DNA of 64,000 nucleotides, taken from Patescibacteria group bacterium. Lineage in GTDB: Bacteria; Patescibacteriota; Minisyncoccia; UBA6257; JACRHW01. Made by a program: the position numbers and the translations under genes. The stretch covers positions 1,697-65,696 of the forward strand of contig JAGWJP010000003.1 of assembly GCA_028865725.1 (NCBI GenBank), in the 5' to 3' direction. The notes under the pieces are model-generated. The model saw nothing but the letters and a program-made list of their open reading frames with translations, was not told the origin of the DNA and did no database searches. Positions 1-64,000 of the stretch are shown piece by piece (the first letter of the stretch is position 1; every line of letters starts with the position of its first letter).

Positions 1-77
1 TATTTTCGATACATATTGACAAGATATTTTGTTTTGTGATGTGATATTACTAGCTCATATCACGAAGGGGGATTTTT

Positions 78-518
78 GTGAAAGATTTATGCATTGTCCT
101 TGTAGCAATTCTTATGGTTCTGTGCGCATTTCGTTACGCGTATCAAATTAAGAAAAAAGAAATCAGCCCAATTCTTTCTACGTGGATAATTTTCCTATTA
201 GGAACACTGTTAAGCCTTATCACCTATGCACTTGCAGAGAAACATGATTTTCGTTCCGGCATCCTTAACACATTGGATGTACTGGTTGTGATGACCGTAT
301 TTTGCTCTATCCTTGCATGGGGTAATCGCCAAGTACGTTTCAAACCGTTTGAAAGGTGGTACCTTCTAGGTATCGCTCTCATTACCCTTTACGGACTTGT
401 ATCTGGGGATGCGTGGAGCTCTAATATTTTTACACAACTTTTAATCAGTATTGGGTATGCACCCACAATCCAAAACCTGATTACACAAAAAAAGAACACA
501 GAATCTTTTACAGGGTGA
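78..518 (+). CDS. small polytopic membrane protein, GTG start
   Basis: 146-aa ORF with 4 hydrophobic segments; GGGGGA SD-like 8 nt upstream of GTG at 78. Confidence 0.4.
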   Translation: MKDLCIVLVAILMVLCAFRYAYQIKKKEISPILSTWIIFLLGTLLSLITYALAEKHDFRSGILNTLDVLVVMTVFCSILAWGNRQVRFKPFERWYLLGIALITLYGLVSGDAWSSNIFTQLLISIGYAPTIQNLITQKKNTESFTG

Positions 519-800
519 GGATGTGCCGGTCTCGCTGGACTAGTTGCACTTTATCCTGCTACTGTGGACGGCAATGCGCTTGCCGCAGTGTATGCACTCC
601 GAACCATCGTCTTAGTTTCAAGTGTCATAGGACTCATGGCCTACTGCGAAATCAAGTCACGCAGCCTCGCATAAAAAAGAAAACCACCGCCATCTCGAAA
701 GACCTCTGGCTTTTTTTATACTTACATTTTGTTTCATACAAGATACAAACTGAGTACTAGATACTAGAAAAATCTGCTATACTCTAAACTACCTATATAT

Positions 801-1376
801 ATGATATTCGCACAGGGGATTATTATCGAAAAAAAAGAATCGGGCGATGCCGACTGGAAATATATCGCCCTTACTGAAGAGCTCGGAAAGATAGAATTTC
901 TTTCGCGTGGCGGGAGAAAGGTTCTTGCACGTCTTAGCGGGCACATCGAGCCTTTTTCTTATACGCAGCTTGAATTTACTCCCACTACTACGTTAAAACT
1001 TATAGGAGCAACGGTAAGTCATCATTTTCGAACACTCAATAATAATCCTGTATTATTCGCTATTGCGTATCGCAATGCTCAGTTTGTGAACCAATTTCTT
1101 CCCTTTCATTATCATGACGCTGATCTGTTTCAAATCTTTCATACCTATATATATGATATGCATACTCTGGGAGAGAACGTCGTACTGTCTGAAACGGAGA
1201 TAAGAAGAGAGGCGGAGAAACGCACCTATCATTTTCTTTATGGTCTTGGAAAACAGTTGGGGATAATATCTGAATTACAATTTTCTGAAAATACGCTACA
1301 ATTGAGAGAGGAGAATAATCAGCAGCTTTTAGTACGCAACAATAACCTTAGACATCATCTCTTGAGTAATCTTTAG
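801..1376 (+). CDS. recO: DNA repair protein RecO-like (short form)
   Basis: N-terminal OB-fold pattern GIIIEKKESGDAD..LTEELGKIEFLSRGGRK..ARLSGHIEPF resembles RecO N-terminus; 191 aa. Confidence 0.5.
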   Translation: MIFAQGIIIEKKESGDADWKYIALTEELGKIEFLSRGGRKVLARLSGHIEPFSYTQLEFTPTTTLKLIGATVSHHFRTLNNNPVLFAIAYRNAQFVNQFLPFHYHDADLFQIFHTYIYDMHTLGENVVLSETEIRREAEKRTYHFLYGLGKQLGIISELQFSENTLQLREENNQQLLVRNNNLRHHLLSNL

Positions 1377-1485
1377 AAAAAACAACACGAGAAACATGTC
1401 TGTCGCCAAATAATTTAATATGATAATGGTAACTTCTCTCTGTCTAAAATAAGAGAAGGGGAGAGTTCCAATACTATCGTCTGGT

Positions 1486-3378
1486 ATGCTTAAAGATACG
1501 GAGGAACATCTCTACGGGCGCGAGGATCAAACCAGTCCTCAAAAGCCAACTACATTACCAACAAAAGAAGCACCTCATACCTGGGAACAAATTGACACCA
1601 CTCGCATAGAATCATCACATACTATGCCCACACAATCTGCACCCACACCTAAACGAAGGACCGGCGCATTAAAAAAAATAGTGTTATGGATTTTCGTGCT
1701 TGCCGTAATCGGAGGCGGGGTAGCCACCTACCTTGCCAACTTTTTTTCAACACGTGCCCTCGCGGTGCACATGATGATACCCGACAATGTACCGGCGGGC
1801 AAACCATTCACGATAGATTTTATCTACAATAACAACACGCACGTCGCACTACGAAACGCACAAGTTTCACTCGATCTCCCTGGGGGCGTATTTTTTGCCG
1901 ATGATCCGAATAGGACACGCATTGAGCAAATAATTACACTCGGGGATATTTCTGCTAAAAAAACAGGCGATGTGTCTTTTTCTGTCATTGCGCTCGGAGA
2001 ACAAAATTCGATAAAAGAGTTTAAAACAACGCTTGATTATGGACTGGATGGATTGCGCAATCGCTTTGAAAAACAAACCTTGGCACAAGCTACGATAGGG
2101 GAGCCAGCTCTCAATGTCGACCTTGTCCTTCCCAGCAAAATTCAGGCAGGGGGACAATTTAATTTTGAAATTCATTATCAAAACACACTCGACACCCCCC
2201 TTGAAAACGCATGGGTGAAAATGGATTCTCCTCTTGGTTTTTCAGCCACCCTCACACGGCCAGTTTTTACCGCAACAAACTTTTGGAAACTAGGAGAAAT
2301 TAAACCGCAAGAGTCAGGAACAATCTTTGTTTCCGGATCTTCCATGGGACAAGGAGGAGACGTGATGCGCTTTGGAATTACAGGAGGTATTACATTGAAA
2401 AATGTAGATATTAATATCGCACGCAAAGAAGAGCAAACTGTGATCGCGCAAGCACCTTTTATGCTTGCAGTGGCACCGGAAATTCCTGCAGGAGATCCTG
2501 TCAAACCGGGAGACTCATTGCGCTATAAACTAACCTATAAAAATACGAGCGGCATAACCTTAAACGACGTGATTATCCGCGCGGCGCTTACAGGATCCAT
2601 GTTTCAACTTGATAACGTCTCAACAGATGGATTCTTTGACCCAAATACGCGCACAATCACATGGACAGCCGCACAGATCCCATCCCTTAAGACATTGAAC
2701 CCTAATGATGAAGGCTCTATAGAATTTGGAGTCTCTGTCGCCCGAGATTATCCTATTACAAGTGCCAATGACAAAAATCTTACCCTCCGTGTTGATGCAC
2801 AAATTGATTCACCATCCATTCCTGCGAACCTTCAGGTACAACAGAGTGCGGGAAAAGCATACACAGAGAGCAAGATAGAAGGTTCTATTATGATAGAACC
2901 CGCAGCTTTCTTCCGCGATGCAGCATCCGGATTTGTAAATTCAGGCCCTTTTCCTCCTCGCGTCGATACAGCCACCAACTATACTATCCACTGGAATATT
3001 AAAAATTATGCTGTTGATTCAAGCAATGTGGAAGTACGAAGCACCTTGCCACAAAATGCAATCTTTACAGGAAAGGTAACAGGAAATTACGGACCTCACG
3101 CGCCACAATACAATAGTAGAACACATGAAATAGTGTGGGATATCCCGTTTGTGGAAGCAAACTCTGGCGTGGTGGCGCCTTCCTACAATGCAATATTCCA
3201 GGTCGCAATGACGCCCACCATATTCAATAAAGGAAGCTCTGCCCTGCTTCTCGATCGCACGACCATTACTGCAACCGATACCTTTACGAATGCATCACTC
3301 TCGAATGTCGGAAAAGAATTGACGACGCTATTGCCGGATGATACAACGGTAGGAGCAAACGAAGGCGTAGTTCAGTAA
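1486..3378 (+). CDS. large membrane-anchored surface protein with repeated beta-rich domains (DUF11-like)
   Basis: 630 aa, one N-terminal TM helix (IVLWIFVLAVIGGGVATYLANFF), then long Thr/Asn/Gly-rich extracytoplasmic region with recurring ..L.Y...N.S motifs. Confidence 0.45.
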   Translation: MLKDTEEHLYGREDQTSPQKPTTLPTKEAPHTWEQIDTTRIESSHTMPTQSAPTPKRRTGALKKIVLWIFVLAVIGGGVATYLANFFSTRALAVHMMIPDNVPAGKPFTIDFIYNNNTHVALRNAQVSLDLPGGVFFADDPNRTRIEQIITLGDISAKKTGDVSFSVIALGEQNSIKEFKTTLDYGLDGLRNRFEKQTLAQATIGEPALNVDLVLPSKIQAGGQFNFEIHYQNTLDTPLENAWVKMDSPLGFSATLTRPVFTATNFWKLGEIKPQESGTIFVSGSSMGQGGDVMRFGITGGITLKNVDINIARKEEQTVIAQAPFMLAVAPEIPAGDPVKPGDSLRYKLTYKNTSGITLNDVIIRAALTGSMFQLDNVSTDGFFDPNTRTITWTAAQIPSLKTLNPNDEGSIEFGVSVARDYPITSANDKNLTLRVDAQIDSPSIPANLQVQQSAGKAYTESKIEGSIMIEPAAFFRDAASGFVNSGPFPPRVDTATNYTIHWNIKNYAVDSSNVEVRSTLPQNAIFTGKVTGNYGPHAPQYNSRTHEIVWDIPFVEANSGVVAPSYNAIFQVAMTPTIFNKGSSALLLDRTTITATDTFTNASLSNVGKELTTLLPDDTTVGANEGVVQ

Positions 3379-3442
3379 AGACAAAAAGGGGACCGCGCCA
3401 TAACGAAACGCTTATCGTATCAGTTATTTATCTTATTCGGTT

Positions 3443-4744
3443 TTGTTATTCACCATGCACGAGATCACAATGGAAACTATTATCGCACTTTGTAAACGCA
3501 GGGGTTTTGTCTTTCCCGGGTCTGAAATTTACGGAGGACTACAAGGCTTTTATGATTATGGCCCATTAGGAGTTGAGATGAAAAATAATCTCAAGGGGTT
3601 ATGGTGGAGCGAGATGACGAAAAAACACGATCATATCGTCGGTATCGACGGAGCAATCATTACAAACCCAAAGGTATGGGAAGCAAGCGGTCACGTTACA
3701 AGCTTCGCCGATCCTCTTATTGAATGCAAACAATGCCATCACCGTTTTAAGGCTGACGATGTGCCAGGAATTACCTCATGCCCGGATTGTGGCGGCGTCA
3801 TGACTGAACCACGCATGTTCAATACACTCGTATCCACTGAAATAGGCGTTATAGAAGGCGAGACCACACACACCTATCTCCGTGGAGAAGCGTGTCAAAC
3901 GATTTATCTTAATTACAAAAATGTACTGGATTCTACTCATTTAAAAGTTCCTTTTGGAATCTGCCAAATTGGCAAAGCGTTTCGCAATGAAGTAACGCCA
4001 GGGAATTTCTTGTTTCGACAAAGAGAGTTCGAACAATGGGACTTACAATGGTTTTGTCATCCTTCTCAAATGGAGCAATGGTTTTCGTACTGGAAGGATG
4101 AGAGGATGAATTGGTATAAAACCATTTTCACACACCCAGAACATCTCCGATTTTATGAACATGAAAAACTTGCCCATTATGCAAAAAAGGCTTTTGATAT
4201 TGAATATACTGCATCGCCTGTTGGAAAAGAAATGGAAGGAATTCACTGGCGCGGCGACTGGGACCTCTCCCGTCATTCAAAATATTCTGGAGAAAATTTG
4301 ACGTATACCGATCCAGAAACACAAGAAACTTTCATTCCACAAATTATTGAAACATCGGGGGGTGTTGATCGTACATTTCTCTTTTTATTACTTGACGCAT
4401 ATACGGAAGAAGGAGATAGAATAGTGCTAAAACTCAATCCAAAGATTTCTCCTTATAAAATTGCCGTGTTTCCGCTCCTTCGTAATAAGCCAGAATTAGT
4501 AACTAAGGCACAAGAAATATACCGCGGCTTACGAAATGAATTAGCTGTGGCATGGGACGATCGAGGAAATATCGGAAAGCGCTATTATAGTCAAGACGAG
4601 ATTGGAACGCCTTATTGCGTTACCATCGATTTCCAAACCCTTGAAGACAAGACCGTCACTATCCGCAATCGCGATACCATGCGGCAAGAACGGATCTCCG
4701 AACACGCGATCCTCACATATCTTAAAGATCATCACGTATACTAA
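3443..4744 (+). CDS. glyQS: glycine--tRNA ligase, single-chain class II
   Basis: METIIALCKRRGFVFPGSEIYGGLQGFYDYGPLG signature, class II motifs; alternative starts at 3455 or 3470. Confidence 0.9.
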   Translation: MLFTMHEITMETIIALCKRRGFVFPGSEIYGGLQGFYDYGPLGVEMKNNLKGLWWSEMTKKHDHIVGIDGAIITNPKVWEASGHVTSFADPLIECKQCHHRFKADDVPGITSCPDCGGVMTEPRMFNTLVSTEIGVIEGETTHTYLRGEACQTIYLNYKNVLDSTHLKVPFGICQIGKAFRNEVTPGNFLFRQREFEQWDLQWFCHPSQMEQWFSYWKDERMNWYKTIFTHPEHLRFYEHEKLAHYAKKAFDIEYTASPVGKEMEGIHWRGDWDLSRHSKYSGENLTYTDPETQETFIPQIIETSGGVDRTFLFLLLDAYTEEGDRIVLKLNPKISPYKIAVFPLLRNKPELVTKAQEIYRGLRNELAVAWDDRGNIGKRYYSQDEIGTPYCVTIDFQTLEDKTVTIRNRDTMRQERISEHAILTYLKDHHVY

Positions 4745-4769
4745 ATAATAATTAACACAACCTATTTTT

Positions 4770-6038
4770 ATGGAATTTCAAAAGCATCAACTTAAAAACG
4801 GCCTTCGACTCATTCTTGCGCCACAAGAAGATGCACGTGCAGCAACTATTCTCGTCCTTGTTGAGGCAGGATCAAAATATGAAACAAAGGATAAAAACGG
4901 CATATCGCATTTTCTCGAACATATGTGTTTTAAAGGAACCGCCAAACGCCCGCGACCTGTCGATATAGCAACCGAGCTCGATCAAGTAGGCGCCGCCTAT
5001 AATGCGTTTACCGGACATGAATCCACGGGATATTATGCAAAAGCCGATGGCAACCATTTTGATATGTTGCTTGATGTAATTTCCGATATTTATCTCAACC
5101 CTACTTTTGATCCAAAAGAAATTGATACTGAACGCGGCGTAGTAATTGAAGAAATCAATATGTATGAGGACACTCCGATGCGCAAGGTACAGGAACTTTT
5201 CCTCGCGCTCATGTATGGAGATCAGCCGGCCGGCTGGCCTCTCGGTGGAGATAAACAGATCCTGAGAACACTCCAGCGTGAAGATTTTGTTACCTACCGC
5301 TCACAACACTATCTCGCAAATGCGACAGTCGTAATCGCAGCGGGATCACTTCCTCATGACGCAAAAGAACGCATCGAAAAAGCATTTGCTGGAATGCCCC
5401 AGGGAGAGAAGGGGGCAAAACTCCCTGTACGCGAAGAACAAACAAAACCTCGCGTACTTCTCCAACATAAAGAATCAGACCAAACGCATTTTGTATTAGG
5501 AGTCCGCGCATTTAGCATTTTTGACCCGCGCCAGTACGTGCTTGAGGTAATGAGCGCCATTCTTGGGGGGGGAATGAGCTCGCGGCTATTTCAAAAAATA
5601 CGCGGAGAGCTCGGTGCTGCATATTATGTACGCAGCAGTGCTGATTTCTTTACTGACACAGGAATATTTTCAAGTTCCGTAGGCGCAGATCACAATAAAC
5701 TCGAACTTACCCTTCGTACGATTCTTGAAGAATACGCTCGTCTAAAACAAGAGTCGGTTTCTCAAGAAGAGTTACAAAAAGCAAAAGAGTATTTGAAAGG
5801 AAGCCTCGTCCTCTCTATGGAGACTTCGGATGAACTTGCCTCATTTTATGGAGGACAGGAGATCCTCACAAAATCCATCCTTACCCCTGAAGAGATATTC
5901 GCACGCATCGATGCGGTAACCTCCGAACAAATTCAGGCACTTGCCGCTACATTATTCGAAGACCGCAATCTTAATCTTGCGCTCATAGGGCCCGCGAAAG
6001 AGAACGCACTATTTGAGAAAATTCTTCACTTCGCATAA
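4770..6038 (+). CDS. M16 family zinc peptidase (pitrilysin/insulinase-like)
   Basis: inverted zinc motif HFLEHM (HxxEH) plus M16 fold-length protein of 422 aa. Confidence 0.85.
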   Translation: MEFQKHQLKNGLRLILAPQEDARAATILVLVEAGSKYETKDKNGISHFLEHMCFKGTAKRPRPVDIATELDQVGAAYNAFTGHESTGYYAKADGNHFDMLLDVISDIYLNPTFDPKEIDTERGVVIEEINMYEDTPMRKVQELFLALMYGDQPAGWPLGGDKQILRTLQREDFVTYRSQHYLANATVVIAAGSLPHDAKERIEKAFAGMPQGEKGAKLPVREEQTKPRVLLQHKESDQTHFVLGVRAFSIFDPRQYVLEVMSAILGGGMSSRLFQKIRGELGAAYYVRSSADFFTDTGIFSSSVGADHNKLELTLRTILEEYARLKQESVSQEELQKAKEYLKGSLVLSMETSDELASFYGGQEILTKSILTPEEIFARIDAVTSEQIQALAATLFEDRNLNLALIGPAKENALFEKILHFA

Positions 6039-6072
6039 AATAGCAGTAGGGTCACCAATCGTGTGACGCATC

Positions 6073-7083
6073 ATGCCCACTCCTACAAAATTAGATATTA
6101 CATGGAAGTCATTATTGAGAATCCTCATCATGAGTGCGGGTGTTTTTTTGATTTTTAAACTAAGCAATATTTTGACGCTTATCGTATTTGCAGTAGTGCT
6201 TGCCTCAGCGCTTAACCCGATTGCCACCTATTTTAGTTCGCGCGGATGGCCTAGAATTTTTGTAGTTCTTGCGCTCTACATTCTTATCTTTTCCATACTG
6301 GGAGCCGCGATCTACTATCTTTCCCCTCTTATCTTCAGCGAACTCCGTTCTTTTGTAGCACTTGTGGGAGGGTCACAATCTCCCGTACTTCAAGGATATG
6401 GAAACATTACCTACCTTATTACATTCCTTCAACACTTGGAATCAATATCTTCACAGGATATAACTATTCTTTTTTCACGTATTGGCTCACTGGTAGCGTC
6501 TCTTTTTGGCGGATTTACTTCCATGCTGGTTGTCATAGTTATCACATTTTATTTGCTTCTCTATGAACGCAGTCTTGGTGACTTTATTGCAGATATTGTG
6601 CCTGTCCAATATGAAGCGTATGTGCTCAATGTATGGAATAGAACCCAGCGTAGAATAGGACGTTGGCTACGAGCTCAAGTATTGCTAAGCGCGGTGATGG
6701 GCATACTCGTATTTTTTGGTCTCTCTATTTTAGGGCTCGATAATGCACTTCTCCTTGCAGTACTCTCGGCGTTCTTTGAGATTGTACCTATTGTAGGGCC
6801 CATTATGGCGGGGGCGGCCGCAACGCTTGCAACATTGAATACATCACCCACTCTTGCGCTTTATGTCATACTTATGTTTATCGGAATTCAACAATTTGAA
6901 AGCCATGTCCTTATCTCGCTGGTCATGAAAAAAGCAGTTGGTTTGAACCCCATTTTTGTAATAACCCTCCTCCTTGCAGGCGCTGAACTCGGAGGCGTCA
7001 TTTGGGTATTTCTCGCAATTCCCGTGGGCGTACTCCTTGAAGAAATCGTACATGATATGGTAGAGAAAAAAAGGAGGGTATAA
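6073..7083 (+). CDS. AI-2E family transporter (PerM/UPF0118)
   Basis: 8 TM segments and C-terminal conserved pattern VGLNPIFVITLLLAGAELGGVIWVFLAIPV typical of AI-2E family. Confidence 0.7.
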   Translation: MPTPTKLDITWKSLLRILIMSAGVFLIFKLSNILTLIVFAVVLASALNPIATYFSSRGWPRIFVVLALYILIFSILGAAIYYLSPLIFSELRSFVALVGGSQSPVLQGYGNITYLITFLQHLESISSQDITILFSRIGSLVASLFGGFTSMLVVIVITFYLLLYERSLGDFIADIVPVQYEAYVLNVWNRTQRRIGRWLRAQVLLSAVMGILVFFGLSILGLDNALLLAVLSAFFEIVPIVGPIMAGAAATLATLNTSPTLALYVILMFIGIQQFESHVLISLVMKKAVGLNPIFVITLLLAGAELGGVIWVFLAIPVGVLLEEIVHDMVEKKRRV

Positions 7084-7142
7084 GAAACAAATCCCGCCCC
7101 ATCCTCCTTTCCCTCACGCCTACCACGTGGGGAATATCATAT

Positions 7143-8636
7143 TTGCGACGTTCCAAGTATACTATGCAAAAAAAGTTTTATATTACTTCTGCTATTCCTT
7201 ATGTGAACGCAAAGCCTCATATCGGCCATACCCTCGAACTTGTGCAGGCTGACATGATTGCGCGTTATCACCGCCTGCAAGGGGATGAGGTGTTTTATTT
7301 GTTTGGCACAGATGAAAATGCATTAAAAAATGTGCAGGCGGCAGAACACGCAGGGATCCCACCGCAAGAATTCGTGGATATTCACGCGCGTTATTTCTCT
7401 GACCTTGCAAAAAAACTTAATGTGAAATTAGATGCATTCATAAAAAGCAGTGATCCTGTCCACCACTTTCCCGCAAGCCAAAAACTTTGGCAACGTTGCT
7501 ATGATGCGGGGGACATTTATAAACGATCCTACGAGGGCCTCTACTGTGTGGGGTGTGAGACATTTTATGCGCGTGATGAACTGAATGAACAAGGAGAATG
7601 CCTCGAACATCCTGGCAAAGCCCTGGAAACAGTATCCGAAGAAAATTATTTCTTCAGACTAGGACGTTACCAAGAAACACTTATCACTCTCATCAAAGAA
7701 GATCGCCTCGCAATTATTCCTGCAACACGTAAAAATGAAATCCTGTCGTTTCTCACACAACCACTTCAAGACATTAGCATTTCGCGCTCCAATGAACGGG
7801 CAAAAAATTGGGGCGTGCCCGTCCCTCATGATCCGACACAACGCATGTATGTATGGTTTGACGCGTTGAATGTATATCAGTCGGGAATAGGATTTGGATG
7901 GGATGAAACATCATATCGTAAATGGTGGCCTGCGGATTTACATGTTATTGGAAAGGGTATTACACGTTTTCATGCCATATATTGGCCCGCTTTTCTTCTT
8001 TCTGCGCAGTTGGAATTGCCAAAGGCGCTTTTTGTACATGGCTATATGACCGTGAACGGACAAAAAATGTCAAAAACGCTAGGCAACGTTATTGATCCTT
8101 TCGATTTGATTACACGTTATGGCGCCGATCCCATTCGTTACTACCTGCTCCGAGAGATACCTGCTGTGGGCGACGGTGATTTTAGTGAAGAAAAAATGAA
8201 TACACGCTACACAAGCGACCTTGCGCATGGAATAGGAAATCTTGCAAGCCGTATTACCACGCTTGCTGAAAACACGGGCACCATCACTCTTGAATCTTTT
8301 GACACCGGAATTGTAGATCCTTATTGGCACCGCTACCACGAAGCGTGTGTTGCATTCAAATTCAATGAAGCATTAGAAGTAACATGGGAACTGATTGCCT
8401 ATATTGACAGAGAGCTCACTCAAAAAAGGCTATGGGCCACTCCCACTAACGCGACACTTTCCTCTCTGGTTTCTTATCTCTTACATATCGCGTGGATGTT
8501 AAACCCTTTTCTCCCTCATACTTCCGAAACCTTGCTCAATGCGCTCGTAGGAAACAGTCCTGTGTATGGACATGACTATACAGGAAGTCGTCTTACTATT
8601 AAAAAAATAAGTCTCTTTCCCAAACGAGAAGCATAG
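7143..8636 (+). CDS. metG: methionine--tRNA ligase
   Basis: HIGH motif (PYVNAKPHIGHT) and KMSKS motif (KMSKTLGN); alternative start 7164. Confidence 0.9.
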   Translation: MRRSKYTMQKKFYITSAIPYVNAKPHIGHTLELVQADMIARYHRLQGDEVFYLFGTDENALKNVQAAEHAGIPPQEFVDIHARYFSDLAKKLNVKLDAFIKSSDPVHHFPASQKLWQRCYDAGDIYKRSYEGLYCVGCETFYARDELNEQGECLEHPGKALETVSEENYFFRLGRYQETLITLIKEDRLAIIPATRKNEILSFLTQPLQDISISRSNERAKNWGVPVPHDPTQRMYVWFDALNVYQSGIGFGWDETSYRKWWPADLHVIGKGITRFHAIYWPAFLLSAQLELPKALFVHGYMTVNGQKMSKTLGNVIDPFDLITRYGADPIRYYLLREIPAVGDGDFSEEKMNTRYTSDLAHGIGNLASRITTLAENTGTITLESFDTGIVDPYWHRYHEACVAFKFNEALEVTWELIAYIDRELTQKRLWATPTNATLSSLVSYLLHIAWMLNPFLPHTSETLLNALVGNSPVYGHDYTGSRLTIKKISLFPKREA

Positions 8637-8820
8637 ATATACTCTTATACCCTAAAAAGGGCGGGGTACCCCGTCTTTTTTGTATCATTCGCCAAGTATC
8701 TTGCCGAATACACACAATCACTTGCTTTTATTTGCACAAAAATACTGAAAAATAACCTCATAAAGCAATGCACGAACCCTTGTGTAAACAGCATTTTTTT
8801 GTTAAAGTAAACCACGTACT

Positions 8821-10302
8821 ATGAATAATCACGATGGCATGATAAGCCGCCCGCCAATAGTTGTAATCATGGGACACGTCGATCATGGAAAAACGACGCT
8901 TTTGGATTTTATCCGAAAAACGAACGTAGCACAACGCGAAGCGGGCGCAATCACCCAATCTATTGGTGCATACGAGATCGTTCACTATACTCATGAGAGC
9001 GGGGAGGGAAGAAAGATCACCTTTATTGACACTCCGGGACATGAAGCGTTTTCACAAATGCGCGGCAGAGGAGCACGCGCTGCCGACGTGGCCGTTCTTG
9101 TGGTAGCAGCAGATGAGGGGGTTAAACCGCAAACGAAAGAATCGCTTGAACAAATTAACGCAACCAAGACTCCTTTTATTATTGCATTTACAAAGATCGA
9201 CAAACCCGGAAGCGACGTGCAACGTGTACGCACACAGCTTTCAGAACTTGGGATACTCGTCGAATCTTGGGGAGGAGATATACCTGAACAAGAAGTTTCC
9301 TCATTGAGTGGAGAGGGAGTAAACGAACTCTTGGATCTTATCCTGCTTGTAGCCGATCTTCAAGAACTCAAGGCGAATCCCGCCGCGAAAGGGAAGGGAA
9401 TTGTGATAGAAACAAAACGCGATAGTAAGCGAGGAATCACAGCAAGCCTCATTATACAAGATGGGACCATTCATGAAAAAGATTTCATTGCCACACCAAG
9501 CACGCAAGGCAAAATAAAACTTATTGAAGATTTCAAAGGTACACGCATTACAGAAGCCTCATTCTCTTCCCCTGTTCTTATTACTGGTTTTGAAGAGCTC
9601 CCTCGCGTAGGTGAAGAATGGACGTGTGATGAACAACAGTTTTCCTCACACAAACAGACGGTGGAGACCACACAACATGCAAATGAATTTTTGAGGAAAG
9701 GAAAAGAGGTGCCCGAAGGTCACAAACTGATTAACGTCATTATAAAAGCTGACACGTATGGATCGTATGAGGCGCTCGAAACCATTGTCGAATCGCTCTA
9801 CAAAGAAGGCCTCAGTGTCCAATCGATAAGTCACGGAATAGGAGACATTACTGACAGCGATATTAAACTTGCCGACACATTTAAGGCAGTCATTCTAGGT
9901 TTTCACGTGAAAGTAAAAAAAGAGTGGTCACTTCTGGTAGATCAGCTCAAGGTACGGGTTATCACTTCCGATATAATCTATGATACTGTCACCCAGTTTG
10001 AAGCATTTCTTGATAAACAAGTGGCGGGAGAAAAGGAGTACCTTGGCGAGCTTGAGGTGCTTGCATGGTTTAGCGAATCAAAAAAAGGACAGTTGGTCGG
10101 CGGCAAAGTACTCATAGGCAATGTCAGTACCGGCAAGCGAATTGATCTCTACCGTGGCACAGAGAAGATTGGCGAAGGACGCATCACAACCCTGCACACA
10201 GGAAAACAAGAAGTAAAAACAGTTCCACAAAACAAAGAATGCGGACTTATTGTACAAGGGGCTCCTCGTGTCGAGGTGGGAGATCTTATAAAACTTTACT
10301 AA
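8821..10302 (+). CDS. infB: translation initiation factor IF-2, N-terminally truncated form
   Basis: G1 P-loop GHVDHGKTTLLD, DTPGHEAF, TKIDK; 493 aa lacks the usual long N-terminal region. Confidence 0.85.
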   Translation: MNNHDGMISRPPIVVIMGHVDHGKTTLLDFIRKTNVAQREAGAITQSIGAYEIVHYTHESGEGRKITFIDTPGHEAFSQMRGRGARAADVAVLVVAADEGVKPQTKESLEQINATKTPFIIAFTKIDKPGSDVQRVRTQLSELGILVESWGGDIPEQEVSSLSGEGVNELLDLILLVADLQELKANPAAKGKGIVIETKRDSKRGITASLIIQDGTIHEKDFIATPSTQGKIKLIEDFKGTRITEASFSSPVLITGFEELPRVGEEWTCDEQQFSSHKQTVETTQHANEFLRKGKEVPEGHKLINVIIKADTYGSYEALETIVESLYKEGLSVQSISHGIGDITDSDIKLADTFKAVILGFHVKVKKEWSLLVDQLKVRVITSDIIYDTVTQFEAFLDKQVAGEKEYLGELEVLAWFSESKKGQLVGGKVLIGNVSTGKRIDLYRGTEKIGEGRITTLHTGKQEVKTVPQNKECGLIVQGAPRVEVGDLIKLY

Positions 10303-10309
10303 ACTATCT

Positions 10310-10645
10310 ATGAGTCGTCGTACAGAGCGGGTGAATGAACTCATTCGTGAAGAAGTAGGAACGATACTTCTCAAAGATGTCACACTCCCAGGAAACTTTT
10401 TGATTACCATTACCAATGTAGACACTTCTCGCGATTTACGCAATGCAGCAATTTATTATAGCGTCATCCCCGATAGTGCGGTCAGGGAAGTAAAGGTGTT
10501 CTTGGATGAAGTAGCGGGGGATATTCAACACATCTTGAACAGACGCCTTAAAATGTATCCGATACCCCATCTTCGTTTTGTCTATGATCCACGAGAAAAA
10601 GAAGCCGCACGTCTTGATGAGTTACTGAAACAAGACCGCGCGTAA
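10310..10645 (+). CDS. rbfA: ribosome-binding factor A
   Basis: MSRRTERVNELIREEVGTILLKDV start typical of RbfA; directly follows infB as in the nusA-infB-rbfA operon. Confidence 0.85.
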   Translation: MSRRTERVNELIREEVGTILLKDVTLPGNFLITITNVDTSRDLRNAAIYYSVIPDSAVREVKVFLDEVAGDIQHILNRRLKMYPIPHLRFVYDPREKEAARLDELLKQDRA

Positions 10646-10661
10646 CCATTGCAACGTGAAT

Positions 10662-10733
10662 GGCGGCATAGTCAAGTGGTAAGACGAGAGTCTGCAAAAC
10701 TCTTATGCGCCGGTTCGATTCCGGCTGCCGCCT
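10662..10733 (+). tRNA. tRNA-Cys (GCA)
   Basis: cloverleaf: acceptor GGCGGCA/TGCCGCC, anticodon loop CTGCAAA, T-loop GGTTCGATTCC; no encoded CCA. Confidence 0.8.
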
Positions 10734-10811
10734 CTAGTACTTAATTTGGCACTCGGAACACGTAGAGTAATCTTCACATTATGCTACAATGAGGTTGCGA
10801 ACACGTAGGAT

Positions 10812-11438
10812 ATGAAAACGGTATTGGTCTTGATTTTTATGGGCGGTGTAGCGTATTTTTTGATTCCCCAATTTTTAAACGCTTCTTCTGATACATATCT
10901 CTCATTCCTTTCCTCTCCACTGAGTACCGCGGGGACACATGCAGTAGCAACACTTGCAAATGGAACGCGCACTGCCATCACCACTGGCACCACAAATGTG
11001 AAAAATAGCATACAACACGAGATTTATCAGCTCGCACGATCTGCAGCAAAGCAAGGCATCCAATCGCTCAGCGCATCATTCGGTATCTCAGATGCAACTA
11101 CAAAGGATGCGGGCACCGCCCCTTCTTCTCCCACATTTCTCTCCACAACCGACACCTCAGCTGTTCACAATGCAAGTTCCTCGGTTACCTTTTGTCCGCT
11201 CTATAATAAAAATGAGGATGTGCGCTACACTGTACGCGGCATTACATACACAACTACTCCCTATACCTTTTCGGTCGCCTGGGGCGATGGAGAACGTACA
11301 ACGGCACAGCCTCTCCCCACAGGCCAAGACCTGTCTCTCACTCATCCTTATTCTGCTGCAGGAGACTATACTATAACGCTCTCTCTTTTTGAGGGGGGCA
11401 GCACTTATACTTACGATAAAAGTGTTTGCATCAGATAA
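10812..11438 (+). CDS. secreted protein with C-terminal PKD-like domain
   Basis: N-terminal signal/TM (VLVLIFMGGVAYFLI); C-terminal WGDGERT...LTHPYSAAGDYTITL resembles PKD WGDG/..H.Y..G.Y core. Confidence 0.4.
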   Translation: MKTVLVLIFMGGVAYFLIPQFLNASSDTYLSFLSSPLSTAGTHAVATLANGTRTAITTGTTNVKNSIQHEIYQLARSAAKQGIQSLSASFGISDATTKDAGTAPSSPTFLSTTDTSAVHNASSSVTFCPLYNKNEDVRYTVRGITYTTTPYTFSVAWGDGERTTAQPLPTGQDLSLTHPYSAAGDYTITLSLFEGGSTYTYDKSVCIR

Positions 11439-11525
11439 TGCCATCCCTGTACTTTATAGAGGCCTTTTATTTTCACACAAAAATAACTCCGCATACATAA
11501 AAGCTCCTCAGGAGGAGCCGTTTAT

Positions 11526-12248
11526 TTATTGTTGTTTGTACCACTTCACTAATTCATGGGTGAGCGTGCGCACATCTCTTCTTGCACGGATTCGTGTTGC
11601 AACAACATCAGGATCGGTGATTGTCCGCGTCTGCAAATGAAATGGGTCTATCGTGCGAACTCCACTCAAGTCTTCTCGTCCTGAAATCTGCGGGGTTCCT
11701 TCCATACCCCAAAATATGTGTGTCTGATACATAGTTTCCAAACGATGTCGTGAATCTCCTTCTTTCATGGGTCCGTCAACTCCCACAGTCGCTGTGTCGC
11801 TTTGAATATTGGCCCTCGAAAGTCCAATATTGAATACCTCGAATGTCTTACCATTATAAATCGTGTCTGTCACAATCAGTGCCTTAAGAGGCGCCTTGTT
11901 CCCAAAACGCGTTTTAGGGAGAATACGTGTAAGATAACCTGCGATATCCTCTGGTTTTTGATTGTAATCATAATCCCAGAAACTTCCTCCACCGCTCAAG
12001 GCAAAAAAGACGAGATGCGGATATCCTTTTTCTTTGTACACTTCATTAATCAAACGAAGCAAAATAAGAGAGGGGATTCTCCCCGAGGCCTCATCACTAA
12101 TAAGAAGCTGATACTCGCCCTTTTCGATATGGGGTCGAAGCTTGTTGAGTAATTTTTTTATGGGCCCGCGTAACTCCTCGATCGCAGGGAGAAGCTCCAC
12201 GTGTTCTTTCTCCTCTCTTCGTTGAGAAATACTAGGTGATTGATGCAT
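11526..12248 (-). CDS. hypothetical protein with phosphoribosyltransferase-like motif
   Basis: PRTase-type PRPP-binding pattern LKALIVTDTIYNGKTF; otherwise unrecognised. Confidence 0.3.
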   Translation of the reverse strand: MHQSPSISQRREEKEHVELLPAIEELRGPIKKLLNKLRPHIEKGEYQLLISDEASGRIPSLILLRLINEVYKEKGYPHLVFFALSGGGSFWDYDYNQKPEDIAGYLTRILPKTRFGNKAPLKALIVTDTIYNGKTFEVFNIGLSRANIQSDTATVGVDGPMKEGDSRHRLETMYQTHIFWGMEGTPQISGREDLSGVRTIDPFHLQTRTITDPDVVATRIRARRDVRTLTHELVKWYKQQ

Positions 12249-12286
12249 AGCAGAATAGTACCTCTTCTTTCATGTAAAATCCAGAT

Positions 12287-12658
12287 CTACTTTTTCTGGA
12301 GATCGAGGCAAATAGAATTAATGCAATATCGTTTTCCTCCCCTCTCACGAGGCCCGTCATCAAACACGTGACCCAAATGTGCACCGCACTGTTTGCATAT
12401 CACCTCCGTTCTCCTCATGCCTCCGCTTGTATCTTCACGCAATTCAATATGCTCTCGGTTAGCGGGCTCGGAAAAACTGGGCCACCCTGTACCGGAATCA
12501 AACTTTGTATCTGAGGAAAACAGTTCGCTTCCGCAGACCGCACAAACATACATACCCCGTTCATGATTATTCCAGTACTTCCCTGTAAAAGGCGCCTCGG
12601 TACCCTGCTCACGTGCCACATGATAGAGCTCTTTTGATAACTCCTCATCTTTTTTCAT
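12287..12658 (-). CDS. msrB: peptide-methionine (R)-S-oxide reductase
   Basis: CxxC...GWPSF...CxxCGAHLGHVF SelR/MsrB signature. Confidence 0.9.
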   Translation of the reverse strand: MKKDEELSKELYHVAREQGTEAPFTGKYWNNHERGMYVCAVCGSELFSSDTKFDSGTGWPSFSEPANREHIELREDTSGGMRRTEVICKQCGAHLGHVFDDGPRERGGKRYCINSICLDLQKK

Positions 12659-12666
12659 AATAGTAG

Positions 12667-13206
12667 TTATTGTGTTAACAAATCATTAAATCGTTTTTTA
12701 AGCGTGTCGAGTTTTGGGTTGATAACGAGCGCGCAGTAGGGCTGGGTTTTGTTGCGCTCATAAAACCGTTTTTGATAATCTTCCGCCTCATAAAAAATAT
12801 CGAGTGGCTTGATTTCAGTAACCACGGGGAGACTAGATCCCGGCATATTGAGTTCGTGTATAAACGCACGCGCCTCATCTTTTTGTGTATCCAAAGTATA
12901 CAAAATAATCGAGCGGTATTCCGTGCCCACATCGTTACCCTGACGATTCAGTGTCGTAGGGTCGTGAGTCGCAAAAAACACGGTCAGAATATCATGAAAC
13001 GAGATAATCGCCGGATCAAACTCCACTTTTATTACCTCGGCATGCCCCGTTGCCCCTGAACATACTTCTTCATATGTAGGATTTTGGGTACTCCCTCCTG
13101 CATATCCCGGCGTCACAGCCCTCACTCCTTTTAATGAAGCAAACACCGCCTCGGTACACCAAAAACATCCCCCTCCCAACACAACAACTTCAGTATGCGT
13201 ATCCAT
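12667..13206 (-). CDS. msrA: peptide-methionine (S)-S-oxide reductase
   Basis: GGGCFWC active-site motif, GYAGG, msrA-msrB adjacent. Confidence 0.9.
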   Translation of the reverse strand: MDTHTEVVVLGGGCFWCTEAVFASLKGVRAVTPGYAGGSTQNPTYEEVCSGATGHAEVIKVEFDPAIISFHDILTVFFATHDPTTLNRQGNDVGTEYRSIILYTLDTQKDEARAFIHELNMPGSSLPVVTEIKPLDIFYEAEDYQKRFYERNKTQPYCALVINPKLDTLKKRFNDLLTQ

Positions 13207-13290
13207 ATACTCATGATAAAAGGAATGCGACCCTTTGTCACTCTGGAAAAAAATACGCCACGATGTGGCGGTTAGTTATATGTGTGTATC

Positions 13291-13686
13291 TTACGCATGA
13301 AAAGAACGCGTATTTGTCACTGCACTCATTAAGTTCATATCGGGATTTCCCACAATGTCGTTTTTTATAAGACTCTTGTACGCTTCGCGCATCTCATCAA
13401 TCTCTTTTTGTAATTCTTCTTTATAAGACTTCGGGTGCGGAAATTTATGAAGAAGACCTACCCTGTCTTCAAGATTATGATGCCAGTCTTCAACGCTATT
13501 GGGACATACCGCACGCACCCCATATCCCGGATAGCCGCCCATGACGACCTTATTTGTCAATGCGGCGCATATAGGACACAGAAACACCTGCAAACTCCGA
13601 AACGAATCTCCGCGTTGATTGGGATATGTCTTTCTACGCAAATCATAGAGTTGCACATCATTGGTATCGCTCATAAGCCCATCCAT
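13291..13686 (-). CDS. hypothetical Cys-containing protein
   Basis: 131-aa ORF with CPIC and CPNS pairs; no recognisable family. Confidence 0.3.
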   Translation of the reverse strand: MDGLMSDTNDVQLYDLRRKTYPNQRGDSFRSLQVFLCPICAALTNKVVMGGYPGYGVRAVCPNSVEDWHHNLEDRVGLLHKFPHPKSYKEELQKEIDEMREAYKSLIKNDIVGNPDMNLMSAVTNTRSFHA

Positions 13687-14127
13687 CCTCTTCTAAATGA
13701 TCTATCACCACCATACCTCACGATACCGGCGCATGCAATATGCCACGCGCGACGATGCGCTTCACCGTCTATTCACGCACAAAAAGATTGCAATGATCCT
13801 GCAGACTTTGTGGCAACGAGAATGCAAATTCAAGTATATTTATTAGACCTATGGGAGCGAATCCCCATCGCTGCACGCATGGGGGATAGAGCCGAAGCCC
13901 GGAACAAAGCGAGGGTCTCAAAAACTTAGAGAATCGTATCGATGCGCAGGAAGGGGGCGCGCGATTCGATACTCCTTGGCGAAAAGCGAAGGAATCAAGA
14001 AGCACAATGGGCATAAGCCCGCGGAAGGGTATTTGATTTCTCATTAATTCTCCTGTATTTTTAATTATGGCAACCCCATGTTTGCACCACACATGGGTCG
14101 CCTGGTTGAAATTTCATTTCAATCTAA

Positions 14128-14214
14128 GGAGAGGTGGCTGAGCGGCCGAAAGCGCCTCACTGCTAACGAGGTAGGGGGTAACACCCCTCGTGGGTTCGAA
14201 TCCCACCCTCTCCG
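14128..14214 (+). tRNA. tRNA-Ser (GCT)
   Basis: acceptor GGAGAGG/CCTCTCC, anticodon loop CTGCTAA, long variable arm, T-loop GGTTCGAATCC. Confidence 0.8.
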
Positions 14215-14250
14215 CATTGACATTTTTGTATCAGTGTGACCTTATTATTC

Positions 14251-14300
14251 GAGGTAGTGGGGCGGGTATCGGAGTGACCCATGCGGTTCGAGTCCTATTC
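14251..14300 (+). repeat. degenerate duplicate of the 3' half of tRNA-Ser (anticodon-stem 3' strand to ...TCTCCGCA)
   Basis: gaggtag(t)gggg...ggttcgagtcctattctctccgca aligns with tRNA-Ser 14170-14216 but T-stem no longer pairs. Confidence 0.6.
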
Positions 14301-14362
14301 TCTCCGCAAATGGGATTTCTGGTGAAAAAGCCTTGATGGGAACAGAGCTTTTTGGTTCTAAT
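14286..14362 (+). repeat. direct repeat copy 1 (ctctccgcaaatgggattt..aaaagccttgatgg..gctttttggttcta) containing a terminator-like hairpin
   Basis: roughly 65 nt at ~80% identity with 15079-15152; flanks HAD hydrolase gene. Confidence 0.6.
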
Positions 14363-14409
14363 ATAGAGCATCGTTGACCATATCGGAGGATTTCTGTATA
14401 GTGCATAGT

Positions 14410-15006
14410 ATGATAAAAGCAGTTATTTTTGACCTCAACGGGATTTTTATTCAAAGCCCAAAATTGAGTGATAGGTTTGAAAGCGATTTTCATATTCCTA
14501 CCACTGAATTTATTCCTAAATTGTCAGAAATAATGGATAATGTGCGACAACCTAATGCAGGTGCCGCATTCCAATACTGGAAACCCGCGTTGGAAGAGTG
14601 GAACGTCCATCTTACAGAACAGGAGTTCTGGGACTACTGGTTCGGGGCGGAAACAGTGTCCGAACAAATAGTGAACTTTGCGAGAGAATTAAAAAACAAG
14701 GGCATCCGCATTTTTGTCCTCTCTAACAACTTCAAAGAACGAGCCGACTACTATGGACACTATCCCTGGATGCACGAGGTGGTGGACAAAGCATATTTTT
14801 CTTGGCAGACAGGGTTTGTGAAACCCGATGAGAGAGCATGGATTTTGGTATGCTCCGAAAATAACCTCACGCCAGAAGAATGCCTTTACTTCGACGACCA
14901 GGTGAAAAACACCAATGCAGCAGAACACGTAGGCATGAAAGCTTTCATGTTCACAGGTGAAAACGAGTTACGAAAGACGGTAAACGAGTGCCTCAACGAA
15001 CATTGA
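14410..15006 (+). CDS. HAD-superfamily hydrolase (subfamily IA-like)
   Basis: motif I VIFDLNG (DxD), later FVLSNN and FDD; ORF begins 14374 but MIKAVIFDLNG at 14410 is the likelier start. Confidence 0.7.
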   Translation: MIKAVIFDLNGIFIQSPKLSDRFESDFHIPTTEFIPKLSEIMDNVRQPNAGAAFQYWKPALEEWNVHLTEQEFWDYWFGAETVSEQIVNFARELKNKGIRIFVLSNNFKERADYYGHYPWMHEVVDKAYFSWQTGFVKPDERAWILVCSENNLTPEECLYFDDQVKNTNAAEHVGMKAFMFTGENELRKTVNECLNEH

Positions 15007-15078
15007 GGCCTTTTCTTTTAGAAACTAGGAATATAAAACCGAGTGGTGGTATACAGGAAAAAGGTTCTAACCTCATCC

Positions 15079-15152
15079 ACTACTCTCCGCAAATGGGATT
15101 TTTGCTTGAAAAGCCTTGATGGTATCACGGCTTTTTGGTTCTAACCAAAAAG
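15079..15152 (+). repeat. direct repeat copy 2 with hairpin gaaaagcc/ggctttt + T-run
   Basis: matches 14286-14362; hairpin aaaagcc-N13-ggctttt followed by tgg ttc. Confidence 0.6.
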
Positions 15153-15209
15153 TTGACAAAATTAAATTATTATATTTGTATTATATCAGCACCCCAAAGG
15201 AGGTAACTA

Positions 15210-15656
15210 ATGTCACGACGCAATAGCCTGTGGGAAAAGGAGATTGGGAGCGTAGGGATTGATGCGGCACTTCTTGACCGTCTTCGATTTCATGGAGCTC
15301 TTACTGTCAGCGGAGTCATGGAATGCACCCAGCGTGGGAGACAGACCATCCTGAAACATTTCAAACGACTCGTAGAAAACAGGCAGGCACAATGGCGTCA
15401 GAAGGGAAATATGAGTACGATAACTCTCTTCAAGTATCCGCCCATTTCGCCCAGAACCCCTGTGAAAACAACTGAACCCAATATGGCTCTTCAAAGGGAG
15501 TGGACAGATGAGGGGTGGGAAAGTAAGAAGTGGGGTATCCGAGGTGAAGTTATCACCCATCACGATTCCCATGGTCTTTGCTATGAAGTAAGACATGAGG
15601 ACGGAACAAGAGGATATTATGACCCCTCCGAACTGGAAGTCATCTTGCTGGGATGA
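15210..15656 (+). CDS. hypothetical protein
   Basis: 148-aa ORF with strong SD AAGGAGG 7 nt upstream of ATG. Confidence 0.45.
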   Translation: MSRRNSLWEKEIGSVGIDAALLDRLRFHGALTVSGVMECTQRGRQTILKHFKRLVENRQAQWRQKGNMSTITLFKYPPISPRTPVKTTEPNMALQREWTDEGWESKKWGIRGEVITHHDSHGLCYEVRHEDGTRGYYDPSELEVILLG

Positions 15657-16122
15657 AGCAATCCCCATGAGAGAGCCGCATGCAAAAAAGTCTGATTTTT
15701 ATTTCAAACCGTGCGGAAAGGCTCGTGCATTCTTTACCACATGCGGTCACGTAGGGACGCTTCAATTTGACGTCGTGATACAAACAAACTGCAGAACGAT
15801 CACCCTGCTTAATCCCGAAGAAAGCCTTGCACGGCAAAAGAAAGGAATAAAAAACATAGATACGTATTGCGGGCGCTGCTATTTTGAATCAATCAAGAAA
15901 TTCGCAATCCGTTGCTGTTTCTGCGGAGATCCAATTCTTCCAGGCGATAGGGTGGGAACTTATAGTAAATCGTGTGCGCTCATTCGGAAAGAGATTACTA
16001 CCTTTGTGGAAGATGAAGTACTAGGATGCATGAAAGAAGGGTGTGGCTTCGCAGGTGCATTCGGAGGTTACTGGAGTGCGGAAGGATTCATCCCCGCATT
16101 TCCCCAAAAAGATACGACATAA
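15619..16122 (+). CDS. hypothetical Cys-rich protein (multiple CxxC pairs)
   Basis: ORF 15595-16122; AGAGGA SD-like before ATG 15619; CGRC..CCFCGD..CxxxxC pattern suggests metal binding; overlaps previous gene. Confidence 0.4.
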   Translation: MTPPNWKSSCWDEAIPMREPHAKKSDFYFKPCGKARAFFTTCGHVGTLQFDVVIQTNCRTITLLNPEESLARQKKGIKNIDTYCGRCYFESIKKFAIRCCFCGDPILPGDRVGTYSKSCALIRKEITTFVEDEVLGCMKEGCGFAGAFGGYWSAEGFIPAFPQKDTT

Positions 16123-16133
16123 AAAGATCAGGA

Positions 16134-16155
16134 CCGAGGATTCCTCGGTTTTTTG
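16134..16155 (+). terminator. rho-independent terminator
   Basis: ccgag-gattc-ctcgg followed by TTTTTTG, 12 nt after stop. Confidence 0.6.
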
Positions 16156-16276
16156 TTAGCCTTCAAAACGTATTTGTGCCATATGTAAAAAACTCAATGT
16201 GAGTAAGGACAGTAGAAAAAATAAATCATCATTTATTCGACCCATGCCATGTTACATGCTTTTTTAGACCATATGC

Positions 16277-18493
16277 TTAGATACATGAAAACCTGCATAA
16301 CCTTTCTATCTCTCGACCAAGCGCTCGTGCGTCCATGTTCCCCACACGATACTGTTCCGAGAAATGAATAAGACGTGTGTTCAGCTCATGCATGGTAAGA
16401 AAATTTTGATTCTTCTCTGCGAGGCCGTACGCCCAATGCGCCTTATTATTGAGAAATCTTAATCTATCAAATGCGTGCAAGAGCCAAAAAAGATCACGCA
16501 CAAACCTTCTCGTTTCGCGCACAAACCTTCCTTGATTCTGTACAGTAACCACCTCATTCTTCAAAAACTCCTCTCCTTGCGGAAGAGATGTGGGGGCGGA
16601 TTCAATGTGTGCAAACGCAGTCGTGCGGAGAAGCAGATCGAATGCTTTTTCTTCCGCATGCCGCGTACTATATAAATGCGCTATATTTCTGAAGAGTTCG
16701 GACATATCAAGCAAACTAGGATCGCTCCACCCAGGAAGCGGGGAATACAAATTCAAACTTACGTAGGAGGCACGTATTTTTTTAGACAGAATTTCGAATC
16801 GATGAGAAAGATCAATAATACGTTCCGTTTCGGAAGAAGCCAACGCGGCCTCCACATCATTAACCCCAAGAAGAGAGAGCATGCAACGGGCAAGATGCAT
16901 TTTCCGATATGCCACAAATCTCTTCTTCCAGCCCGCATCACTGATATGTTTAATTTCTGTGAGACGATGTAATACTTTCATGAGTCCCGTTCCTTCATGA
17001 CCAAATCGAGTACAAAGATGGTGGGAAGACGAAGTATAATAAGGACCCCGATATCTCACAAATGATGCGGACTCCAAATCGATAAGATGTCCGCTCAATG
17101 AGTAGTTTCCCATCGACCACGCACCGAGCATAAACCGATATGCAAAACACTCGGCGTCGAGCATAGCATACTCTCTCACCATGTTCTCAAAATCTATCGG
17201 AATCTCCGGATTCTGCTCTACATGACTCGGTCGATCGAGACTTCCTCCATCAACACGTACAAGGAGCGCGAGGGGAATCGGATTCGCATTCCACTTGCGC
17301 AAGACGCTATGCCTTAATGCAAAAAGAAGGGGATGGACCGGCACGCGCGGCATGAACCTATTAATCCAATGAGCAAGGATGACTCTGCGCATGGCCCCGA
17401 TTAATTCTGCCTCGCCGGTACTATGGCTCGGCACCGTACTCCGACAGAGGGTCGTTTTACCGACACCAAGGATATTATAGTCATCACCACAATAGACTGC
17501 TCTCCCTGAACCGATATTGCCGCTCAAACTGATGTCAGTTTTGTCTTTTTGTCGATCAGCATACACCAGCACACGATTCGCCGCGCTGCTTTCGTCATGA
17601 TGAAGCACAAGAGCGAACTGTCGAACATTTTGTAGGGTGGAATTTTTTTTCCACGCTGTGTTGAAATAAGTGTTATCCTTGTACACGATATCGTATTCAT
17701 CTGATAACAGGAGCCGTGCGCGTTGCGGAACAAAAAGAGAACGCCCTAATCTGTCCATAGCTGCAGGTGTCTGAACCTCAATAAAGCCAACCCGCGAATA
17801 TTTTGCCACCAGCCACCACCGAGGATGACTCTTCGCGTTGCATGAGGGAGGAGGACATGCGGTAACTCTATAATTACGATAGAACTCTTGTAATTTGCGG
17901 AGTACGACAACGCCGCTCTCTTCGCGCTTATAAAGCTTTTTTATAGCGAGTGCGCGACTTGGATACTGGCTTACTACTACATAATGAGGCCTCAAATGAC
18001 GAATGGCCGCTTTCCATACTGTGAGACTTTTTTTGATCCCCAACGCATAGTCATCATCTTTCAACGAGTCATACCATTTTTTAAGATTGGGAGCGACACG
18101 CGTCTTGCTGTGTTTTTCCTTGGAGAAAAAATTCCGATCTGCCCTATACGCCATCACCATATCATCAAATGGGTGGTTCGCCACCAATGCATCGACTCGC
18201 GTAGGAAGATCAACACCCACAACCACATCTTGAAGCAATTTACATACTAATCGTATTTTCGCGCGCGGTAATAGACGTTTATATGCCTGCTCAATATGTG
18301 CGGCCGCGCGCAGATCCGGTTCCACCACGTACACAATTCCTGCAAAATCAAGCAAGGAAAGCGCGCGACCAATTTTCGGTTCATAGCCCGGCGCTATCTC
18401 GACTACAACACCATTGCACGGCAACTCGATATGAAGAAAAATAGTATGCCAAATACGCGAAGTAGCAGGTACAAGCGTTTTCTCTTTAGACAT
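16277..18493 (-). CDS. large hypothetical protein, N-terminal amino-methyltransferase-like domain
   Basis: 738 aa; N-terminus VVVEIAPGYEPKIG (motif I-like) followed ~75 aa later by VANHPF (NPPF/NPPY-like motif IV); remaining ~600 aa unrecognised. Confidence 0.45.
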   Translation of the reverse strand: MSKEKTLVPATSRIWHTIFLHIELPCNGVVVEIAPGYEPKIGRALSLLDFAGIVYVVEPDLRAAAHIEQAYKRLLPRAKIRLVCKLLQDVVVGVDLPTRVDALVANHPFDDMVMAYRADRNFFSKEKHSKTRVAPNLKKWYDSLKDDDYALGIKKSLTVWKAAIRHLRPHYVVVSQYPSRALAIKKLYKREESGVVVLRKLQEFYRNYRVTACPPPSCNAKSHPRWWLVAKYSRVGFIEVQTPAAMDRLGRSLFVPQRARLLLSDEYDIVYKDNTYFNTAWKKNSTLQNVRQFALVLHHDESSAANRVLVYADRQKDKTDISLSGNIGSGRAVYCGDDYNILGVGKTTLCRSTVPSHSTGEAELIGAMRRVILAHWINRFMPRVPVHPLLFALRHSVLRKWNANPIPLALLVRVDGGSLDRPSHVEQNPEIPIDFENMVREYAMLDAECFAYRFMLGAWSMGNYSLSGHLIDLESASFVRYRGPYYTSSSHHLCTRFGHEGTGLMKVLHRLTEIKHISDAGWKKRFVAYRKMHLARCMLSLLGVNDVEAALASSETERIIDLSHRFEILSKKIRASYVSLNLYSPLPGWSDPSLLDMSELFRNIAHLYSTRHAEEKAFDLLLRTTAFAHIESAPTSLPQGEEFLKNEVVTVQNQGRFVRETRRFVRDLFWLLHAFDRLRFLNNKAHWAYGLAEKNQNFLTMHELNTRLIHFSEQYRVGNMDARALGREIERLCRFSCI

Positions 18494-19928
18494 AAATTTT
18501 TTGCGGGTAAAATGTCAATTGTGCGTTACCAGTGTTTGCTCCTTGCGCAATAGACTGATAGATATGAGAAAGTAGTTGGTTGGTAAATCCATGGAGTACA
18601 AATTCAGAATCATCGGGATTAGCTTCTATAAAATTGAGGAGGGTTACCTCGCGCGCATTCTCATTGTGACCGAAATAATACGCATCATTTCCGTGCAGTT
18701 CTCTCATTTCTTTTCCCATATTTATTTTTTGAAATACCTCCCCTCCTACGATCTTTTTATTTCTAAATACAAGAATCTCAAAATGATCATCGCTCCCCAC
18801 GCCCCCCTCCTCAACAACAGCAAGACTCGGTTCGTGTGACTGATACGAGTGAACGTGAATATTCAAAAAATGAGATACCTGAATAGTCACGCGCTCGTGC
18901 CTCACTCTCCCGTTTCCCTTATACGTATCCTCAGGCAACTCAAACCAGCTCCGACGCGAAAATGAGTTTTGTTGCAGATTAATGGAGCCGGTGGTAATCA
19001 CATTTGGACCCTGCATAAGTTGCGTCGAAATATAGGCATCAAGCTCTCCGAAATGGTCATATCGTATAGGATCGTAAGTACGGTAGAAATCACTAATCTC
19101 TTTTCGGTGAAATAATTTGTCATATGCCTTTTCATTGATTTGGTGAAAAAAGTCATTCGGCGTAAATTTTGCAGTAAACACCCGCACTGCGTCAGGCTGC
19201 GCATGAGGAAGAGCCGCATTCACTCCCGCAAGCCAAGCAAATAAATCTACAAAATGATAGCCGGAATGCATCAGTTTTCCATACCCATATTTGTAAGGAT
19301 GATTCTCCTTGCCAAATTCATGCGGCAAATTCCAGGCGCCGTCGGCATGATACACATCGATATACGAAACAGGGATTTCGAACTCAGACACAAAATCTTT
19401 GAGATAGTTTCGAATGAATGTGTATCCCTTATGATTTCTGCGCTGGCACATAATATAAAATTTCGCCCTACTGCCCTGGCGTGCATGCTCAAGTTCAAGA
19501 TAATCTTCATAGATTTGCCTGGCAGCACGTAAATCCGTGCTTGAATAGAGGGGTGCTGTAACAGGCTTGTCCATAAGAACATGAATGTTGTGCTGCAACG
19601 CCCACATCGCGTAGATTTTATGGACTTTGGGCTCGGTTGAAATAATTATTCCATCGATATGTTCTGTCTCTACAAGCCGCTCCAGTTCCTGCAACACAAG
19701 AGGATCAAGCGAGGTGCCGGCGCGATTTGATGCATTATCGGGAATAAAAAGGGTATGTTCGGGCTGGAGGTCGCGCTCAGAAAGATATGTATCTATCTTC
19801 GCAGCCTGACTTTCGAGCTCGATAAGCAGTTTAAGGCTAATTCCGAAACGCGCCCGATACTTCTCTAGGAAGGGGTAATAGATACGTTTTGCATGGGGGC
19901 CAAGGCCGACAAGAATATAGTTTTTCAT
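18486..19928 (-). CDS. Gfo/Idh/MocA-family NAD(P)-dependent oxidoreductase with long C-terminal extension
   Basis: MKNYILVGLGPHAKRIY Rossmann start, IDGIIISTEPKVHKIYAMWALQHNIHVLMDKPV consensus EKP-like segment; ORF runs to 19970 but MKNY at 19928 is the likelier start. Confidence 0.65.
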   Translation of the reverse strand: MKNYILVGLGPHAKRIYYPFLEKYRARFGISLKLLIELESQAAKIDTYLSERDLQPEHTLFIPDNASNRAGTSLDPLVLQELERLVETEHIDGIIISTEPKVHKIYAMWALQHNIHVLMDKPVTAPLYSSTDLRAARQIYEDYLELEHARQGSRAKFYIMCQRRNHKGYTFIRNYLKDFVSEFEIPVSYIDVYHADGAWNLPHEFGKENHPYKYGYGKLMHSGYHFVDLFAWLAGVNAALPHAQPDAVRVFTAKFTPNDFFHQINEKAYDKLFHRKEISDFYRTYDPIRYDHFGELDAYISTQLMQGPNVITTGSINLQQNSFSRRSWFELPEDTYKGNGRVRHERVTIQVSHFLNIHVHSYQSHEPSLAVVEEGGVGSDDHFEILVFRNKKIVGGEVFQKINMGKEMRELHGNDAYYFGHNENAREVTLLNFIEANPDDSEFVLHGFTNQLLSHIYQSIAQGANTGNAQLTFYPQKIYV

Positions 19929-20028
19929 ACACCTCCAGTGTAGGCGCGCATGCCGCGGGGGGCAATACATTATGTCGAATATTTAGACATAAAAAAGAGG
20001 GCATTGCGCCCTCAAGACGGTTGGGATA

Positions 20029-20607
20029 CTACGCGCGTGGCAAAAGTGTTTCAAAAAATTTTGCTAGATATTGTGTGGCTTCACACAACGCGCGGTTGTA
20101 GAGACGAACAATCCTGACACGTTCATTCAAATGTGCACGAAACACCTCATACATATGCAACAGAAACTCATCCTCATGCTTTTGCTCATCACGAATCACC
20201 TCGGGATCCAATGCGCGCATTTTCGCATACCGATCAAGAGCGCGACGTGCAATGATGGCGTTAAACGGAGCATCGATGTGCAAAAGACACACCTCGCTGA
20301 TTTTCTTGCTTTGGGCGATTTGCGCAAGTCTAGAGTAATCAATCTGAGGAATATATCCATCCGGACGGCGCACGGCATAGTGCCAGTGAATCACTACCAC
20401 CGAATTACGGGGCGCGCGAAGAATGGTGTGCACGATAAGCTGCTCCACCTCTTCGGCCGTCTTCATCTTTTTTGTGCCATAGACATAACGCCGAAACAAA
20501 GCCCCTGCATCCCGCATCACAAATTGCCCCTTAAATCTTTTTTGAAGAAACGAAATCAATGTACTCTTTCCCACGCCCTGCACACCGCCCACAAACACCA
20601 CTTTCAT
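20029..20607 (-). CDS. P-loop NTPase / small-molecule kinase-like protein
   Basis: Walker A GGVQGVGKST at N-terminus, 192 aa, AAA_33/NMP-kinase-like size. Confidence 0.55.
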   Translation of the reverse strand: MKVVFVGGVQGVGKSTLISFLQKRFKGQFVMRDAGALFRRYVYGTKKMKTAEEVEQLIVHTILRAPRNSVVVIHWHYAVRRPDGYIPQIDYSRLAQIAQSKKISEVCLLHIDAPFNAIIARRALDRYAKMRALDPEVIRDEQKHEDEFLLHMYEVFRAHLNERVRIVRLYNRALCEATQYLAKFFETLLPRA

Positions 20608-20725
20608 ACGACACTCCTTTATGAAGGTTCTGGCTCGAGTGTACTACGAGCGTCATAATGCACAATACTATCTGTCTAATTTTTTGACAATATCTTGACA
20701 ACACGGCTCTTATAGTTTATGATTC

Positions 20726-21469
20726 GTGCATATGGATGACCTTATAGACATCATAAAAAAACTGGGGCTCACCACAAAGGCAGCTCGTATTTACTTGGCA
20801 GCGTTAGAGCTCGGCGAGGCTTCAGTACAACAACTCGCACAAAAGTCCAAGCTGAAACGGACGACATTATATTACATTCTTGATGAACTCATTGACGCGG
20901 GGATCCTCATTCCTACAAGAACCGGAAAAAAACTTTATTATGTCGCTGAAAAACCAAGCACGCTCCTTAAAAATACAAAGGAGAACATCGCCCATTTTGA
21001 ACACTCATTATCCCTTTTAGAAGAGCGGGGGGCCTATATGAGCAACCGCCCGCGGACATACTTTCTCTACGGCACTGCCGGCTTCAAGCAGGTGTGGGAT
21101 ATGATTCTCGACTCTCCAGAAAAGATGTATCGGATTATTACAGAGGGGGAGAATTTTTTGGATTATGTACGGGAAAAGTATATCCTTGATGAAATCATCA
21201 GCAAAAAGAAGCAACTCGGCGTCTCCAGCAGACAACTTATCAGGAACTCCGCGTATGCCAAGCAAATCGTTGCGAAAGATGCGCGGGAAAATAGAACCTC
21301 CCGCATGTTGCCTGCGATCTACAAATTGCCGTTTACAGAAATCATTACTGACCATTTTGTGGCATGCATCTCCTCACGCCATGCCAATATGATTTTTGTC
21401 GTAGAAAATGCGGCATTCGCCAAAATGCGACAATCTATTTTTGAAATGTTGTGGGACTCTGTCCGCTAA
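20726..21469 (+). CDS. TrmB-family (sugar-responsive) transcriptional regulator
   Basis: N-terminal wHTH LGLTTKAARIYLAALELGEASVQQLAQKSKLKRTTLYYILDELIDAGIL characteristic of TrmB; divergent from the kinase gene. Confidence 0.7.
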   Translation: MHMDDLIDIIKKLGLTTKAARIYLAALELGEASVQQLAQKSKLKRTTLYYILDELIDAGILIPTRTGKKLYYVAEKPSTLLKNTKENIAHFEHSLSLLEERGAYMSNRPRTYFLYGTAGFKQVWDMILDSPEKMYRIITEGENFLDYVREKYILDEIISKKKQLGVSSRQLIRNSAYAKQIVAKDARENRTSRMLPAIYKLPFTEIITDHFVACISSRHANMIFVVENAAFAKMRQSIFEMLWDSVR

Positions 21470-21506
21470 CAACCAGGCGATTTCTATTCTTAAATGGATG
21501 CCCCGC

Positions 21507-21535
21507 GTTGACAACAACAGTATGTAACGCTATAT
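21507..21535 (+). promoter_or_regulatory. sigma70-type promoter TTGACA-N17-TATATT
   Basis: ttgaca 21507-21512, 17-nt spacer, tatatt 21530-21535; 36 nt upstream of ORF 21572. Confidence 0.5.
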
Positions 21536-21571
21536 TTTCTATAGCTCGTTTTTGAAAGGAAGAGACATGCA

Positions 21572-22123
21572 ATGGAAATAAGAAAATCCAGTTGGCATTA
21601 TCGCTGGATGGACTTTGTCTATAGGAGTTCTGTATTTTCACCTGCAGGCGTACCTCGAAATATCTGTTCTTACTTTTGGGGACTGGTCTTTAGCATACCT
21701 CATCTGTTGATTACGGGAATCGTTGCTCTTTTCTGCGTAATTATCACGATTGGGTTCATTGTGACCACTTATTTCATAAAAATCATCTGCTGGTTTTTTG
21801 GATTCGCAAGCAACTTTCAAGACCTGGATTCGGATTGTTATGCCTATAAGTATGGTCTGTATGGGAGACCGAGGAGAGAAGTGTTCGCTCCTTGGGAAGG
21901 ATGCACTCTCGGCACACTTCTGTGGACATGTCACACCCACCAGACATCTGTCGTATCCGTTTTTACGCATCCATTAGCGTGGATAGAACTGTGGTGGATT
22001 GTTCCGGCATGTAGTGTACTCATCCTATGTGGGATCTGTCTTACAAAATCGGCGGGACTTATTCTACCTTTCCTCACCTCCATAAAAGAAAAATATTGTA
22101 CACGTATTAAATTTATCGACTAG
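21572..22123 (+). CDS. hypothetical membrane protein
   Basis: 183 aa, several hydrophobic helices, AGGAAG SD-like upstream. Confidence 0.3.
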   Translation: MEIRKSSWHYRWMDFVYRSSVFSPAGVPRNICSYFWGLVFSIPHLLITGIVALFCVIITIGFIVTTYFIKIICWFFGFASNFQDLDSDCYAYKYGLYGRPRREVFAPWEGCTLGTLLWTCHTHQTSVVSVFTHPLAWIELWWIVPACSVLILCGICLTKSAGLILPFLTSIKEKYCTRIKFID

Positions 22124-22445
22124 CAGATGCACAAAACCGAGAAAACTCGGTTTTTTTTATACACCAAACCCGATCGTTCTATTCAAATATGTACACATAT
22201 ACAAATTTATGATGCGGGGAAATTTTCTCGGCGCAATTGTTGCCATTATCTATACGGTTTATATTTCGGCGCATCCGTTTCCTACAAAATCGCAGATGGC
22301 ATTTTTATTGGTGGTTCTCAACGCGCTGACGATCATCTTGATGACATTGGCATTCAAACACGAACTCGAATACAACACGGGTTCGCACTCTCAACACGTC
22401 GCTATGCGGCGTGTTGTTTTTATGTAGAACATAATATTTGGTATA

Positions 22446-24146
22446 ATGACACACGTTACCACCCTATTGTGTCTTTTTATGAAACCCGAAAAAGAGTCTC
22501 ACAATTTAGAACATCATTGGACGAGAAGCGCTGTCGTGTATCAGATCTATCCGCGAAGCTTTAAGGATAGCAACGGAGACGGAATAGGAGATCTCCGCGG
22601 AATTATCCAAAAACTCGATTACCTTAACGATGGGACAGAACGCTCGCTTGGCATTAATGCCATTTGGATTAATCCGATCTACCCCTCCCCCATGAAAGAT
22701 TTTGGGTATGATGTATCGGATTACTACTCTATCGACCCCTTATTCGGCACGATGGCTGATTTTGAAACACTCGTCTCATACGCCCACGCACGTACTATAA
22801 AAATACTCATGGATTTTGTACCGAACCATACTTCTTCACAACATCCGTGGTTTCTTGAATCTCGTTCCTCCCGTATGAACAAAAAACGCGATTGGTATAT
22901 TTGGCGCGACCCTAAGCCCGATGGAAACCCGCCGAACAATTGGCTTTCTGTATTTGGGGGTCCTGCATGGACATTTGATGCAACGACGGGACAGTATTAT
23001 CTCCATAGTTTTCTGAAAGATCAGCCAGATCTCAATTGGCGCACCATAGAAGTGCGAGAAGAAATGGAGCATGTGTTACGTTTTTGGCTGCAAAAAGGCG
23101 TCGATGGATTTCGCACTGACTCTATTAGCTATCTTATTAAAGACGACGGTTTTCGAGATGACCCTCCTAATCCAAATTATATCGCGGGCCGCAGCAATCC
23201 TTATGACGCACTCCTCCATATTTACAGCCAAGGGAGACCAGAGCTCCTCAGCGCGGCCAACACGCTTTGCAAAGTACTTGATGCCTATCCGCATGCATTT
23301 ATGGTAAGTGAGGCTTACCTCGGCATCCCTAAGATGGTCGAACTCTATCGCGCATGTGATAACAATCTTCATGCTCCGTTCAATTTCAACCTTATCACGC
23401 TGCCATGGAATGGGGAATCATTTAAAACATTTATCGATGAGTTTGACGCACATCTTCGACCTGACGATTGTCCGAACTATGTATTCGGCAACCACGATCG
23501 CTCCCGTGTTGCGACGCGCTTGGGACAAAAAAGAGCACGCATTGCAGCGGTGCTCCAATGTACGCTCCGCGGCATGCCTTTCATCTACTATGGGGAGGAG
23601 ATTGGTATGGAAGATTTACCAGTAAAGGAAGAAACGGGCTTAGATCCATGGGGAAAAAATGTCCCCGGGTTTAACCTTGGACGCGATCCGGAGCGCACTC
23701 CTATGCAGTGGGATGATACCCTCCACGCCGGCTTCTCTACAAGTACGCCGTGGCTTCCCCTAGCGAACAACTTTCGCACTATCAATGTAGCACGCGAATC
23801 TCTTAATCCGCGCTCCATGCTCACGCTTTATCGCACGCTTATTCATATCCGCACACATACTCCCGCACTCCTCAACGGATCCTATCACTCTTTACCTCTC
23901 CAAGGAGGTAAAGACATATTCTCTTTTATTCGCATATACAAAAAAGAGGGTATACTTATTATGATAAATTTTTCTGATACTTCCCATGTCGTCTCTTTTT
24001 CAGAAGATGTGCTGCGAGGGTTTCTCAACACAGGGTGCCGCGTGCTCTGCAACACTGAATGCAATGACGCAAAGAAATACATGAATATCGATACGTTAAC
24101 GCTGCGTCCCTATGAGGCGTACGTACTCGCATTACCTTCAAAATAA
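22446..24146 (+). CDS. GH13 alpha-glucosidase / oligo-1,6-glucosidase family
   Basis: VVYQIYPRSF, DGIGDLRGI, GINAIWINPIY, MDFVPNHTS, GFRTD regions of alpha-amylase family. Confidence 0.85.
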   Translation: MTHVTTLLCLFMKPEKESHNLEHHWTRSAVVYQIYPRSFKDSNGDGIGDLRGIIQKLDYLNDGTERSLGINAIWINPIYPSPMKDFGYDVSDYYSIDPLFGTMADFETLVSYAHARTIKILMDFVPNHTSSQHPWFLESRSSRMNKKRDWYIWRDPKPDGNPPNNWLSVFGGPAWTFDATTGQYYLHSFLKDQPDLNWRTIEVREEMEHVLRFWLQKGVDGFRTDSISYLIKDDGFRDDPPNPNYIAGRSNPYDALLHIYSQGRPELLSAANTLCKVLDAYPHAFMVSEAYLGIPKMVELYRACDNNLHAPFNFNLITLPWNGESFKTFIDEFDAHLRPDDCPNYVFGNHDRSRVATRLGQKRARIAAVLQCTLRGMPFIYYGEEIGMEDLPVKEETGLDPWGKNVPGFNLGRDPERTPMQWDDTLHAGFSTSTPWLPLANNFRTINVARESLNPRSMLTLYRTLIHIRTHTPALLNGSYHSLPLQGGKDIFSFIRIYKKEGILIMINFSDTSHVVSFSEDVLRGFLNTGCRVLCNTECNDAKKYMNIDTLTLRPYEAYVLALPSK

Positions 24147-24230
24147 CGCGACAGATGGCCTCTCAAAAACAATTGTTTGCTCTCAATTTGCTAAAAAAGA
24201 TTTATACTATATATATTATCTTATACCACC

Positions 24231-24827
24231 ATGCAGTATGCGCTTGCTCTTCTCCTTCGTTATCGTTACGCATTTCTCTTTCCGCTTGCGGCATTCGAAG
24301 GACCTATTATTTCACTCATTGTGGGATTCCTTACTCACCAAGGATATTTTAATTTTTTCTATGCCTATGGTATTCTAATCTTCGGGGATATTATTCCTGA
24401 TATTTTTTATTACTATATAGGAAGAACGGGGAATAAAAATAAGTTCCTTACGGAGTATCGCTCAAAGCTACACGTAGTCTCAGAAAACATAGAACACATC
24501 GAACGCTTGTGGCATTATCATGGAAAAAAAACTATGTTTTTTAGTAAGTTGGCGTATGGGCTTAGCACCCCAATGCTTATAAGCGCAGGAATCGTAAAAC
24601 TTCCTTTTCCTCGCTTTCTTTCCCTTGCACTTCCTATCACCCTTATCCAATACGCGCTCTTCATGACCATCGGTTATTATCTTGGCGCTTCCGTGTTTGA
24701 ACGCACAAGCAATTATCTGCGCTATGGAGAAATCGTGGTAAGTATCCTTGTCCTTGTTTTTGTCCTGTATCATTTACTCGCGCAAGCTTCAAAAAATCAA
24801 ATTACCAAGATGGACGCAGAAAAATAA
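24231..24827 (+). CDS. DedA/SNARE-associated family membrane protein
   Basis: N-terminal YAFLFPLAAFEGPIISLIVGFL and 4-5 TM helices typical of DedA. Confidence 0.55.
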   Translation: MQYALALLLRYRYAFLFPLAAFEGPIISLIVGFLTHQGYFNFFYAYGILIFGDIIPDIFYYYIGRTGNKNKFLTEYRSKLHVVSENIEHIERLWHYHGKKTMFFSKLAYGLSTPMLISAGIVKLPFPRFLSLALPITLIQYALFMTIGYYLGASVFERTSNYLRYGEIVVSILVLVFVLYHLLAQASKNQITKMDAEK

Positions 24828-26017
24828 TGAATATCGCCTTTTTTTCTGACAACTTTTATCCTGAACTGAGCGGCATTGCCGATTCTATCATTCTTACCGG
24901 CACCGAACTCGCACGCCGCGGTCATATTATTCATTACTTTGTACCTCACTACGACGCACGCGAATACCGCACCGCGGGTACCCACGCAAAGGAGCTCATC
25001 CTCGGATCCCGTATTACTATTCACAGGCTGCCCTCATTTCATGTTCCCGGACCCACCCTCCAGACACGTGCGGTCGTTCCCAATCCTCTCTTTGGCCTTT
25101 TGAAAGCAAAGCCGGATATTATCCACTCTCATAGTTTCTTCGGACCCGGTATTGACGCGCTCATATGGGCACGCAGGAACCATATTCCGCTTCTGGGCAC
25201 AAATCATACGCACATTGAATCATTCATTCGTTACAGCCCCATTCACCATCCTGCATTTCAGCGTTTCTTAAAACGCTATATTACATGGTATTACAATCAG
25301 TGCGTAACAGTAAGTGCGCCCTCTGATTTTCTCATTCAGGATATGCAAAAAAACGGACTTCACGCATCTTCTCACGTTATTTCTAATCCTATCGATCCTT
25401 CTTTTTTTATTGCTCCGGACTCAAAAAAAACACTAAAAGCACGCTACGGACTTGCGCCTCTCACGATCTTATATGCCGGAAGGATCGCATCGGAAAAAAA
25501 TATACAAATCTTATTCGATGCCTTTCTTCCTCTTGCCCATGAGCGCCCCGATGTGGATCTTCTCATTGTGGGGCAGGGCACGCTGCGAAAAATACTCGAA
25601 AGGCGTAGAGATACATCGGGCATAGCGTCTCGTATTAAACTACTCGGGCCTTTTCTTGGAGAGAATAAACAAGAGTTTTTTGATCTCTTTCACGCATCTG
25701 ATATCCTTGTTATGCCAAGCACATCAGAAACGCAAAGCATGGTGGTGCTTCAAGGTATGGCCTGCGGAATGCCTGTTGTCGCGGCGCGGACTGCTGCACT
25801 TCCTGAAATAGTCACCGCGGAACGCGGTGTTCTCTTTAATCCGACAGATGCACCTGAACTCACGACACATCTGAAAAATCTCTGTCAAAGTCAAGAATAT
25901 CGCGAGCAATTAGGACATCAGGCGCGGATATTTGCAGCACAGTTTTCCGTAGAATCAGTTGCGAACAAATGGGAAATGTTGTATAAAAGTATTTACACTA
26001 CTCGAGCCCGGATATAA
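24827..26017 (+). CDS. glycosyltransferase family 4
   Basis: MNIAFFSDNFYPELSGIADSI N-terminus and C-terminal E..G.PVVA GT4 donor-binding pattern. Confidence 0.8.
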   Translation: MNIAFFSDNFYPELSGIADSIILTGTELARRGHIIHYFVPHYDAREYRTAGTHAKELILGSRITIHRLPSFHVPGPTLQTRAVVPNPLFGLLKAKPDIIHSHSFFGPGIDALIWARRNHIPLLGTNHTHIESFIRYSPIHHPAFQRFLKRYITWYYNQCVTVSAPSDFLIQDMQKNGLHASSHVISNPIDPSFFIAPDSKKTLKARYGLAPLTILYAGRIASEKNIQILFDAFLPLAHERPDVDLLIVGQGTLRKILERRRDTSGIASRIKLLGPFLGENKQEFFDLFHASDILVMPSTSETQSMVVLQGMACGMPVVAARTAALPEIVTAERGVLFNPTDAPELTTHLKNLCQSQEYREQLGHQARIFAAQFSVESVANKWEMLYKSIYTTRARI

Positions 26018-26042
26018 ATAACAGGGCGCCAATAACGCTATC

Positions 26043-26786
26043 ATGAAAATTTCTGTCGTCATTCCTGCGCACAATGAAGAGGCGCGCATAAAAAATGTGT
26101 TAAATGCGGTGCTTATACAAGACTACCCTGATTTTGAAGTGATCGTTGTCGACAATGCCTCAACCGATAATACAGCCGCCATTGTACGATCGTTTAACGA
26201 CATTCGCTTGCAACTTATCCATGAACCACGTAAGGGTCTCCCTTTTGCGCGTGAAGCAGGACGCCTCGCGGCAACAGGGGATATCCTCGCTCAACTTGAC
26301 GCTGACTGTCTTCCCGAAACATGGTGGATCAGTAGGGCCGTCGACAAACTCTCGCGATCACCACACCTCGTGAGCATTTCGGGTCCATATTTGTATTATG
26401 ATTATGATTTCATAAAAAAATACACCCTGACATTCCTACAATTTCTTTCCCAGGGAATCATACTCAATTTCTTCGGGCAACTGCTTAATATGGGTGGGTT
26501 TGTTCTTGGAGGTAACGCGTTCATTAGAAAGAGTGTGCTTGACGCAGCGGGTGGATATAATACCAACATTTCTTTTTATGGAGAAGACACAGAAACCGCA
26601 AGAAGAATTAGCAAGTTTGGACACACTGGCTATACAATGCAACTCTATTGCAATAGTTCTGCACGACGCTTTAAACATATAGGATTTTTCAAAATGGGAT
26701 ACCTTTATTGCAAAACAGTGGTGTTTGTATTTATCAATAATAAAATTCTAGAAAAAAAAATCGATGGCTCCGATGACTTCCGCTAA
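26043..26786 (+). CDS. glycosyltransferase family 2
   Basis: ISVVIPAHNEE...EVIVVDNASTDNT and DAD motif. Confidence 0.8.
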   Translation: MKISVVIPAHNEEARIKNVLNAVLIQDYPDFEVIVVDNASTDNTAAIVRSFNDIRLQLIHEPRKGLPFAREAGRLAATGDILAQLDADCLPETWWISRAVDKLSRSPHLVSISGPYLYYDYDFIKKYTLTFLQFLSQGIILNFFGQLLNMGGFVLGGNAFIRKSVLDAAGGYNTNISFYGEDTETARRISKFGHTGYTMQLYCNSSARRFKHIGFFKMGYLYCKTVVFVFINNKILEKKIDGSDDFR

Positions 26787-27318
26787 TGCACACTACTATT
26801 CACGCCATGAAGCCACCCTACAAGCATGTGCACTTATCGCAAGCTCTCTCCTGTTTCTGATTGCATCCTCCCTCCAACACCACATAAAACTTACGGCGAC
26901 AGTGGTAGGTGGTGGAATTATGCTTATTCTCTTGTTTCTTCACACCTATTTTTCTATACTTCGGTTTAGCATATGGACGTCTAAATATGACGTACCACAA
27001 ACTCTGTTTAATATTATGCTCGTTATTTCATATTTTTTTACTGCATATATGAGTATGTGGCACATTACTCTCTTTTTTGTGGGGATGCTCACCATATTCC
27101 TCGTTGCAACATGGAAGTATAGTCTCCTCGCACGCGGGCACGCGTTCCAAGAAAAAATACTCTTCAAAAGAAACATCGATTTTCTCGCGTTGCCCGTCCT
27201 TATTGTATTGATTGTTCTTTCCCATGCGGGACATGTAATCCCCGCAATCGTCATCGGCACGCTCTTATATCTTGTAGGCACCTATCTTTTTTTCTTCGTA
27301 ATGCCCTTGTATTCATAA
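26764..27318 (+). CDS. hypothetical polytopic membrane protein
   Basis: 184 aa, 5 hydrophobic helices; overlaps GT2 3' end. Confidence 0.35.
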   Translation: MAPMTSANAHYYSRHEATLQACALIASSLLFLIASSLQHHIKLTATVVGGGIMLILLFLHTYFSILRFSIWTSKYDVPQTLFNIMLVISYFFTAYMSMWHITLFFVGMLTIFLVATWKYSLLARGHAFQEKILFKRNIDFLALPVLIVLIVLSHAGHVIPAIVIGTLLYLVGTYLFFFVMPLYS

Positions 27319-27338
27319 TCCTTTACTTAAAGATTGAG

Positions 27339-27366
27339 TTGACATGCCTTGATTCTACACTATAAT
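27339..27366 (+). promoter_or_regulatory. consensus sigma70 promoter TTGACA-N16-TATAAT
   Basis: ttgaca 27339-27344, 16-nt spacer, tataat 27361-27366. Confidence 0.6.
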
Positions 27367-27401
27367 AAATTGCAAAAATCCAAAAAAGGAGGCAAGCTTC
27401 T

Positions 27402-27602
27402 ATGCAGAAAACGCTGCGACTGATCGTATGCATCTTGTGTGGCAGGGAAGTCAAGAACGATTGCGGGCAGAGTCTTTGCACCAAAGACTGTCCCCATGAT
27501 GGAACAAGAATGAATGAGCGACCCACAGAAAGTATGGAAACCTACGTTTATGAATTAAAAGAAAGGCTTCCTTACCCCTCGCATACCGCTCCCGCCGAAT
27601 GA
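27402..27602 (+). CDS. small Cys-rich protein (zinc-ribbon-like), likely highly expressed
   Basis: 66 aa; CxxC-x7-Cx4Cx3C; AAGGAGG SD 9 nt upstream; consensus promoter and intrinsic terminator bracket it. Confidence 0.55.
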   Translation: MQKTLRLIVCILCGREVKNDCGQSLCTKDCPHDGTRMNERPTESMETYVYELKERLPYPSHTAPAE

Positions 27603-27616
27603 GGGCGGTTTTTGTT
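27592..27616 (+). terminator. rho-independent terminator
   Basis: ccgcc-N7-ggcgg then TTTTTGTTTG. Confidence 0.6.
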
Positions 27617-27681
27617 TGATGAAACAGGAATGAATATGGTAAAGTACACGCAGCATCCTTGTTAAGAAGGAGACGCAGGAT

Positions 27682-28728
27682 ATGGAATACGATGCAATTC
27701 GGCGTTTTAAGAAAATCGACCTTCATCGCCACCTTGATGGCGATGTGCGCCCCGGTGTCATGCAATTCATTGCAAAGAAAAACGGAATCGCGCTTCCTGT
27801 GCAGTCCAATGAGTCACTAGAGGACTATTTTGTGCGTCTCAAACAAGACGGCCTTCCCGCACTGTTCCAAAAGGGGTTTGGATTTGTCAGTTTGCTCTCT
27901 CAAACACCAGACAATCTTTTTCTTATCGCATATGAGGTGGTGCGCAACCTTCATGAAGACGGAATTATCTATGCTGAAATCCGATTCGCACCTCAGTATC
28001 ACACCGGAGAGTCAACATACTATGGTCATGCGGGAAAACGAATGTCCTATGAAGAGGTAATCCATGCCATTGCAGCCGGACTTAAAGCGGGAGAGCGCAA
28101 ATTTGGCGTAATGACAAAAATGATCGTCTGTATTGGCCGCGAAGCGGAACCGGAAGTGGGCTGTGAAATTGTAAAATCCGCACTCAATACAATGCATCTT
28201 GGCGTAGTTGGAATCGACTTGGCATGCGACGAAGCCGCGTATCCTCCAGAACGCCACCTGTCCGCATATCGCCTCACGTTTGACACGCCGTTGCGGCGCA
28301 CAGTACACGCAGGAGAGTTCGGTCCACAGCCCTATCGCAATATGGCGACAGCGATTCATGACCTTCGAGCACACCGCTTAGGACAAGCTATCCCGCTTGT
28401 GCGTCATCGTGGTTTGCTCGCCGCAGTGCGGGACAATCAGATTGGAGTTGAATTTTGCCCGCAATCAAATCTTTTCTGCGGCCACATCGGCCATGTACGA
28501 GACCTTGGCATTGAAACATGTCTTGCAGAAGGAATCCATGTCAGCATCAATTCAGATGATCCAGCCATGTTTGGCTATACCCTTACCGACACGTTTGCCA
28601 CACTCAATAAGTATACGTCTCTTACGCCGATTGATTTGTCTACAATGATGCACTCCGCGATGCAAAGCGCCTTCTGCTCTGAAGAAGAAAAGGACAAGAT
28701 CCTTGCACTGATTGATATACAAAAATAA
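27682..28728 (+). CDS. add: adenosine/adenine deaminase family
   Basis: DLHRHLDG, AEIRFAPQ, HAGE, SINSDDP motifs of adenosine deaminase; AGGAG SD. Confidence 0.85.
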   Translation: MEYDAIRRFKKIDLHRHLDGDVRPGVMQFIAKKNGIALPVQSNESLEDYFVRLKQDGLPALFQKGFGFVSLLSQTPDNLFLIAYEVVRNLHEDGIIYAEIRFAPQYHTGESTYYGHAGKRMSYEEVIHAIAAGLKAGERKFGVMTKMIVCIGREAEPEVGCEIVKSALNTMHLGVVGIDLACDEAAYPPERHLSAYRLTFDTPLRRTVHAGEFGPQPYRNMATAIHDLRAHRLGQAIPLVRHRGLLAAVRDNQIGVEFCPQSNLFCGHIGHVRDLGIETCLAEGIHVSINSDDPAMFGYTLTDTFATLNKYTSLTPIDLSTMMHSAMQSAFCSEEEKDKILALIDIQK

Positions 28729-28732
28729 CAAA

Positions 28733-28760
28733 AAAACCGGTCTATGCGCCGGTTTTCTAT
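28733..28760 (+). terminator. rho-independent terminator
   Basis: aaaaccgg-N8-ccggtttt. Confidence 0.6.
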
Positions 28761-28771
28761 TGTAGTGTTCG

Positions 28772-29107
28772 CTAATCAATATCCCACAAATTTGTGTAGG
28801 GAATATTAACAGGAGGATTATAAGAGTGAGCGCAACGAATCAATGCGTCAATAAATGCCGCAGGACACTCTGGATACTTCCTAATAAGATACGTACGAAA
28901 TTCATCATGATTCTCCTTATTCCATGCTTTTTTTGTTTTTGCGCTTACCCATTCTTTTGCAAGATCAGCCACTTCCTCATATGCCTCTTTGTAGAAGCTC
29001 GGTGGATTTTTGCCTAATATCGTTTGCAAATCAGAAAACCGAGAGACTTGATCGAACCCTGAATCTTTAAACTGTGGTGTAGATGTAATATCTTCTCTCA
29101 TATACAC
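28772..29107 (-). CDS. hypothetical protein
   Basis: 111-aa ORF, no recognisable domain. Confidence 0.35.
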   Translation of the reverse strand: MYMREDITSTPQFKDSGFDQVSRFSDLQTILGKNPPSFYKEAYEEVADLAKEWVSAKTKKAWNKENHDEFRTYLIRKYPECPAAFIDALIRCAHSYNPPVNIPYTNLWDID

Positions 29108-29162
29108 TTGTTTGTTTTAAGTATAATACCCTATACCCTGCACTGCAACAAAAAGAAAAACG

Positions 29163-29187
29163 AAACCGGCATACGTGCCGGTTTTTT
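29163..29187. terminator. bidirectional hairpin terminator (A-run / T-run on either side)
   Basis: aaaccggca-tacg-tgccggtttttt preceded by aaaaagaaaaacg. Confidence 0.55.
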
Positions 29188-29189
29188 CT

Positions 29190-29444
29190 TTATACCACCT
29201 CCTTTCTGATTTCCGCCTTGCTATATGCCACCCATGAAGGGACAGCAATCACAAGACGGAAAAATCCAAGAATTCCGCCGGCAAGAGCGACACGAGCAAG
29301 CCCTCGCGTCGTCTCACCGCGGTAGATCATAATCGCCCCAGCCCCAAAGCTAGAGGCGCTGAGACACACAACGATGATGATGATTGCTGCGAATACAGCT
29401 ATCGTCATCATCAAAATCATACGATTTTGATGTTTTTTGATCAC
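29190..29444 (-). CDS. small membrane protein
   Basis: 84 aa, two hydrophobic helices. Confidence 0.4.
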   Translation of the reverse strand: MIKKHQNRMILMMTIAVFAAIIIIVVCLSASSFGAGAIMIYRGETTRGLARVALAGGILGFFRLVIAVPSWVAYSKAEIRKEVV

Positions 29445-29645
29445 CCTAATCCTCCTGAATTTTGTTGACCATATTATAGCACATATACTGTTCTTGTCAA
29501 TACATTTTGGGTATACCGCAGATTCTCAATACGCTTTTTCAAACTTTCCCGAATACCATCCTTTATAGAGCTCTTGTTGGCACTGGATACTAAAGAATTG
29601 ACGCTCTCAGTACTATCGGGGATACTCAAAATACACATCCATCTT

Positions 29646-30644
29646 ATGAAACTTCCTCAGGAACTTGAACACGCTATTGAACAAGAATTTACCCACATAT
29701 CCCTCAAAACACTTGCGCACGCTACAAAATATTTGCGCGAGGAGTATCGCACCCAAGGCAATAACGCAAACACGGACGCGGAGAGGCTTACCGCTTATGC
29801 GGCATATCGCATGCCCGGGACATTTGCGGCAATTACCCATGTACTCACAGAGCTCCAACGAAGACATCCCGATTGGGTTCCTGCGCGCCTACTTGACGTC
29901 GGCGCGGGGCCGGGCACCGCACTCTGGGCTACTACGAAGATATGGCCTTCTTTGAATTCGATCACCTGCATCGAGAACAGTCCTGTAATGATTGCGCTCG
30001 GAAAACATCTCACTACACACGCATCAAATGCCACCATACAAAACGCGTCATGGGTTCACGCCAACATGCGTAACACAACACCCTCTGATTCCTACGACCT
30101 CGTAATCATCTCCTATGCACTCTCAGAACTCCCGGAAAAAGCGCGAAACCAAGTAATTCAGAACTACTTCGAACACACCACACATAGCCTTTGTATTATC
30201 GAACCCGCAAAATCTCCTCGCGGCTCTCGCGTGATAGAAGAGGCACGCGCCAAGCTTGTACGCCTTGGCGCACACATCATCGCTCCTATCCCGAAATCCT
30301 TCACCTACACCTTACCAGAAGGCCAATGGCTTCATTTTGCAGAACGTGTAGAACGTACCCACCTCGAGCGTGTGGTTAAAAAAGCATTCAGGCCCTACGA
30401 GGATGAAAAATTCTCGTATGTTATCGCCTCGCGCAGCGAGGGCACATCTTACGCTGCGCGTGTGATCCTGCCCCCTCAAACAAATCGAGGCTACATCACG
30501 CTCACGCTTTGTGCTAAAGAGGGGATCCAAAAAATAGTAGTAACAAAAAAACGCCACCCCAAGGCGTACCGATTAGCCAAAAAACTGCAGTGGGGCGATA
30601 CCTTAGATGCCCACAATCCACTACTCGCGCTCATTACTAACTAG
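29646..30644 (+). CDS. class I SAM-dependent methyltransferase (Rsm22-like)
   Basis: LLDVGAGPGTALWA motif I, DLVIISYALSEL; ORF opens at 29574 but MKLPQELEHAIE at 29646 matches the usual start of the family. Confidence 0.5.
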   Translation: MKLPQELEHAIEQEFTHISLKTLAHATKYLREEYRTQGNNANTDAERLTAYAAYRMPGTFAAITHVLTELQRRHPDWVPARLLDVGAGPGTALWATTKIWPSLNSITCIENSPVMIALGKHLTTHASNATIQNASWVHANMRNTTPSDSYDLVIISYALSELPEKARNQVIQNYFEHTTHSLCIIEPAKSPRGSRVIEEARAKLVRLGAHIIAPIPKSFTYTLPEGQWLHFAERVERTHLERVVKKAFRPYEDEKFSYVIASRSEGTSYAARVILPPQTNRGYITLTLCAKEGIQKIVVTKKRHPKAYRLAKKLQWGDTLDAHNPLLALITN

Positions 30645-30750
30645 GTAAAATTAATTCCAAGCTTGTTTTTTTCGAAAAAATCTCAGGCGAAAATTCAATA
30701 AAGCGATAAGCCCGACTCACTACCAATCTCGAATTTTCCTTTGGTGACAA

Positions 30751-31098
30751 CTAACTCTTAAATATCGCGACAAGAATCATCAACCCAATCAGTACGCTTG
30801 GAATTATAAAAACTAAAGCGAGCCACTTCTTTGAATGCCACCATTTTTGAATTGCAGGTATAGATACCCAATATCCCAATACTCCGAAAGCCATAAGTAA
30901 AAATCCGAGATCTCCCCAAAATCCTAAAACAAATTTCTTTCCAGAAACCCCAGAAGCCATGCCCATAACTACACTATCAGTAAACCAAATGATAAAACCT
31001 ACTAAAAGTAAGACGAGACCTAAAAAAACATTCTTACCGGACCAGCCGCATCTTTTGGCAATAGACTCGCCATCAACTTGTTGTATTACCTCATACAT
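30751..31098 (-). CDS. hypothetical membrane protein
   Basis: 115 aa, three hydrophobic helices. Confidence 0.35.
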   Translation of the reverse strand: MYEVIQQVDGESIAKRCGWSGKNVFLGLVLLLVGFIIWFTDSVVMGMASGVSGKKFVLGFWGDLGFLLMAFGVLGYWVSIPAIQKWWHSKKWLALVFIIPSVLIGLMILVAIFKS

Positions 31099-31120
31099 AT
31101 TTTTATAAAATCTATCTTAC

Positions 31121-31306
31121 TTATTTCTTTTCATAAATAACCATCGCGGTAGCAACGCCTTGCCAAAAAGCATATTTTATATCAACAATTTCCCCGCTTA
31201 TTTCTTTAATCGCAAGATTCACCGCTTCATCAAATTTTTGAGTGTTCTTTTCCCCACCGAAACCGGTGAAGTTGAGCCTAACAATTACCGTCTTTATTTG
31301 TTTCAT
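31121..31306 (-). CDS. small hypothetical protein (possibly dodecin-like)
   Basis: 61 aa; beta-alpha-beta-beta-like pattern; weak. Confidence 0.25.
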   Translation of the reverse strand: MKQIKTVIVRLNFTGFGGEKNTQKFDEAVNLAIKEISGEIVDIKYAFWQGVATAMVIYEKK

Positions 31307-31385
31307 ATCAATGATAAAAATTTTCTCTACAAAAAATTAAATAGATTCGAGCAAAATTATTATAAATGCACACTCACTACGTTCG

Positions 31386-31407
31386 TGTGCACCCAGTAGG
31401 AATCGGT
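31386..31407. repeat. 22-bp exact copy of the tRNA-Lys 3' end (cgtgtgcacccagtaggaatcg)
   Basis: identical to 31536-31557; region 31381-31538 also has inverted ggaatcg/cgattcc fragments. Confidence 0.7.
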
Positions 31408-31538
31408 CACAAGTTTGCCTACGGCATCTCGCGACCCCAGCTCGCGTGCTCGTTTCTACTCGCACAAGCTCCGCTATTCGATTCCTAACGTGAGTGAAGC
31501 AGTTCACTCCCTCTAGGTGCACTCTCGCTTCTCTCGTG

Positions 31539-31611
31539 TGCACCCAGTAGGAATCGAACCTACAACCGTCTCCTTAAGAGGGAGCTGCTCTGCCAGTTGA
31601 GCTATGGGTGC
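31539..31611 (-). tRNA. tRNA-Lys (CTT)
   Basis: reverse complement gcacccatagctcaactggcagagca...ctcttaa...ggttcgattcctactgggtgca; anticodon loop cTCTTaa. Confidence 0.8.
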
Positions 31612-31671
31612 ATGGTATATCAAAAATCTGAAAGACTAGTGTTCAGATGGTACTATATTTTTTATCTGCAA

Positions 31672-32622
31672 TCAATGATGATCGGATCCTTTTCTTCTCG
31701 TCCCATGAAACGCTTTGTGGATCTCCTTCAACTCTTTATTCGTGATATGCGTATATACTTGTGTAGTCGCAATATTTGCGTGGCCAAGCAGCATCTGAAC
31801 TGAGCGTAAGTCTGCGCCGTTCATCAATAAATCCGTGGCAAAGAGATGGCGCAATTTATGAGGAGTGGTGTGTTTTGCAATGCCCGCTTTTGTCGCATAG
31901 TGCTCAACAATGCGTTGTACGCTCCGCGGCGTAAGGCGTGTACGTGGACGCGGGGGATCGGAATGGGTAAAGGAAATAAACATCGCCTCTTCCATATCAG
32001 TACGCGCATGATAATAGGCCGTAAGTGCCGCCCTAGCACTGGGGGAGAGAAATACCACCCGCACCTTCCCTCCTTTTCCGCGTACTGAAAACTCCTCCCG
32101 TTCCATATCAATAGAATCACGATTCAATGCACAGAGCTCCGACACGCGAAGCCCTGTTGAGAATAAAAGCTCTAAAATAGCCTTATCACGCAATGCCTTC
32201 ACATCTTTTCCTCCCAAAGAAAGCATGCGTTCAAGGTCTTTTCCATCCAAAATATCGATATCGCGGTCAGGCACCTTCCCAAGCTCTATCTTATCGGCTG
32301 CAAGCGTTGCAATATCACGCTTTGCGCAATATTTCAGAAAATTGCGAATGGCGATCACGTAGTAATTTTGCGTCACTTTTTTAAGGGAGGGATGCTTGTC
32401 GCTCGCCACGCGATTGAGCCACAATCTAAACTGCCGTACCGACTCCTGCGTGATATCTTCTGGGTATTTTGCCTTTGAAGCCTCAAAAAACCGCTTCAGA
32501 TAGCGCTCATAATTCTCCCGCGTTTTGATAGACCGTCCCTTCTCGATCTCGAGATAATCGAGATAATCGATAAGAAGATCCTTAAGCTGTTTCATATTCG
32601 CATCATCAATCCAGTATAGCAC
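31672..32622 (-). CDS. tyrosine site-specific recombinase, XerC/XerD family
   Basis: N-terminal SAM-like core-binding domain; catalytic R..HxxR..Y (LRHLFATDLL...GH..I..TQVYTH). Confidence 0.8.
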   Translation of the reverse strand: MLYWIDDANMKQLKDLLIDYLDYLEIEKGRSIKTRENYERYLKRFFEASKAKYPEDITQESVRQFRLWLNRVASDKHPSLKKVTQNYYVIAIRNFLKYCAKRDIATLAADKIELGKVPDRDIDILDGKDLERMLSLGGKDVKALRDKAILELLFSTGLRVSELCALNRDSIDMEREEFSVRGKGGKVRVVFLSPSARAALTAYYHARTDMEEAMFISFTHSDPPRPRTRLTPRSVQRIVEHYATKAGIAKHTTPHKLRHLFATDLLMNGADLRSVQMLLGHANIATTQVYTHITNKELKEIHKAFHGTRRKGSDHH

Positions 32623-32706
32623 GTATAGGCTCCGCAGAGCTCAGTTGACATAATAAGCTAAATATGTTAATAACGTACTTAGCACAAAAACCTAGGAAGA
32701 TCTGTA

Positions 32707-33036
32707 ATGAAAATACTGGTAGGGGCGGCTGTTCATCTTTTTTGTGACATTCTTTTCTGGATGTTTCTCGCGCTCGTGGACGCGGTGACGATTTGGTTTC
32801 TTGCGCCGCTTTTCGGTGCAAAAATCACCCACTTCGTGTCACTCTGGAGGGGGATATTCATCGCCTTGTATGCGCTCCATTGGGCGCTGATGATGAGCCG
32901 GTCCATATGGCGCTCCTGCGAACGTGTCGCAGGAGAGTGGCGGGAGCGGGAGCAGTACCTCGCGTGGGCAAAAGCCCACCAAGGGATGAACGGGGAAGAG
33001 GAGGCACGGGCGCGGCTTGCGGAAAAGCGAGCGTAG
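32707..33036 (+). CDS. hypothetical small membrane protein in a locally GC-rich segment
   Basis: 109 aa, two TM helices, Arg/Glu-rich tail; segment visibly GC-richer than flanks. Confidence 0.3.
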   Translation: MKILVGAAVHLFCDILFWMFLALVDAVTIWFLAPLFGAKITHFVSLWRGIFIALYALHWALMMSRSIWRSCERVAGEWREREQYLAWAKAHQGMNGEEEARARLAEKRA

Positions 33037-33044
33037 CGCCGTGT

Positions 33045-33078
33045 GGGCGGTCACCATTGAGTGTCCGCCCTTTTTCTT
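33045..33078 (+). terminator. rho-independent terminator
   Basis: gggcgg-N14-ccgccc-tttttcttt. Confidence 0.55.
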
Positions 33079-33124
33079 TATAAGAATGGGCTGCTGAAAA
33101 ATTCTACCTGTTACAGTATGGGGC

Positions 33125-33153
33125 TTGATATTTATCATCACTTATGCTACAAT
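33125..33153 (+). promoter_or_regulatory. sigma70-type promoter TTGATA-N17-TACAAT with ~100-nt leader before rpsO
   Basis: ttgata 33125-33130, tacaat 33148-33153. Confidence 0.5.
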
Positions 33154-33262
33154 CATGGCATATTCATGGGCAGAAGGCCTTGCTGTCACACAATCATTTT
33201 TTATGCGATAGGGCAGTCTAGAGTTCTCCCTGCGCCATTATTTACTTTAATACCCAACATCA

Positions 33263-33529
33263 ATGTTAACAAAACGCCAAAAAGAAAACGTATTTAAAGA
33301 TTATGGTGTCCATGAGGGGGATACCGGCTCTGCAGAAGTGCAGGTTGCATTATTTACCAAAGAAATCGACTCACTCACAAAGCACCTTAAGACTAATCCC
33401 AAAGACAACAGCTCTCGCAGAGGGCTCTTGCGCATGGTTTCAAAACGAAAAAAGTTTCTTGTTCATCTTGAAGAGACGAACAAGAGAAGTTATAATAAAG
33501 TGACAAAAAAATTAGGTTTGAAAAAATAA
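33263..33529 (+). CDS. rpsO: 30S ribosomal protein S15
   Basis: 88 aa; HLK.N.KD..SRRGLL.MV..R.K.L.HL..TN..SY S15 signature. Confidence 0.9.
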   Translation: MLTKRQKENVFKDYGVHEGDTGSAEVQVALFTKEIDSLTKHLKTNPKDNSSRRGLLRMVSKRKKFLVHLEETNKRSYNKVTKKLGLKK

Positions 33530-33626
33530 GAGAAACTAGCAATGCGTGACTATTGACTTCTTGACTATTAACCGAATTATGTTTGGTGAACGATTAACCG
33601 TCAGTAGTTACTGCGTTTTTTAATTA

Positions 33627-34172
33627 ATGAGTGTTATCAAATACGGGGACCAACGCGTGGGGGTGTTAATTGACGTACAAAATCTTTACCACTCTGCGAA
33701 AAATCTCTACAACGCGCGGGTCAATTTTAAAGAGTTACTCAATGCCGCAACCGCAAAACGACGACTTGTGCGTGCATTTGGATATGTAGTAAAAAGCGAT
33801 ATACCCGCCGGTGAGGCTTCTTTTTTTGATGCGCTTGAAAAGTCGGGACTTGAGCTTAAAATGAAGGATCTTCAGATCTTTCCCGGAGGCGCAAAAAAGG
33901 CGGACTGGGATGTCGGAATGGCAGTAGACGCCATTCGCATTGCTCCTTCGCTCGATACCGTAGTTCTCATAACCGGAGATGGCGATTTTATTCCGCTCGT
34001 TGAATATCTTAAAAATATAGGGAAACAAGTCGAGGTTATCGCATTTGGGAAAAGCGCATCGGGAAAGCTTCGTGAAGCCGCTGATGAATTCATTGATCTC
34101 GGAGAAGATCCTAGCCGCTTCCTTCTTACCATTCATAAGCGCGCGCGACGTTACCGTACACAAGAACAATAA
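33627..34172 (+). CDS. NYN-domain (LabA/DUF88-like) putative ribonuclease
   Basis: VGVLIDVQNLYHS...LITGDGDFIPLVEYLKNIGKQVEVIAF acidic-residue pattern of NYN/LabA PIN-like fold. Confidence 0.65.
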   Translation: MSVIKYGDQRVGVLIDVQNLYHSAKNLYNARVNFKELLNAATAKRRLVRAFGYVVKSDIPAGEASFFDALEKSGLELKMKDLQIFPGGAKKADWDVGMAVDAIRIAPSLDTVVLITGDGDFIPLVEYLKNIGKQVEVIAFGKSASGKLREAADEFIDLGEDPSRFLLTIHKRARRYRTQEQ

Positions 34173-34180
34173 TCACTACC

Positions 34181-36283
34181 ATGCTACCCACAAAAGATTA
34201 TTCTATAGAAATCGGGGGGAAGACGTTAACCGCACGCTTCAGCACTCTTGCAGAGCAAACGAATGGTTCTGTCATAATACAGTACGGCGATACAGTCGTC
34301 ATGACAAACGTCGTGATGGGGAGAAAAGACAGGCTCGATCTCGACTATTTTCCTCTCATGGTGGAGTACGAAGAAAAATATTATGCCGTGGGACGCATTT
34401 TGGGAAGCCGATTTGTAAAACGAGAAGGAAAAGCTTCTGAAGAAGCGGTGCTTACCGGACGCATGATCGATCGCTCTATTCGACCGCTTTTTGATCACCG
34501 CCTCCGCCGCGATGTACAAGTCGTCGCGACCGTGCTTTCCTATGACACCGAAAATGATCCCGATATGGTAGGCCTCAATGGCGCATCGCTTGCTTTGGCG
34601 TGTTCAAACATTCCGTGGGATGGCCCTGCTGCGGCCGTGCGCATCGCAAAAAATGGGGGCACATTTATCGTAAATCCAACATTTCAGGAACGTCGCGAGG
34701 CAGACCTTGACCTCTTCCTCGCAATGGCAAAAGGAAAGATCAATATGATCGACGGCGAAGGCTGCGAAATGCCTGAAACAGATGTGATGAAAGCAATCGA
34801 ACTCGGTATACAAGAGCTCAATAAACTTATTGCGTTCCAGGAGTCTATTATTAAAGAACGCGGTGCCGAAAAAACGACCGTAGTACTCAAAGAATCTCCT
34901 GTGGAACTGATAACGGCAATAAAAGGATTTGTGGCTCCCTTGCTTGATGCCGCTCTTTTTGAGACTGACAAAGTCAAACGTGAAGTAAACCTCGAATCTA
35001 TAAAAACAAACCTTGTGGCACACCTCGTGGAGCTTGGATTCGACGAAGACGCACAAAAAGAAGCACACCACATTCTTGAAGATGAAATCGACCGCGTAGT
35101 GCACAAAAACGCTATCGAACATAGCCGACGTCCTGATGGGCGTGCTCTAGACGAGGTACGCCACCTCGAGGCGTACACAGGAATTCTGCCCCGCACTCAC
35201 GGCTCCGCGGTATTTATGCGCGGTACCACCCACGCGCTTGCCACCGTAACCCTTGGCGCACCTGGCGATGAACAGATTGTCGAAACCATGGAGGAATCGA
35301 CAAAACGCCACTTCATGCTTCACTATAATTTCCCCGCATATTCATCGGGGGAAACCGGTCCATTCCGCGGACCGGGACGTCGTGAGATCGGCCACGGCGC
35401 TTTGGCCGCAAAATCGCTCGTACGCATGATTCCCGACAAAGAACAATTTCCTTATACGATTCGTGCAGTTTCCGAAATTACCTCTTCAAATGGTTCCACG
35501 TCTCAAGCATCAATCTGCGGTGTTACCCTTGCGCTTATGGACGCAGGTGTACCCATCAAAGAGATGGTGGGTGGTATTGCGATGGGACTTATGTCCGATC
35601 CCATTTCCGGCGCCTACAAAGTGCTCACCGATATCCAGGGTCCGGAAGACCATTACGGCGATATGGATTTTAAGGTGGCAGGAACGAAAAATGGGATAAA
35701 TGCGATCCAACTCGATGTAAAAATCGACGGCCTCACAATGCCGATTATCGAGGAAACGCTTGCTGCCGCAAAAAAAGCGCGCCTCCACATACTCGAAACA
35801 ATGCGCAAAGAGATTTCTGAACCACGTAAAGAGCTTTCACCCTACGCACCTCGCATTATTACTCTCCACATCAATCCTGATAAAATCCGAGACGTGATCG
35901 GTTCCGGAGGAAAAGTGATCAATGATATCATTGCGCGTACGAACACCACCATCGATATTGAAGACGACGGTACTATATATGTAACAGGTCTTAATGCCAC
36001 ACAAACCGAAGAAGCGATTACGATTATCAACAGCCTCACCAAAGAGCTGGCTTTGGGTGAAATCATAGAAGGACCTGTCACCCGCATTATGGACTTTGGC
36101 GCTTTGGTAGAAATTCTTCCTGGAAAAGAGGGGATGATCCATATCTCAGAGCTTGCAAACACACGTGTCGAGAAGGTTACCGACATAGTGAAACTCGGTG
36201 AGCGCGTGCGCGTGAAAGTCATTCGCATTGATCCTGATGGAAAAATAGGACTTTCCCTCAAGGCATTACAAAGTAGAAATTAA
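34181..36283 (+). CDS. pnp: polynucleotide phosphorylase
   Basis: two RNase PH domains, KH and S1 C-terminus; hallmark segments GGKTLTARFS.LAEQTNGSV, DGRALDEVR, FPYTIRAVSEITSSNGSTSQASICG. Confidence 0.95.
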   Translation: MLPTKDYSIEIGGKTLTARFSTLAEQTNGSVIIQYGDTVVMTNVVMGRKDRLDLDYFPLMVEYEEKYYAVGRILGSRFVKREGKASEEAVLTGRMIDRSIRPLFDHRLRRDVQVVATVLSYDTENDPDMVGLNGASLALACSNIPWDGPAAAVRIAKNGGTFIVNPTFQERREADLDLFLAMAKGKINMIDGEGCEMPETDVMKAIELGIQELNKLIAFQESIIKERGAEKTTVVLKESPVELITAIKGFVAPLLDAALFETDKVKREVNLESIKTNLVAHLVELGFDEDAQKEAHHILEDEIDRVVHKNAIEHSRRPDGRALDEVRHLEAYTGILPRTHGSAVFMRGTTHALATVTLGAPGDEQIVETMEESTKRHFMLHYNFPAYSSGETGPFRGPGRREIGHGALAAKSLVRMIPDKEQFPYTIRAVSEITSSNGSTSQASICGVTLALMDAGVPIKEMVGGIAMGLMSDPISGAYKVLTDIQGPEDHYGDMDFKVAGTKNGINAIQLDVKIDGLTMPIIEETLAAAKKARLHILETMRKEISEPRKELSPYAPRIITLHINPDKIRDVIGSGGKVINDIIARTNTTIDIEDDGTIYVTGLNATQTEEAITIINSLTKELALGEIIEGPVTRIMDFGALVEILPGKEGMIHISELANTRVEKVTDIVKLGERVRVKVIRIDPDGKIGLSLKALQSRN

Positions 36284-36313
36284 TTCATGAAGATCTTGAG
36301 GAATCTTGAAGCT

Positions 36314-36340
36314 TAGCACATTCTGTGCTATTTTTCTTTT
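36314..36340 (+). terminator. rho-independent terminator (tagcaca-ttc-tgtgcta + T-run)
   Basis: near-identical hairpin repeated at 36956-36980. Confidence 0.55.
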
Positions 36341-36367
36341 AGATCCCTGAAAAGGAGCTGAAGCAAA

Positions 36368-36946
36368 ATGATTCGTGACTTTCTTCCGGAATATTCTGCC
36401 GCGCATCAACATTCTACCGAACCGGTCTACACCATTCTTCGCAGTATCGTGATTGATGGGCACGAAGTGGCGTGGATACAACTTGAGGGAACGGACCTGT
36501 ACGGAAAACAATATCGCTGCTACGACTTATATTGCGAGTGTTATTTCACACGCGGAATTGGCTGGGATATAAGAGACGGGAAAGCGACAGGTCTCTCGGG
36601 CGATAGCTGTATCAAAAAACGTGTTGCCACCTTTCTTCGTCATTGTGAAATTCAACAAGACATCCAATCACGCTTTCCGTTTATCAACTTAATACTATCA
36701 GAGGACGATCTTCACTGTATCATCTACGAGCTTATGCAACAGCTGAAGACAGGCTCATTCATTAACGATCAATTCCTTGATGGAACTAGTACCCGGCTTG
36801 ACCTGCGCACCCTGGAGTTTATACTCGATCACCCCATGCACGATATCTACGAAAAAGCCAATGCACTCGCCGCGGCGAAGAAAATCAAACTTGATTTCAA
36901 CATGGTTTACGCGTGTAAAAAACCGTCCTCAAAAAACCAAAAATAA
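36368..36946 (+). CDS. hypothetical protein
   Basis: 192 aa, AAAGGAG SD; bracketed by twin terminators. Confidence 0.4.
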   Translation: MIRDFLPEYSAAHQHSTEPVYTILRSIVIDGHEVAWIQLEGTDLYGKQYRCYDLYCECYFTRGIGWDIRDGKATGLSGDSCIKKRVATFLRHCEIQQDIQSRFPFINLILSEDDLHCIIYELMQQLKTGSFINDQFLDGTSTRLDLRTLEFILDHPMHDIYEKANALAAAKKIKLDFNMVYACKKPSSKNQK

Positions 36947-36955
36947 TACCCCTCA

Positions 36956-36980
36956 TAGCACATCATGTGCTATTTTTGTT
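36956..36980 (+). terminator. rho-independent terminator (tagcaca-tca-tgtgcta + T-run)
   Basis: copy of the 36314 hairpin. Confidence 0.55.
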
Positions 36981-37056
36981 TAAAGATGATGCTCTTGTGC
37001 ACAACGCTACTTTACATTGTGGTATACTAACAATAAGGTAACTACATTTAAAAACT

Positions 37057-38265
37057 ATGAATGACGATCAAAAACCAACACCCCTTTCGATGAACAATGA
37101 CAACACCATGCCAACTCCCGCTCCCGCGGCATCCACGCCGCCTGCCGTACCAAACGCAGGCGATTGGCCTGCTGCACCCCAGGAGTCTACAGCACCAATA
37201 GAACATGAAGCCCCTCACGTGCCCTCTCTTACCATTCCTAAGAACTCAAATATCCAAGACTCCACCGCGGCACCCCTCCCACCCTCTCATGTGGCCGAAA
37301 CTCACGCACAGCCAATTGCTCCTCCGATCCCGGCACCTTATCCGCCTTCACCTCCTACTCCGCAACAAACTCTCCATGCCGCCACGACACCGCCGCAAAT
37401 TGTTCTCCACACCATGGAGTCTGATATGCGAAACAATACTGCACCCACGCTACCGCACACACCTCCCCTACGCGAGCCCTCAGCACAACCTTCCTTCACA
37501 TTGCCCGAACACACCCCACGCAAAAGTAATATTTCGCGTGTACTCTCTATTTTTCTTGTGCTCGTGCTGCTGGGGGGAGTAGGGTATGCAGGCTACGTCT
37601 TTATTGCTCCGATCTTTTCCCCAAAAACACCCTCTGCCGTTGCTCCTACAACCCAAACCAATGAATCACAATCCATATCTACATCTTCTGCGATTATGGA
37701 ACAATCTGCGCCAACTCACACGAGCCTTCTTCATATTCCTGCCGATAAAGCCATATCGATCAATCTTCCCTCACTCGACGCACAAGCGGTAACTTCTGCG
37801 CTCTCTAACCTTCCCGCAGAAACTCCGGGAACACTTGAAGAAATCACTCTTAATATGAATGGAGTACCTGTGCCATTTGCAAGCTTTGCGGGACTTTACC
37901 TCAAAAATGTCCCTCTTGATATCTTTGGATCTGATATGTCGCTTGAACTCTACCATGATGCATCTGGCGTATGGCCCGTAGTTGTCACCACATTTAGTAC
38001 AAGCACCCCCAATGCAGTGCTTGAACAATCCTCTATTCGCCAAGCAATAGAACAAGATAGCCAATCCACTATTACTCAACTCTTTTTGAACAACCCAGGA
38101 GCACCGCGAGGCAATTTTCTTGACGGAAGTATCCCTGGTGTAGCTACACAATTACGCTATCGAGTCTTTCAGGGATCTGTAAGTCTCGACTACGGTTGGA
38201 TTGGAGATAAATTTGTTGTTGCAACATCCTACGCTGCCCTTAAAGAAGTGGCGGCGAGACTGTGA
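37057..38265 (+). CDS. bitopic membrane protein with Pro-rich N-terminal region
   Basis: ~170 aa P/T/A-rich low-complexity N-terminus, single TM (ISRVLSIFLVLVLLGGVGYAGYVFIAPIF), ~200-aa C-terminal domain. Confidence 0.4.
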   Translation: MNDDQKPTPLSMNNDNTMPTPAPAASTPPAVPNAGDWPAAPQESTAPIEHEAPHVPSLTIPKNSNIQDSTAAPLPPSHVAETHAQPIAPPIPAPYPPSPPTPQQTLHAATTPPQIVLHTMESDMRNNTAPTLPHTPPLREPSAQPSFTLPEHTPRKSNISRVLSIFLVLVLLGGVGYAGYVFIAPIFSPKTPSAVAPTTQTNESQSISTSSAIMEQSAPTHTSLLHIPADKAISINLPSLDAQAVTSALSNLPAETPGTLEEITLNMNGVPVPFASFAGLYLKNVPLDIFGSDMSLELYHDASGVWPVVVTTFSTSTPNAVLEQSSIRQAIEQDSQSTITQLFLNNPGAPRGNFLDGSIPGVATQLRYRVFQGSVSLDYGWIGDKFVVATSYAALKEVAARL

Positions 38266-38331
38266 GAATATCAAATTGCTTTTTCTCACTCTACACGGTA
38301 TAAATGGCGTATATATAAACTAACAAAGATC

Positions 38332-38365
38332 GAGGAGATCATGACCCGTATTTTATGATCTCCTC
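38332..38365 (+). promoter_or_regulatory. perfect 11-bp inverted repeat hairpin with embedded SD + 5-codon mini-ORF
   Basis: gaggagatcat-N12-atgatctcctc; GAGGAG then ATG 38341 (MTRIL-stop); ends 10 nt before the DksA/TraR-like gene. Confidence 0.45.
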
Positions 38366-38374
38366 ACACAAAGA

Positions 38375-38731
38375 ATGACTAACGAAATGAACAGCGAGCT
38401 CATAAACCGCCTCAAAAATGAAGAGGAGGAGCTTGTGAAAGAACTTGGAGAAGTCAGTGTGAAAACAGAAGCAGGTTTTGAACCTAAACCCACTGATTTC
38501 GGTTCGGATACAGAAAGTTACGACGGCGAAGAGGCTGATGAAGCAGAAGAACTCGGAAATTCACTTTCTGTGAAAACGGTGTTGGAGTCCCGCCTACGAC
38601 ATGTACGTTCTGCTCTCCGTAAAATAGAGAGCAATACCTATGGCACCTGCGAGCATTGCGGAACCCCAATCGAAGAGCGTGACCTTGAGATAGATCCCGC
38701 ACGCCCTCATTGCAAGAAGTGCAGCGAATAA
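38375..38731 (+). CDS. DksA/TraR-family C4 zinc-finger protein
   Basis: C-terminal CEHCGTPIEERDLEIDPARPHCKKC four-Cys finger after a coiled-coil/acidic region. Confidence 0.6.
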   Translation: MTNEMNSELINRLKNEEEELVKELGEVSVKTEAGFEPKPTDFGSDTESYDGEEADEAEELGNSLSVKTVLESRLRHVRSALRKIESNTYGTCEHCGTPIEERDLEIDPARPHCKKCSE

Positions 38732-38928
38732 CCGCGCATGATCTCCGCATCCTTCACGGAAAAACCTTGTCCCAAAAGGGCAAGGTTTTTGGCGGTAACG
38801 CAGCGCGACTATCCTTGCCCTTTAAACAAAATCCAAACCCGCTCAAATAACATACACGTGTCTTATTCTCTCGACATTTCACTACCAGACTTGTATTTTT
38901 AATTCAATACCAGCTAGAATACAGCATC

Positions 38929-40467
38929 ATGAGTACTGTCATCAAAATCTACGCGTCGTCACTTACCGGACTCAAAGCGATCCCTATCACTGTCGAAGTT
39001 GATACTGCACCGGGGCTTTATAGTTTTAATATCGTAGGACTTGGCGACAAAGCAGTAAATGAGGCGAAAGAGCGTGTCTCTCTTGCCCTCAAGAATAGCG
39101 GTACACTTCCCCCGAACAAACAAACGCGCAAAGTCATCGTAAACCTCGCCCCTGCAGATACAAAAAAGGAAGGCACACATCTTGATCTCGCCATCGCGCT
39201 TGGATATCTTGTTTCCACCGAGCAAGTCGCAACTTCGAACCTTGAACATAGCATTTTTGTCGGCGAACTTGCATTAAATGGCGACCTGCGTCCCGTCTCC
39301 GGCGTGCTGCCAATTACGCTTGAAATGAAACGACATGGATTTACCACTATGTACGTCGCGCCCGACAATGCAAAAGAGGCTGCTATTGTGGAGGGTGTTA
39401 CCGTCTATCCGGTTGAAAACTTGCGCGCGCTTATCGACCACCTTGAGGGGAGAACCGTTCCCGCGCCACAACCTCGCACGACATTAGTCCACACATCAAA
39501 GGCGGGAGAGAAACAAAATGATTTCTCGCATCTCAAAGGACAGCGCACAATAAAACGCGTCCTTGAAATCGCAGCAAGTGGAGGACACAATGTCCTCCTT
39601 ATAGGTCCTCCCGGAACGGGAAAAACAATGGCGGCGCGCGCCCTCACCTCAATTCTTCCCCCTCTTACCCATGAAGAGGCGCTTGAGGTTACCGAAATTT
39701 ACAGCGTAAGCGGACTCATTAAAGAGGGGGCTACGTTCATCACTGAACGCCAATTTCGTGCGCCACACCATACCGCCTCTGCGGCAGCATTGGTGGGTGG
39801 CGGCACTACGCCAAAACCGGGGGAAATCACGCTCGCCCATCGGGGCGTACTCTTCCTTGATGAGTTTACCGAATTTCAACACAATGTGATGGAGTCCTTA
39901 CGCCAACCCCTCGAGGATGGTGTTGTCACTATTTCGCGCTCCCGGGGCGCATTAACTTTTCCTGCCCGTTTTATTTTTATCGCGGCCGCAAATCCATGCC
40001 CTTGCGGATTCCTTGATGATCTCGAAATTCCATGCACCTGCACAAGCGGGGCGATTGCGAAATACAAACGCAAACTTTCAGGACCCATCTTGGACCGCAT
40101 TGATCTTCAGGTTTTTGTGCCGCGCATTTCATACGAAGAATTACGCAGCACCGCCCCTGAAGAGCCTTCAGAAAATGTTTCCTCACGCGTTATGAAGGCC
40201 CGAGCTCTACAATACCAACGCCTTGCTCCCTTTTCTCTCCACACCAATAGTGAAATTCCTTCCCAAAAAGTGGGGGAATATATTACCCTCGACACATCGA
40301 GTGAAACGCTCTTGAAACGCGCCGTTGATAAATATCATCTCTCGCCACGCGGCTATTATCGCATCTTAAAGGTTGCCCGGACCATCGCAGACTTAGAACG
40401 CAGTGAACATGTCACGAGTACTCATATTGCGGAAGCGCTGCGATACCGCATGGAAACGATAGATTAG
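38929..40467 (+). CDS. comM: YifB/ComM-family Mg-chelatase-like AAA+ ATPase
   Basis: N-terminal Lon-protease-like domain, Walker A GPPGTGKTM, Walker B LFLDEFTEF, C-terminal Mg-chelatase domain. Confidence 0.9.
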   Translation: MSTVIKIYASSLTGLKAIPITVEVDTAPGLYSFNIVGLGDKAVNEAKERVSLALKNSGTLPPNKQTRKVIVNLAPADTKKEGTHLDLAIALGYLVSTEQVATSNLEHSIFVGELALNGDLRPVSGVLPITLEMKRHGFTTMYVAPDNAKEAAIVEGVTVYPVENLRALIDHLEGRTVPAPQPRTTLVHTSKAGEKQNDFSHLKGQRTIKRVLEIAASGGHNVLLIGPPGTGKTMAARALTSILPPLTHEEALEVTEIYSVSGLIKEGATFITERQFRAPHHTASAAALVGGGTTPKPGEITLAHRGVLFLDEFTEFQHNVMESLRQPLEDGVVTISRSRGALTFPARFIFIAAANPCPCGFLDDLEIPCTCTSGAIAKYKRKLSGPILDRIDLQVFVPRISYEELRSTAPEEPSENVSSRVMKARALQYQRLAPFSLHTNSEIPSQKVGEYITLDTSSETLLKRAVDKYHLSPRGYYRILKVARTIADLERSEHVTSTHIAEALRYRMETID

Positions 40468-40546
40468 CCTTCACTCTTGTGGCAATGTATCACAACATTT
40501 CTTAAAATTCCAAGGGTGTACCATATCACGACAGCACCTTTTTCCA

Positions 40547-40575
40547 TTGATAGTGGAAACATAAAATGATACAAT
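40547..40575 (+). promoter_or_regulatory. sigma70-type promoter TTGATA-N17-TACAAT
   Basis: ttgata 40547-40552, tacaat 40570-40575, upstream of ORF 40614 with GAGGAGG SD. Confidence 0.45.
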
Positions 40576-40613
40576 CACACGAGCTCCACGATTCTAGATG
40601 AGGAGGATAAACA

Positions 40614-40970
40614 ATGAGTGGGGATAGGGACCTGCCTCGTGTCACACAGATATTTTCAAAAGACAAAATTATACTTATTGTGCCGATCGACTATCTCTTT
40701 GGAGTATTCAAAATGGAATTGCCTTTTACGATTCACACGGAACATAATCTGTGCAATTATATCGGTTTTCTTCAGATAAGCTCTGGATATATGCGAGATG
40801 GAGTTTTTGAATCCAGTCAATCAAATAGCGCAACCGTCTGCAGTGGGAAGGCTATCGTACAACAAATTTCGCACGCATTCCGTTATTTTGGCTTCGTAAA
40901 TACGTTCCTCGAAAAACACAAAACGAATCCGCCCACATTCGAAGAATTCCAAAAAAAGATTTTTAAATAA
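40614..40970 (+). CDS. hypothetical protein
   Basis: 118 aa with strong SD. Confidence 0.35.
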   Translation: MSGDRDLPRVTQIFSKDKIILIVPIDYLFGVFKMELPFTIHTEHNLCNYIGFLQISSGYMRDGVFESSQSNSATVCSGKAIVQQISHAFRYFGFVNTFLEKHKTNPPTFEEFQKKIFK

Positions 40971-41120
40971 GTAAACAAATAAACATGGTGACAATACCAT
41001 GTTTTTCTTTTTGTCCGGAAAAGGAGTGTAGTATCACTGTTACGTATGAATCTTGCCACAAGAGTATTAAATGTGCTATCCTCAAAAAGGATCCTCGACA
41101 CCAAAAAAGGGAGAAAAGAT

Positions 41121-41507
41121 ATGAAGAAGGGGATTTTTATTATACTGGTAATGGCTGGGCTTCTGTGCAGTACACTGCCCGCGAGAGCAGAGAAGCGCGT
41201 CATTCATATGAAGGCTTCCATCGTCAATCTTCGCCATGGCGAATTTGTCGGAGGGTGGAACCCCAAGCACATCGAAGTGCAAGAGGGGGACGAGGTAACT
41301 CTTATTATCAAATCCATCGATGCAATGCATATCTTTTATCTCACAGGATACAAGATTCGCTCAAAGCCTATTTCTCCTGGAAATCCAGTAACTATCAAAT
41401 TTGTCGCGAACACACCGGGAACGTTCAGATACATGTGCGGAATGGTATGCGGTCCTTATCATGTGCACATGTATGGGACTCTCGTGGTGCATCCCAAATC
41501 AAAATAA
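41121..41507 (+). CDS. secreted cupredoxin-domain protein with CuA-type ligand motif
   Basis: signal peptide MKKGIFIILVMAGLLCSTLPARA; H..(35)..CGMVCGPYHVHM = Cx3CGx2Hx2M as in cytochrome oxidase subunit II CuA; ORF opens 41046. Confidence 0.5.
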   Translation: MKKGIFIILVMAGLLCSTLPARAEKRVIHMKASIVNLRHGEFVGGWNPKHIEVQEGDEVTLIIKSIDAMHIFYLTGYKIRSKPISPGNPVTIKFVANTPGTFRYMCGMVCGPYHVHMYGTLVVHPKSK

Positions 41508-41513
41508 GCAATA

Positions 41514-41547
41514 AAAAACCAGGCTCGCCCTGGTTCTTTTTTTATCT
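41514..41547 (+). terminator. rho-independent terminator
   Basis: aaccagg-ctcgc-cctggtt-cttttttt. Confidence 0.6.
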
Positions 41548-41611
41548 GAATCACGCTATCCAAAGATGTGTAACAAAAAACTAAAAACTCTATGCACTAT
41601 GCGGATATTAC

Positions 41612-42805
41612 CTATCGCACAAATGGATTATGTGCTCCGATAACCCCGAAAGACAACTCGCATTGTGTTGCATTCCCTGTACTTCCCATTGTTCCTAAAA
41701 GCGCGCCCTTCGCTACATAATCACCCTCGGAAATATTGATCTGAATGAGGTGCCCGTAGGTAGTAAACACGCCATTTGGGTGTTCAATTTTTATCATGTT
41801 ACCCTCTCCTCCATTCCACCCCTCTTGTGCTTCGACGACAAGCCCTTCGGCGGCTGCACGCACTTCGGTGCCACATGAATTCACAATAGCAACCTCGTTC
41901 GCACCTCCATCCTGAGAAACCCCCTCGTTATGCCCGATTGTCGGTGCGCCAAGATAACCATTAATATTAACCTCTTGTACCTGGGACACGGTTGGAGGCT
42001 TTGCGTTACGTGGCGCGGTAGCATCAGGAAGAATAAGCACGTCGCCTTCCTTTATGGCGTTGTGGGGAAGATGATTAAATGCGACAATGCTCGCCACGTC
42101 AGTATGGTAAGCCGCGGCAATCTGTTCCAATGTTTCTCCTGCGATTACTTTATGCCAAGCTCCGCTTACCGGAAGAAGAATCACTTGCGCACCTGCATGC
42201 AATCTACTTCTTGCACTGAGTCCATTGGTCCATAGAATCGTATCCGCGCTCACCCCAAAACTTGAAGCAATCGATGCCACCGTATCTCCCTTACGTACGC
42301 GGTAAATAAAGCTCCCGTCATTATTCATTTGCACCGCCACAGGCGCATGTATGCTCTCCAATGAGTCACTTGTTACTACCATCTCTGAAAGGGAAGTTGG
42401 TGCGCTATTATTCGAAAATACGTAACTTTCTGGATTCAACGGTCCTGCGGAACCAGAAAACACAGAAGGGGCGGTATCGGTTGCATCTCCTCCCGCAAGC
42501 ACGGATTGTATCAGCGCAAATGAAATCGGCTCCTTAGAAGATTGTGCGGAAAAAACGGGGGACACATTCATGAGGCTGTAGGTTCCCACAAACAAAACAA
42601 ACAAGGTACCCAGCACTACTCCTTCTGCATGCCGTCCGATATTCATCCCCGCCCGCCGTAACGCGGGGCGTGCCCAAGTAATTCCTTTAAAAAAAGCCCG
42701 AATAATCGGCTTAATAATAAAGACAGACTCTTCCTCGACAAGATGACGAATATAAACAAAAAATTGATGGTATCGTGTTCCTCTCATAGAATCTTCCTCG
42801 AACAT
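41612..42805 (-). CDS. LysM-domain M23 metallopeptidase
   Basis: two LysM repeats (YRVRKGDTVASIA.., HKVIAGETLEQIA..) and C-terminal M23 core (HxxxD, HLH-like GHL...GSTGN.T..H). Confidence 0.8.
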   Translation of the reverse strand: MFEEDSMRGTRYHQFFVYIRHLVEEESVFIIKPIIRAFFKGITWARPALRRAGMNIGRHAEGVVLGTLFVLFVGTYSLMNVSPVFSAQSSKEPISFALIQSVLAGGDATDTAPSVFSGSAGPLNPESYVFSNNSAPTSLSEMVVTSDSLESIHAPVAVQMNNDGSFIYRVRKGDTVASIASSFGVSADTILWTNGLSARSRLHAGAQVILLPVSGAWHKVIAGETLEQIAAAYHTDVASIVAFNHLPHNAIKEGDVLILPDATAPRNAKPPTVSQVQEVNINGYLGAPTIGHNEGVSQDGGANEVAIVNSCGTEVRAAAEGLVVEAQEGWNGGEGNMIKIEHPNGVFTTYGHLIQINISEGDYVAKGALLGTMGSTGNATQCELSFGVIGAHNPFVR

Positions 42806-42960
42806 ATAACACAGCCCGGTGACCTTCCTTAGGGTACCATAGTTTGTTACAATACATCAACACATGTCTGCAGTAATTGATGAGAAATAATCCTTGAATT
42901 TCTATATAATTTGTGCGGCATACACCTCTTGCGCTCCTATAACCTGTTATTTTACGATAT

Positions 42961-44931
42961 GTGCTTAACTCGTCTTTCTCGTGCATGGACAAAAATGAAC
43001 TCCTAAAAGGTCTAAATGCTTCACAGCGCAATGCAGTAGAAACCATTGGCGGTCCTCTTCTTGTTGTCGCAGGGGCAGGATCCGGCAAAACAAAAACGCT
43101 TACGCATCGCATTGCATATCTCATTGCCTCAGGCGTGGACCCATCCTCCATCCTTGCCGTTACCTTCACGAACAAGGCAGCCAAAGAAATGAAAACGCGC
43201 GTGCAGACACTTATCGCAGCTCACGGACTCGTAACTGCTCCCGGATTTATAGGCACCTTCCATAGTCTGGGTGCCAAACTCCTCCGCGAGGAGGCAATGT
43301 ACTTCAAACGCACCCCTTATTTTTCGATTTCAGACAAAAGTGATTCCTTGTCTCTTATCAAATCCATCACGAAAGAGCTTAACCTCGACAAAGAAAAATT
43401 TCCCCCCCAAGCCATCCTCGCTGCAATTGGGCTTCGCAAAAACGGACAGTCAAAAGGGAACAATGAACACAACTTCTTTGAATCCATAGTAAGTAACATA
43501 CAAGCCAAATATGAAGATCTCCTTATCACGAATAATGCATTCGATTTTGATGATCTGATCATGAAACCCGCCACACTGTTTGCAGAAAATCCTGAGCTTC
43601 TTCGAAAATACCAAGCACGCTGGCATTATATTTTGATTGATGAGTATCAAGACATCAATCCGGTACAATATTCGTTGATGAAACAGCTTGCGGAACACCA
43701 CCGCAATATCTGTGCGGTAGGGGATGACGCACAATCAATTTATAGTTGGCGCGGCGCCGATTTTACCATTTTTCTTGATTTTGAGCGTGATTGGCCGGGT
43801 GCCTCTCTTGTGCTTCTTGAAGAAAACTACCGTTCAACCCAAACCATCCTCACCGCTGCAAATGCAGTCATCGCACATAACTCGCTCAAAAAAGATAAAA
43901 ACCTCTTCACACGCAAGGAAGCAGGTCCTCCTATTTATGTCATCGAGGCGGATAATGACATACAGGAGGCGGCGATCTGCATCGATACCATTGCGGGTCT
44001 CGCAAAAAACAATCTTAGCACACTCGAACAGGTTGCCGTTCTTTATCGCACTAATGCACAATCACGCGTTTTAGAGGAGGCATGCATCCGTGCGCGCCTT
44101 CCTTATCAAATGGTGGGAGGTACTAAATTTTATGATCGGAAAGAAATAAAAGACTTGCTGGCCTATCTCACTCTCGCTATCAATCCAAATGACACCATAA
44201 GCTTGGAACGGATTATTAATGTCCCCGCGCGAGGATTAGGAAAAGAGGCCGTCAACATTCTCCGTATCAGAGATACCCACGAACGCGAAGAAGCCCTCGG
44301 GCGGTATCGAAACAAAAAATCAGTCGCTGCCTTTCTCGAGTTTATTCACACTCTTCAGGAAAAAATGCGTGAGCTCCCTCTGGTACAAGTACTGCGTTTC
44401 CTTACCCACGAACTTAAATTTCAAGAATACCTCAGTACAAAAACAGAAGAGGGAATAAAACGGTGGGAGAATGTACAGGAACTCGTGAATGCGGCATCGC
44501 ACTACGATACACGAAGTACCAATAGGCTTGAAAATGGCGTTGCATTTCTTGAAACCGCAAACCTCTACCAAGACGCCGACGCATTGCACGAACACGCACG
44601 CGGCATTACGCTGATGACAATCCACGCCGCAAAAGGACTTGAATTTGAAACGGTATTTCTTGTAGGGCTGGAGGAGGGCATCCTTCCTCATGAACGCAGT
44701 CTTACTGAGGAATCTGCCCTTGAAGAAGAGCGACGCCTCGCCTATGTTGCGCTTACGCGTGCAAAAAAAACGCTCTATATTCTCTTCGCGCGCTCACGAA
44801 AAGTATTTGGTTCATTTAAAATGAACCTGCCCTCGCGTTTCCTTGCGGAAATCCCTGACACACTTGTGGAATACACCAACGCCACCTCTGCAAAAACTTA
44901 CATTGACGAAGACTTTATTGAATATAACTAG
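42961..44931 (+). CDS. pcrA: ATP-dependent DNA helicase, UvrD/PcrA family
   Basis: LNASQRNAV, Walker A AGAGSGKT, DEYQD box, C-terminal helicase motifs; alternative start 42985. Confidence 0.9.
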   Translation: MLNSSFSCMDKNELLKGLNASQRNAVETIGGPLLVVAGAGSGKTKTLTHRIAYLIASGVDPSSILAVTFTNKAAKEMKTRVQTLIAAHGLVTAPGFIGTFHSLGAKLLREEAMYFKRTPYFSISDKSDSLSLIKSITKELNLDKEKFPPQAILAAIGLRKNGQSKGNNEHNFFESIVSNIQAKYEDLLITNNAFDFDDLIMKPATLFAENPELLRKYQARWHYILIDEYQDINPVQYSLMKQLAEHHRNICAVGDDAQSIYSWRGADFTIFLDFERDWPGASLVLLEENYRSTQTILTAANAVIAHNSLKKDKNLFTRKEAGPPIYVIEADNDIQEAAICIDTIAGLAKNNLSTLEQVAVLYRTNAQSRVLEEACIRARLPYQMVGGTKFYDRKEIKDLLAYLTLAINPNDTISLERIINVPARGLGKEAVNILRIRDTHEREEALGRYRNKKSVAAFLEFIHTLQEKMRELPLVQVLRFLTHELKFQEYLSTKTEEGIKRWENVQELVNAASHYDTRSTNRLENGVAFLETANLYQDADALHEHARGITLMTIHAAKGLEFETVFLVGLEEGILPHERSLTEESALEEERRLAYVALTRAKKTLYILFARSRKVFGSFKMNLPSRFLAEIPDTLVEYTNATSAKTYIDEDFIEYN

Positions 44932-44935
44932 CGAT

Positions 44936-45757
44936 ATGGGACAAAAGCTTGGACAACATTTTCTGATCAATCCTTCCGTACTTGCCCGGATTGCCGACGC
45001 GATTCATCCTCATACCAACGAAACGATCATTGAAGTGGGGCCGGGGCACGGGGAACTTACCGACGCGCTCCTTGCACTCAACCCCCATATTCGTCTTATT
45101 CTTATTGAAAAAGATGCGCACCTTGCGAAAAACCTTCGCGATAAGTACAGCACCACATCTATTGAAATCATAACAGGAGATGTTCTTACCCTACTGCCAT
45201 CTCTCCTGCATCCGGCGCCTGATACGCCACACTCTGTAAAAGTGGTGGGTAACATTCCCTACTATCTCACGGGGTTTCTACTGCACCGCCTCCTCGAACT
45301 TGAAGAACCCCCCCACACGATCGTATTCACGATCCAAAAAGAAGTGGCGGAACGTATCGTCGCACATGCACCCCACATGAATCTTCTGGCTGCCTCTGTC
45401 CAATATTTTGGCACGCCGGAACTCTTGTTCACTATTTCCCGACAGGACTTTAATCCGCCGCCGCAGGTAGATTCTGCGACGATTCGCATTACACTACGCA
45501 CACCTATTTCCACACGAGAAGAACGTGCCATATTTTTTCGCGTCGTAAAAGCCGGCTTCAGCCATCCGCGCAAACTTCTTATGAGCAACCTCATCGCCGC
45601 ATTCGCAGTTCCTAAATCCACACTCGAAAATATCTTTACACGCCTCGCGATACGACACGACGCGCGCGGACAACATCTTGACATTGCAACATGGTCTGCC
45701 CTTTCTCGTGATCTTCAGGATTCCTATCCCACCCTCTTCGCATTACCGAAATCTTGA
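44936..45757 (+). CDS. rsmA: 16S rRNA (adenine1518/1519-N6)-dimethyltransferase
   Basis: GQKLGQHFL start, EVGPGHGELT SAM motif; ORF opens 44843 overlapping pcrA. Confidence 0.85.
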   Translation: MGQKLGQHFLINPSVLARIADAIHPHTNETIIEVGPGHGELTDALLALNPHIRLILIEKDAHLAKNLRDKYSTTSIEIITGDVLTLLPSLLHPAPDTPHSVKVVGNIPYYLTGFLLHRLLELEEPPHTIVFTIQKEVAERIVAHAPHMNLLAASVQYFGTPELLFTISRQDFNPPPQVDSATIRITLRTPISTREERAIFFRVVKAGFSHPRKLLMSNLIAAFAVPKSTLENIFTRLAIRHDARGQHLDIATWSALSRDLQDSYPTLFALPKS

Positions 45758-45826
45758 CATATAATCTAGACTAGGTTATATTATTATCGGTTCGTTCAAA
45801 AGAACGGCGGAAAGGGGAAACTCAAC

Positions 45827-46324
45827 ATGAGCAAACGGGAATTCCTTATTCGTTTAGGGATTACTGCGGTTATTCTTGCTCTGCCTGTTTTTTACATCAC
45901 AAGACTTGTACACGACAAGCTGTATGGCAGTGTGGCGAATAATATTGTGTACCATCCGAAAATCGCGCCCTCCGTGATGCGTGAGGGGCATGTTCCCCTG
46001 TTGCCACAGGACAAGGACTTTGAAGTTGCAAACCTTGACCAGTTTTTTGACAGGTCATATGATGTGGTCACTATTCAAAACGACGGATCATTTCTTTTGC
46101 TCTGCGGAAAACAAGGAGATTTATACCGCGTAGGAAAGTACGATCTTCAAAAGTATCAATCAATGAAGTATATCGTCCGCTGCGAAGTGGCTCATCACGA
46201 TATTGTCATTGTGTTTGCGAAACTGCCATGGCCTCTCATTCTTTTGTTTGCCGTCTTTGTAACATTTGTGACGGGAATGATTCTTTATCTTGTGTGGTCC
46301 AAGTATGTGTGGAGTGAGTGGTAA
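45827..46324 (+). CDS. hypothetical membrane protein
   Basis: 165 aa, N- and C-terminal TM helices, AAAGGGGAAA SD. Confidence 0.4.
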   Translation: MSKREFLIRLGITAVILALPVFYITRLVHDKLYGSVANNIVYHPKIAPSVMREGHVPLLPQDKDFEVANLDQFFDRSYDVVTIQNDGSFLLLCGKQGDLYRVGKYDLQKYQSMKYIVRCEVAHHDIVIVFAKLPWPLILLFAVFVTFVTGMILYLVWSKYVWSEW

Positions 46325-46340
46325 ATTTTAAAACCATCGA

Positions 46341-46363
46341 CCGCCTAGAGAGGCGGTTTTTTT
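46341..46363 (+). terminator. rho-independent terminator
   Basis: ccgcct-agag-aggcgg-ttttttt. Confidence 0.65.
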
Positions 46364-46487
46364 GTCACCTCGTAAAAATCCATGAATAAAAGACCGCAAA
46401 GACTCTGCAAGATCCTTGCACAAGATTTCAACCATGTTCACCCCTTATCCACAGTTTTTCCACGGACTTTTACTGGTATAATGAGAG

Positions 46488-47276
46488 GTGATGAAAACTA
46501 TTCCGCAGGGTCTTCACCAAGCACATGGCAAGTATTTTATTTCGCCTACTATAGACGTGCGTTTTGGTATTAAAAAGGGGGTGATGTGGGTGAGCGTTGC
46601 GGGTTTTGTTCTTCTCATATTAAGCTCCTTGAGCACGCTCGCGCACAAAACAAACGATTCCGCATTTACGCTTTTTAATGTATCCCTGGCCCCTCAAAAA
46701 AGAACAACCATGGTGCCGGCATCTGCTTCATTTACGGACGACCTCGGCGCACAAATCAGCAACGGTCTCTCGGAAAAAATTACCACGGCAGGAACGCTGC
46801 AGGATGCGCAATTCACCAATCCCGCAGAGTTCGCTTCGTTTGTACAAAACTATCTAGATACCGACACAAGCGATTACGAGCAATCACTGAAACAAAGTTT
46901 CGCAGAAGGAATATCCGTCCATGCACGCATCGAAAATCACGCAACCGCCGCAGAAAAAAAACACTATATCAATACGGTAACCGCTCTTATGGATCCCTCA
47001 CAATTTCCAGAACGCGATACCACAGCAAACATAAGCAGTGCGGAAACTTTTTACGCACACCTCGCTACGCAGTTAGAACAAACGCCTGTGCCGTCAGAAT
47101 ATTATTTTATCCACTACGAGTTTATACGCGCCGCGAAAATAAAAGCGGCGGGGTATGACGCATTTGTGAACATTGATTCAGACCCCGTAAAAGCGGCGGT
47201 CGTTATGAAAATTTTTGCGGAACTTGATACTCAAACATCCACCGCATATCAGGCATTAACCCACATGACGTCGTAA
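46488..47276 (+). CDS. hypothetical membrane-anchored/secreted protein (first gene of T4SS-like block)
   Basis: TG-n-TATAAT extended -10 at 46471-46482; alternative start MWVSVAGFVLLIL at 46584 gives signal-anchor. Confidence 0.35.
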   Translation: MMKTIPQGLHQAHGKYFISPTIDVRFGIKKGVMWVSVAGFVLLILSSLSTLAHKTNDSAFTLFNVSLAPQKRTTMVPASASFTDDLGAQISNGLSEKITTAGTLQDAQFTNPAEFASFVQNYLDTDTSDYEQSLKQSFAEGISVHARIENHATAAEKKHYINTVTALMDPSQFPERDTTANISSAETFYAHLATQLEQTPVPSEYYFIHYEFIRAAKIKAAGYDAFVNIDSDPVKAAVVMKIFAELDTQTSTAYQALTHMTS

Positions 47277-47297
47277 CCTATTCACCTTATCACTTCA

Positions 47298-49259
47298 ATG
47301 CGTTTTTCTCTTCATAAAAAAGTCCTCATTCTTGTTCTTGTCGTTGCTGTTTTTGTCGCCCAAACAGGAGTAACCCATGCCGCGCTTACCTCGACAATTG
47401 CCCTCTTAAAACAAGCGGGGATTTCTGCGACTCGCATCAACGATGTCTATAATGCATTAAATATTTGCTCTGTAGACGCACTCCATAATTTAGCGGTGGG
47501 GGACGGTCTGTCGAATACCGCCGCAGATGCGGCACTAAAGGGGCTGGGCGTTACGGTGTCAGGCGGATTAGGGGCTCTCATTAATTCTCCCTTCGATCTC
47601 ATCAATGACGCTTTTAATAAAAAAGAGCTTGCACAGGACACAAAAGATGTCATAGTACGTTGCCAGGAAATTACTGCCGACTTGGCTGGAATAACTACTG
47701 ATGCCGGAATATATACCGCCGCCGTTACAGAAAGCAATGTCCATACCGCTGCTGCTTATGCCTCTTGTGGAGCAGCTCTGGATCCATCTTTATGTTGGAC
47801 GACTGTAGAAGCACTACAAGCAGCCGAGAGCACAAAAGTCATAGGGCTTTTAGCCCAACTTAATACCGAACTCGATGCGGTATCAGACAAAATACACAAG
47901 CTTCAAGATCTTGTGAGACAGCAGGCAATAGACAGAAACACCAGAAAAGCCGCTGAGGAGGCAACGAAACAGCGACAGCTCATTCAATTTAACTCCATCC
48001 TTACGAAAATTACGGAGCGCATGAAACTTGCGTTAGTAGAATCGGTGAAAAGTAAGATCCTCGGCATTCTCCAAAACGATGGGTCGCCGCAATGGATCAC
48101 AAACTGGACAACCCGCTATACCAACACCTTCTTCGATACGTACGAACAAAAGTATGTAAATTACAATGCTATTTATAATACACAACACGGATACTATTCA
48201 AGCCGGTTTGCCACGTTTGACGGCTTTATGAGCGCGCTGCAAAGCGACCCGTCCCAGCTTCCCGGTGCCAATCATGCATTTCAAGGGCTTAATGTTCTCA
48301 TCCGCAATAGCGTAGCAGGTAATTCGGCGCAAACTGCAGCCAACGCGCAACAAGCGGAAGACGTTGCGAATAACGGAATGCAGGGCAAAGGTCATTGCGA
48401 AAACGACAACGGAGACAATGCTTCTGCCTCTCACAAGGCACAATCCTCGTCCCAAAACTGTCCACCAGGCCAACATTGGGTTACCGATACTCCAGGTCTT
48501 GCATTCTCCGACATGCTTCAGCAATTTCTTGGCATTGATATCCAGCAGATGCTGAATAACACCATTGAAAACTGGGTCAACCAATTTTTGAACGACAACG
48601 TCATCAATAAATTAAGCGGAAATGGCGGGGGAGGTGGCGGGGGTGGGGGAAGCATTGGGGGTACAGTAACACTTGCGAGTCTTCAGACGGGAGGAGGAAC
48701 TACTGATGTTGCTTCAAGCCAAATTGATTGTTCCGCATTTCCTCCAGGAAGTGCGCAAGATAACTGCCTCCTTGCAAGCGGACTCCACGACCAAGGTGCA
48801 CAAATTACCGAATCGCAGATTGATACCACGTTGAACAGCACTGATGCCAGCGGTAAAACATTTGTTGAACGACTCGCCTCGTCGACAGAGCAGCTTCAAG
48901 CAATTGTAGGAGCCATAAATTCCAATAATGCGTCTTCTACGCTTCTTCTTGCCTCATGTCCTTCGGAGCACGACGCGCTTGCCGCAAATGCCCAGCAAAA
49001 CGCGACACTCCTTGGCGTCGTGCAGCCTCTTATCGACACCTTTACCGCGGCACAAATGCAAATCGCATCTTCTACCGCAACATCATCGCCCACCATCGAT
49101 GTACTCATGACCTACCAAAGCTTTCTGGATGGCATACAAGCAAGCCTTGATACCGCGCAGACCAATATTCCTTCCTATTTTTCGCAAGCCCAGATACTCG
49201 CAGACGATATAAGCAATATCCAAACGAGATGCGCAGCGCCGCAACAAGCTACGCCTTAA
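47298..49259 (+). CDS. large secreted protein with coiled-coil and poly-Gly segment
   Basis: signal peptide MRFSLHKKVLILVLVVAVFVAQTGVTHA; 653 aa; GNGGGGGGGGGS run. Confidence 0.4.
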   Translation: MRFSLHKKVLILVLVVAVFVAQTGVTHAALTSTIALLKQAGISATRINDVYNALNICSVDALHNLAVGDGLSNTAADAALKGLGVTVSGGLGALINSPFDLINDAFNKKELAQDTKDVIVRCQEITADLAGITTDAGIYTAAVTESNVHTAAAYASCGAALDPSLCWTTVEALQAAESTKVIGLLAQLNTELDAVSDKIHKLQDLVRQQAIDRNTRKAAEEATKQRQLIQFNSILTKITERMKLALVESVKSKILGILQNDGSPQWITNWTTRYTNTFFDTYEQKYVNYNAIYNTQHGYYSSRFATFDGFMSALQSDPSQLPGANHAFQGLNVLIRNSVAGNSAQTAANAQQAEDVANNGMQGKGHCENDNGDNASASHKAQSSSQNCPPGQHWVTDTPGLAFSDMLQQFLGIDIQQMLNNTIENWVNQFLNDNVINKLSGNGGGGGGGGGSIGGTVTLASLQTGGGTTDVASSQIDCSAFPPGSAQDNCLLASGLHDQGAQITESQIDTTLNSTDASGKTFVERLASSTEQLQAIVGAINSNNASSTLLLASCPSEHDALAANAQQNATLLGVVQPLIDTFTAAQMQIASSTATSSPTIDVLMTYQSFLDGIQASLDTAQTNIPSYFSQAQILADDISNIQTRCAAPQQATP

Positions 49260-49284
49260 CTTATTCCGAAACGCACCCCGCCCC

Positions 49285-51666
49285 ATGTTCTCATTATCTC
49301 CACAATCCACATTCCGTCGTCTTTCCAAGCTCATTGGGGTACTGCTTGTTGTTGGCATTCTTCTTGTAAGTTCGCCCGCAAATTCATTTGCTCAAGGCGT
49401 TCTTGATAATAATCTTCCCACCCCATCAAGCAGTACCTCCTCTCTGGGTCCGGGGCATATCATAACGACAGACGTAGGGGCAACTACCATTGGATCTTCC
49501 GCCGTCCCCGCAGGGGGAAGTGTCGGTTTGCCTGCAGGCCCCGCGGGAGGAAGTGTTGATAGTACCGCAAATACGCCCTCATCAGCCGTGCCCTGCCCCG
49601 CGAACGGTCCGAGTGTAGTAGGAAAGGGTGCTTTTAGCCTTACAAATATCGGGCTTGACTTGCAAATGGTATTCGGGATGATACTCGTTGTCGGGACAAA
49701 TATATGGCTCTGGGTGCTTTATATGACGGCAACCTACATGAACCTGTTTGCCCAATACAACCCTGTCCACGAGCTTCACGCACTCGTAGAGATCTGGATG
49801 GTGCTGCGCGATTTTGTAAACATCGGGTTTGTAGTAGCCATGATCGTAATCGCGGTCGAAACGATGCTCGGGTTCACCACCTACACTTCACGTAACGCTC
49901 TCTTTACGCTTATTGTGGGCGCACTTCTCATTAACTTTAGCTTGGTGTTTATCAGCTTTTTTCTCGATCTTAATTCAGTGGGCACCTCATTTATGCTCGC
50001 GCAAATTAGCGGCAAAGGTCAATCATTTTCTCAAATCATCTACAATGGCGCGGGCGTTCAGCTCCAAACCACCCCGTCGCCGGGAAGCGGATGTCCCCCC
50101 GTAACTCAAGCCGAGGTAGACCTACAGAATTTAGGCGCATTAATGCACCTTGGAATGAGTGAGTTTACTATCATGATTATTACGCTTGTACTCCTCACTA
50201 TTTTTTGCGCATTTATCTTCCGTCTCGGCCACATCGCCGCGCTTGCGGTGACCTCGCCCTTTATTTGGATTGCGAATATATTTAACAATACAAAAAAAGA
50301 GTGGACGAAGTGGTGGTCTGAGTTCATCAAATGGTGTTTTATGCCCACCATCTCGCTCTTTTATATCTACCTCGCACTCACCGTCTATGCGGGCATAGGC
50401 GCATCGAAAACCGGAGGAATAGGCTTTCTTGACCAAGGAGCCAGCGGCACTGTGAACGCCTTTATGGGCATGGCGCTTACGAGCATCGTCCTCGGAATGC
50501 TTCTCATGACAGCAATTAAAGTAGCGTGGGTAAACTCCGGTGCGTTCGCGGAGCTCATGATGGCCGTCGCTGCCGTCGCCACGAACGGCATGACTGGCGC
50601 GCTTGGAACTGCAGTAAAAGGACTTGCCGGTGGGGCCCTCAAAGGAGCAGGAAAAGCCGCACTGAAGAGTGCGACAGAAGGAAAAGTTATTTCAAAAGTG
50701 CCTCTCATCCGCAGAGGAGTCGCTGGGATTGGTGAATCTGCCCTAGGGACAGGGGAAAAGTTCACAAAAGAGGTTCGGGAAAAGGCAGAAAAACGCGTCA
50801 AAGAAAAATCAAAGGAAAGGCTGGCATTTGATGCTGCCGAAGCACTTCGCACGGGCGCGCAGCAAAATATCATGGGAGCGGTTCAAAAAGCAGAAGCAGG
50901 GTTAGGAATAGGCAAGCTGCTGGCGGAAGATCCTCAGTTCAAGCTTAAAAATAAAGACGAGCTCAAACGCGCACATGATCTCATGAAAGCGGCGGGGAAC
51001 GAGGATGTATTCTTCAAAAATATTGGGAAAATGGATAGGGGTATTGCGAATGACTATGCAAAATCTCTCACAAAAGATGAAGATAGCCAAATGAAACTCG
51101 CGGAAAACCTTGCTACAAGCAAAAAACTCGACTCTGCCACTGCCGACGCAATGAGTATGAATGATCCTGCTACCAATAAACGCCTACAAACTCAATATCC
51201 AGAGGCGTATAAAAAAATTGTGGGTACAAATGTCATGTACGCGGAAAACGTGGTAAGCGCGGCAACCCCTAAAGATAAAGTAGCTGCTGCTTCAGCCAAT
51301 CTTTCGCGAATGAACAAGCAGGAGGCGGGCCAAGTAGATATGGATGACCTTTCGCACAATTCTGAAGGATTGGAAGCACTTACTAAATCACAAAGTCCAC
51401 AAGTCATCACAGAATATATACAACAAGGAAAAGAAAACAGCCAAATAGAAAGGCTCCATGCGCTGCGAGGAAACCTTCTGGGACAAATGGTGGCATCCGG
51501 TTTTCATGGCGACATAAAAACATTCGTAAAAACACATCCCGAGCTCCTGAAGCTGCACAAAACATTGAAAAATGAGAATACCAAGAAACTTATTACCTAT
51601 GCGGCTGGAAAAGCCTCAGCGGCGGGAAAACCTTCGAATAGGGATCTGCGAGAACTTTTACTATAA
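49285..51666 (+). CDS. VirB6/TrbL-like polytopic membrane protein with charged C-terminal extension
   Basis: signal peptide then >=6 TM helices in residues ~120-420, K/E-rich tail; size and topology like Gram-positive VirB6 homologues. Confidence 0.45.
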   Translation: MFSLSPQSTFRRLSKLIGVLLVVGILLVSSPANSFAQGVLDNNLPTPSSSTSSLGPGHIITTDVGATTIGSSAVPAGGSVGLPAGPAGGSVDSTANTPSSAVPCPANGPSVVGKGAFSLTNIGLDLQMVFGMILVVGTNIWLWVLYMTATYMNLFAQYNPVHELHALVEIWMVLRDFVNIGFVVAMIVIAVETMLGFTTYTSRNALFTLIVGALLINFSLVFISFFLDLNSVGTSFMLAQISGKGQSFSQIIYNGAGVQLQTTPSPGSGCPPVTQAEVDLQNLGALMHLGMSEFTIMIITLVLLTIFCAFIFRLGHIAALAVTSPFIWIANIFNNTKKEWTKWWSEFIKWCFMPTISLFYIYLALTVYAGIGASKTGGIGFLDQGASGTVNAFMGMALTSIVLGMLLMTAIKVAWVNSGAFAELMMAVAAVATNGMTGALGTAVKGLAGGALKGAGKAALKSATEGKVISKVPLIRRGVAGIGESALGTGEKFTKEVREKAEKRVKEKSKERLAFDAAEALRTGAQQNIMGAVQKAEAGLGIGKLLAEDPQFKLKNKDELKRAHDLMKAAGNEDVFFKNIGKMDRGIANDYAKSLTKDEDSQMKLAENLATSKKLDSATADAMSMNDPATNKRLQTQYPEAYKKIVGTNVMYAENVVSAATPKDKVAAASANLSRMNKQEAGQVDMDDLSHNSEGLEALTKSQSPQVITEYIQQGKENSQIERLHALRGNLLGQMVASGFHGDIKTFVKTHPELLKLHKTLKNENTKKLITYAAGKASAAGKPSNRDLRELLL

Positions 51667-51668
51667 AA

Positions 51669-53510
51669 ATGAACACAAGCATAACTTCACAACAGTACTT
51701 TGAACGGCTCGATATGCTCCCCGAAGACTTGAGAGACGCGTATTTTAGTCCGGACACTGAATCCATTATTGAAAAGGCAACGGAGGTAAACAACCTCACG
51801 CCCGAACAACTCAGTCTTGTCAAAGAAAATTCAGGATGGGTACTTCTTGGCTTTCTTCACCCCGATCATCTCGCAGAGATTTTAATACAGGACGCGGGAG
51901 TAAACCAAGCAACCGCTGTGATGATCGGACGGGAACTCAACCGCGATCTGTTTTTGCCGCACAAGAAATCTTTAACAGAAGTTCTCGTTACCTACCCACC
52001 CAAAAAAGAGTGGTTTGCAAATCTAGAAGGTAGAAAACAGAATATAGAAAATAACGAGGCCACACTCCCGAAAAATGATTCCATCATCCAGCGGCAAGCA
52101 CCCGCGCTGACACCGCCTACTCCAACGGCACCGCGTCCTATCGCGCCTCTCTCGCATCGGCTTACCCAGCCCACCCCTGTATTGCGTTCCGCGCAGCCTA
52201 TCACGCCGCCTCCCGCATCGACGCTTCCACCCCCTCCATCAACCTCGGCTCCTACCGCTTTGCACACGATCACCCCGCCACCTCTTGCCTCCGTAAGCCC
52301 CTCGGGGCTTCGCCCCGCGCTTCTTGAGGTCCAACCCCATGAAACAGATCAGACAACGACGGGTGTGCATAATCCCGTACCGCACGAAGAGGCAGAAGTA
52401 CGCACCGGCATGCCGTCTTCTGTGGCACCACAAAAACCACTCGCACAACCTTCCCTTGCTACACCAAGAAGAGTAGAACCCCAGCCAGATGCACGCCCAC
52501 ATACCACAGAACCACAAACCCCATGGACTCCGGCCCCGCTCCACTTCGATGCGCCTTCTGCCACCACTCCGCGGAGCGGATCTCCTGTACCCCCAAAAAC
52601 CTCTCCCTCTGTTCCCTTAACGCCACAGGCACCTCATACCATCTTTAAATACGGACCCCCCTCTCCACCACCCATTGTCGCAATTCCAAAAAACCAGCCG
52701 AATCCTTCCGTGCCACCCCTGCCCACACCTCGGCCTACCCCCGCAAGCCAACCTTCATCACCCCGTCCTTCTGCGCCGGCTCCTTTGGCACAATCCCGTC
52801 CCTTCACGCCCCCCTCAAAACCGGCAACGCCTCCCGCTCGCCCGAAACCCACAATGAATGGCGCTCCAGCATCACCCGTATCAAAAAATATTCCTGCCCG
52901 CGACACCGAGCCCTTGAATAACCCATCCGCCAATCCACGCATCGTCCAGCCTGCCCCAAAAGCACCGGAGCAAACTCAAAAACCGACCATGCCGAGCACG
53001 CCGTCGCCCTTGTCCCAGAACACCATGCCCCCACTTGCAACAAACACCCCGCCAGCGAACCCTTCCCCCAAGAATCATGCGATACCCGAAAAACAAGGAA
53101 ACAAACCCGAGGCTCAACTCATGGACTTATATCTCAAAAAACACGTCGGCGACGCGCAGACAGACTACCGAAAACCGACCGCGGAAAACAAGCAAACAGG
53201 AAGCGGGCAGATAGCAAATCGACGAGCGACCACCGGCTCGCAAACGGACGACAAACTACTGACCACAGAGAGCAAATCCCCGAAAAATGACAATGTCGCC
53301 CAGCGGCAGGCACCGAACGGGGATGGCGTTAAATCGGAGCAAGTGCAAAAAAATAATTCAATAAATGCAGCACGAGTCCCTTCGGCAAACTCAAAGCAGG
53401 CTTCCTCAACCACGCTCACCGATCCTCAGGTAATAGACCTTGAGGAATATAGTAAAACTCACAGAGGAAATGTGTTAAACTTAAAACAGGACGAAGAAAA
53501 TAGTAAATAG
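51669..53510 (+). CDS. protein with globular N-domain and ~450-aa Pro/Thr/Ser-rich low-complexity region
   Basis: 613 aa; PxxP-rich repeats. Confidence 0.4.
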   Translation: MNTSITSQQYFERLDMLPEDLRDAYFSPDTESIIEKATEVNNLTPEQLSLVKENSGWVLLGFLHPDHLAEILIQDAGVNQATAVMIGRELNRDLFLPHKKSLTEVLVTYPPKKEWFANLEGRKQNIENNEATLPKNDSIIQRQAPALTPPTPTAPRPIAPLSHRLTQPTPVLRSAQPITPPPASTLPPPPSTSAPTALHTITPPPLASVSPSGLRPALLEVQPHETDQTTTGVHNPVPHEEAEVRTGMPSSVAPQKPLAQPSLATPRRVEPQPDARPHTTEPQTPWTPAPLHFDAPSATTPRSGSPVPPKTSPSVPLTPQAPHTIFKYGPPSPPPIVAIPKNQPNPSVPPLPTPRPTPASQPSSPRPSAPAPLAQSRPFTPPSKPATPPARPKPTMNGAPASPVSKNIPARDTEPLNNPSANPRIVQPAPKAPEQTQKPTMPSTPSPLSQNTMPPLATNTPPANPSPKNHAIPEKQGNKPEAQLMDLYLKKHVGDAQTDYRKPTAENKQTGSGQIANRRATTGSQTDDKLLTTESKSPKNDNVAQRQAPNGDGVKSEQVQKNNSINAARVPSANSKQASSTTLTDPQVIDLEEYSKTHRGNVLNLKQDEENSK

Positions 53511-53514
53511 AAAA
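53496..53514. repeat. inverted copy of the AT-rich cluster motif (gaaaatagtaaatagaaaac)
   Basis: reverse complement gttttctatttactattttc ~ gttttctaatttctactttc at 54063. Confidence 0.5.
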
Positions 53515-53547
53515 CAAAAAATAGGTGGTGGTAACTACAAACTCATA

Positions 53548-53581
53548 TTATTCTAAATTCTATTTTCTACTTTCTAACACT
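53548..53581 (+). repeat. AT-rich cluster motif, forward copy (ttctaaattctattttctactttctaacact) immediately before ATG 53582
   Basis: shared core TTCTAWTTTCTACWTTCTAA with 54063, 54807, 56693. Confidence 0.55.
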
Positions 53582-53989
53582 ATGCAGGCAATGGTTCCAC
53601 AATTTATTGATGTAGAAGATCGCATCACCCCGCTTCTCACGATTAAGCAGTTTTTTTATTTAATAGCGGCGGGCGCGTGTTCGGCGATCCTCTACCCATT
53701 TTTGCAAACGATGCCATGGCTCGTACTTACTGCCCTTATATTAGGACTTGGAGCCGCATTCGGCTTTTTAAAAATTAACGGGCGCCCCTTTTCCGTAATG
53801 CTCTATATCGCTGCTAAATTTTTCTGGAACCCGCATCTTTATATGTTCCAGAAAAACATCACACGCGTGGAAATTTCCACGCCACAAGAACCTGTTCATG
53901 CGGAGAAAAAACGGGAACCTGAACGTGTTTCTTCGGAACGTCTCGAACAAATTTCACGCCTCCTCGATTCTAAAGGGGATTATAAGTAA
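53582..53989 (+). CDS. VirB3/PrgI-like small membrane protein
   Basis: ~135 aa, two adjacent TM helices after a short N-terminal segment, directly upstream of VirB4; ORF opens 53525 through the repeat. Confidence 0.45.
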   Translation: MQAMVPQFIDVEDRITPLLTIKQFFYLIAAGACSAILYPFLQTMPWLVLTALILGLGAAFGFLKINGRPFSVMLYIAAKFFWNPHLYMFQKNITRVEISTPQEPVHAEKKREPERVSSERLEQISRLLDSKGDYK

Positions 53990-54011
53990 GAAAATAGAAT
54001 GTAGAAATTAC
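53990..54011. repeat. inverted copy of cluster motif (gaaaatagaatgtagaaattac)
   Basis: gtagaaatta can pair with taatttctac at 54069-54078 (10-bp stem, ~57-nt loop). Confidence 0.5.
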
Positions 54012-54060
54012 AAAAGAGAACGCACAAAAACACTAACAGTTCTCCAAACAATTATAAACT

Positions 54061-54090
54061 CTGTTTTCTAATTTCTACTTTCTAAAAAAT
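54061..54090 (+). repeat. forward copy of cluster motif (ctgttttctaatttctactttctaaaaaat) before ATG 54091
   Basis: see above. Confidence 0.55.
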
Positions 54091-54735
54091 ATGGCTCAAG
54101 AATCTCAACCTACTCAACGCATCATCGATATTGAAACGATCCGAGATGGAACCGTTATCCTTAAAAACGGCGGGCTCCGCGCCGTAGTTATGGTACGCGG
54201 CATTAATGTTTATCTGAAGACGGAAAACGAACAAAATTCAATCATTAGCGCATTCCAGGAATTTTTGAACGGATTGGATTTTCCTATTGAAATCATCATT
54301 CATTCCCGCCGTCTCAATATCTTGGGGTATCTAGAAAAAATAAACGCGCGCAAAGAACAAGAAACTAATGACCTTCTCCGCACTCAAATAGATGAGTATC
54401 TTGCCTACATACGGGACCTCACCTCATCATCCACGATCATGTCAAAACGTTTTTACGTAGTTGTTTCGTACGATATGATTGCGCTTCCCGCACGCAAAGG
54501 AGGATTATTCCCACGTGCATCTCAAAACACATCGGCACTTCCTACTGATTTTGAAACTCAAAAATATCAGCTTGATCAACGTACTGATGTTATTATAGGG
54601 GGGCTTCAGCGCACGGGAGTCAATGCAGCACGCCTCGGTACCGAAGAGCTCGTCGAACTGTTTTATAATCTCTATAATCCTCAAGAAATAGAAAAGGGCG
54701 GCACCGACATTGCAAAACGACTGTCGTTAATATGA
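54091..54735 (+). CDS. VirB4-family protein, N-terminal fragment
   Basis: IIDIETIRDGTVILKNGGLRAVVMVRGINVYLKTENEQNSIISAFQEFLNGLDFPIEIIIHSRR matches the conserved N-terminal signature of Gram-positive VirB4 homologues (Tn916 Orf16/TrsE type). Confidence 0.55.
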   Translation: MAQESQPTQRIIDIETIRDGTVILKNGGLRAVVMVRGINVYLKTENEQNSIISAFQEFLNGLDFPIEIIIHSRRLNILGYLEKINARKEQETNDLLRTQIDEYLAYIRDLTSSSTIMSKRFYVVVSYDMIALPARKGGLFPRASQNTSALPTDFETQKYQLDQRTDVIIGGLQRTGVNAARLGTEELVELFYNLYNPQEIEKGGTDIAKRLSLI

Positions 54736-54806
54736 CAGTACCTAGAAAGAAGAAAACAGAAAATAAATAACATGAATACATCCCATTCACATTCTCTATT
54801 GTATAG

Positions 54807-54844
54807 TTCTATTTTCTACATTCTATTTTCTACATTCTAATACT
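54807..54844 (+). repeat. tandem duplication of cluster motif (2 x ttctattttctaca + ttctaatact) before ATG 54845
   Basis: 14-nt unit repeated head-to-tail at 54807-54820 and 54821-54834. Confidence 0.6.
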
Positions 54845-56650
54845 ATGGCATTTAATTTTCCTTTCTTTTCAAAGAAAAAAACAGAAGACCAAGACACATT
54901 TGGCCCTCTTCCTTCGCAGTATAAATTTGCAACGGATACGCTCCAAGACCTCTTGGCACCTCCGGGAATAGAAGCAACCAATGATTACTTGAAAATTGGA
55001 TCACTGTATACCAAAACGTTATTCCTGTTTTCATATCCCAATGTTCTTTCAAGCGGATGGTTTTCTTCGGTCATTAATATCGAAAAAAGCTTTGATATCG
55101 CCATTTACCTCGACCCCATGGACACCGCTACCGCGCTAAAAAATTTGAGAAAAAAAGTGGCGCAAATTGAAAGCCAATTGATGGAACAGCAGGAAAAGGG
55201 CCTCGTACGCGACCCTCTTCTCGAAGCATCTTACAAAAATATCGAAGGATTGCGCGATAGTCTTCAACAAGCAGAAGAAAAATTATTTAACCTTGGTATT
55301 TATATCACGATCTACGCTACGGACACATCCGAACTCCAGAAGTACGAATCCGAAGTAGCAGGATTGCTTGAGGGACGGATGATTTATATTAAGCCAACTC
55401 TCTTTGAGCATCTTGAAGGATTCCAAACTACTCTCCCGCTCGTATCCGACAAAGTACAGGTTTATACCCCTTTCGATACTGTTCCCATTTCGACACTATT
55501 TCCATTTGACTCCGCAGAACTTACCTCTGATGACGGGATTTTATACGGGGTCAACATGCACAATAACAGTCTCATTATTTTTGACCGCTTTTCTCTTGAA
55601 AACGCGAACATGGTTATATTTGCAAAGTCGGGATCCGGAAAATCTTTCTTCACTAAGCTGGAAATCCTCCGCAGTCTTATGATGGGAACCGACATTCTTA
55701 TCATTGACCCCGAAAATGAATACCAAGCTCTTTCCGAGGCAATCGGAGGAGGATATTTCCGTATTTCACTCTCTTCAGAACACCGTATCAACCCCTTTGA
55801 TCTTCCTCCCATTCCTCCCGACGAATCTCCATCCGATGTTTTACGTTCTCACATCCTCATGCTTACAGGACTTATTAAAATCATGGTGGGGGAGATTACT
55901 CCTACGGAGGAGGCCCTCATCGATCAAGCGCTTCTCGAAACATATGCCTCTCGAGAAATCGTGCCCGATTCTAACTTTACAGGAAAAACACCGCCCCTGC
56001 TCTCCGATCTCCAGACGGTTCTTGAAAGCATAGAAGGGGGGGCGGATCTTGCAAAGCGTCTCGAAAAATATACAAAAGGAACCTATGCGGGCTTTTTAAA
56101 CAGTCCGTCCAATGTACAAATCAGAAACCGTCTCACGGTATTTAACATCCGTGACCTCGAAGAAGAACTCCGTCCTATCGCCATGTATATGATCCTAAAC
56201 TTTATGTGGAGCCTGATTCGCGCGGAATTTAGAAAGCGCCTTCTTATCGTTGACGAGGCATGGGTACTCATGAAATACGAGGATGGGGCAAACTTTTTGT
56301 TTGGTATGGCAAAACGAGGCAGGAAGTATTTCCTTGGCATCACGACCATTACGCAGGATATTGACGACTTTCTGCGTTCGCCCTATGGACGCCCCATTGT
56401 CACAAACTCCTCGTTACAATTATTGCTCAAACAATCTCCCGCAACGATTGATATTATAGGAACCACATTCAACCTTACGGAAGCAGAAAAGATGATCCTC
56501 CTCGAAGCAAATGTGGGGGAGGGGATCTTTTTTGCGGGATTACGCCACGCCGCCATTCATGTCATCGCCTCTTACACCGAAGGTAAGCTTGCTTCTACAA
56601 AACCACAGGAATTACTTGCAAGAATGGAAGGAAAAACAGAAACGCAGTAA
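54845..56650 (+). CDS. VirB4-family ATPase, C-terminal part (ATPase domain)
   Basis: DYLKIGSLYTKTLFLFSYP N-domain continuation; Walker A AKSGSGKSF; Walker B LLIVDEAW; 601 aa. Confidence 0.8.
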   Translation: MAFNFPFFSKKKTEDQDTFGPLPSQYKFATDTLQDLLAPPGIEATNDYLKIGSLYTKTLFLFSYPNVLSSGWFSSVINIEKSFDIAIYLDPMDTATALKNLRKKVAQIESQLMEQQEKGLVRDPLLEASYKNIEGLRDSLQQAEEKLFNLGIYITIYATDTSELQKYESEVAGLLEGRMIYIKPTLFEHLEGFQTTLPLVSDKVQVYTPFDTVPISTLFPFDSAELTSDDGILYGVNMHNNSLIIFDRFSLENANMVIFAKSGSGKSFFTKLEILRSLMMGTDILIIDPENEYQALSEAIGGGYFRISLSSEHRINPFDLPPIPPDESPSDVLRSHILMLTGLIKIMVGEITPTEEALIDQALLETYASREIVPDSNFTGKTPPLLSDLQTVLESIEGGADLAKRLEKYTKGTYAGFLNSPSNVQIRNRLTVFNIRDLEEELRPIAMYMILNFMWSLIRAEFRKRLLIVDEAWVLMKYEDGANFLFGMAKRGRKYFLGITTITQDIDDFLRSPYGRPIVTNSSLQLLLKQSPATIDIIGTTFNLTEAEKMILLEANVGEGIFFAGLRHAAIHVIASYTEGKLASTKPQELLARMEGKTETQ

Positions 56651-56711
56651 GTAGAAATAGGAAAGGAGATGCGGAGTCTTAAATTTTGTTTACTACTTTC
56701 TATTTTCTCGT
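56651..56711. repeat. inverted (gtagaaatagga) and forward (ctttctattttctcgt) cluster motif copies flanking intergenic region
   Basis: same motif family as 53990/54061. Confidence 0.45.
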
Positions 56712-57413
56712 ATGTCTCGTGGTATAATAACAGTAATGCGTCAATTCCTACTTTTTGTATTTGCCGTGTTGTTTGCCGCCATACCCGTTTCATATGCGGC
56801 GAGTTCTCATTTTCTTACATGGAAAACAAATACCTATGTTCCTCAGGAGTTTTGGGGCAAACCGCTTCCTATAAAAGGATCGGCCGTCACGCTCAGCGTG
56901 CAATCCCTCGACCCTCAAGAATCGTTTTCAAACATACCGATAACATGGTATGTCGACAACATCATAATTGCACAAGGTAATGGCCTCTCCACCACCCCCT
57001 ATACGGTAACAGAAGGTCCCGGACTGTATGTCATCAAAGCATTTTTGCGCCTTCCTGACGGTACTCCTGAAACCCTCACCGCTCCCCTCAAAGTAGTCGC
57101 TCCGTTCGTGTCGCTTGTAGAACAACATGCGGCTACTGTGAATCATCAGATCTCTACCGCAAACACCGAGCTTCGCTTTCACGCCATTCCACTCTTTTAC
57201 AACACATCGTCCCTCCTTGGCCTTGCTTTCACGTGGGGAGTGGGGGATGTAACAAGCGAAGACCAAAATCCTCAAAATCCCGATTACGCATCCATTACTT
57301 TTCCAGAAGGAGCATCGTCCGGATCGCGCGGTACCGTCACAGTTAGCGTGACAAATATTGCGCATCCTGATGAACATGCTTCACAGTATACTACTGTAAT
57401 CACTCCCCAATAA
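56712..57413 (+). CDS. secreted hypothetical protein
   Basis: signal peptide MRQFLLFVFAVLFAAIPVSYAASS (alt start 56736); 233 aa. Confidence 0.4.
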   Translation: MSRGIITVMRQFLLFVFAVLFAAIPVSYAASSHFLTWKTNTYVPQEFWGKPLPIKGSAVTLSVQSLDPQESFSNIPITWYVDNIIIAQGNGLSTTPYTVTEGPGLYVIKAFLRLPDGTPETLTAPLKVVAPFVSLVEQHAATVNHQISTANTELRFHAIPLFYNTSSLLGLAFTWGVGDVTSEDQNPQNPDYASITFPEGASSGSRGTVTVSVTNIAHPDEHASQYTTVITPQ

Positions 57414-57427
57414 TACACCGGCTACCT

Positions 57428-58243
57428 ATGAAACGACTCTCTTTCGCCATTCTATTACTACTTGTCACCATGTTTCTTGGTGCGGGAATATTCTCGCTCG
57501 TATCCGCTGCTCCGCCGCCTGGTGATGTGACGCTCTCAGCGGGTCTCCCGGGGACTGGAAACACGCAAGAAATTAAACCCGGGGAAACCATACACGTCCA
57601 AACACTTGACCAACTTACAAATTATCTAAGCACGCTTATTCGTTTTCTGTTCGGACTTGCCGCGGTACTGGCTGTCGTCTCTATCGCATGGGCAGGTCTC
57701 CAATATATGGCAGCGGGGGCAAGTATTGGTAATATGCGCGCCGCAACCGATCGTATTCGCAACGTGATCTTTGGACTCGTTCTGCTCCTTACCGGGTTTT
57801 TAATCCTCCGCACCATCAATCCCAAAATTCTCAGCGGTCTTCCTGGAGAAGAAAAACTCCCTTTTCTCCCGATCATCAACGCGCCACAAGTTCAAACACA
57901 GGAAGTAACAATGAAAGTAATTAACCAAACAAAAGCAATCAAAAATACTAATGTCGACACTTATGTCCAACAGCGATTAACCGACAATGGCGGAAACCAA
58001 ACAAAAGCAATCAGCGCAACAACACAAATACTAAGTGAAATACGAGTGAGGATAGCTAAAGAGAACGAGGAGTTGAACAACTTAAAAAACCAAATCAATA
58101 CAACATCTGATCCAACCACCAAAGCTCAATTGGAATCATCTTATGGAGAATCCAGAGGAAATTTGCAACGAGATCAGGCAAGCTTGGCTCGAGAGCAAAA
58201 GACACTTCAAGTATTACAATCACAGTCAAACACGACACCTTAG
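57428..58243 (+). CDS. VirB2/TrbC-type pilin-like protein
   Basis: signal peptide, then two hydrophobic helices (LSTLIRFLFGLAAVLAVVSIAWAGLQYMAAGAS ; VIFGLVLLLTGFLILRTI) separated by a short basic loop, plus Q/N/T-rich tail. Confidence 0.45.
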   Translation: MKRLSFAILLLLVTMFLGAGIFSLVSAAPPPGDVTLSAGLPGTGNTQEIKPGETIHVQTLDQLTNYLSTLIRFLFGLAAVLAVVSIAWAGLQYMAAGASIGNMRAATDRIRNVIFGLVLLLTGFLILRTINPKILSGLPGEEKLPFLPIINAPQVQTQEVTMKVINQTKAIKNTNVDTYVQQRLTDNGGNQTKAISATTQILSEIRVRIAKENEELNNLKNQINTTSDPTTKAQLESSYGESRGNLQRDQASLAREQKTLQVLQSQSNTTP

Positions 58244-58255
58244 CAAAACAAGTAC

Positions 58256-59488
58256 ATGTCTCAGCGGCAAAAAATACTTATCATTATTGTCGGAATCATT
58301 GTCCTTATGGGATTTTTGGGGTTGCTTGTTTTCTTTTTTGGGAAAAAATCCGCATCTCCTCCTCCAGGAGCAAACACGGCAAATAGCGATATATCGACAA
58401 TACCATCGTTGACCCCTGAAAATATAACCGCGTCTTCATCGTTTACACAGATCACGGAAAACCCCGTCCCTCTCGCATATTACGATCAAGGAATACTCTA
58501 CTCCATCGATACGAATGGCGCATTGTGGAAAAAAGACTTGAGTGCTCCTACGACCGTCCAAACACAAGGTGTCTCTTCCTCCACCATTGCGGGGGAGGTA
58601 ATTCCTCCCGCTCCTACGAATGAAGCGCAACGTCTCGGCGGATTCACTGTCAACAATCCAAACACGCTACTCGTCTCTCCAAACGGAAATACCATTCTTA
58701 TTGGAGAGGGGACAGTAAACGGACAAAAAACATTTTCACTCGTCTCCCAAAACGGAGATCCCATAGTCACACTACCTCAAGGAGTGGAAGAAGCGGCGTT
58801 CTTAACAAATGCCACGCTTGCGTATTATAAAGAAACGATCTCAGGGGCTGGGATCTATACCTATACCATTACCGATAAAAAAGAGCGTCTGATACGAACC
58901 CTCAATCCACTTGATATACATCTCTACCGTATCGATGACACGACCCTTCTCCTCGCAGAAAAACCTACTCACGGTATTACCACGGCCAGCTTTCTTCTCA
59001 ATATGAAAACAGGGGTGCTCTCGAATTATTTTTCAGGGTTTCTTGGCACCTCATTATCTCCGCTAGGAAATCAAAGAGTCCTTGCTCTAACCGGAGATCC
59101 AATCGACGCAAATGGAAATAGCTCCTACCATCTCTCCTTGCTCAACAAGGAGGGGTCTGTCACCCATACGCTTACTATTATCACCATGCCGGAAAAATGT
59201 GTTGCCGACGCGCAGGGCATCTACTTGTATTGCGCGATCCCTTTGGAATGGACCTCGAATATGCCAGACTTGTCCTTACCAGACGACTACTATGCACAAA
59301 ATGCAGGATTTTCTGAGACTATTTTACGTATAAACCTACAAACCTTTTTTACTGAAAACATCAACCAGACCCCCACACTCTATGATGCAGTACACCTCTC
59401 GTTAAGCGCCGACAACACGACCCTCTATTTCTATGACAGAAGAACAAATAATGAATTTTCCCTCTTGTTGCCCCCTCCAAAAATCTGA
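58256..59488 (+). CDS. membrane-anchored extracytoplasmic protein (beta-rich)
   Basis: N-terminal TM ILIIIVGIIVLMGFLGLLVFFF, 380-aa beta-strand-rich ectodomain. Confidence 0.4.
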   Translation: MSQRQKILIIIVGIIVLMGFLGLLVFFFGKKSASPPPGANTANSDISTIPSLTPENITASSSFTQITENPVPLAYYDQGILYSIDTNGALWKKDLSAPTTVQTQGVSSSTIAGEVIPPAPTNEAQRLGGFTVNNPNTLLVSPNGNTILIGEGTVNGQKTFSLVSQNGDPIVTLPQGVEEAAFLTNATLAYYKETISGAGIYTYTITDKKERLIRTLNPLDIHLYRIDDTTLLLAEKPTHGITTASFLLNMKTGVLSNYFSGFLGTSLSPLGNQRVLALTGDPIDANGNSSYHLSLLNKEGSVTHTLTIITMPEKCVADAQGIYLYCAIPLEWTSNMPDLSLPDDYYAQNAGFSETILRINLQTFFTENINQTPTLYDAVHLSLSADNTTLYFYDRRTNNEFSLLLPPPKI

Positions 59489-59590
59489 TTCATGATGCCC
59501 TTACGGACCTCGTATTCGCCTGAAGCCTAACAAATATCCTCAGACTTACATGCCTGAGGATATTTATCTCACTGTCTCTCACACCGCGAT

Positions 59591-60034
59591 TTAAGGATTA
59601 TAAGGCCTAATTGTTACATAACGATTATCACCCTCTCCCTTACTCTCCGTAATAATATCAGGATGTACGGCAAGTTCAAGGTGAATAATGCGCCGTTCAA
59701 AGGGTTTCATGGGAGGAAGTCTAACTTCTTTTTTGGTCGTCACTACTTGTCGGGCTATTTTTCTAATATATTCCTTCAATTTTCCTTCCCGTTCACTCCT
59801 GTAATTATTAATATCAATAGAAAATACAGTGTCAATATTACTGTGTTTTGCGAGAAGTTTTAGTACTCTCTCGATATCAGAAATGTTTTCTCCATTTTTT
59901 CCAATCATAAACCCCGCGTCGTCAAGAGATATCTGTATTTTTGCAGCAGTACCCAGAAAGACCGCACTTACCTGTGGGTTCTGGATTCCCATATTATGTA
60001 AAAACTCTTCGATGAGTGTTTGGAGCTGTCCCAT
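59591..60034 (-). CDS. jag: Jag/KhpB-like RNA-binding protein (KH + R3H)
   Basis: IGKNGENI KH GxxG loop and C-terminal R3H (RRIIHLEL); adjacent to yidC. Confidence 0.8.
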   Translation of the reverse strand: MGQLQTLIEEFLHNMGIQNPQVSAVFLGTAAKIQISLDDAGFMIGKNGENISDIERVLKLLAKHSNIDTVFSIDINNYRSEREGKLKEYIRKIARQVVTTKKEVRLPPMKPFERRIIHLELAVHPDIITESKGEGDNRYVTIRPYNP

Positions 60035-60055
60035 ACCTCACAAATTTCTTGTTCC

Positions 60056-60772
60056 TTATATTTGTTTTATCTCCGTTTCAAGAGATTCTGACTGAATAAT
60101 ACGTTTTGTTACTACGTATTCACCAATGGAGAATACCGTACTTGCGATCCAGTACAATCCTACCACTGCAGGTAGTTTTACCAAAATAATCAACGTTAGT
60201 AAAGGAAACACAAAAATCATAGCCGACATCATTTGGGCCGCTTCTCCTCCCGCAGTATTCGGCATAAAGAATTTTGACTGTATAAACTGAAGAAGCGCGG
60301 CAACAAGTGCCACTTCAATAAGAGGTGTGTTTACATCGAAAAGACCTAAAAAGGTATGATGGACAGGAAGAGTAATATGAATAAATGAATAGAGGGAGGC
60401 CTGAACATTAGAGGAAAATGCCTTCATACTGATACGATAGAGTGTAATAAGAAGCACTACTTGTACAATGATAAAAAGAAAACCTGAAAAAGGATTAATT
60501 TTGTGCCTTTCATACAAGTGCATCATAGCCTTCACCTGGGCTTCTTTGTCGTCTTTATGCTCTTTTTGTATTTTTGCCATCTCAGGCTGAAGCTTGCTTA
60601 GTACCATCTGGTAGCGCATATTTTTGTGAAAAATAGGAAAAATAGCCAAGCGCACAACAATAGTAAACAAGATAATAGCAATGCCCGCATCTGAAAAAGC
60701 AGCGGTGTGGTAAATAAAAAATAAAAGATTGGTAAGCGGTCTTACTATAATTTCATTATAGAGAAAAACCAT
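60056..60772 (-). CDS. yidC: membrane protein insertase YidC (short form)
   Basis: GIAIILFTIVVRLAIFPIFHKNMRYQMVLSKLQPEMAKIQ conserved TM2-loop region of YidC/Oxa1; 238 aa. Confidence 0.85.
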   Translation of the reverse strand: MVFLYNEIIVRPLTNLLFFIYHTAAFSDAGIAIILFTIVVRLAIFPIFHKNMRYQMVLSKLQPEMAKIQKEHKDDKEAQVKAMMHLYERHKINPFSGFLFIIVQVVLLITLYRISMKAFSSNVQASLYSFIHITLPVHHTFLGLFDVNTPLIEVALVAALLQFIQSKFFMPNTAGGEAAQMMSAMIFVFPLLTLIILVKLPAVVGLYWIASTVFSIGEYVVTKRIIQSESLETEIKQI

Positions 60773-60787
60773 AACATTATTTCTTGG

Positions 60788-61144
60788 TTAAACTAACAAT
60801 TTTGCCCGACGAAAGAGCGTGGTAAGTTCTTGCCTCCGTTTTTCATGTTTCATGGTATACACGACAGAAGAAGTAACTCTTATTACTATATCATATCCCA
60901 TGACAAGAGAGGGGCGTAATTCTTCCATAACACCACGCATCGCCCTTTTTATATAGTTTCGTTCTACTGCTTTCTTATTTATTTTTGCCCCCACCACTAC
61001 TGTTGCTCGCGTACACATCAGATTATTTTCTTTGATATATAACGCGAAAAAGGGTGAGGATACCCTTTTACCCGACACAAAAACCTTTTTCACCCCATCG
61101 TTTCTTAAAAGACGCTGTATCTTTTTCTCCACAGCATTAAACAT
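60788..61144 (-). CDS. rnpA: ribonuclease P protein component
   Basis: K.V.RN.IKR..R RNR motif region; start overlaps rpmH stop (TAATG). Confidence 0.7.
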   Translation of the reverse strand: MFNAVEKKIQRLLRNDGVKKVFVSGKRVSSPFFALYIKENNLMCTRATVVVGAKINKKAVERNYIKRAMRGVMEELRPSLVMGYDIVIRVTSSVVYTMKHEKRRQELTTLFRRAKLLV

Positions 61145-61281
61145 TAAGCGCTTAAAGAAGCACGTCCTTTGCGACGCCTGTTCTGTAACACCCGCTTTCC
61201 CCCAGGAGTTCGCGATCGTTTTAAAAATCCATGAGTGCGCGCGCGTTTTCTTTTTTTGGGTTGATATGTTCTTTTTGGCAT
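61144..61281 (-). CDS. rpmH: 50S ribosomal protein L34
   Basis: hand translation of the reverse strand gives [45 protein letters not shown] (45 aa), below the 60-aa ORF-track cutoff. Confidence 0.85.
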
Positions 61282-61440
61282 AAAAAATAATACAGTTCAG
61301 TTCATTATTATGTGTATTTGCAGTATATCTTTTTCTCTGTTTTTTTTCAATCCCACTGCCAAAACAACATCGTTATACGAATAAGCCATTGGCATATAAG
61401 CCTGGGGGGGTTTTGTTTCTTAAATTTTCGAAAAAAATAT

Positions 61441-61449
61441 CTATCCACA
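61441..61449. promoter_or_regulatory. DnaA box (cTATCCACA) in rpmH-dnaA intergenic region
   Basis: 8/9 match to TTATCCACA. Confidence 0.4.
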
Positions 61450-61546
61450 GCTTCTTCACAACTTCTCCATTGGTCAAGACTTGTTCGCGTCACAAACGAT
61501 GCTATACTGCAGATATCACGTAAGTATTCTATCTTTGTTTTTTATG

Positions 61547-62914
61547 AACTGCGACGAATTATGGCAAAAGATTCTAGGAGAACTAGAACTCCAAATTTCG
61601 AAAGCTAATTTTATTACGTGGCTAAAGCACAGCTCCCTCACAGAAGTCAATCAGGGCGTTGCAAAAATATCTCTCAAATCAAATTTTGCAAAAGAATGGG
61701 TAGAAAATAAATATCACAAACAAATACTTCATCTTCTCCATTATTATGACAACTCAATACGCAATGCACATTATGTTATTGTCTCAGCCGCAACGATTTC
61801 TCCGCTCGTTTCTTCACAAAAAACATTTGCCGCTGCAGAAGAACTCCAGTTAGAAATTGCCGAGCAGGGAATTGATCCCGTTACCAACCTTAACGCGAAA
61901 TATAATTTCGATCATCTTGTAATAGGAGCCACTAATGAACTCGCCGCAGCGGCATGTTACGCTATTATTCAAGAAGTGGGTAAAAAATATAACCCGTTAT
62001 TTATCTATGGGGGAGTAGGAGTGGGAAAAACACATCTTCTTCAGGCAACGGGAAATGAAATTGTTAAAAAATACCACAATCAAATAAAAGTACTTTACGT
62101 CACGTCGGAAAAATTCACAAGCGATGTCGTCACTGCGTTACAAACAAAAGGAATCGAACGCATTGATGCCATGAAACAAAAATATCGTAATGCGGATGTT
62201 CTTATTATTGATGACATCCAGTTTATTGCTGGACGAGAACGTACGGAAGAAGAATTCTTTAATACTTTCAATGCTCTTTATAATAACAACAAACAGATTA
62301 TCCTTTCTTCTGATCGCCCCCCGCGCGCACTTCCTATTATTGCAGAACGCTTAAAATCTCGTTTTGAGGGGGGAATGCTTGCCGATATTCAATTCCCCGA
62401 ATATGAAATGCGACTCGCTATTCTTAAAAATAAACTCCTTGATAAACAATGCGATCTACCTGATTACGTAATAGAAACTATTGCACAAAAAGTTCAAAAA
62501 AACATACGAGAATTAGAAGGTATGCTTACCAAAGTTATTTTCATCACACGTCAAAAAGGACTTCCTCCCGAACAAGAGGAATTAGAGAAGGTACTTCGTG
62601 TGTATTCCGATACGTCTGTACGCATGATTTCTCCTGCAAAAATAATAAAAACTACTGCTGATTTTTTCGAAATTAATGAAAAAGATGTAATAGGCCATGA
62701 AAGAAAAAAAGAAGTAGTTCTTCCCCGTCAAGTTGCCATGTATCTTTTAAGAAAAGAATTAAAAGCTTCCTATCCTTTTATTGGTGCTAAATTTGGAAAC
62801 AGAGATCACACCACCGCTATTCATGCTTACAACAAAATTTCAAATGAAGTAGCAAAAAATAATAATTTGAATCGAATTATTTCGGAAATTATTGAACGCA
62901 TTAATAATAATTAA
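61547..62914 (+). CDS. dnaA: chromosomal replication initiator DnaA
   Basis: N-terminal LWQKIL, Walker A GGVGVGKTHLL, Walker B VLIIDDIQF, C-terminal DnaA box-binding HTT (DHTTAIHAY); ORF opens 61481. Confidence 0.9.
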   Translation, partial: NCDELWQKILGELELQISKANFITWLKHSSLTEVNQGVAKISLKSNFAKEWVENKYHKQILHLLHYYDNSIRNAHYVIVSAATISPLVSSQKTFAAAEELQLEIAEQGIDPVTNLNAKYNFDHLVIGATNELAAAACYAIIQEVGKKYNPLFIYGGVGVGKTHLLQATGNEIVKKYHNQIKVLYVTSEKFTSDVVTALQTKGIERIDAMKQKYRNADVLIIDDIQFIAGRERTEEEFFNTFNALYNNNKQIILSSDRPPRALPIIAERLKSRFEGGMLADIQFPEYEMRLAILKNKLLDKQCDLPDYVIETIAQKVQKNIRELEGMLTKVIFITRQKGLPPEQEELEKVLRVYSDTSVRMISPAKIIKTTADFFEINEKDVIGHERKKEVVLPRQVAMYLLRKELKASYPFIGAKFGNRDHTTAIHAYNKISNEVAKNNNLNRIISEIIERINNN

Positions 62915-63196
62915 TAAATGTGCGTAGGGGGAGAAGTATAATCTCATAATGTGGAAAATGTGGGGAAAAGTGTGGGTATAACTTATGAGTGGTTATAAGA
63001 ATAATGAGAGGATAATATTTCAAAAAATAAAGAAATAGATATTTTTCGGATATTATCCCCATAGTGGTTTATCTTTATCATCATATTATCCACAGGAATT
63101 TGTGTACTTTTTTTCTTGAACTGTACTCAAAATTAAACTATTTCCCCTTATTTTTTATAGTTATTACTATTACTACTAATTAGAATTATTACCATT
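62915..63196. promoter_or_regulatory. candidate oriC: DnaA-box cluster plus AT-rich tract between dnaA and dnaN
   Basis: boxes tgtggaaaa (62950), tgtggggaaaa (62959), tgtgggtataa (62971), ttatcccca (63053), ttatccaca (63087, perfect); AT-rich 63100-63196. Confidence 0.6.
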
Positions 63197-64000
63197 ATGA
63201 AACTCATTATATTGCGCGAACATCTTAATCGAGCACTTAGTATTGTTGAAAAATCTTTAGGAACAAATGAGTTAATGCCAATCTTAAAAAATGTAGTGAT
63301 CAGGACAGAGCAAGGAAAAATACATCTTATCACTACAAATCTTGAAACAGCTATTATTGCAACGCTAAACGGAAAAATTGAAGAAGAAGGGGATGTTGCA
63401 GTGTCAGGATCAGGGTTATTGCAGGTAATTTCTAATTTGAAAGATGAGAAAATACATGTGGTTACGGATAACCAGAAACTTCTTATTACCACCGATACAT
63501 TCCAGGGAGAATTAGTAACCGTTTCACTTACTGATTTTCCTCTTATCCCTAAAGTTCAATCTGATTCGTATATCGATGTGTCAGTAAAAGCCTTACATAG
63601 AGCGCTTGATATGGTTTCTCTCGCTATTTCACCCCATACTATTCGTCAAGAATTAAATGGAGTATTTTTTACCTTTAAGAACCACGATCTTGTGTGTGTG
63701 GGAAGTGATGGATTTAGGCTTTCAGAAAAAAAAATTAATATCATTTCTTCTACGATAGAAGAAATGCAATGTATTATTCCTTCAAGAACAATACAACTTC
63801 TTAGTAGGGTCATGGAATATACTTCCAGTGAAACTATTCGTATTGCAATAGAAGCGCATCAATGTATTTTTTTAGTAAATGAATATACACTTATTTCAAA
63901 TTGTGTAGATGGAAATTATCCGTCTTATGAGAATTTTGTTCCTAAAGATTTTGATACTGAAATTTTGATTAATAAAGTAACCCTTGCAGATGCTGTACGG
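63197..64000 (+). CDS. dnaN: DNA polymerase III beta sliding clamp (5' partial, continues beyond window)
   Basis: MKLIILREHLNRALSIVEKSL...LMPILKNVVIRTEQGKIHLITTNLETAI typical DnaN N-domain; no stop before 64000. Confidence 0.85.
   Translation, partial: MKLIILREHLNRALSIVEKSLGTNELMPILKNVVIRTEQGKIHLITTNLETAIIATLNGKIEEEGDVAVSGSGLLQVISNLKDEKIHVVTDNQKLLITTDTFQGELVTVSLTDFPLIPKVQSDSYIDVSVKALHRALDMVSLAISPHTIRQELNGVFFTFKNHDLVCVGSDGFRLSEKKINIISSTIEEMQCIIPSRTIQLLSRVMEYTSSETIRIAIEAHQCIFLVNEYTLISNCVDGNYPSYENFVPKDFDTEILINKVTLADAVR

Follow-up and report, generated by a model that had tools for sequence, protein, structure and literature searches.

Palindromic heptanucleotide-repeat spacers at four consecutive junctions of a patescibacterial type IV secretion operon

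The window analysed here (the whole 64-kb stretch of DNA, to which all coordinates refer), from an uncultured bacterium of the Patescibacteria (CPR), contains a type IV secretion system (T4SS) operon in which four successive gene junctions are filled by spacers of similar construction. Arrays of (TTCTAnn)x3-5 stand just 5' of four ATGs, and degenerate inverted copies, TAGAAnn, lie at or after all four of the upstream stop codons (Table 1). The forward arrays end at 53576, 54084, 54839 and 56709, some 2-6 nt 5' of the ATGs at 53582, 54091, 54845 and 56712, and each of the stops at 53510, 53989, 54735 and 56650 has a reverse copy overlapping it or lying after it. The first-pass annotation had described a recurrent motif before these ATGs, inverted after the stops at 53510, 53989 and 56650. 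The recurrence is real and far above chance, with TTCTANNTTCTA occurring 11 times in the window versus 0.09 expected; the placement of the arrays and of the three inverted copies holds, and the stop at 54735 has to be added to the list. A three-heptad pattern allowing up to two mismatches finds 16 matches in the window versus 0.18 expected, and all heptad-pattern matches lie within 53494-56709, the sole exception being a partial reverse array at 52024-52049. As had been observed, the motif does not precede other genes of the window: of the 59 genes, none besides these four has more than one TTCTA within the 40 bases upstream, and the proposed pattern search for the motif and its reverse complement, run within the 64 kb, does not find it generally before unrelated genes.

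Table 1. Repeat arms, genes and start region of the secretion cluster (window coordinates)
Feature	Position	Strand	Remarks
Partial TAGAAnn heptad array	52024..52049	+	In frame inside ORF 51669-53510; encodes ...LEGRKQNIE...
Junction 1, 5' arm, degenerate TAGAAnn heptads	53488..53512	+	Overlaps last codons and TAA stop (53508-53510) of ORF 51669-53510
Junction 1, 3' arm	53551..53578	+	Four heptads, TTCTAAA TTCTATT TTCTACT TTCTAAC; 3 nt before ATG 53582
PrgI-family (PrgI-like) gene, 135 aa	53582..53989	+	
Junction 2, 5' arm, GAAAATAGAATGTAGAAATTACAAAAGAGA	53990..54019	+	Begins directly after stop at 53989
Junction 2, 3' arm	54060..54086	+	TCTGTTT TCTAATT TCTACTT TCTAAA; then ATG 54091
TraC-like protein, VirB4 N-terminal-domain homologue, PF26593, 214 aa	54091..54735	+	Separate gene throughout this bacterial group
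Junction 3, 5' arm, TAGAAAGAAGAAAACAGAAAATA	54743..54765	+	7 nt past stop at 54735
Junction 3, 3' arm	54784..54841	+	Eight heptads, last five with exact TTCTA core; then ATG 54845
VirB4-type ATPase, 601 aa; TraG P-loop, AAA_10, DUF87	54845..56650	+	
Junction 4, 5' arm, GTAGAAATAGGAAAGGAG	56651..56668	+	Directly after stop at 56650
Junction 4, 3' arm, degenerate copy	56691..56711	+	TACTACT TTCTATT TTCTCGT
Conserved extended -10 TGGTATAAT (56720-56728), 7 nt, ATG 56736	56720..56738	+	Outside repeat; bounds junction 4

The unit of the repeat is not the motif of about 20 nt that had been proposed, but a 7-nt tandem repeat arranged in inverted pairs. TRF reports a period of 7 at 53495, 54065 and 54784, and the arrays have at least three head-to-tail 7-nt units, as in a heptanucleotide simple-sequence repeat. 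The TTCTA core (positions 1-5) is much better preserved than positions 6-7, and the 3' arms keep TTCTA better than the 5' arms keep TAGAA, a sequence pattern that hints at constraint beyond mere palindromy. One arm only, the 3' arm of junction 3, contains a perfect 14-nt duplication (x2.4, 100% identity, 54807-54839), which is visible replication slippage. TTCTAnn arrays also occur elsewhere: metagenomes and viruses each yielded more than 120 loci, covering all G+C contents. Of these arrays, about 90% are intergenic, many provide the adjacent gene's stop codon, and some are inverted hairpin pairs. As a class they are simple-sequence repeats of a general kind.

In Haemophilus, the number of 7-bp repeats preceding the hmw genes switches or tunes expression, and the heptads of the window might likewise be phase-variable repeats acting on the secretion genes. 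Tandem repetition of the 7-nt unit is genuine and includes a recent perfect duplication, and at junction 2 the number of heptads is three in the window and five in another species (L001). However, junctions 2 and 3 do not differ by a single base among three independent assemblies or runs of this organism, and arrays of only 3-5 imperfect units slip at lower rates. We regard phase variation as very improbable.

Of the four ATGs, the one at 56712 is probably not the real start of its gene. Homologues of the fourth gene begin MRQ(F/L)LL, which corresponds to the ATG at 56736, and a conserved extended -10 (TGnTATAAT) lies seven bases upstream of this codon. On these grounds, ATG 56736 is the probable true, leaderless start of the secretion-cluster protein, which would then have 225 aa (annotated as 233 aa).

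To place the spacers in an evolutionary context, we compared the operon with those of related genomes (denoted L001, L002 and so on). In close relatives with the same gene order and VirB4 85% identical (L003, L206 and L207), the junctions are TAGTATG, TAATATG and TAATATATG; given these stop/start junctions of 1-4 nt, the spacers of the window are insertions. Gene order is kept in 80 relatives, and across 82 loci the estimated length of the junction between the TraC-like and VirB4 genes has a median of about -1.5 nt and reaches at least 40 nt in only seven. Contrary to what had been suggested, the repeat did not split VirB4: in 434 relatives the TraC-like N-terminal protein (about 210 aa) has a gene of its own, also where the two genes are only 3 nt apart.

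Other relatives have unrelated palindromes at the same four junctions, belonging to the families TACGAAT, TAGCTC and CAAAACn/GTTTTGn. Conservation of the motif at orthologous T4SS loci, which the first-pass annotation had proposed to check, is thus not observed; across relatives palindromy is conserved and sequence is not. A single family may occupy non-orthologous junctions (J3 of L002 and J2 of L205; J4 of L204 and J3 of L205; J3 of L001 and Jd of L036), junctions 2 and 3 of L204 have 109 identical nucleotides in common, and L002 and L204, whose VirB4 proteins are 96% identical, yet differ in the families at J3 and J4. The junction elements move and turn over. Within the window, the four elements have heptad arms in common but unrelated loops and thus do not descend by recent copying from a single element. 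Four-fold degenerate sites compared between the window and L001 have reached saturation (29-39% identity), yet the junction-2 arms are about 85% identical, a likeness that could reflect purifying selection on the arms rather than re-insertion.

The inverted repeats in the four spacers are 18-25 nt long and 76-89% complementary, with loops of 38-45 nt, and are the top long-range inverted repeats of the entire 64 kb. The long-range hairpins proposed for each spacer are therefore borne out, as is the pairing of 54001-54010 with 54069-54078 at junction 2, whose two arms are 88% complementary. The stems predicted for the window have 18-25 bp, not all matched, and those of L204 reach 39 bp; an RNase III site would call for some 20 bp or more of near-continuous duplex RNA. 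Further, in most spacers the stem bases lie from about -12 to +14 nt of the stop and 0-12 nt from the start. Palindromic spacers have fold z-scores of -3 to -9 on both strands, versus about -1 in 14 control spacers of the window.

Such hairpins could be selected cis-acting RNA structures, in which the stop-to-start stem enforces coupling by unmasking the start, or in which cutting by RNase III sets the relative stability and stoichiometry of the secretion mRNAs, much as at T7 intercistronic sites or Correia elements. This reading, also raised in the first-pass annotation, fits stems that bracket the spacers with their bases close to stop and start, downstream genes that have neither a Shine-Dalgarno (SD) sequence nor a promoter, arms that the window and L001 have kept alike although synonymous sites are saturated, and the recurrence of hairpins at the same junctions in several lineages. 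However, each spacer, being a palindrome, folds equally well on the sense and antisense strands; the antisense fold is as good or better in half of the spacers, no sense-strand G-U signature was found in the spacer folds, and when the proposed folding was carried out, on the sense strand two of the four window hairpins had no significant advantage over shuffled sequences (z -0.5 and -0.7). Close relatives lack any spacer, families are swapped between near-identical genomes, and the stop/start geometry follows automatically from insertion into a junction of 1-4 nt. Given the folding on both strands, and the lack of spacers in close relatives that have this operon, a selected role for the RNA is possible without being indicated, and we consider it rather unlikely.

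Promoter-like and terminator-like sites between 51 and 60 kb are at or below shuffle expectation, no terminator-like site occurs on the + strand in any spacer, and the spacer stems are A+U-rich with loops of about 40 nt, versus the short G+C-rich stem and U tract of an intrinsic terminator. No Rfam covariance model matches 51000-60000 with E <= 1. An integron attC site was rejected, as the arm ends do not fit the RYYYAAC/GTTRRRY core sites and gene order is conserved in the 80 relatives.

The omega ribbon-helix-helix (RHH) protein binds heptads on plasmid pSM19035, and the contiguous 7-bp direct and inverted repeats of the window could by analogy be DNA operators for a repressor of the secretion genes; they have a conserved 5-bp core with two variable positions, occur in both orientations and are restricted to one gene cluster. 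But they lie inside the operon, not at promoters; no RHH protein, HutP or other candidate heptad-binding regulator was found among the proteins of the cluster or window; and relatives have different heptads or none, so that an operator would need a new regulator in each genome. The earlier idea of a cluster-specific promoter or operator, for which there is neither promoter excess nor conservation at orthologous loci, is thus not supported, and we judge operator arrays very improbable.

Alternatively, the pyrimidine-rich UUCUAnn 5' of the starts might recruit ribosomes or an RNA-binding protein where SD sequences are rare, or the UAGAAA arms might pair with a 16S rRNA tail ending in UUUCUA-3' and so tether terminating ribosomes. 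UAGAAA is complementary to the Firmicute-type 16S tail, which we count in favour of this proposal; no rRNA was found in the window. An SD-like motif precedes only 7 of the 59 window genes, CTA shows a 3.2-fold enrichment at -10 to -1 of start codons even with the four secretion genes excluded, and the better-kept TTCTA of the 3' arms would also fit. There is precedent in the TAACTGA heptamers that abut SD-less start codons in Beggiatoaceae and have been proposed to recruit ribosomes or an RNA-binding protein (PMC4679880). Against this, the array precedes no other window gene, orthologous junctions in relatives hold unrelated sequences or none, the orientation of the array is reversed in L036, and the metagenome sample shows no clear preference (about 15 cases of TTCTA before a start versus about 11 of TAGAA). 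We judge an initiation element quite improbable.

The spacers resemble several known kinds of mobile or repetitive element. REP and REPIN sequences, for example in Pseudomonas and E. coli, are mobilised by REP-associated tyrosine transposases, or RAYTs (PMC3116915). Like REPINs, all four window spacers are extragenic palindromes of two inverted units forming one hairpin (about 60-120 nt) between co-directional genes, and related genomes have different junction families. The corresponding gene cluster of L204 includes a RAYT-like Y1 transposase gene (75 bits versus NF047646, under the cut-off of 80) flanked by a 17-nt inverted repeat and (TAACGGG)x4; this flanking repeat, GGGGACAGCCACCATTG, differs from the junction elements of L204 itself, so the gene is not paired with them as a RAYT is with its cognate REPIN. 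Unlike REPINs, the window arms are tandem heptad arrays, the copies within the 64 kb (four adjacent and one partial) are confined to one operon with only arms in common, and no transposase (Y1 or RAYT) or nuclease gene was found in the window.

The Correia elements of Neisseria are miniature inverted-repeat elements (MITEs) that are co-transcribed and cut by RNase III. The window spacers likewise are elements of about 100 nt with inverted termini in the intergenic DNA of an operon, predicted to form long mRNA hairpins. In another family, ORF-carrying and ORF-less versions with the same termini are found: at the T4SS junction of L023 a GIY-YIG ORF is flanked by inverted repeats, and L014 has a hairpin with these termini and no ORF. 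Unlike MITEs, the TAGAA/TTCTA arms have an internal 7-nt periodicity, no autonomous relative of this family was found among the loci compared, and a comparison of filled junctions (window, L001, L002, L204 and L205) with empty ones (L003 and L206) shows no target-site duplication beside the elements.

In T4-like phages, free-standing homing-endonuclease genes (GIY-YIG seg and HNH mob) lie between conserved genes. The GIY-YIG gene of L023 and a PD-(D/E)XK nuclease ORF in L036 similarly sit exactly at junctions beside VirB4 and are variably present among relatives; the window elements differ in having no ORF. Rickettsia palindromic elements are tolerated in frame within protein-coding genes, as is the partial array at 52024-52049, which sits where homology to the N-terminal domain of relatives stops. 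Unlike those elements, only one arm is present in ORF 51669-53510, with no inverted partner nearby and no dispersed copies. Long heptanucleotide simple-sequence repeats, as summarised in PMC4679880 (citing Mrazek 2007), include the cyanobacterial STRR and the TAACTGA repeats of marine Beggiatoaceae. These too are tandem intergenic 7-nt units, often a few nucleotides from SD-less start codons; heptad arrays occur in many unrelated taxa. The TAACTGA repeats are scattered over about 170 genes and nearly always in direct orientation (PMC4679880), unlike the window arrays, which are inverted pairs filling four adjacent operon junctions.

Taking together the repeats and palindromes, their status as insertions, the turnover of families and their movement between junctions, and the nuclease and transposase genes at the same junctions, we think it somewhat probable that the four spacers are small palindromic REPIN/MITE-like elements built of heptanucleotide simple-sequence repeats and without an ORF. 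Selfish repeats of small size are the likeliest explanation, ahead of a signal dedicated to regulation; a miniature repeat that spread within the locus, as the first-pass annotation had also suggested, is the best-supported reading. The elements would have entered an operon with translational coupling, whose junctions were originally of 1-4 nt (the fourth of about 22 nt), with degenerate TAGAAnn repeats in the 5' arm and TTCTAnn in the 3' arm, and the arrays would since have been lengthened or shortened by replication slippage. An element fills its entire junction and so necessarily has one arm against the stop codon and the other against the start codon that follows. Transcribed as part of the operon mRNA, every element would form a hairpin running from stop to start; ribosomes finishing translation of the upstream gene would open the foot of the stem and expose the region just before the next ATG, which has no SD sequence. 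Coupling would thereby largely survive and the insertion be tolerated. We infer this coupling by unmasking; by holding stop and start close together, the hairpin probably makes the insertions tolerable. Mobilisation may have involved a single-strand hairpin handled by an HUH or other nuclease. The copies in the window lie only in the secretion cluster, at four consecutive junctions, which is unexpected for a freely transposing element.

More speculatively, and in our view distinctly unlikely as a whole, Patescibacteria may harbour undescribed junction-seeking selfish elements, comprising hairpins with periodic arms (7-9 nt) and versions carrying nuclease genes (GIY-YIG, PD-(D/E)XK or RAYT-like). 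These would home into T4SS stop/start junctions, where their hairpins would let them persist by leaving translational coupling intact; the mobilising nuclease would recognise the heptads.

Four spacers of the type IV secretion cluster, lying before the ATGs at 53582, 54091, 54845 and 56712 (junctions J1 to J4), carry arrays of 7-nt units, TAGAAnn in the 5' arm and TTCTAnn in the 3' arm. The first-pass annotation had described an AT-rich motif of about 20 nt before these starts, inverted after the stops. The repeats are present, and degenerate TAGAAnn copies do overlap or follow all four upstream stops (53510, 53989, 54735 and 56650), but the 20-nt motif resolves into tandem heptads, each a TTCTA core with two variable bases. 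Tandem Repeats Finder reports a period of 7 at the array positions, as well as a perfect 14-nt duplication (2.4 copies) at 54807-54839. In a pattern search of the 64-kb window, TTCTANNTTCTA occurs 11 times against 0.09 expected, and a three-unit pattern with up to two mismatches 16 times against 0.18 expected. As claimed earlier, the arrays are restricted to secretion-gene starts: two or more TTCTA cores within the 40 upstream bases are found at no other gene (59 genes). A generic initiation context is rejected, since the array precedes no other gene among the window's 59. The paired arms measure 18-25 nt, with 76-89% complementarity and loops of 38-45 nt, and rank as the strongest long-range inverted repeats in the entire 64 kb. 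Each stop codon sits at or inside a 5' arm, and 2-6 nt separate the end of the 3' arm from the ATG.

Heptad arrays, neighbouring genes and internal repeats of the secretion clusters
Feature	Locus	Position	5' arm	Units
Large uncharacterised protein, first	window	49285-51666		
Large uncharacterised protein, second	window	51669-53510		
J1 array	window	53551-53578	53488-53512	four
J2 array	window	54060-54086	53990-54019	three to four
J3 array	window	54784-54841	54743-54765	eight, last five exact
J4 array	window	56691-56711	56651-56668	three, degenerate
32-nt near-palindromic repeat	L003	4487-4652		
32-nt near-palindromic repeat	L206	1172-1337		
32-nt near-palindromic repeat	L207	746-911		
32-nt near-palindromic repeat	L205	70-302		

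Part of the J2 5' arm (53990-54008) is an exact 19-nt reverse complement of part of the J3 3' arm (54820-54838), so that inverted repeats bracket the TraC-like gene between them, with the potential for RNA pairing or DNA recombination. A partial reverse TAGAAnn array of 3.7 units (52024-52049) also lies in frame within the second large ORF, at the exact point where homology to the relatives' N-terminal domain (residues 1-118) gives way to a long proline-rich region. In four relatives, a 32-nt near-palindromic repeat (GAAGTCGGACTTCC...GGAAGTACGACTTCC) appears twice in the coding sequence homologous to this ORF.

The window lies in a Patescibacteria MAG (GCA_028868355.1). After the two large uncharacterised proteins, the cluster encodes a PrgI-family protein, the TraC-like protein (a homologue of the VirB4 N-terminal domain), a VirB4-type ATPase, an uncharacterised secreted protein, a T4SS pilin and a 410-aa protein; jag, yidC and rnpA follow on the opposite strand, then dnaA. 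The cluster directly adjoins these origin-region genes (59591-62914), and the same adjacency seems to be shared, from unannotated minus-strand ORFs of matching size, by four relatives' loci (L001, L014, L029 and L036), which makes the cluster a probable core chromosomal locus. Elsewhere the window consists of ordinary housekeeping DNA. Next to tRNA-Lys (31538-31611) is a tyrosine recombinase gene (31672-32622, minus strand), whose product could be XerC/D or an integrase belonging to an integrated element.

We compared the spacers with 80 loci recovered by a VirB4 protein scan of 185,579 species genomes, and with further relatives found through the TraC-like protein. The closest clade branches in a star-like manner, its VirB4 proteins being 83-88% identical. 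Three of its members with the same gene order, L003, L206 and L207, have the junctions TAGTATG, TAATATG and TAATATATG. Across 82 loci, the estimated spacing of the TraC-like and VirB4 genes has a median of about -1.5 nt and reaches 40 nt in only seven. Tight junctions, presumably translationally coupled, are therefore ancestral, and the window's spacers of 60-110 nt derived; the arms touch both stop and start because the element fills a junction that was formerly 1-4 nt. The proposal that a repeat had split VirB4 fails, since the TraC-like protein (about 210 aa) is encoded by a separate gene in 434 relatives.

The motif itself is not conserved at orthologous secretion loci, as TTCTA heptads occur in only two of the 80, L001 and L036. 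L001 has five TAGAAnn and five TTCTAnn units at J2, and the heptads of L036 are reversed in orientation (TCTCTAA x4 ... TTAGAGA x4; fold energy -36 kcal/mol). The same four junctions are filled by other palindromes in L001, L002, L204 and L205, belonging to ATTCGTA/TACGAAT, TAGCTC/GAGCTA and CAAAACn/GTTTTGn families, several of the relatives' families having a 7-9 nt periodicity; L015 and L018 have a further palindrome at J2. Within L204, J2 and J3 share 109 identical bases; TTAGCGAGATTAGCTC is common to L002 J3 and L205 J2, TTGCAGTTTTGACTTTTG to L204 J4 and L205 J3, and L001 J3 and L036 Jd have 14 nt in common on opposite strands. The same families thus occupy non-orthologous junctions across genomes. 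L002 and L204 have VirB4 proteins that are 96% identical, yet their J3 and J4 families differ. No copy-number variation of the window arrays was seen among three assemblies of the same organism. TTCTAnn arrays also fall within apparent coding sequence at two further Patescibacteria secretion-cluster loci, in hydrophobic, signal-peptide-like N-terminal segments (L168, approximately 1479-1511, minus strand; L171, 1385-1417).

In other lineages, selfish nuclease and transposase genes are found at exactly the same junctions. In L023, an 86-aa GIY-YIG ORF (E = 6.6e-17) lies between the TraC-like and VirB4 genes (element 5712-5995), flanked by inverted repeats (GATCCCGTTAGAGAC ... GTCTCTAACGGGAT) and with its stop overlapping the VirB4 ATG; at this junction L014 (5855-5995) has a hairpin with the same termini and no ORF. 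L036 has a PD-(D/E)XK nuclease ORF (PF13366; 1321-1731) between the TraC-like and VirB4 genes, with TTCGTnTT repeats in the adjoining spacers. In L204, a Y1 transposase gene (10861-11712) separates the pilin gene from the next secretion gene; the closest match, at 75 bits (below the cut-off of 80), is to REP-associated tyrosine transposase. On the flanks of this gene are a perfect 17-nt inverted repeat (GGGGACAGCCACCATTG) and (TAACGGG)x4, a heptamer that recurs as the termini of the L014 and L023 elements.

The palindromic spacers of relatives fold with z-scores of -3 to -9 against shuffled sequences on both strands, compared with an average of about -1 for 14 control spacers from the window. 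Folding of the window spacers gave a mixed result for the hairpins envisaged earlier: J2 and J4 fold better as sense strand, J1 and J3 as antisense. The spacers thus show no sign of an RNA-specific sense-strand structure; they are DNA palindromes. A promoter or terminator was rejected after a site search of the cluster, the cluster-specific promoter offered by the first-pass annotation included. J1-J3 contain neither a promoter nor a Shine-Dalgarno (SD) sequence, so the downstream genes must still be translated from polycistronic RNA. The window elements match no terminator, integron attC site or Rfam family. Binding by an RHH or HutP protein was also rejected, since the elements are unlike omega-type operators and no RHH protein occurs among the window ORFs. 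The Firmicute-type 16S rRNA tail ends in UUUCUA-3'. The 5' arms of J1-J4 contain UAGAAA, complementary to this tail; the window has no rRNA gene. J4 also contains GAAAGGAG.

Beyond the secretion clusters, an exact search for four TTCTAnn units returned at least 120 metagenome loci and at least 120 viral-contig loci, the viral contigs showing the heptad pattern to be a widespread simple repeat. Among the metagenome matches listed, the loci span G+C contents from 0.25 to 0.68; the arrays lie between genes in about 90% of cases, and many abut gene ends, where the TAG or TAA of the array is often the ORF stop (offsets -3, -10, -17 or -6, -13, -20). Several of those listed are inverted pairs that form hairpins (-39 to -56 kcal/mol), some of which stop immediately short of an ATG. 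Three of the 120 listed metagenome loci lie near homologues of the secretion cluster, a figure that has meaning only against the Patescibacteria share of these loci. A cyanobacterial origin was rejected, only seven of the 120 being rich in HIP1 octamers. Heptanucleotide units are described as the most frequent class among the long simple-sequence repeats of prokaryotes (PMC4679880), and in Beggiatoaceae TAACTGA heptamers abut SD-less start codons, their function not being established (PMC4679880). Our literature search found no description of palindromic repeats in Patescibacteria secretion loci.

The window spacers are most likely ORF-less palindromic repeat elements with heptanucleotide-array arms, inserted where genes had been closely spaced and later reshaped by slippage; within J3, a perfect duplication in one arm only shows that arrays grow irrespective of pairing. 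They fall within the definition of heptanucleotide simple-sequence repeats and behave like REPINs or MITEs, although no cognate RAYT or target-site duplication was found and the window copies occur only in the secretion cluster. Several observations would also fit purifying selection on functional arms. The elements are limited to this cluster within 64 kb. The loops of J1-J4 are mutually unrelated, whereas all arms have the 5-nt core in common and conserve it far more strongly than the two variable positions; sequence has also been retained better in 3' arms than in 5' arms. Between the window and L001 the J2 arms keep about 85% identity despite saturated four-fold degenerate sites (29-39%). 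Re-insertion and homogenisation of one family would account for these observations just as well. For inserted elements, mobilisation could involve single-strand hairpins handled by a nuclease or transposase, as suggested by the presence of such genes at the same junctions in relatives. Insertions may be tolerated if the terminating ribosome opens the base of the stem, from which it could re-initiate downstream. On a less likely and more novel reading, the secretion operons of Patescibacteria would host a family of elements that home to gene junctions.

An SD-like motif precedes only seven of the window's 59 genes, and CTA is enriched 3.2-fold in the 10 bases before starts, the four secretion genes excluded. 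TATAAT is positioned for leaderless transcripts at several genes. Judging from sequence comparison, the annotated start of the 233-aa protein at ATG 56712 is probably wrong and should be ATG 56736, the position at which its homologues begin with MRQ(F/L)LL. Seven bases before the equivalent of this ATG, TGnTATAAT is conserved in five genomes, an extended -10 element spaced for a leaderless mRNA, which argues for an internal promoter and leaderless mRNA serving the distal secretion cluster.

To our knowledge, the intergenic repeats of the tiny, gene-dense Patescibacteria genomes are essentially undescribed. The elements account for the odd spacers and possible mis-called starts of the secretion cluster, and the 'split' VirB4 is the ancestral state rather than damage. 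At this locus even tightly coupled operon junctions have been repeatedly colonised, both by palindromic elements and by genes for small nucleases, and turnover is fast enough that near-identical genomes differ. If the hairpins preserve coupling, these junctions would provide a natural test of re-initiation across long structured spacers where Shine-Dalgarno sequences are rare.

Follow-up and report, generated by a model that had tools for sequence, protein, structure and literature searches.

In the only cultured model of the Patescibacteria, epibiotic life requires the T4SS. The system of Candidatus Southlakia epibionticum ML1, reportedly described by Wang et al. in 2023, serves for comparison. 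Patescibacteria T4SS loci are chromosomal, lie near dnaA/oriC and have VirB2-like pilins nearby; in them a ~210-aa TrsD gene sits 3' of a PrgI/VirB3-like gene and directly upstream of a ~570–600-aa virB4. Quinonero-Coronel et al. (2025; PMC12102498) reported TrsD as the most abundant T4SS component in Patescibacteria and as a homologue of the N-terminal part of VirB4. Of 2,272 TrsD homologues that the same study counts across Patescibacteria, 1,664 adjoin virB4, and the study notes essentiality in Ca. S. epibionticum ML1 (PMC12102498). It treats TrsD as only remotely homologous and leaves the collinearity of TrsD and the short VirB4 with fused proteins unstated.

We analyzed a 64-kb stretch of DNA from a Patescibacteria group bacterium (the window), in which a VirB4 appears as two open reading frames, ORF1 and ORF2. 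This split VirB4 is the arrangement of TrsD with a short VirB4 that has already been described and that most Patescibacteria possess. Because the abundance of TrsD and its homology to the VirB4 N-terminus have been published (PMC12102498), the split is already known and, as standard Patescibacteria T4SS architecture, is minor as a discovery. Nothing essential differs between the window and other Patescibacteria T4SS; what the window adds is heptad-built palindromes of ~60–110 nt in four spacers. In the staphylococcal plasmids pGO1/pSK41 (TrsD/TraD and TrsE/TraE, MPF-FATA subclass), a homologue of the VirB4 N-terminus likewise lies between the VirB3-like and ATPase genes. The Bacillota plasmids Geobacillus pGspE55-1 and B. 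thuringiensis BTB_502p have the same triplet of PrgI, hypothetical protein and DUF87 ATPase, but their proteins are only 22–30% identical to ORF1 and, at 318–328 aa, longer, with a 14-nt overlap between their genes and the ATPase gene. Since most Patescibacteria, and some Bacillota plasmids of the pGO1/TrsD type, share the order PrgI–TrsD–VirB4, the arrangement is old and stable and not a recent disruption. Full-length VirB4 proteins (R388 TrwK, 823 aa; the CTn2-like CD1110 family; pCF10 PrgJ) share fold and motifs with ORF1 and ORF2 taken together, which cover the whole protein, but as two polypeptides.

ORF1 and ORF2 are very likely two intact, separately translated genes of a chromosomal Patescibacteria (CPR) T4SS, and the explanation as a whole, a two-gene VirB4 with a later spacer element, is very probably correct. 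The initial annotation had described two ORFs in different frames, separated by 109 nt and adding up to roughly 815 aa; the coordinates (Table 1) and the frame arithmetic (54091 mod 3 = 1, 54845 mod 3 = 2) agree, and 214 + 601 residues give 815 aa. The locus is chromosomal, near dnaA/oriC, and its neighbors belong to a secretion system, with PrgI upstream and a pilin gene and a VirB6/TrbL-like gene nearby. The last of these, a 793-aa gene, is assigned from its homologues in two related loci (L002 and L112), which match TrbL/TrbL_3. The PrgI-like gene matches Pfam PrgI at E 5.9e-5, under the gathering score, and both relatives and Bacillota plasmids have a PrgI call at the equivalent position. 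Its longest open reading frame reaches back to a GTG at 53525; an identical contig (L211) has a gene call at 2492–2899, which corresponds to the ATG-initiated coordinates in Table 1.

Table 1. Coordinates of genes, spacers and repeats around the split virB4 (positions in the window)
Feature	Position	Strand	Remarks
Sister palindrome upstream of PrgI-like gene	53488..53581	+	arms 53488-53512, 53551-53575
PrgI/VirB3-like small membrane protein gene	53582..53989	+	135 aa from ATG
Sister palindrome, PrgI-like/TrsD-like spacer	53990..54090	+	arms 53995-54019, 54060-54084; 25 nt, 88% complementary
ORF1, TrsD-type gene (stand-alone N-terminal VirB4 subdomain)	54091..54735	+	214 aa
Intercistronic spacer ORF1/ORF2	54736..54844	+	109 nt
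Arms of ORF1/ORF2 spacer	left 54743-54770; right 54784-54841	+	left purine-rich; middle ~36 nt; right pyrimidine-rich
Exact tandem of 14-nt TTCTATTTTCTACA	54807..54839	+	2.4 copies; TRF 100% matches, score 66
ORF2, VirB4 ATPase gene without first ~180-210 residues of full-length VirB4	54845..56650	+	601 aa
Sister palindrome, VirB4/next gene spacer	56646..56711	+	arms 56646-56669, 56684-56708
Next gene 3' of ORF2	56712..57413		
T4SS_pilin gene	57428-58243		Pfam

ORF1 is a TrsD-type protein that corresponds to approximately the first 200 residues of full-length VirB4, that is, a stand-alone ~200-aa homologue of the VirB4 N-terminus encoded between a VirB3-like gene and virB4. The best 120 ORF1 homologues are, without exception, 203–241 aa long. 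ORF1 matches the N-terminal parts of the NCBIfam profiles VirB4_plasma (positions 100–234 of 894, E 9e-14), CD1110 (2–120 of 752) and VirB4_CagE (18–123 of 792), as well as TrsD/TraD (NF041427; 21–144 of 201, E 3e-7). The last match, at 30.4 bits, is far under the curated TrsD/TraD threshold of 200; judged from the profile score, it indicates homology and not membership of the curated subfamily. A direct Pfam search with ORF1 gave nothing at E<=0.01 (TraC_F_IV, E 0.035) with a Pfam set that apparently lacked PF26593, and for this reason the homology was taken from NCBIfam, from precomputed Pfam matches (PF26593, TraC-like, for an identical protein and for all 120 homologues) and from a fold search. 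A PDB sequence search with ORF1 gave no match. When an AF2 model of ORF1 (pLDDT 77) was used for the structure search, the top 14 PDB fold matches were all TrwK/VirB4 chains, and the fold corresponds to the N-terminal region of R388 TrwK/VirB4.

ORF2 is the remaining VirB4, comprising the rest of the N-terminal domain and the ATPase domain with both Walker motifs, which the initial annotation had placed in the second ORF. Walker A (GSGKSF) is located at residues 263–268 (nt 55631–55648) and Walker B (LLIVDEAW) at residues 466–473 (nt 56240–56263). In Pfam, ORF2 matches P-loop_TraG (96 bits, cutoff 25.8, E 2e-27), AAA_10 and DUF87, and against the NCBIfam CD1110 family it scores 358.1 bits (cutoff 325) over profile positions 183–728 of 752. 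PDB sequence matches include the VirB4 structure 4ag5 (E 2.7e-42) and TrwK residues 446–734. ORF2 starts at an ATG of its own and carries ~30 extra N-terminal residues, in common with its closest relatives; 119 of its best 120 homologues are 567–604 aa long. An N-terminal and an ATPase domain in one chain of ~800 aa, the combination by which VirB4 is recognized, is absent from the locus.

The two proteins are complementary and collinear with the rare fused proteins of the phylum, which is one of two points that we add to the published description. Aligned to a fused 780-aa protein (P0222), ORF1 is 48% identical to residues 5–212 and ORF2 is 63% identical to residues 214–776, a seamless junction. 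The fused proteins of two further loci (L005, L013) are also collinear with ORF1 followed by ORF2, and in the fused relatives one to two residues separate the ORF1-aligned from the ORF2-aligned part. Profiles, fold and collinearity thus agree that the 214-aa ORF is a VirB4 N-terminus homologue, as first proposed. Arithmetic on the profile and PDB matches would place the break inside the N-terminal domain, roughly at TrwK residue ~190–200. The TrsD and short VirB4 polypeptides may associate non-covalently, in which case they would rebuild a complete VirB4 N-terminal domain, the part that sits against VirB3 at the membrane in R388. Given the collinearity with fused proteins, the predicted role of TrsD is that of a detachable N-terminal VirB4 module.

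TrsD could instead be an accessory protein in its own right, a paralogue whose similarity to the VirB4 N-terminus is no more than a resemblance, and not the piece that a divided VirB4 lacks. The literature speaks only of "remote homology" and assigns TrsD no function, and the Gracilibacteria homologues lie mostly away from virB4 (PMC12102498). We nevertheless consider this reading very unlikely, as ORF2 lacks exactly the region of the CD1110 profile that ORF1 covers and the fused relatives leave so little between the two parts. A predicted model of a fused homologue points the same way, aligning with TrwK over its full length (~800 columns, E 5e-18), although its geometry is poor (TM 0.27, rmsd 27 Å). 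The model, obtained from a shallow alignment, has a pLDDT of 65 and a pTM of 0.43, too poor for the packing of the parts. With many ORF2 homologues in the alignment, MAFFT placed the ORF1 homologues wrongly, on the C-terminal half; the shallow alignment alone was correct.

The two genes are kept, with intact ORFs, in ~79 of 82 related loci, down to ~40% identity. The only true fusions among the 82 are those of L005 and L013; an apparent fusion in L045 was rejected as a run of N translated as X. Across 77 split loci the TrsD–VirB4 gap has a median of 8 nt and is <=12 nt in 47. Together with the collinearity, the conservation of intact ORFs strongly supports a genuine two-subunit VirB4, one of the three possibilities raised in the initial annotation. 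Another was a continuous virB4 recently broken by insertion of an AT-rich repeat, a pseudogene in the making. The spacer does resemble an inserted element, and the phylum does contain rare fused VirB4 genes (L005, L013, P0222). Set against this, the split lies at the same residue in ~79 of 82 loci across the phylum, mostly with gaps of 0–12 nt and no repeat; neither ORF is shortened in comparison with its homologues, and ORF2 has a start codon of its own and the extension seen in its closest relatives. A close relative without the spacer (L084, gap 3 nt) is split as well, and none of the closest relatives is fused. The broken-gene reading is highly improbable and in effect already refuted. The split had been placed "at" the repeat, but it long predates the repeat, which is a later addition to a pre-existing intergenic junction and did not cause the split; "inserted" probably holds for the repeat in that sense, and fails as the cause of the two-gene state.

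The third possibility was an artefact of assembly or sequencing, such as a frameshift or the collapse of repeats in low-complexity sequence, where assemblers can miscount tandem copies. Its probability is negligible: three other independent assemblies (GCA_028868355.1, an NCBI MAG, and Logan assemblies of the separate runs SRR32006850 and SRR32006849) have exactly the same junction (54700–54860, 161 nt; 100% identity), stops close all three frames, and most relatives are split likewise, 0–12 nt apart. Stops fall at 54733 and 54838 in the frame of ORF1, at 54728, 54743, 54764 and 54773 in that of ORF2, and at 54768 and 54804 in the third; therefore no single indel or change in 14-mer copy number fuses ORF1 and ORF2. 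The stretch, called homopolymeric at first, is heptad-periodic instead.

The tandem duplication noted in the 109-nt gap was recovered by Tandem Repeats Finder as the exact TTCTATTTTCTACA repeat, which lies in the right arm of the spacer, is identical in the four assemblies and is enclosed by a looser 7-nt array (54784–54839). With <=2 mismatches, TTCTATTTTCTACA has 7 matches where 0.6 are expected. The heptad pattern TTCTANNTTCTANNTTCTA has 23 (2.4 expected), 22 of them within 52017–56709, and heptad arrays are limited to 52–57 kb of the window. Complementary arms are present in all four spacers of the cluster, their palindromes are built of TTCTAnn heptads, and the four consecutive spacers share one architecture and orientation, in which the pyrimidine arm lies directly against each ATG. 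The first arm of the palindrome upstream of the PrgI-like gene overlaps the last codons and stop of the preceding gene. The predicted folds range from -18.8 kcal/mol (z -3.2) upstream of the PrgI-like gene and -19.2 kcal/mol (z -2.6) between the PrgI-like and TrsD-like genes to -17.5 kcal/mol (z -1.35) downstream of ORF2, and the ORF1/ORF2 hairpin is weak (-14.4 kcal/mol, z -0.75), no better than shuffles. A translational-coupling hairpin that hides the start codon was considered and rejected, as the ORF2 ATG is unpaired in this predicted fold. Scans of 53400–56800 gave 6 promoter-like sites (7.0 expected) and 2 terminator-like sites (3.2 expected), and the sole match in an Rfam scan was to a miRNA, at chance level (E 0.69). 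Other spacers of the window have ordinary GC-stem terminators.

Close relatives (~72% identity) have at this junction either gaps of 1–3 nt (L084) or palindromes of ~90–120 nt (L001, L086, L088) that belong to other sequence families than the window spacer, and one palindrome family occupies different spacers in different genomes. Palindromic elements of relatives are much stronger than that of the window (z -4 to -8). Four related loci have TrsD–VirB4 gaps of >400 nt (L016, L025, L032, L033), and all four gaps contain an ORF of the PF05635 family, the 23S rRNA intervening-sequence protein, a four-helix bundle (S23p/Avd-like). Three of these ORFs match Pfam with E 3e-27 to 1.5e-35; that of L025 is broken into two ORFs and was detected by tblastn only (E 8e-31). 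The cassettes measure ~420–500 nt and hold the gene between heptad inverted repeats of 20–48 nt (z 5.8–12), and some of them have the pyrimidine arm on the left, others the purine arm. In one genome (L020), arms are common to ORF-less and ORF-bearing copies. Arms of the window spacer match arms in L193, L025, L112 and L032, with 90–93% identity over 21–27 nt to those that flank the intervening-sequence-protein gene in L193.

The second point added here is this link, made through relatives, between the palindrome family of the spacer repeat and PF05635 cassettes at the same junction. A tblastn search of the 64-kb window detected no PF05635 intervening-sequence-protein gene, and given its presence at the junction of relatives, the window copy can only be the ORF-less form. 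We favor, by a narrow preference, the view that the window spacer is an ORF-less miniature derivative of the PF05635 cassettes. The missing gene, the weakness of the predicted hairpin and the mixed arm polarity of the cassettes count against such an origin. Moreover, the arms that resemble each other are low-complexity heptad arrays, for which convergence is possible.

Among known elements, the nearest are the intervening sequences of 23S rRNA, described in Coxiella (428–444 nt) and Leptospira and as ORF-less forms of ~100 nt in Salmonella (PMC4990558). The cassettes of relatives resemble the former in having a PF05635 ORF within inverted repeats, and the ~100-nt ORF-less palindrome of the window, sporadic among close relatives, resembles the latter. 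Unlike rRNA intervening sequences, the elements lie between protein-coding cistrons and have heptad-periodic, AT-rich arms; the window copy has no ORF and a stem predicted to be weak, and any excision by RNase III would be putative. REP/BIME sequences, MITEs and the heptamer STRR arrays of cyanobacteria are short palindromic multi-copy intergenic repeats with presence/absence polymorphism. The spacer palindromes presumably resemble them in being short, palindromic, repeat-built, multi-copy, intergenic and variably present, but differ from REP/BIME and MITEs in that the associated gene is the four-helix-bundle PF05635 and not a RAYT or IS transposase. In the literature on split VirB4, Patescibacteria intergenic palindromes and PF05635 cassettes we found no description of the spacer elements.

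More tentatively, the PrgI/TrsD/VirB4 spacers of many Patescibacteria may have been colonized by intervening-sequence-like elements, as full PF05635 cassettes and as ~100-nt ORF-less derivatives. At the RNA level, RNase III might cleave between the cistrons at the spacer. If the stems are cut as in 23S rRNA, mRNA would tolerate the elements, as their excision does no more than separate cistrons. A search for an RNase III signature motif gave none in the 64-kb window and is uninformative. With such cutting, the elements would form an unrecognized class of mobile elements aimed at junctions between the cistrons of strongly expressed operons, and would add ample comparative material on the nature of 23S rRNA intervening sequences and their ORFs. 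Genome-wide confirmation would extend intervening-sequence-type elements beyond rRNA genes and provide many natural presence/absence comparisons for mobility and transcript tolerance.

Alternatively, the spacer palindromes could be dedicated operon regulators (hairpins, protein-binding heptad arrays or internal promoters) and not selfish debris, a reading that we regard as unlikely; a role in tuning mRNA stability, or the expression of PrgI, TrsD and VirB4 relative to one another, seems just as doubtful. The uniform architecture of the four consecutive spacers, with the pyrimidine arm at each ATG, would suit a regulator, as would the ordinary terminators of other window spacers, the co-occurrence of long PrgI–TrsD and TrsD–VirB4 spacers across loci (Spearman 0.34, p 0.003) and the mostly strong structure of the 50–130-nt spacers of relatives (z down to -7). 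Sister genomes of equal divergence, however, have no element in their 1–3-nt gaps (L084), and the spacer element is therefore dispensable. Nor are the spacer sequences conserved between relatives, where families move between spacers, and the chance-level promoter-like sites, the lack of an Rfam match, the free start codon and the weak ORF1/ORF2 fold likewise speak against regulation. A regulatory role is compatible with the preferred reading of a later spacer element, since a selfish element, once domesticated, could take on regulation too.

A Y1 transposase in L001 has its own flanking inverted repeats, unlike the spacer palindromes, so no link to them could be made. Most of the 120 loci that a metagenome scan for four TTCTAnn heptads returned were unrelated tandem repeats. 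Two arrays were set aside: that of L178, where secretion-system genes are present but the array lies within a coding sequence 6 kb from them, and that of L181, which encodes a hydrophobic segment of a protein. The informative loci of the scan were L099, L112 and L193 only.

ORF1, a TrsD-type gene, and ORF2, a short VirB4 ATPase gene, lie in different reading frames on either side of a 109-nt gap (54736-54844), and ORF2 contains the Walker A (GSGKSF) and Walker B (LLIVDEAW) motifs. Within the gap, the 14-nt unit TTCTATTTTCTACA is repeated exactly, in tandem, for 2.4 copies. The coordinates, frames and repeat bear out the initial annotation, which had described two ORFs in separate frames with a tandem duplication between them; the stretch it called homopolymeric is actually heptad-periodic. 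The 14-nt motif is non-random, matching 7 times in the window (0.6 expected) with up to two mismatches; a three-heptad pattern matches 23 times (2.4 expected), 22 of them within 52017-56709.

ORF1 aligns to the N-terminal part of four VirB4-type NCBIfam profiles (VirB4_plasma, 100-234 of 894; CD1110, 2-120 of 752; VirB4_CagE, 18-123 of 792; TrsD/TraD, 21-144 of 201), and ORF2 to CD1110 183-728 of 752 at 358 bits, exceeding the family cutoff. ORF2 residues 255-550 align with residues 446-734 of TrwK, the full-length VirB4 of R388, and more strongly with the Thermoanaerobacter VirB4 ATPase domain. When an AlphaFold model of ORF1 (built from 26 homologues; pLDDT 77) was compared with the PDB using Foldseek, the best 14 matches were all R388 TrwK/VirB4 chains (E 4e-4, probability 1.0, query TM ~0.48); the next match had E 0.09. 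The two proteins align back to back on fused homologues: ORF1 1-213 then ORF2 32-593 on L005 (786 aa) and L013 (790 aa), and ORF1 4-206 on residues 5-212 then ORF2 30-592 on residues 214-776 of P0222 (780 aa). No residues are absent at the junction in these three alignments, and ORF2 has ~30 additional N-terminal residues relative to the fused relatives. As judged by alignment, the rare fused relatives settle the junction and no part of VirB4 is absent from ORF1 plus ORF2; profiles, structural matches and collinearity all uphold the earlier assignment of ORF1 to the VirB4 N terminus. From this complementarity and collinearity, TrsD is predicted to be a detachable N-terminal module of VirB4. 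A physical TrsD-VirB4 complex is an inference; our fused-homologue model was of too low quality to reveal how the domains pack.

We compared 82 related loci carrying both parts, mostly from Patescibacteria species representatives, and only two have a truly fused VirB4. The best 120 ORF1 homologues are all 203-241 aa, at identities down to 40%, and 119 of the best 120 ORF2 homologues are 567-604 aa. The initial annotation had considered a two-subunit VirB4, a pseudogene in the making or an artefact; the two-gene state of relatives and the constant homologue lengths show the first to be right, and full-length homologues of both ORFs, with the split in nearly all 82 loci, refute the second. An assembly or frameshift artefact is refuted on two counts: another NCBI MAG and two Logan assemblies from separate runs have exactly the same 161 nt spanning the junction, and stops in the gap close all three frames, so that joining the ORFs would take more than one indel or one change in repeat copy number. 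A third locus that looked fused, L045 (842 aa), was rejected because its two genes are bridged only by a stretch of N read as X in translation, a warning for automated fused/split gene counts.

According to Quinonero-Coronel et al. (2025, PMC12102498), TrsD is the commonest type IV secretion component in Patescibacteria, has 2,272 homologues of which 1,664 adjoin virB4, shows remote homology to the VirB4 N terminus and, in Ca. S. epibionticum ML1, is essential. Given that report, the split in the window is an architecture already described and is ordinary for Patescibacteria; our sole refinement is the explicit TrsD/VirB4 complementarity and collinearity with fused forms. The order PrgI-like (VirB3-like small membrane protein), TrsD-like, VirB4 is kept among relatives. 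The same PrgI/VirB4-N-like/DUF87-ATPase triplet occurs on Bacillota megaplasmids, where the middle gene encodes an unnamed 318-328-aa protein; this is annotated only as hypothetical and is ~100 residues longer than its Patescibacteria counterpart, and its gene has a 14-nt overlap with that of the ATPase. The Patescibacteria secretion system often lies close to the origin of replication (PMC12102498). In the window, dnaA, yidC and jag follow directly, 2 kb downstream of the cluster, and the drop in GC content and cumulative GC skew minimum at ~62 kb indicate that the cluster abuts the origin, as in many Patescibacteria. The pilin-domain protein (271 aa) is consistent with pilin genes reported at Patescibacteria secretion-system loci. 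Among the starts viewed (ATGs 53582, 54091, 54845, 8821 and 37057), those of secretion-system genes are preceded by no visible Shine-Dalgarno-like purine tract, and an (A/T)ACTATG context is common to several; the organism may use a non-canonical initiation context.

Coordinates of features in the window and in compared loci (L-numbers)
Feature	Location	Strand	Detail
ORF1	54091-54735	+	214 aa
ORF2	54845-56650	+	601 aa
14-nt tandem	54807-54839
Palindromic spacer	upstream of ATG 53582		PrgI-like gene
Palindromic spacer	upstream of ATG 54091		ORF1
Palindromic spacer	upstream of ATG 54845		ORF2
Palindromic spacer	upstream of ATG 56712		next gene
Proline-rich ORF	51669-53510		613 aa
TAGAA-type array in it	52017-52049
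47-nt direct repeats in it	52056-52102, 53268-53314		72% identical
T4SS_pilin/TrbC-VirB2 domain gene	57428-58243		PF18895, E 2e-7
jag/KhpB-like	59591-60034	-
yidC	60056-60772	-
dnaA	61481-62914	+
PF05635 genes in TrsD-VirB4 gaps	L016:4684-5043, L025:4680-5055, L032:4715-5068, L033:4683-5027
Other PF05635 genes	L020:3562-3885, L023:3551-3898
Other PF05635 genes	L112:3392-3784, L099:8774-9121, L193:165-497	-
Bacillota triplet	L089:3875-6728		Geobacillus pGspE55-1
Bacillota triplet	L090:3869-6827		B. thuringiensis Bt407 BTB_502p
Y1 transposase gene	L001:10890-11669		PF01797
Rejected fusion	L045:3950-6478
Array-bearing gene	L181:1333-2307		array 1385-1425

The residual interest of the locus lies in its spacer elements, of which we found no description in the searchable literature. 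The gap repeat is not unique: four consecutive spacers follow one design. Their left arm, purine-rich and made of TAGAA-type heptads, adjoins or overlaps the stop codon of the preceding gene; a central stretch of ~15-60 nt follows, and pyrimidine-rich TTCTAnn heptads form the right arm, which extends as far as the ATG. The hairpins that these spacers are predicted to form are modest (z -3.2, -2.6, -0.75 and -1.35). Elsewhere in the window, spacers have ordinary GC-stem/T-run terminators. A promoter scan around the spacers gave no excess of promoter-like sites, and an Rfam search no match. The proline-rich ORF also contains a TAGAA-type heptad array within its coding sequence, possibly a palindrome arm absorbed into it; a 47-nt direct repeat occurs twice in the same ORF.

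Among 77 loci with measurable spacing, the TrsD-VirB4 gap has a median of 8 nt (9 touch or overlap; 38 at 1-12 nt, 9 at 13-49 nt, 16 at 50-130 nt and 5 above 130 nt). At ~72% ORF1 identity, L084/L085 have gaps of 1-3 nt without the element, and L086/L087, L088 and L001 have spacers of ~90-120 nt, every one a long imperfect palindrome (-20 to -50 kcal/mol, z down to -8) belonging to different sequence families. Two L001 copies are 100% identical over 107 nt and 98% over the entire 116-nt unit, and one family occupies different spacers across genomes (L001_d, L088_c, L086_a; likewise L001_a/b/c, L086_b). Dispensable, multi-copy and site-hopping, the spacer palindromes, on sequence grounds, behave like a repeat element and not a conserved regulatory RNA. 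L001, the closest long relative, carries a Y1 transposase gene (IS200/IS605 or RAYT-like) just downstream of its secretion-system cluster; the inverted repeats on either side of this gene (45 nt, 84% complementary) are unlike the spacer palindromes.

Each of the four TrsD-VirB4 gaps that exceed 400 nt (L016, L025, L032, L033) has an ORF of PF05635, the 23S-rRNA-intervening-sequence-protein family (Pfam E 3e-27 to 1.5e-35 for three; L025 by tblastn only, E 8e-31), flanked from TrsD stop to VirB4 ATG by inverted repeats of 20-31 nt with short periodic units (z 5.8-12). The L025 ORF appears broken into two. Searching metagenomes for runs of four TTCTAnn heptads gave mostly noise, from which L112, L099 and L193 stood out; L112 has a 130-aa 23S_rRNA_IVP gene (PF05635, E 5e-13) by a VirB6-like gene, between inverted TTCTAAC arrays, and the other two are arranged likewise. 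Seven of the first nine PF05635-family genes tested have flanking inverted repeats (z 6.3-13.5), and L020 has one ORF-bearing and two ORF-less 113-nt copies with common arms, one ORF-less copy lying in its TrsD-VirB4 gap. The PF05635 genes lie between secretion-system genes and are also weakly bAvd-like; the bracketing repeats have 7-8-nt periodic units. These cassettes are alike in size and layout to ORF-bearing 23S rRNA intervening sequences, of which that of Coxiella spans 428-444 nt with an S23p ORF and a 28-bp terminal stem cut by RNase III (PMC4990558); the ~100-nt palindromes resemble the ORF-less forms.

The window arms are 90-93% identical to the L193 arms over 21-27 nt and have 12-16-nt blocks in common with L025, L112 and L032, including the ...TTTTCTACTTTC...CTAACAC(T/A)ATG end at the start codon; tblastn of the whole window found no PF05635 gene. 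With moderate confidence, we read the window spacer as an ORF-less member of the PF05635-cassette family, inserted in a pre-existing intergenic junction, although its arms are low-complexity sequence, the cassettes show two arm polarities and the stem of the 54736-54844 spacer is weak. The 14-nt duplication would then be local slippage within the heptad array of this putative ORF-less element. In L181, a perfect TTTTCTA x5 array lies in a coding region and encodes a hydrophobic segment (FLFSIFYFLFSI); the gene for this protein has homologues of the window's 233-aa and 410-aa genes on its two sides, and the spacer 5' of it also has two GC-rich hairpins.
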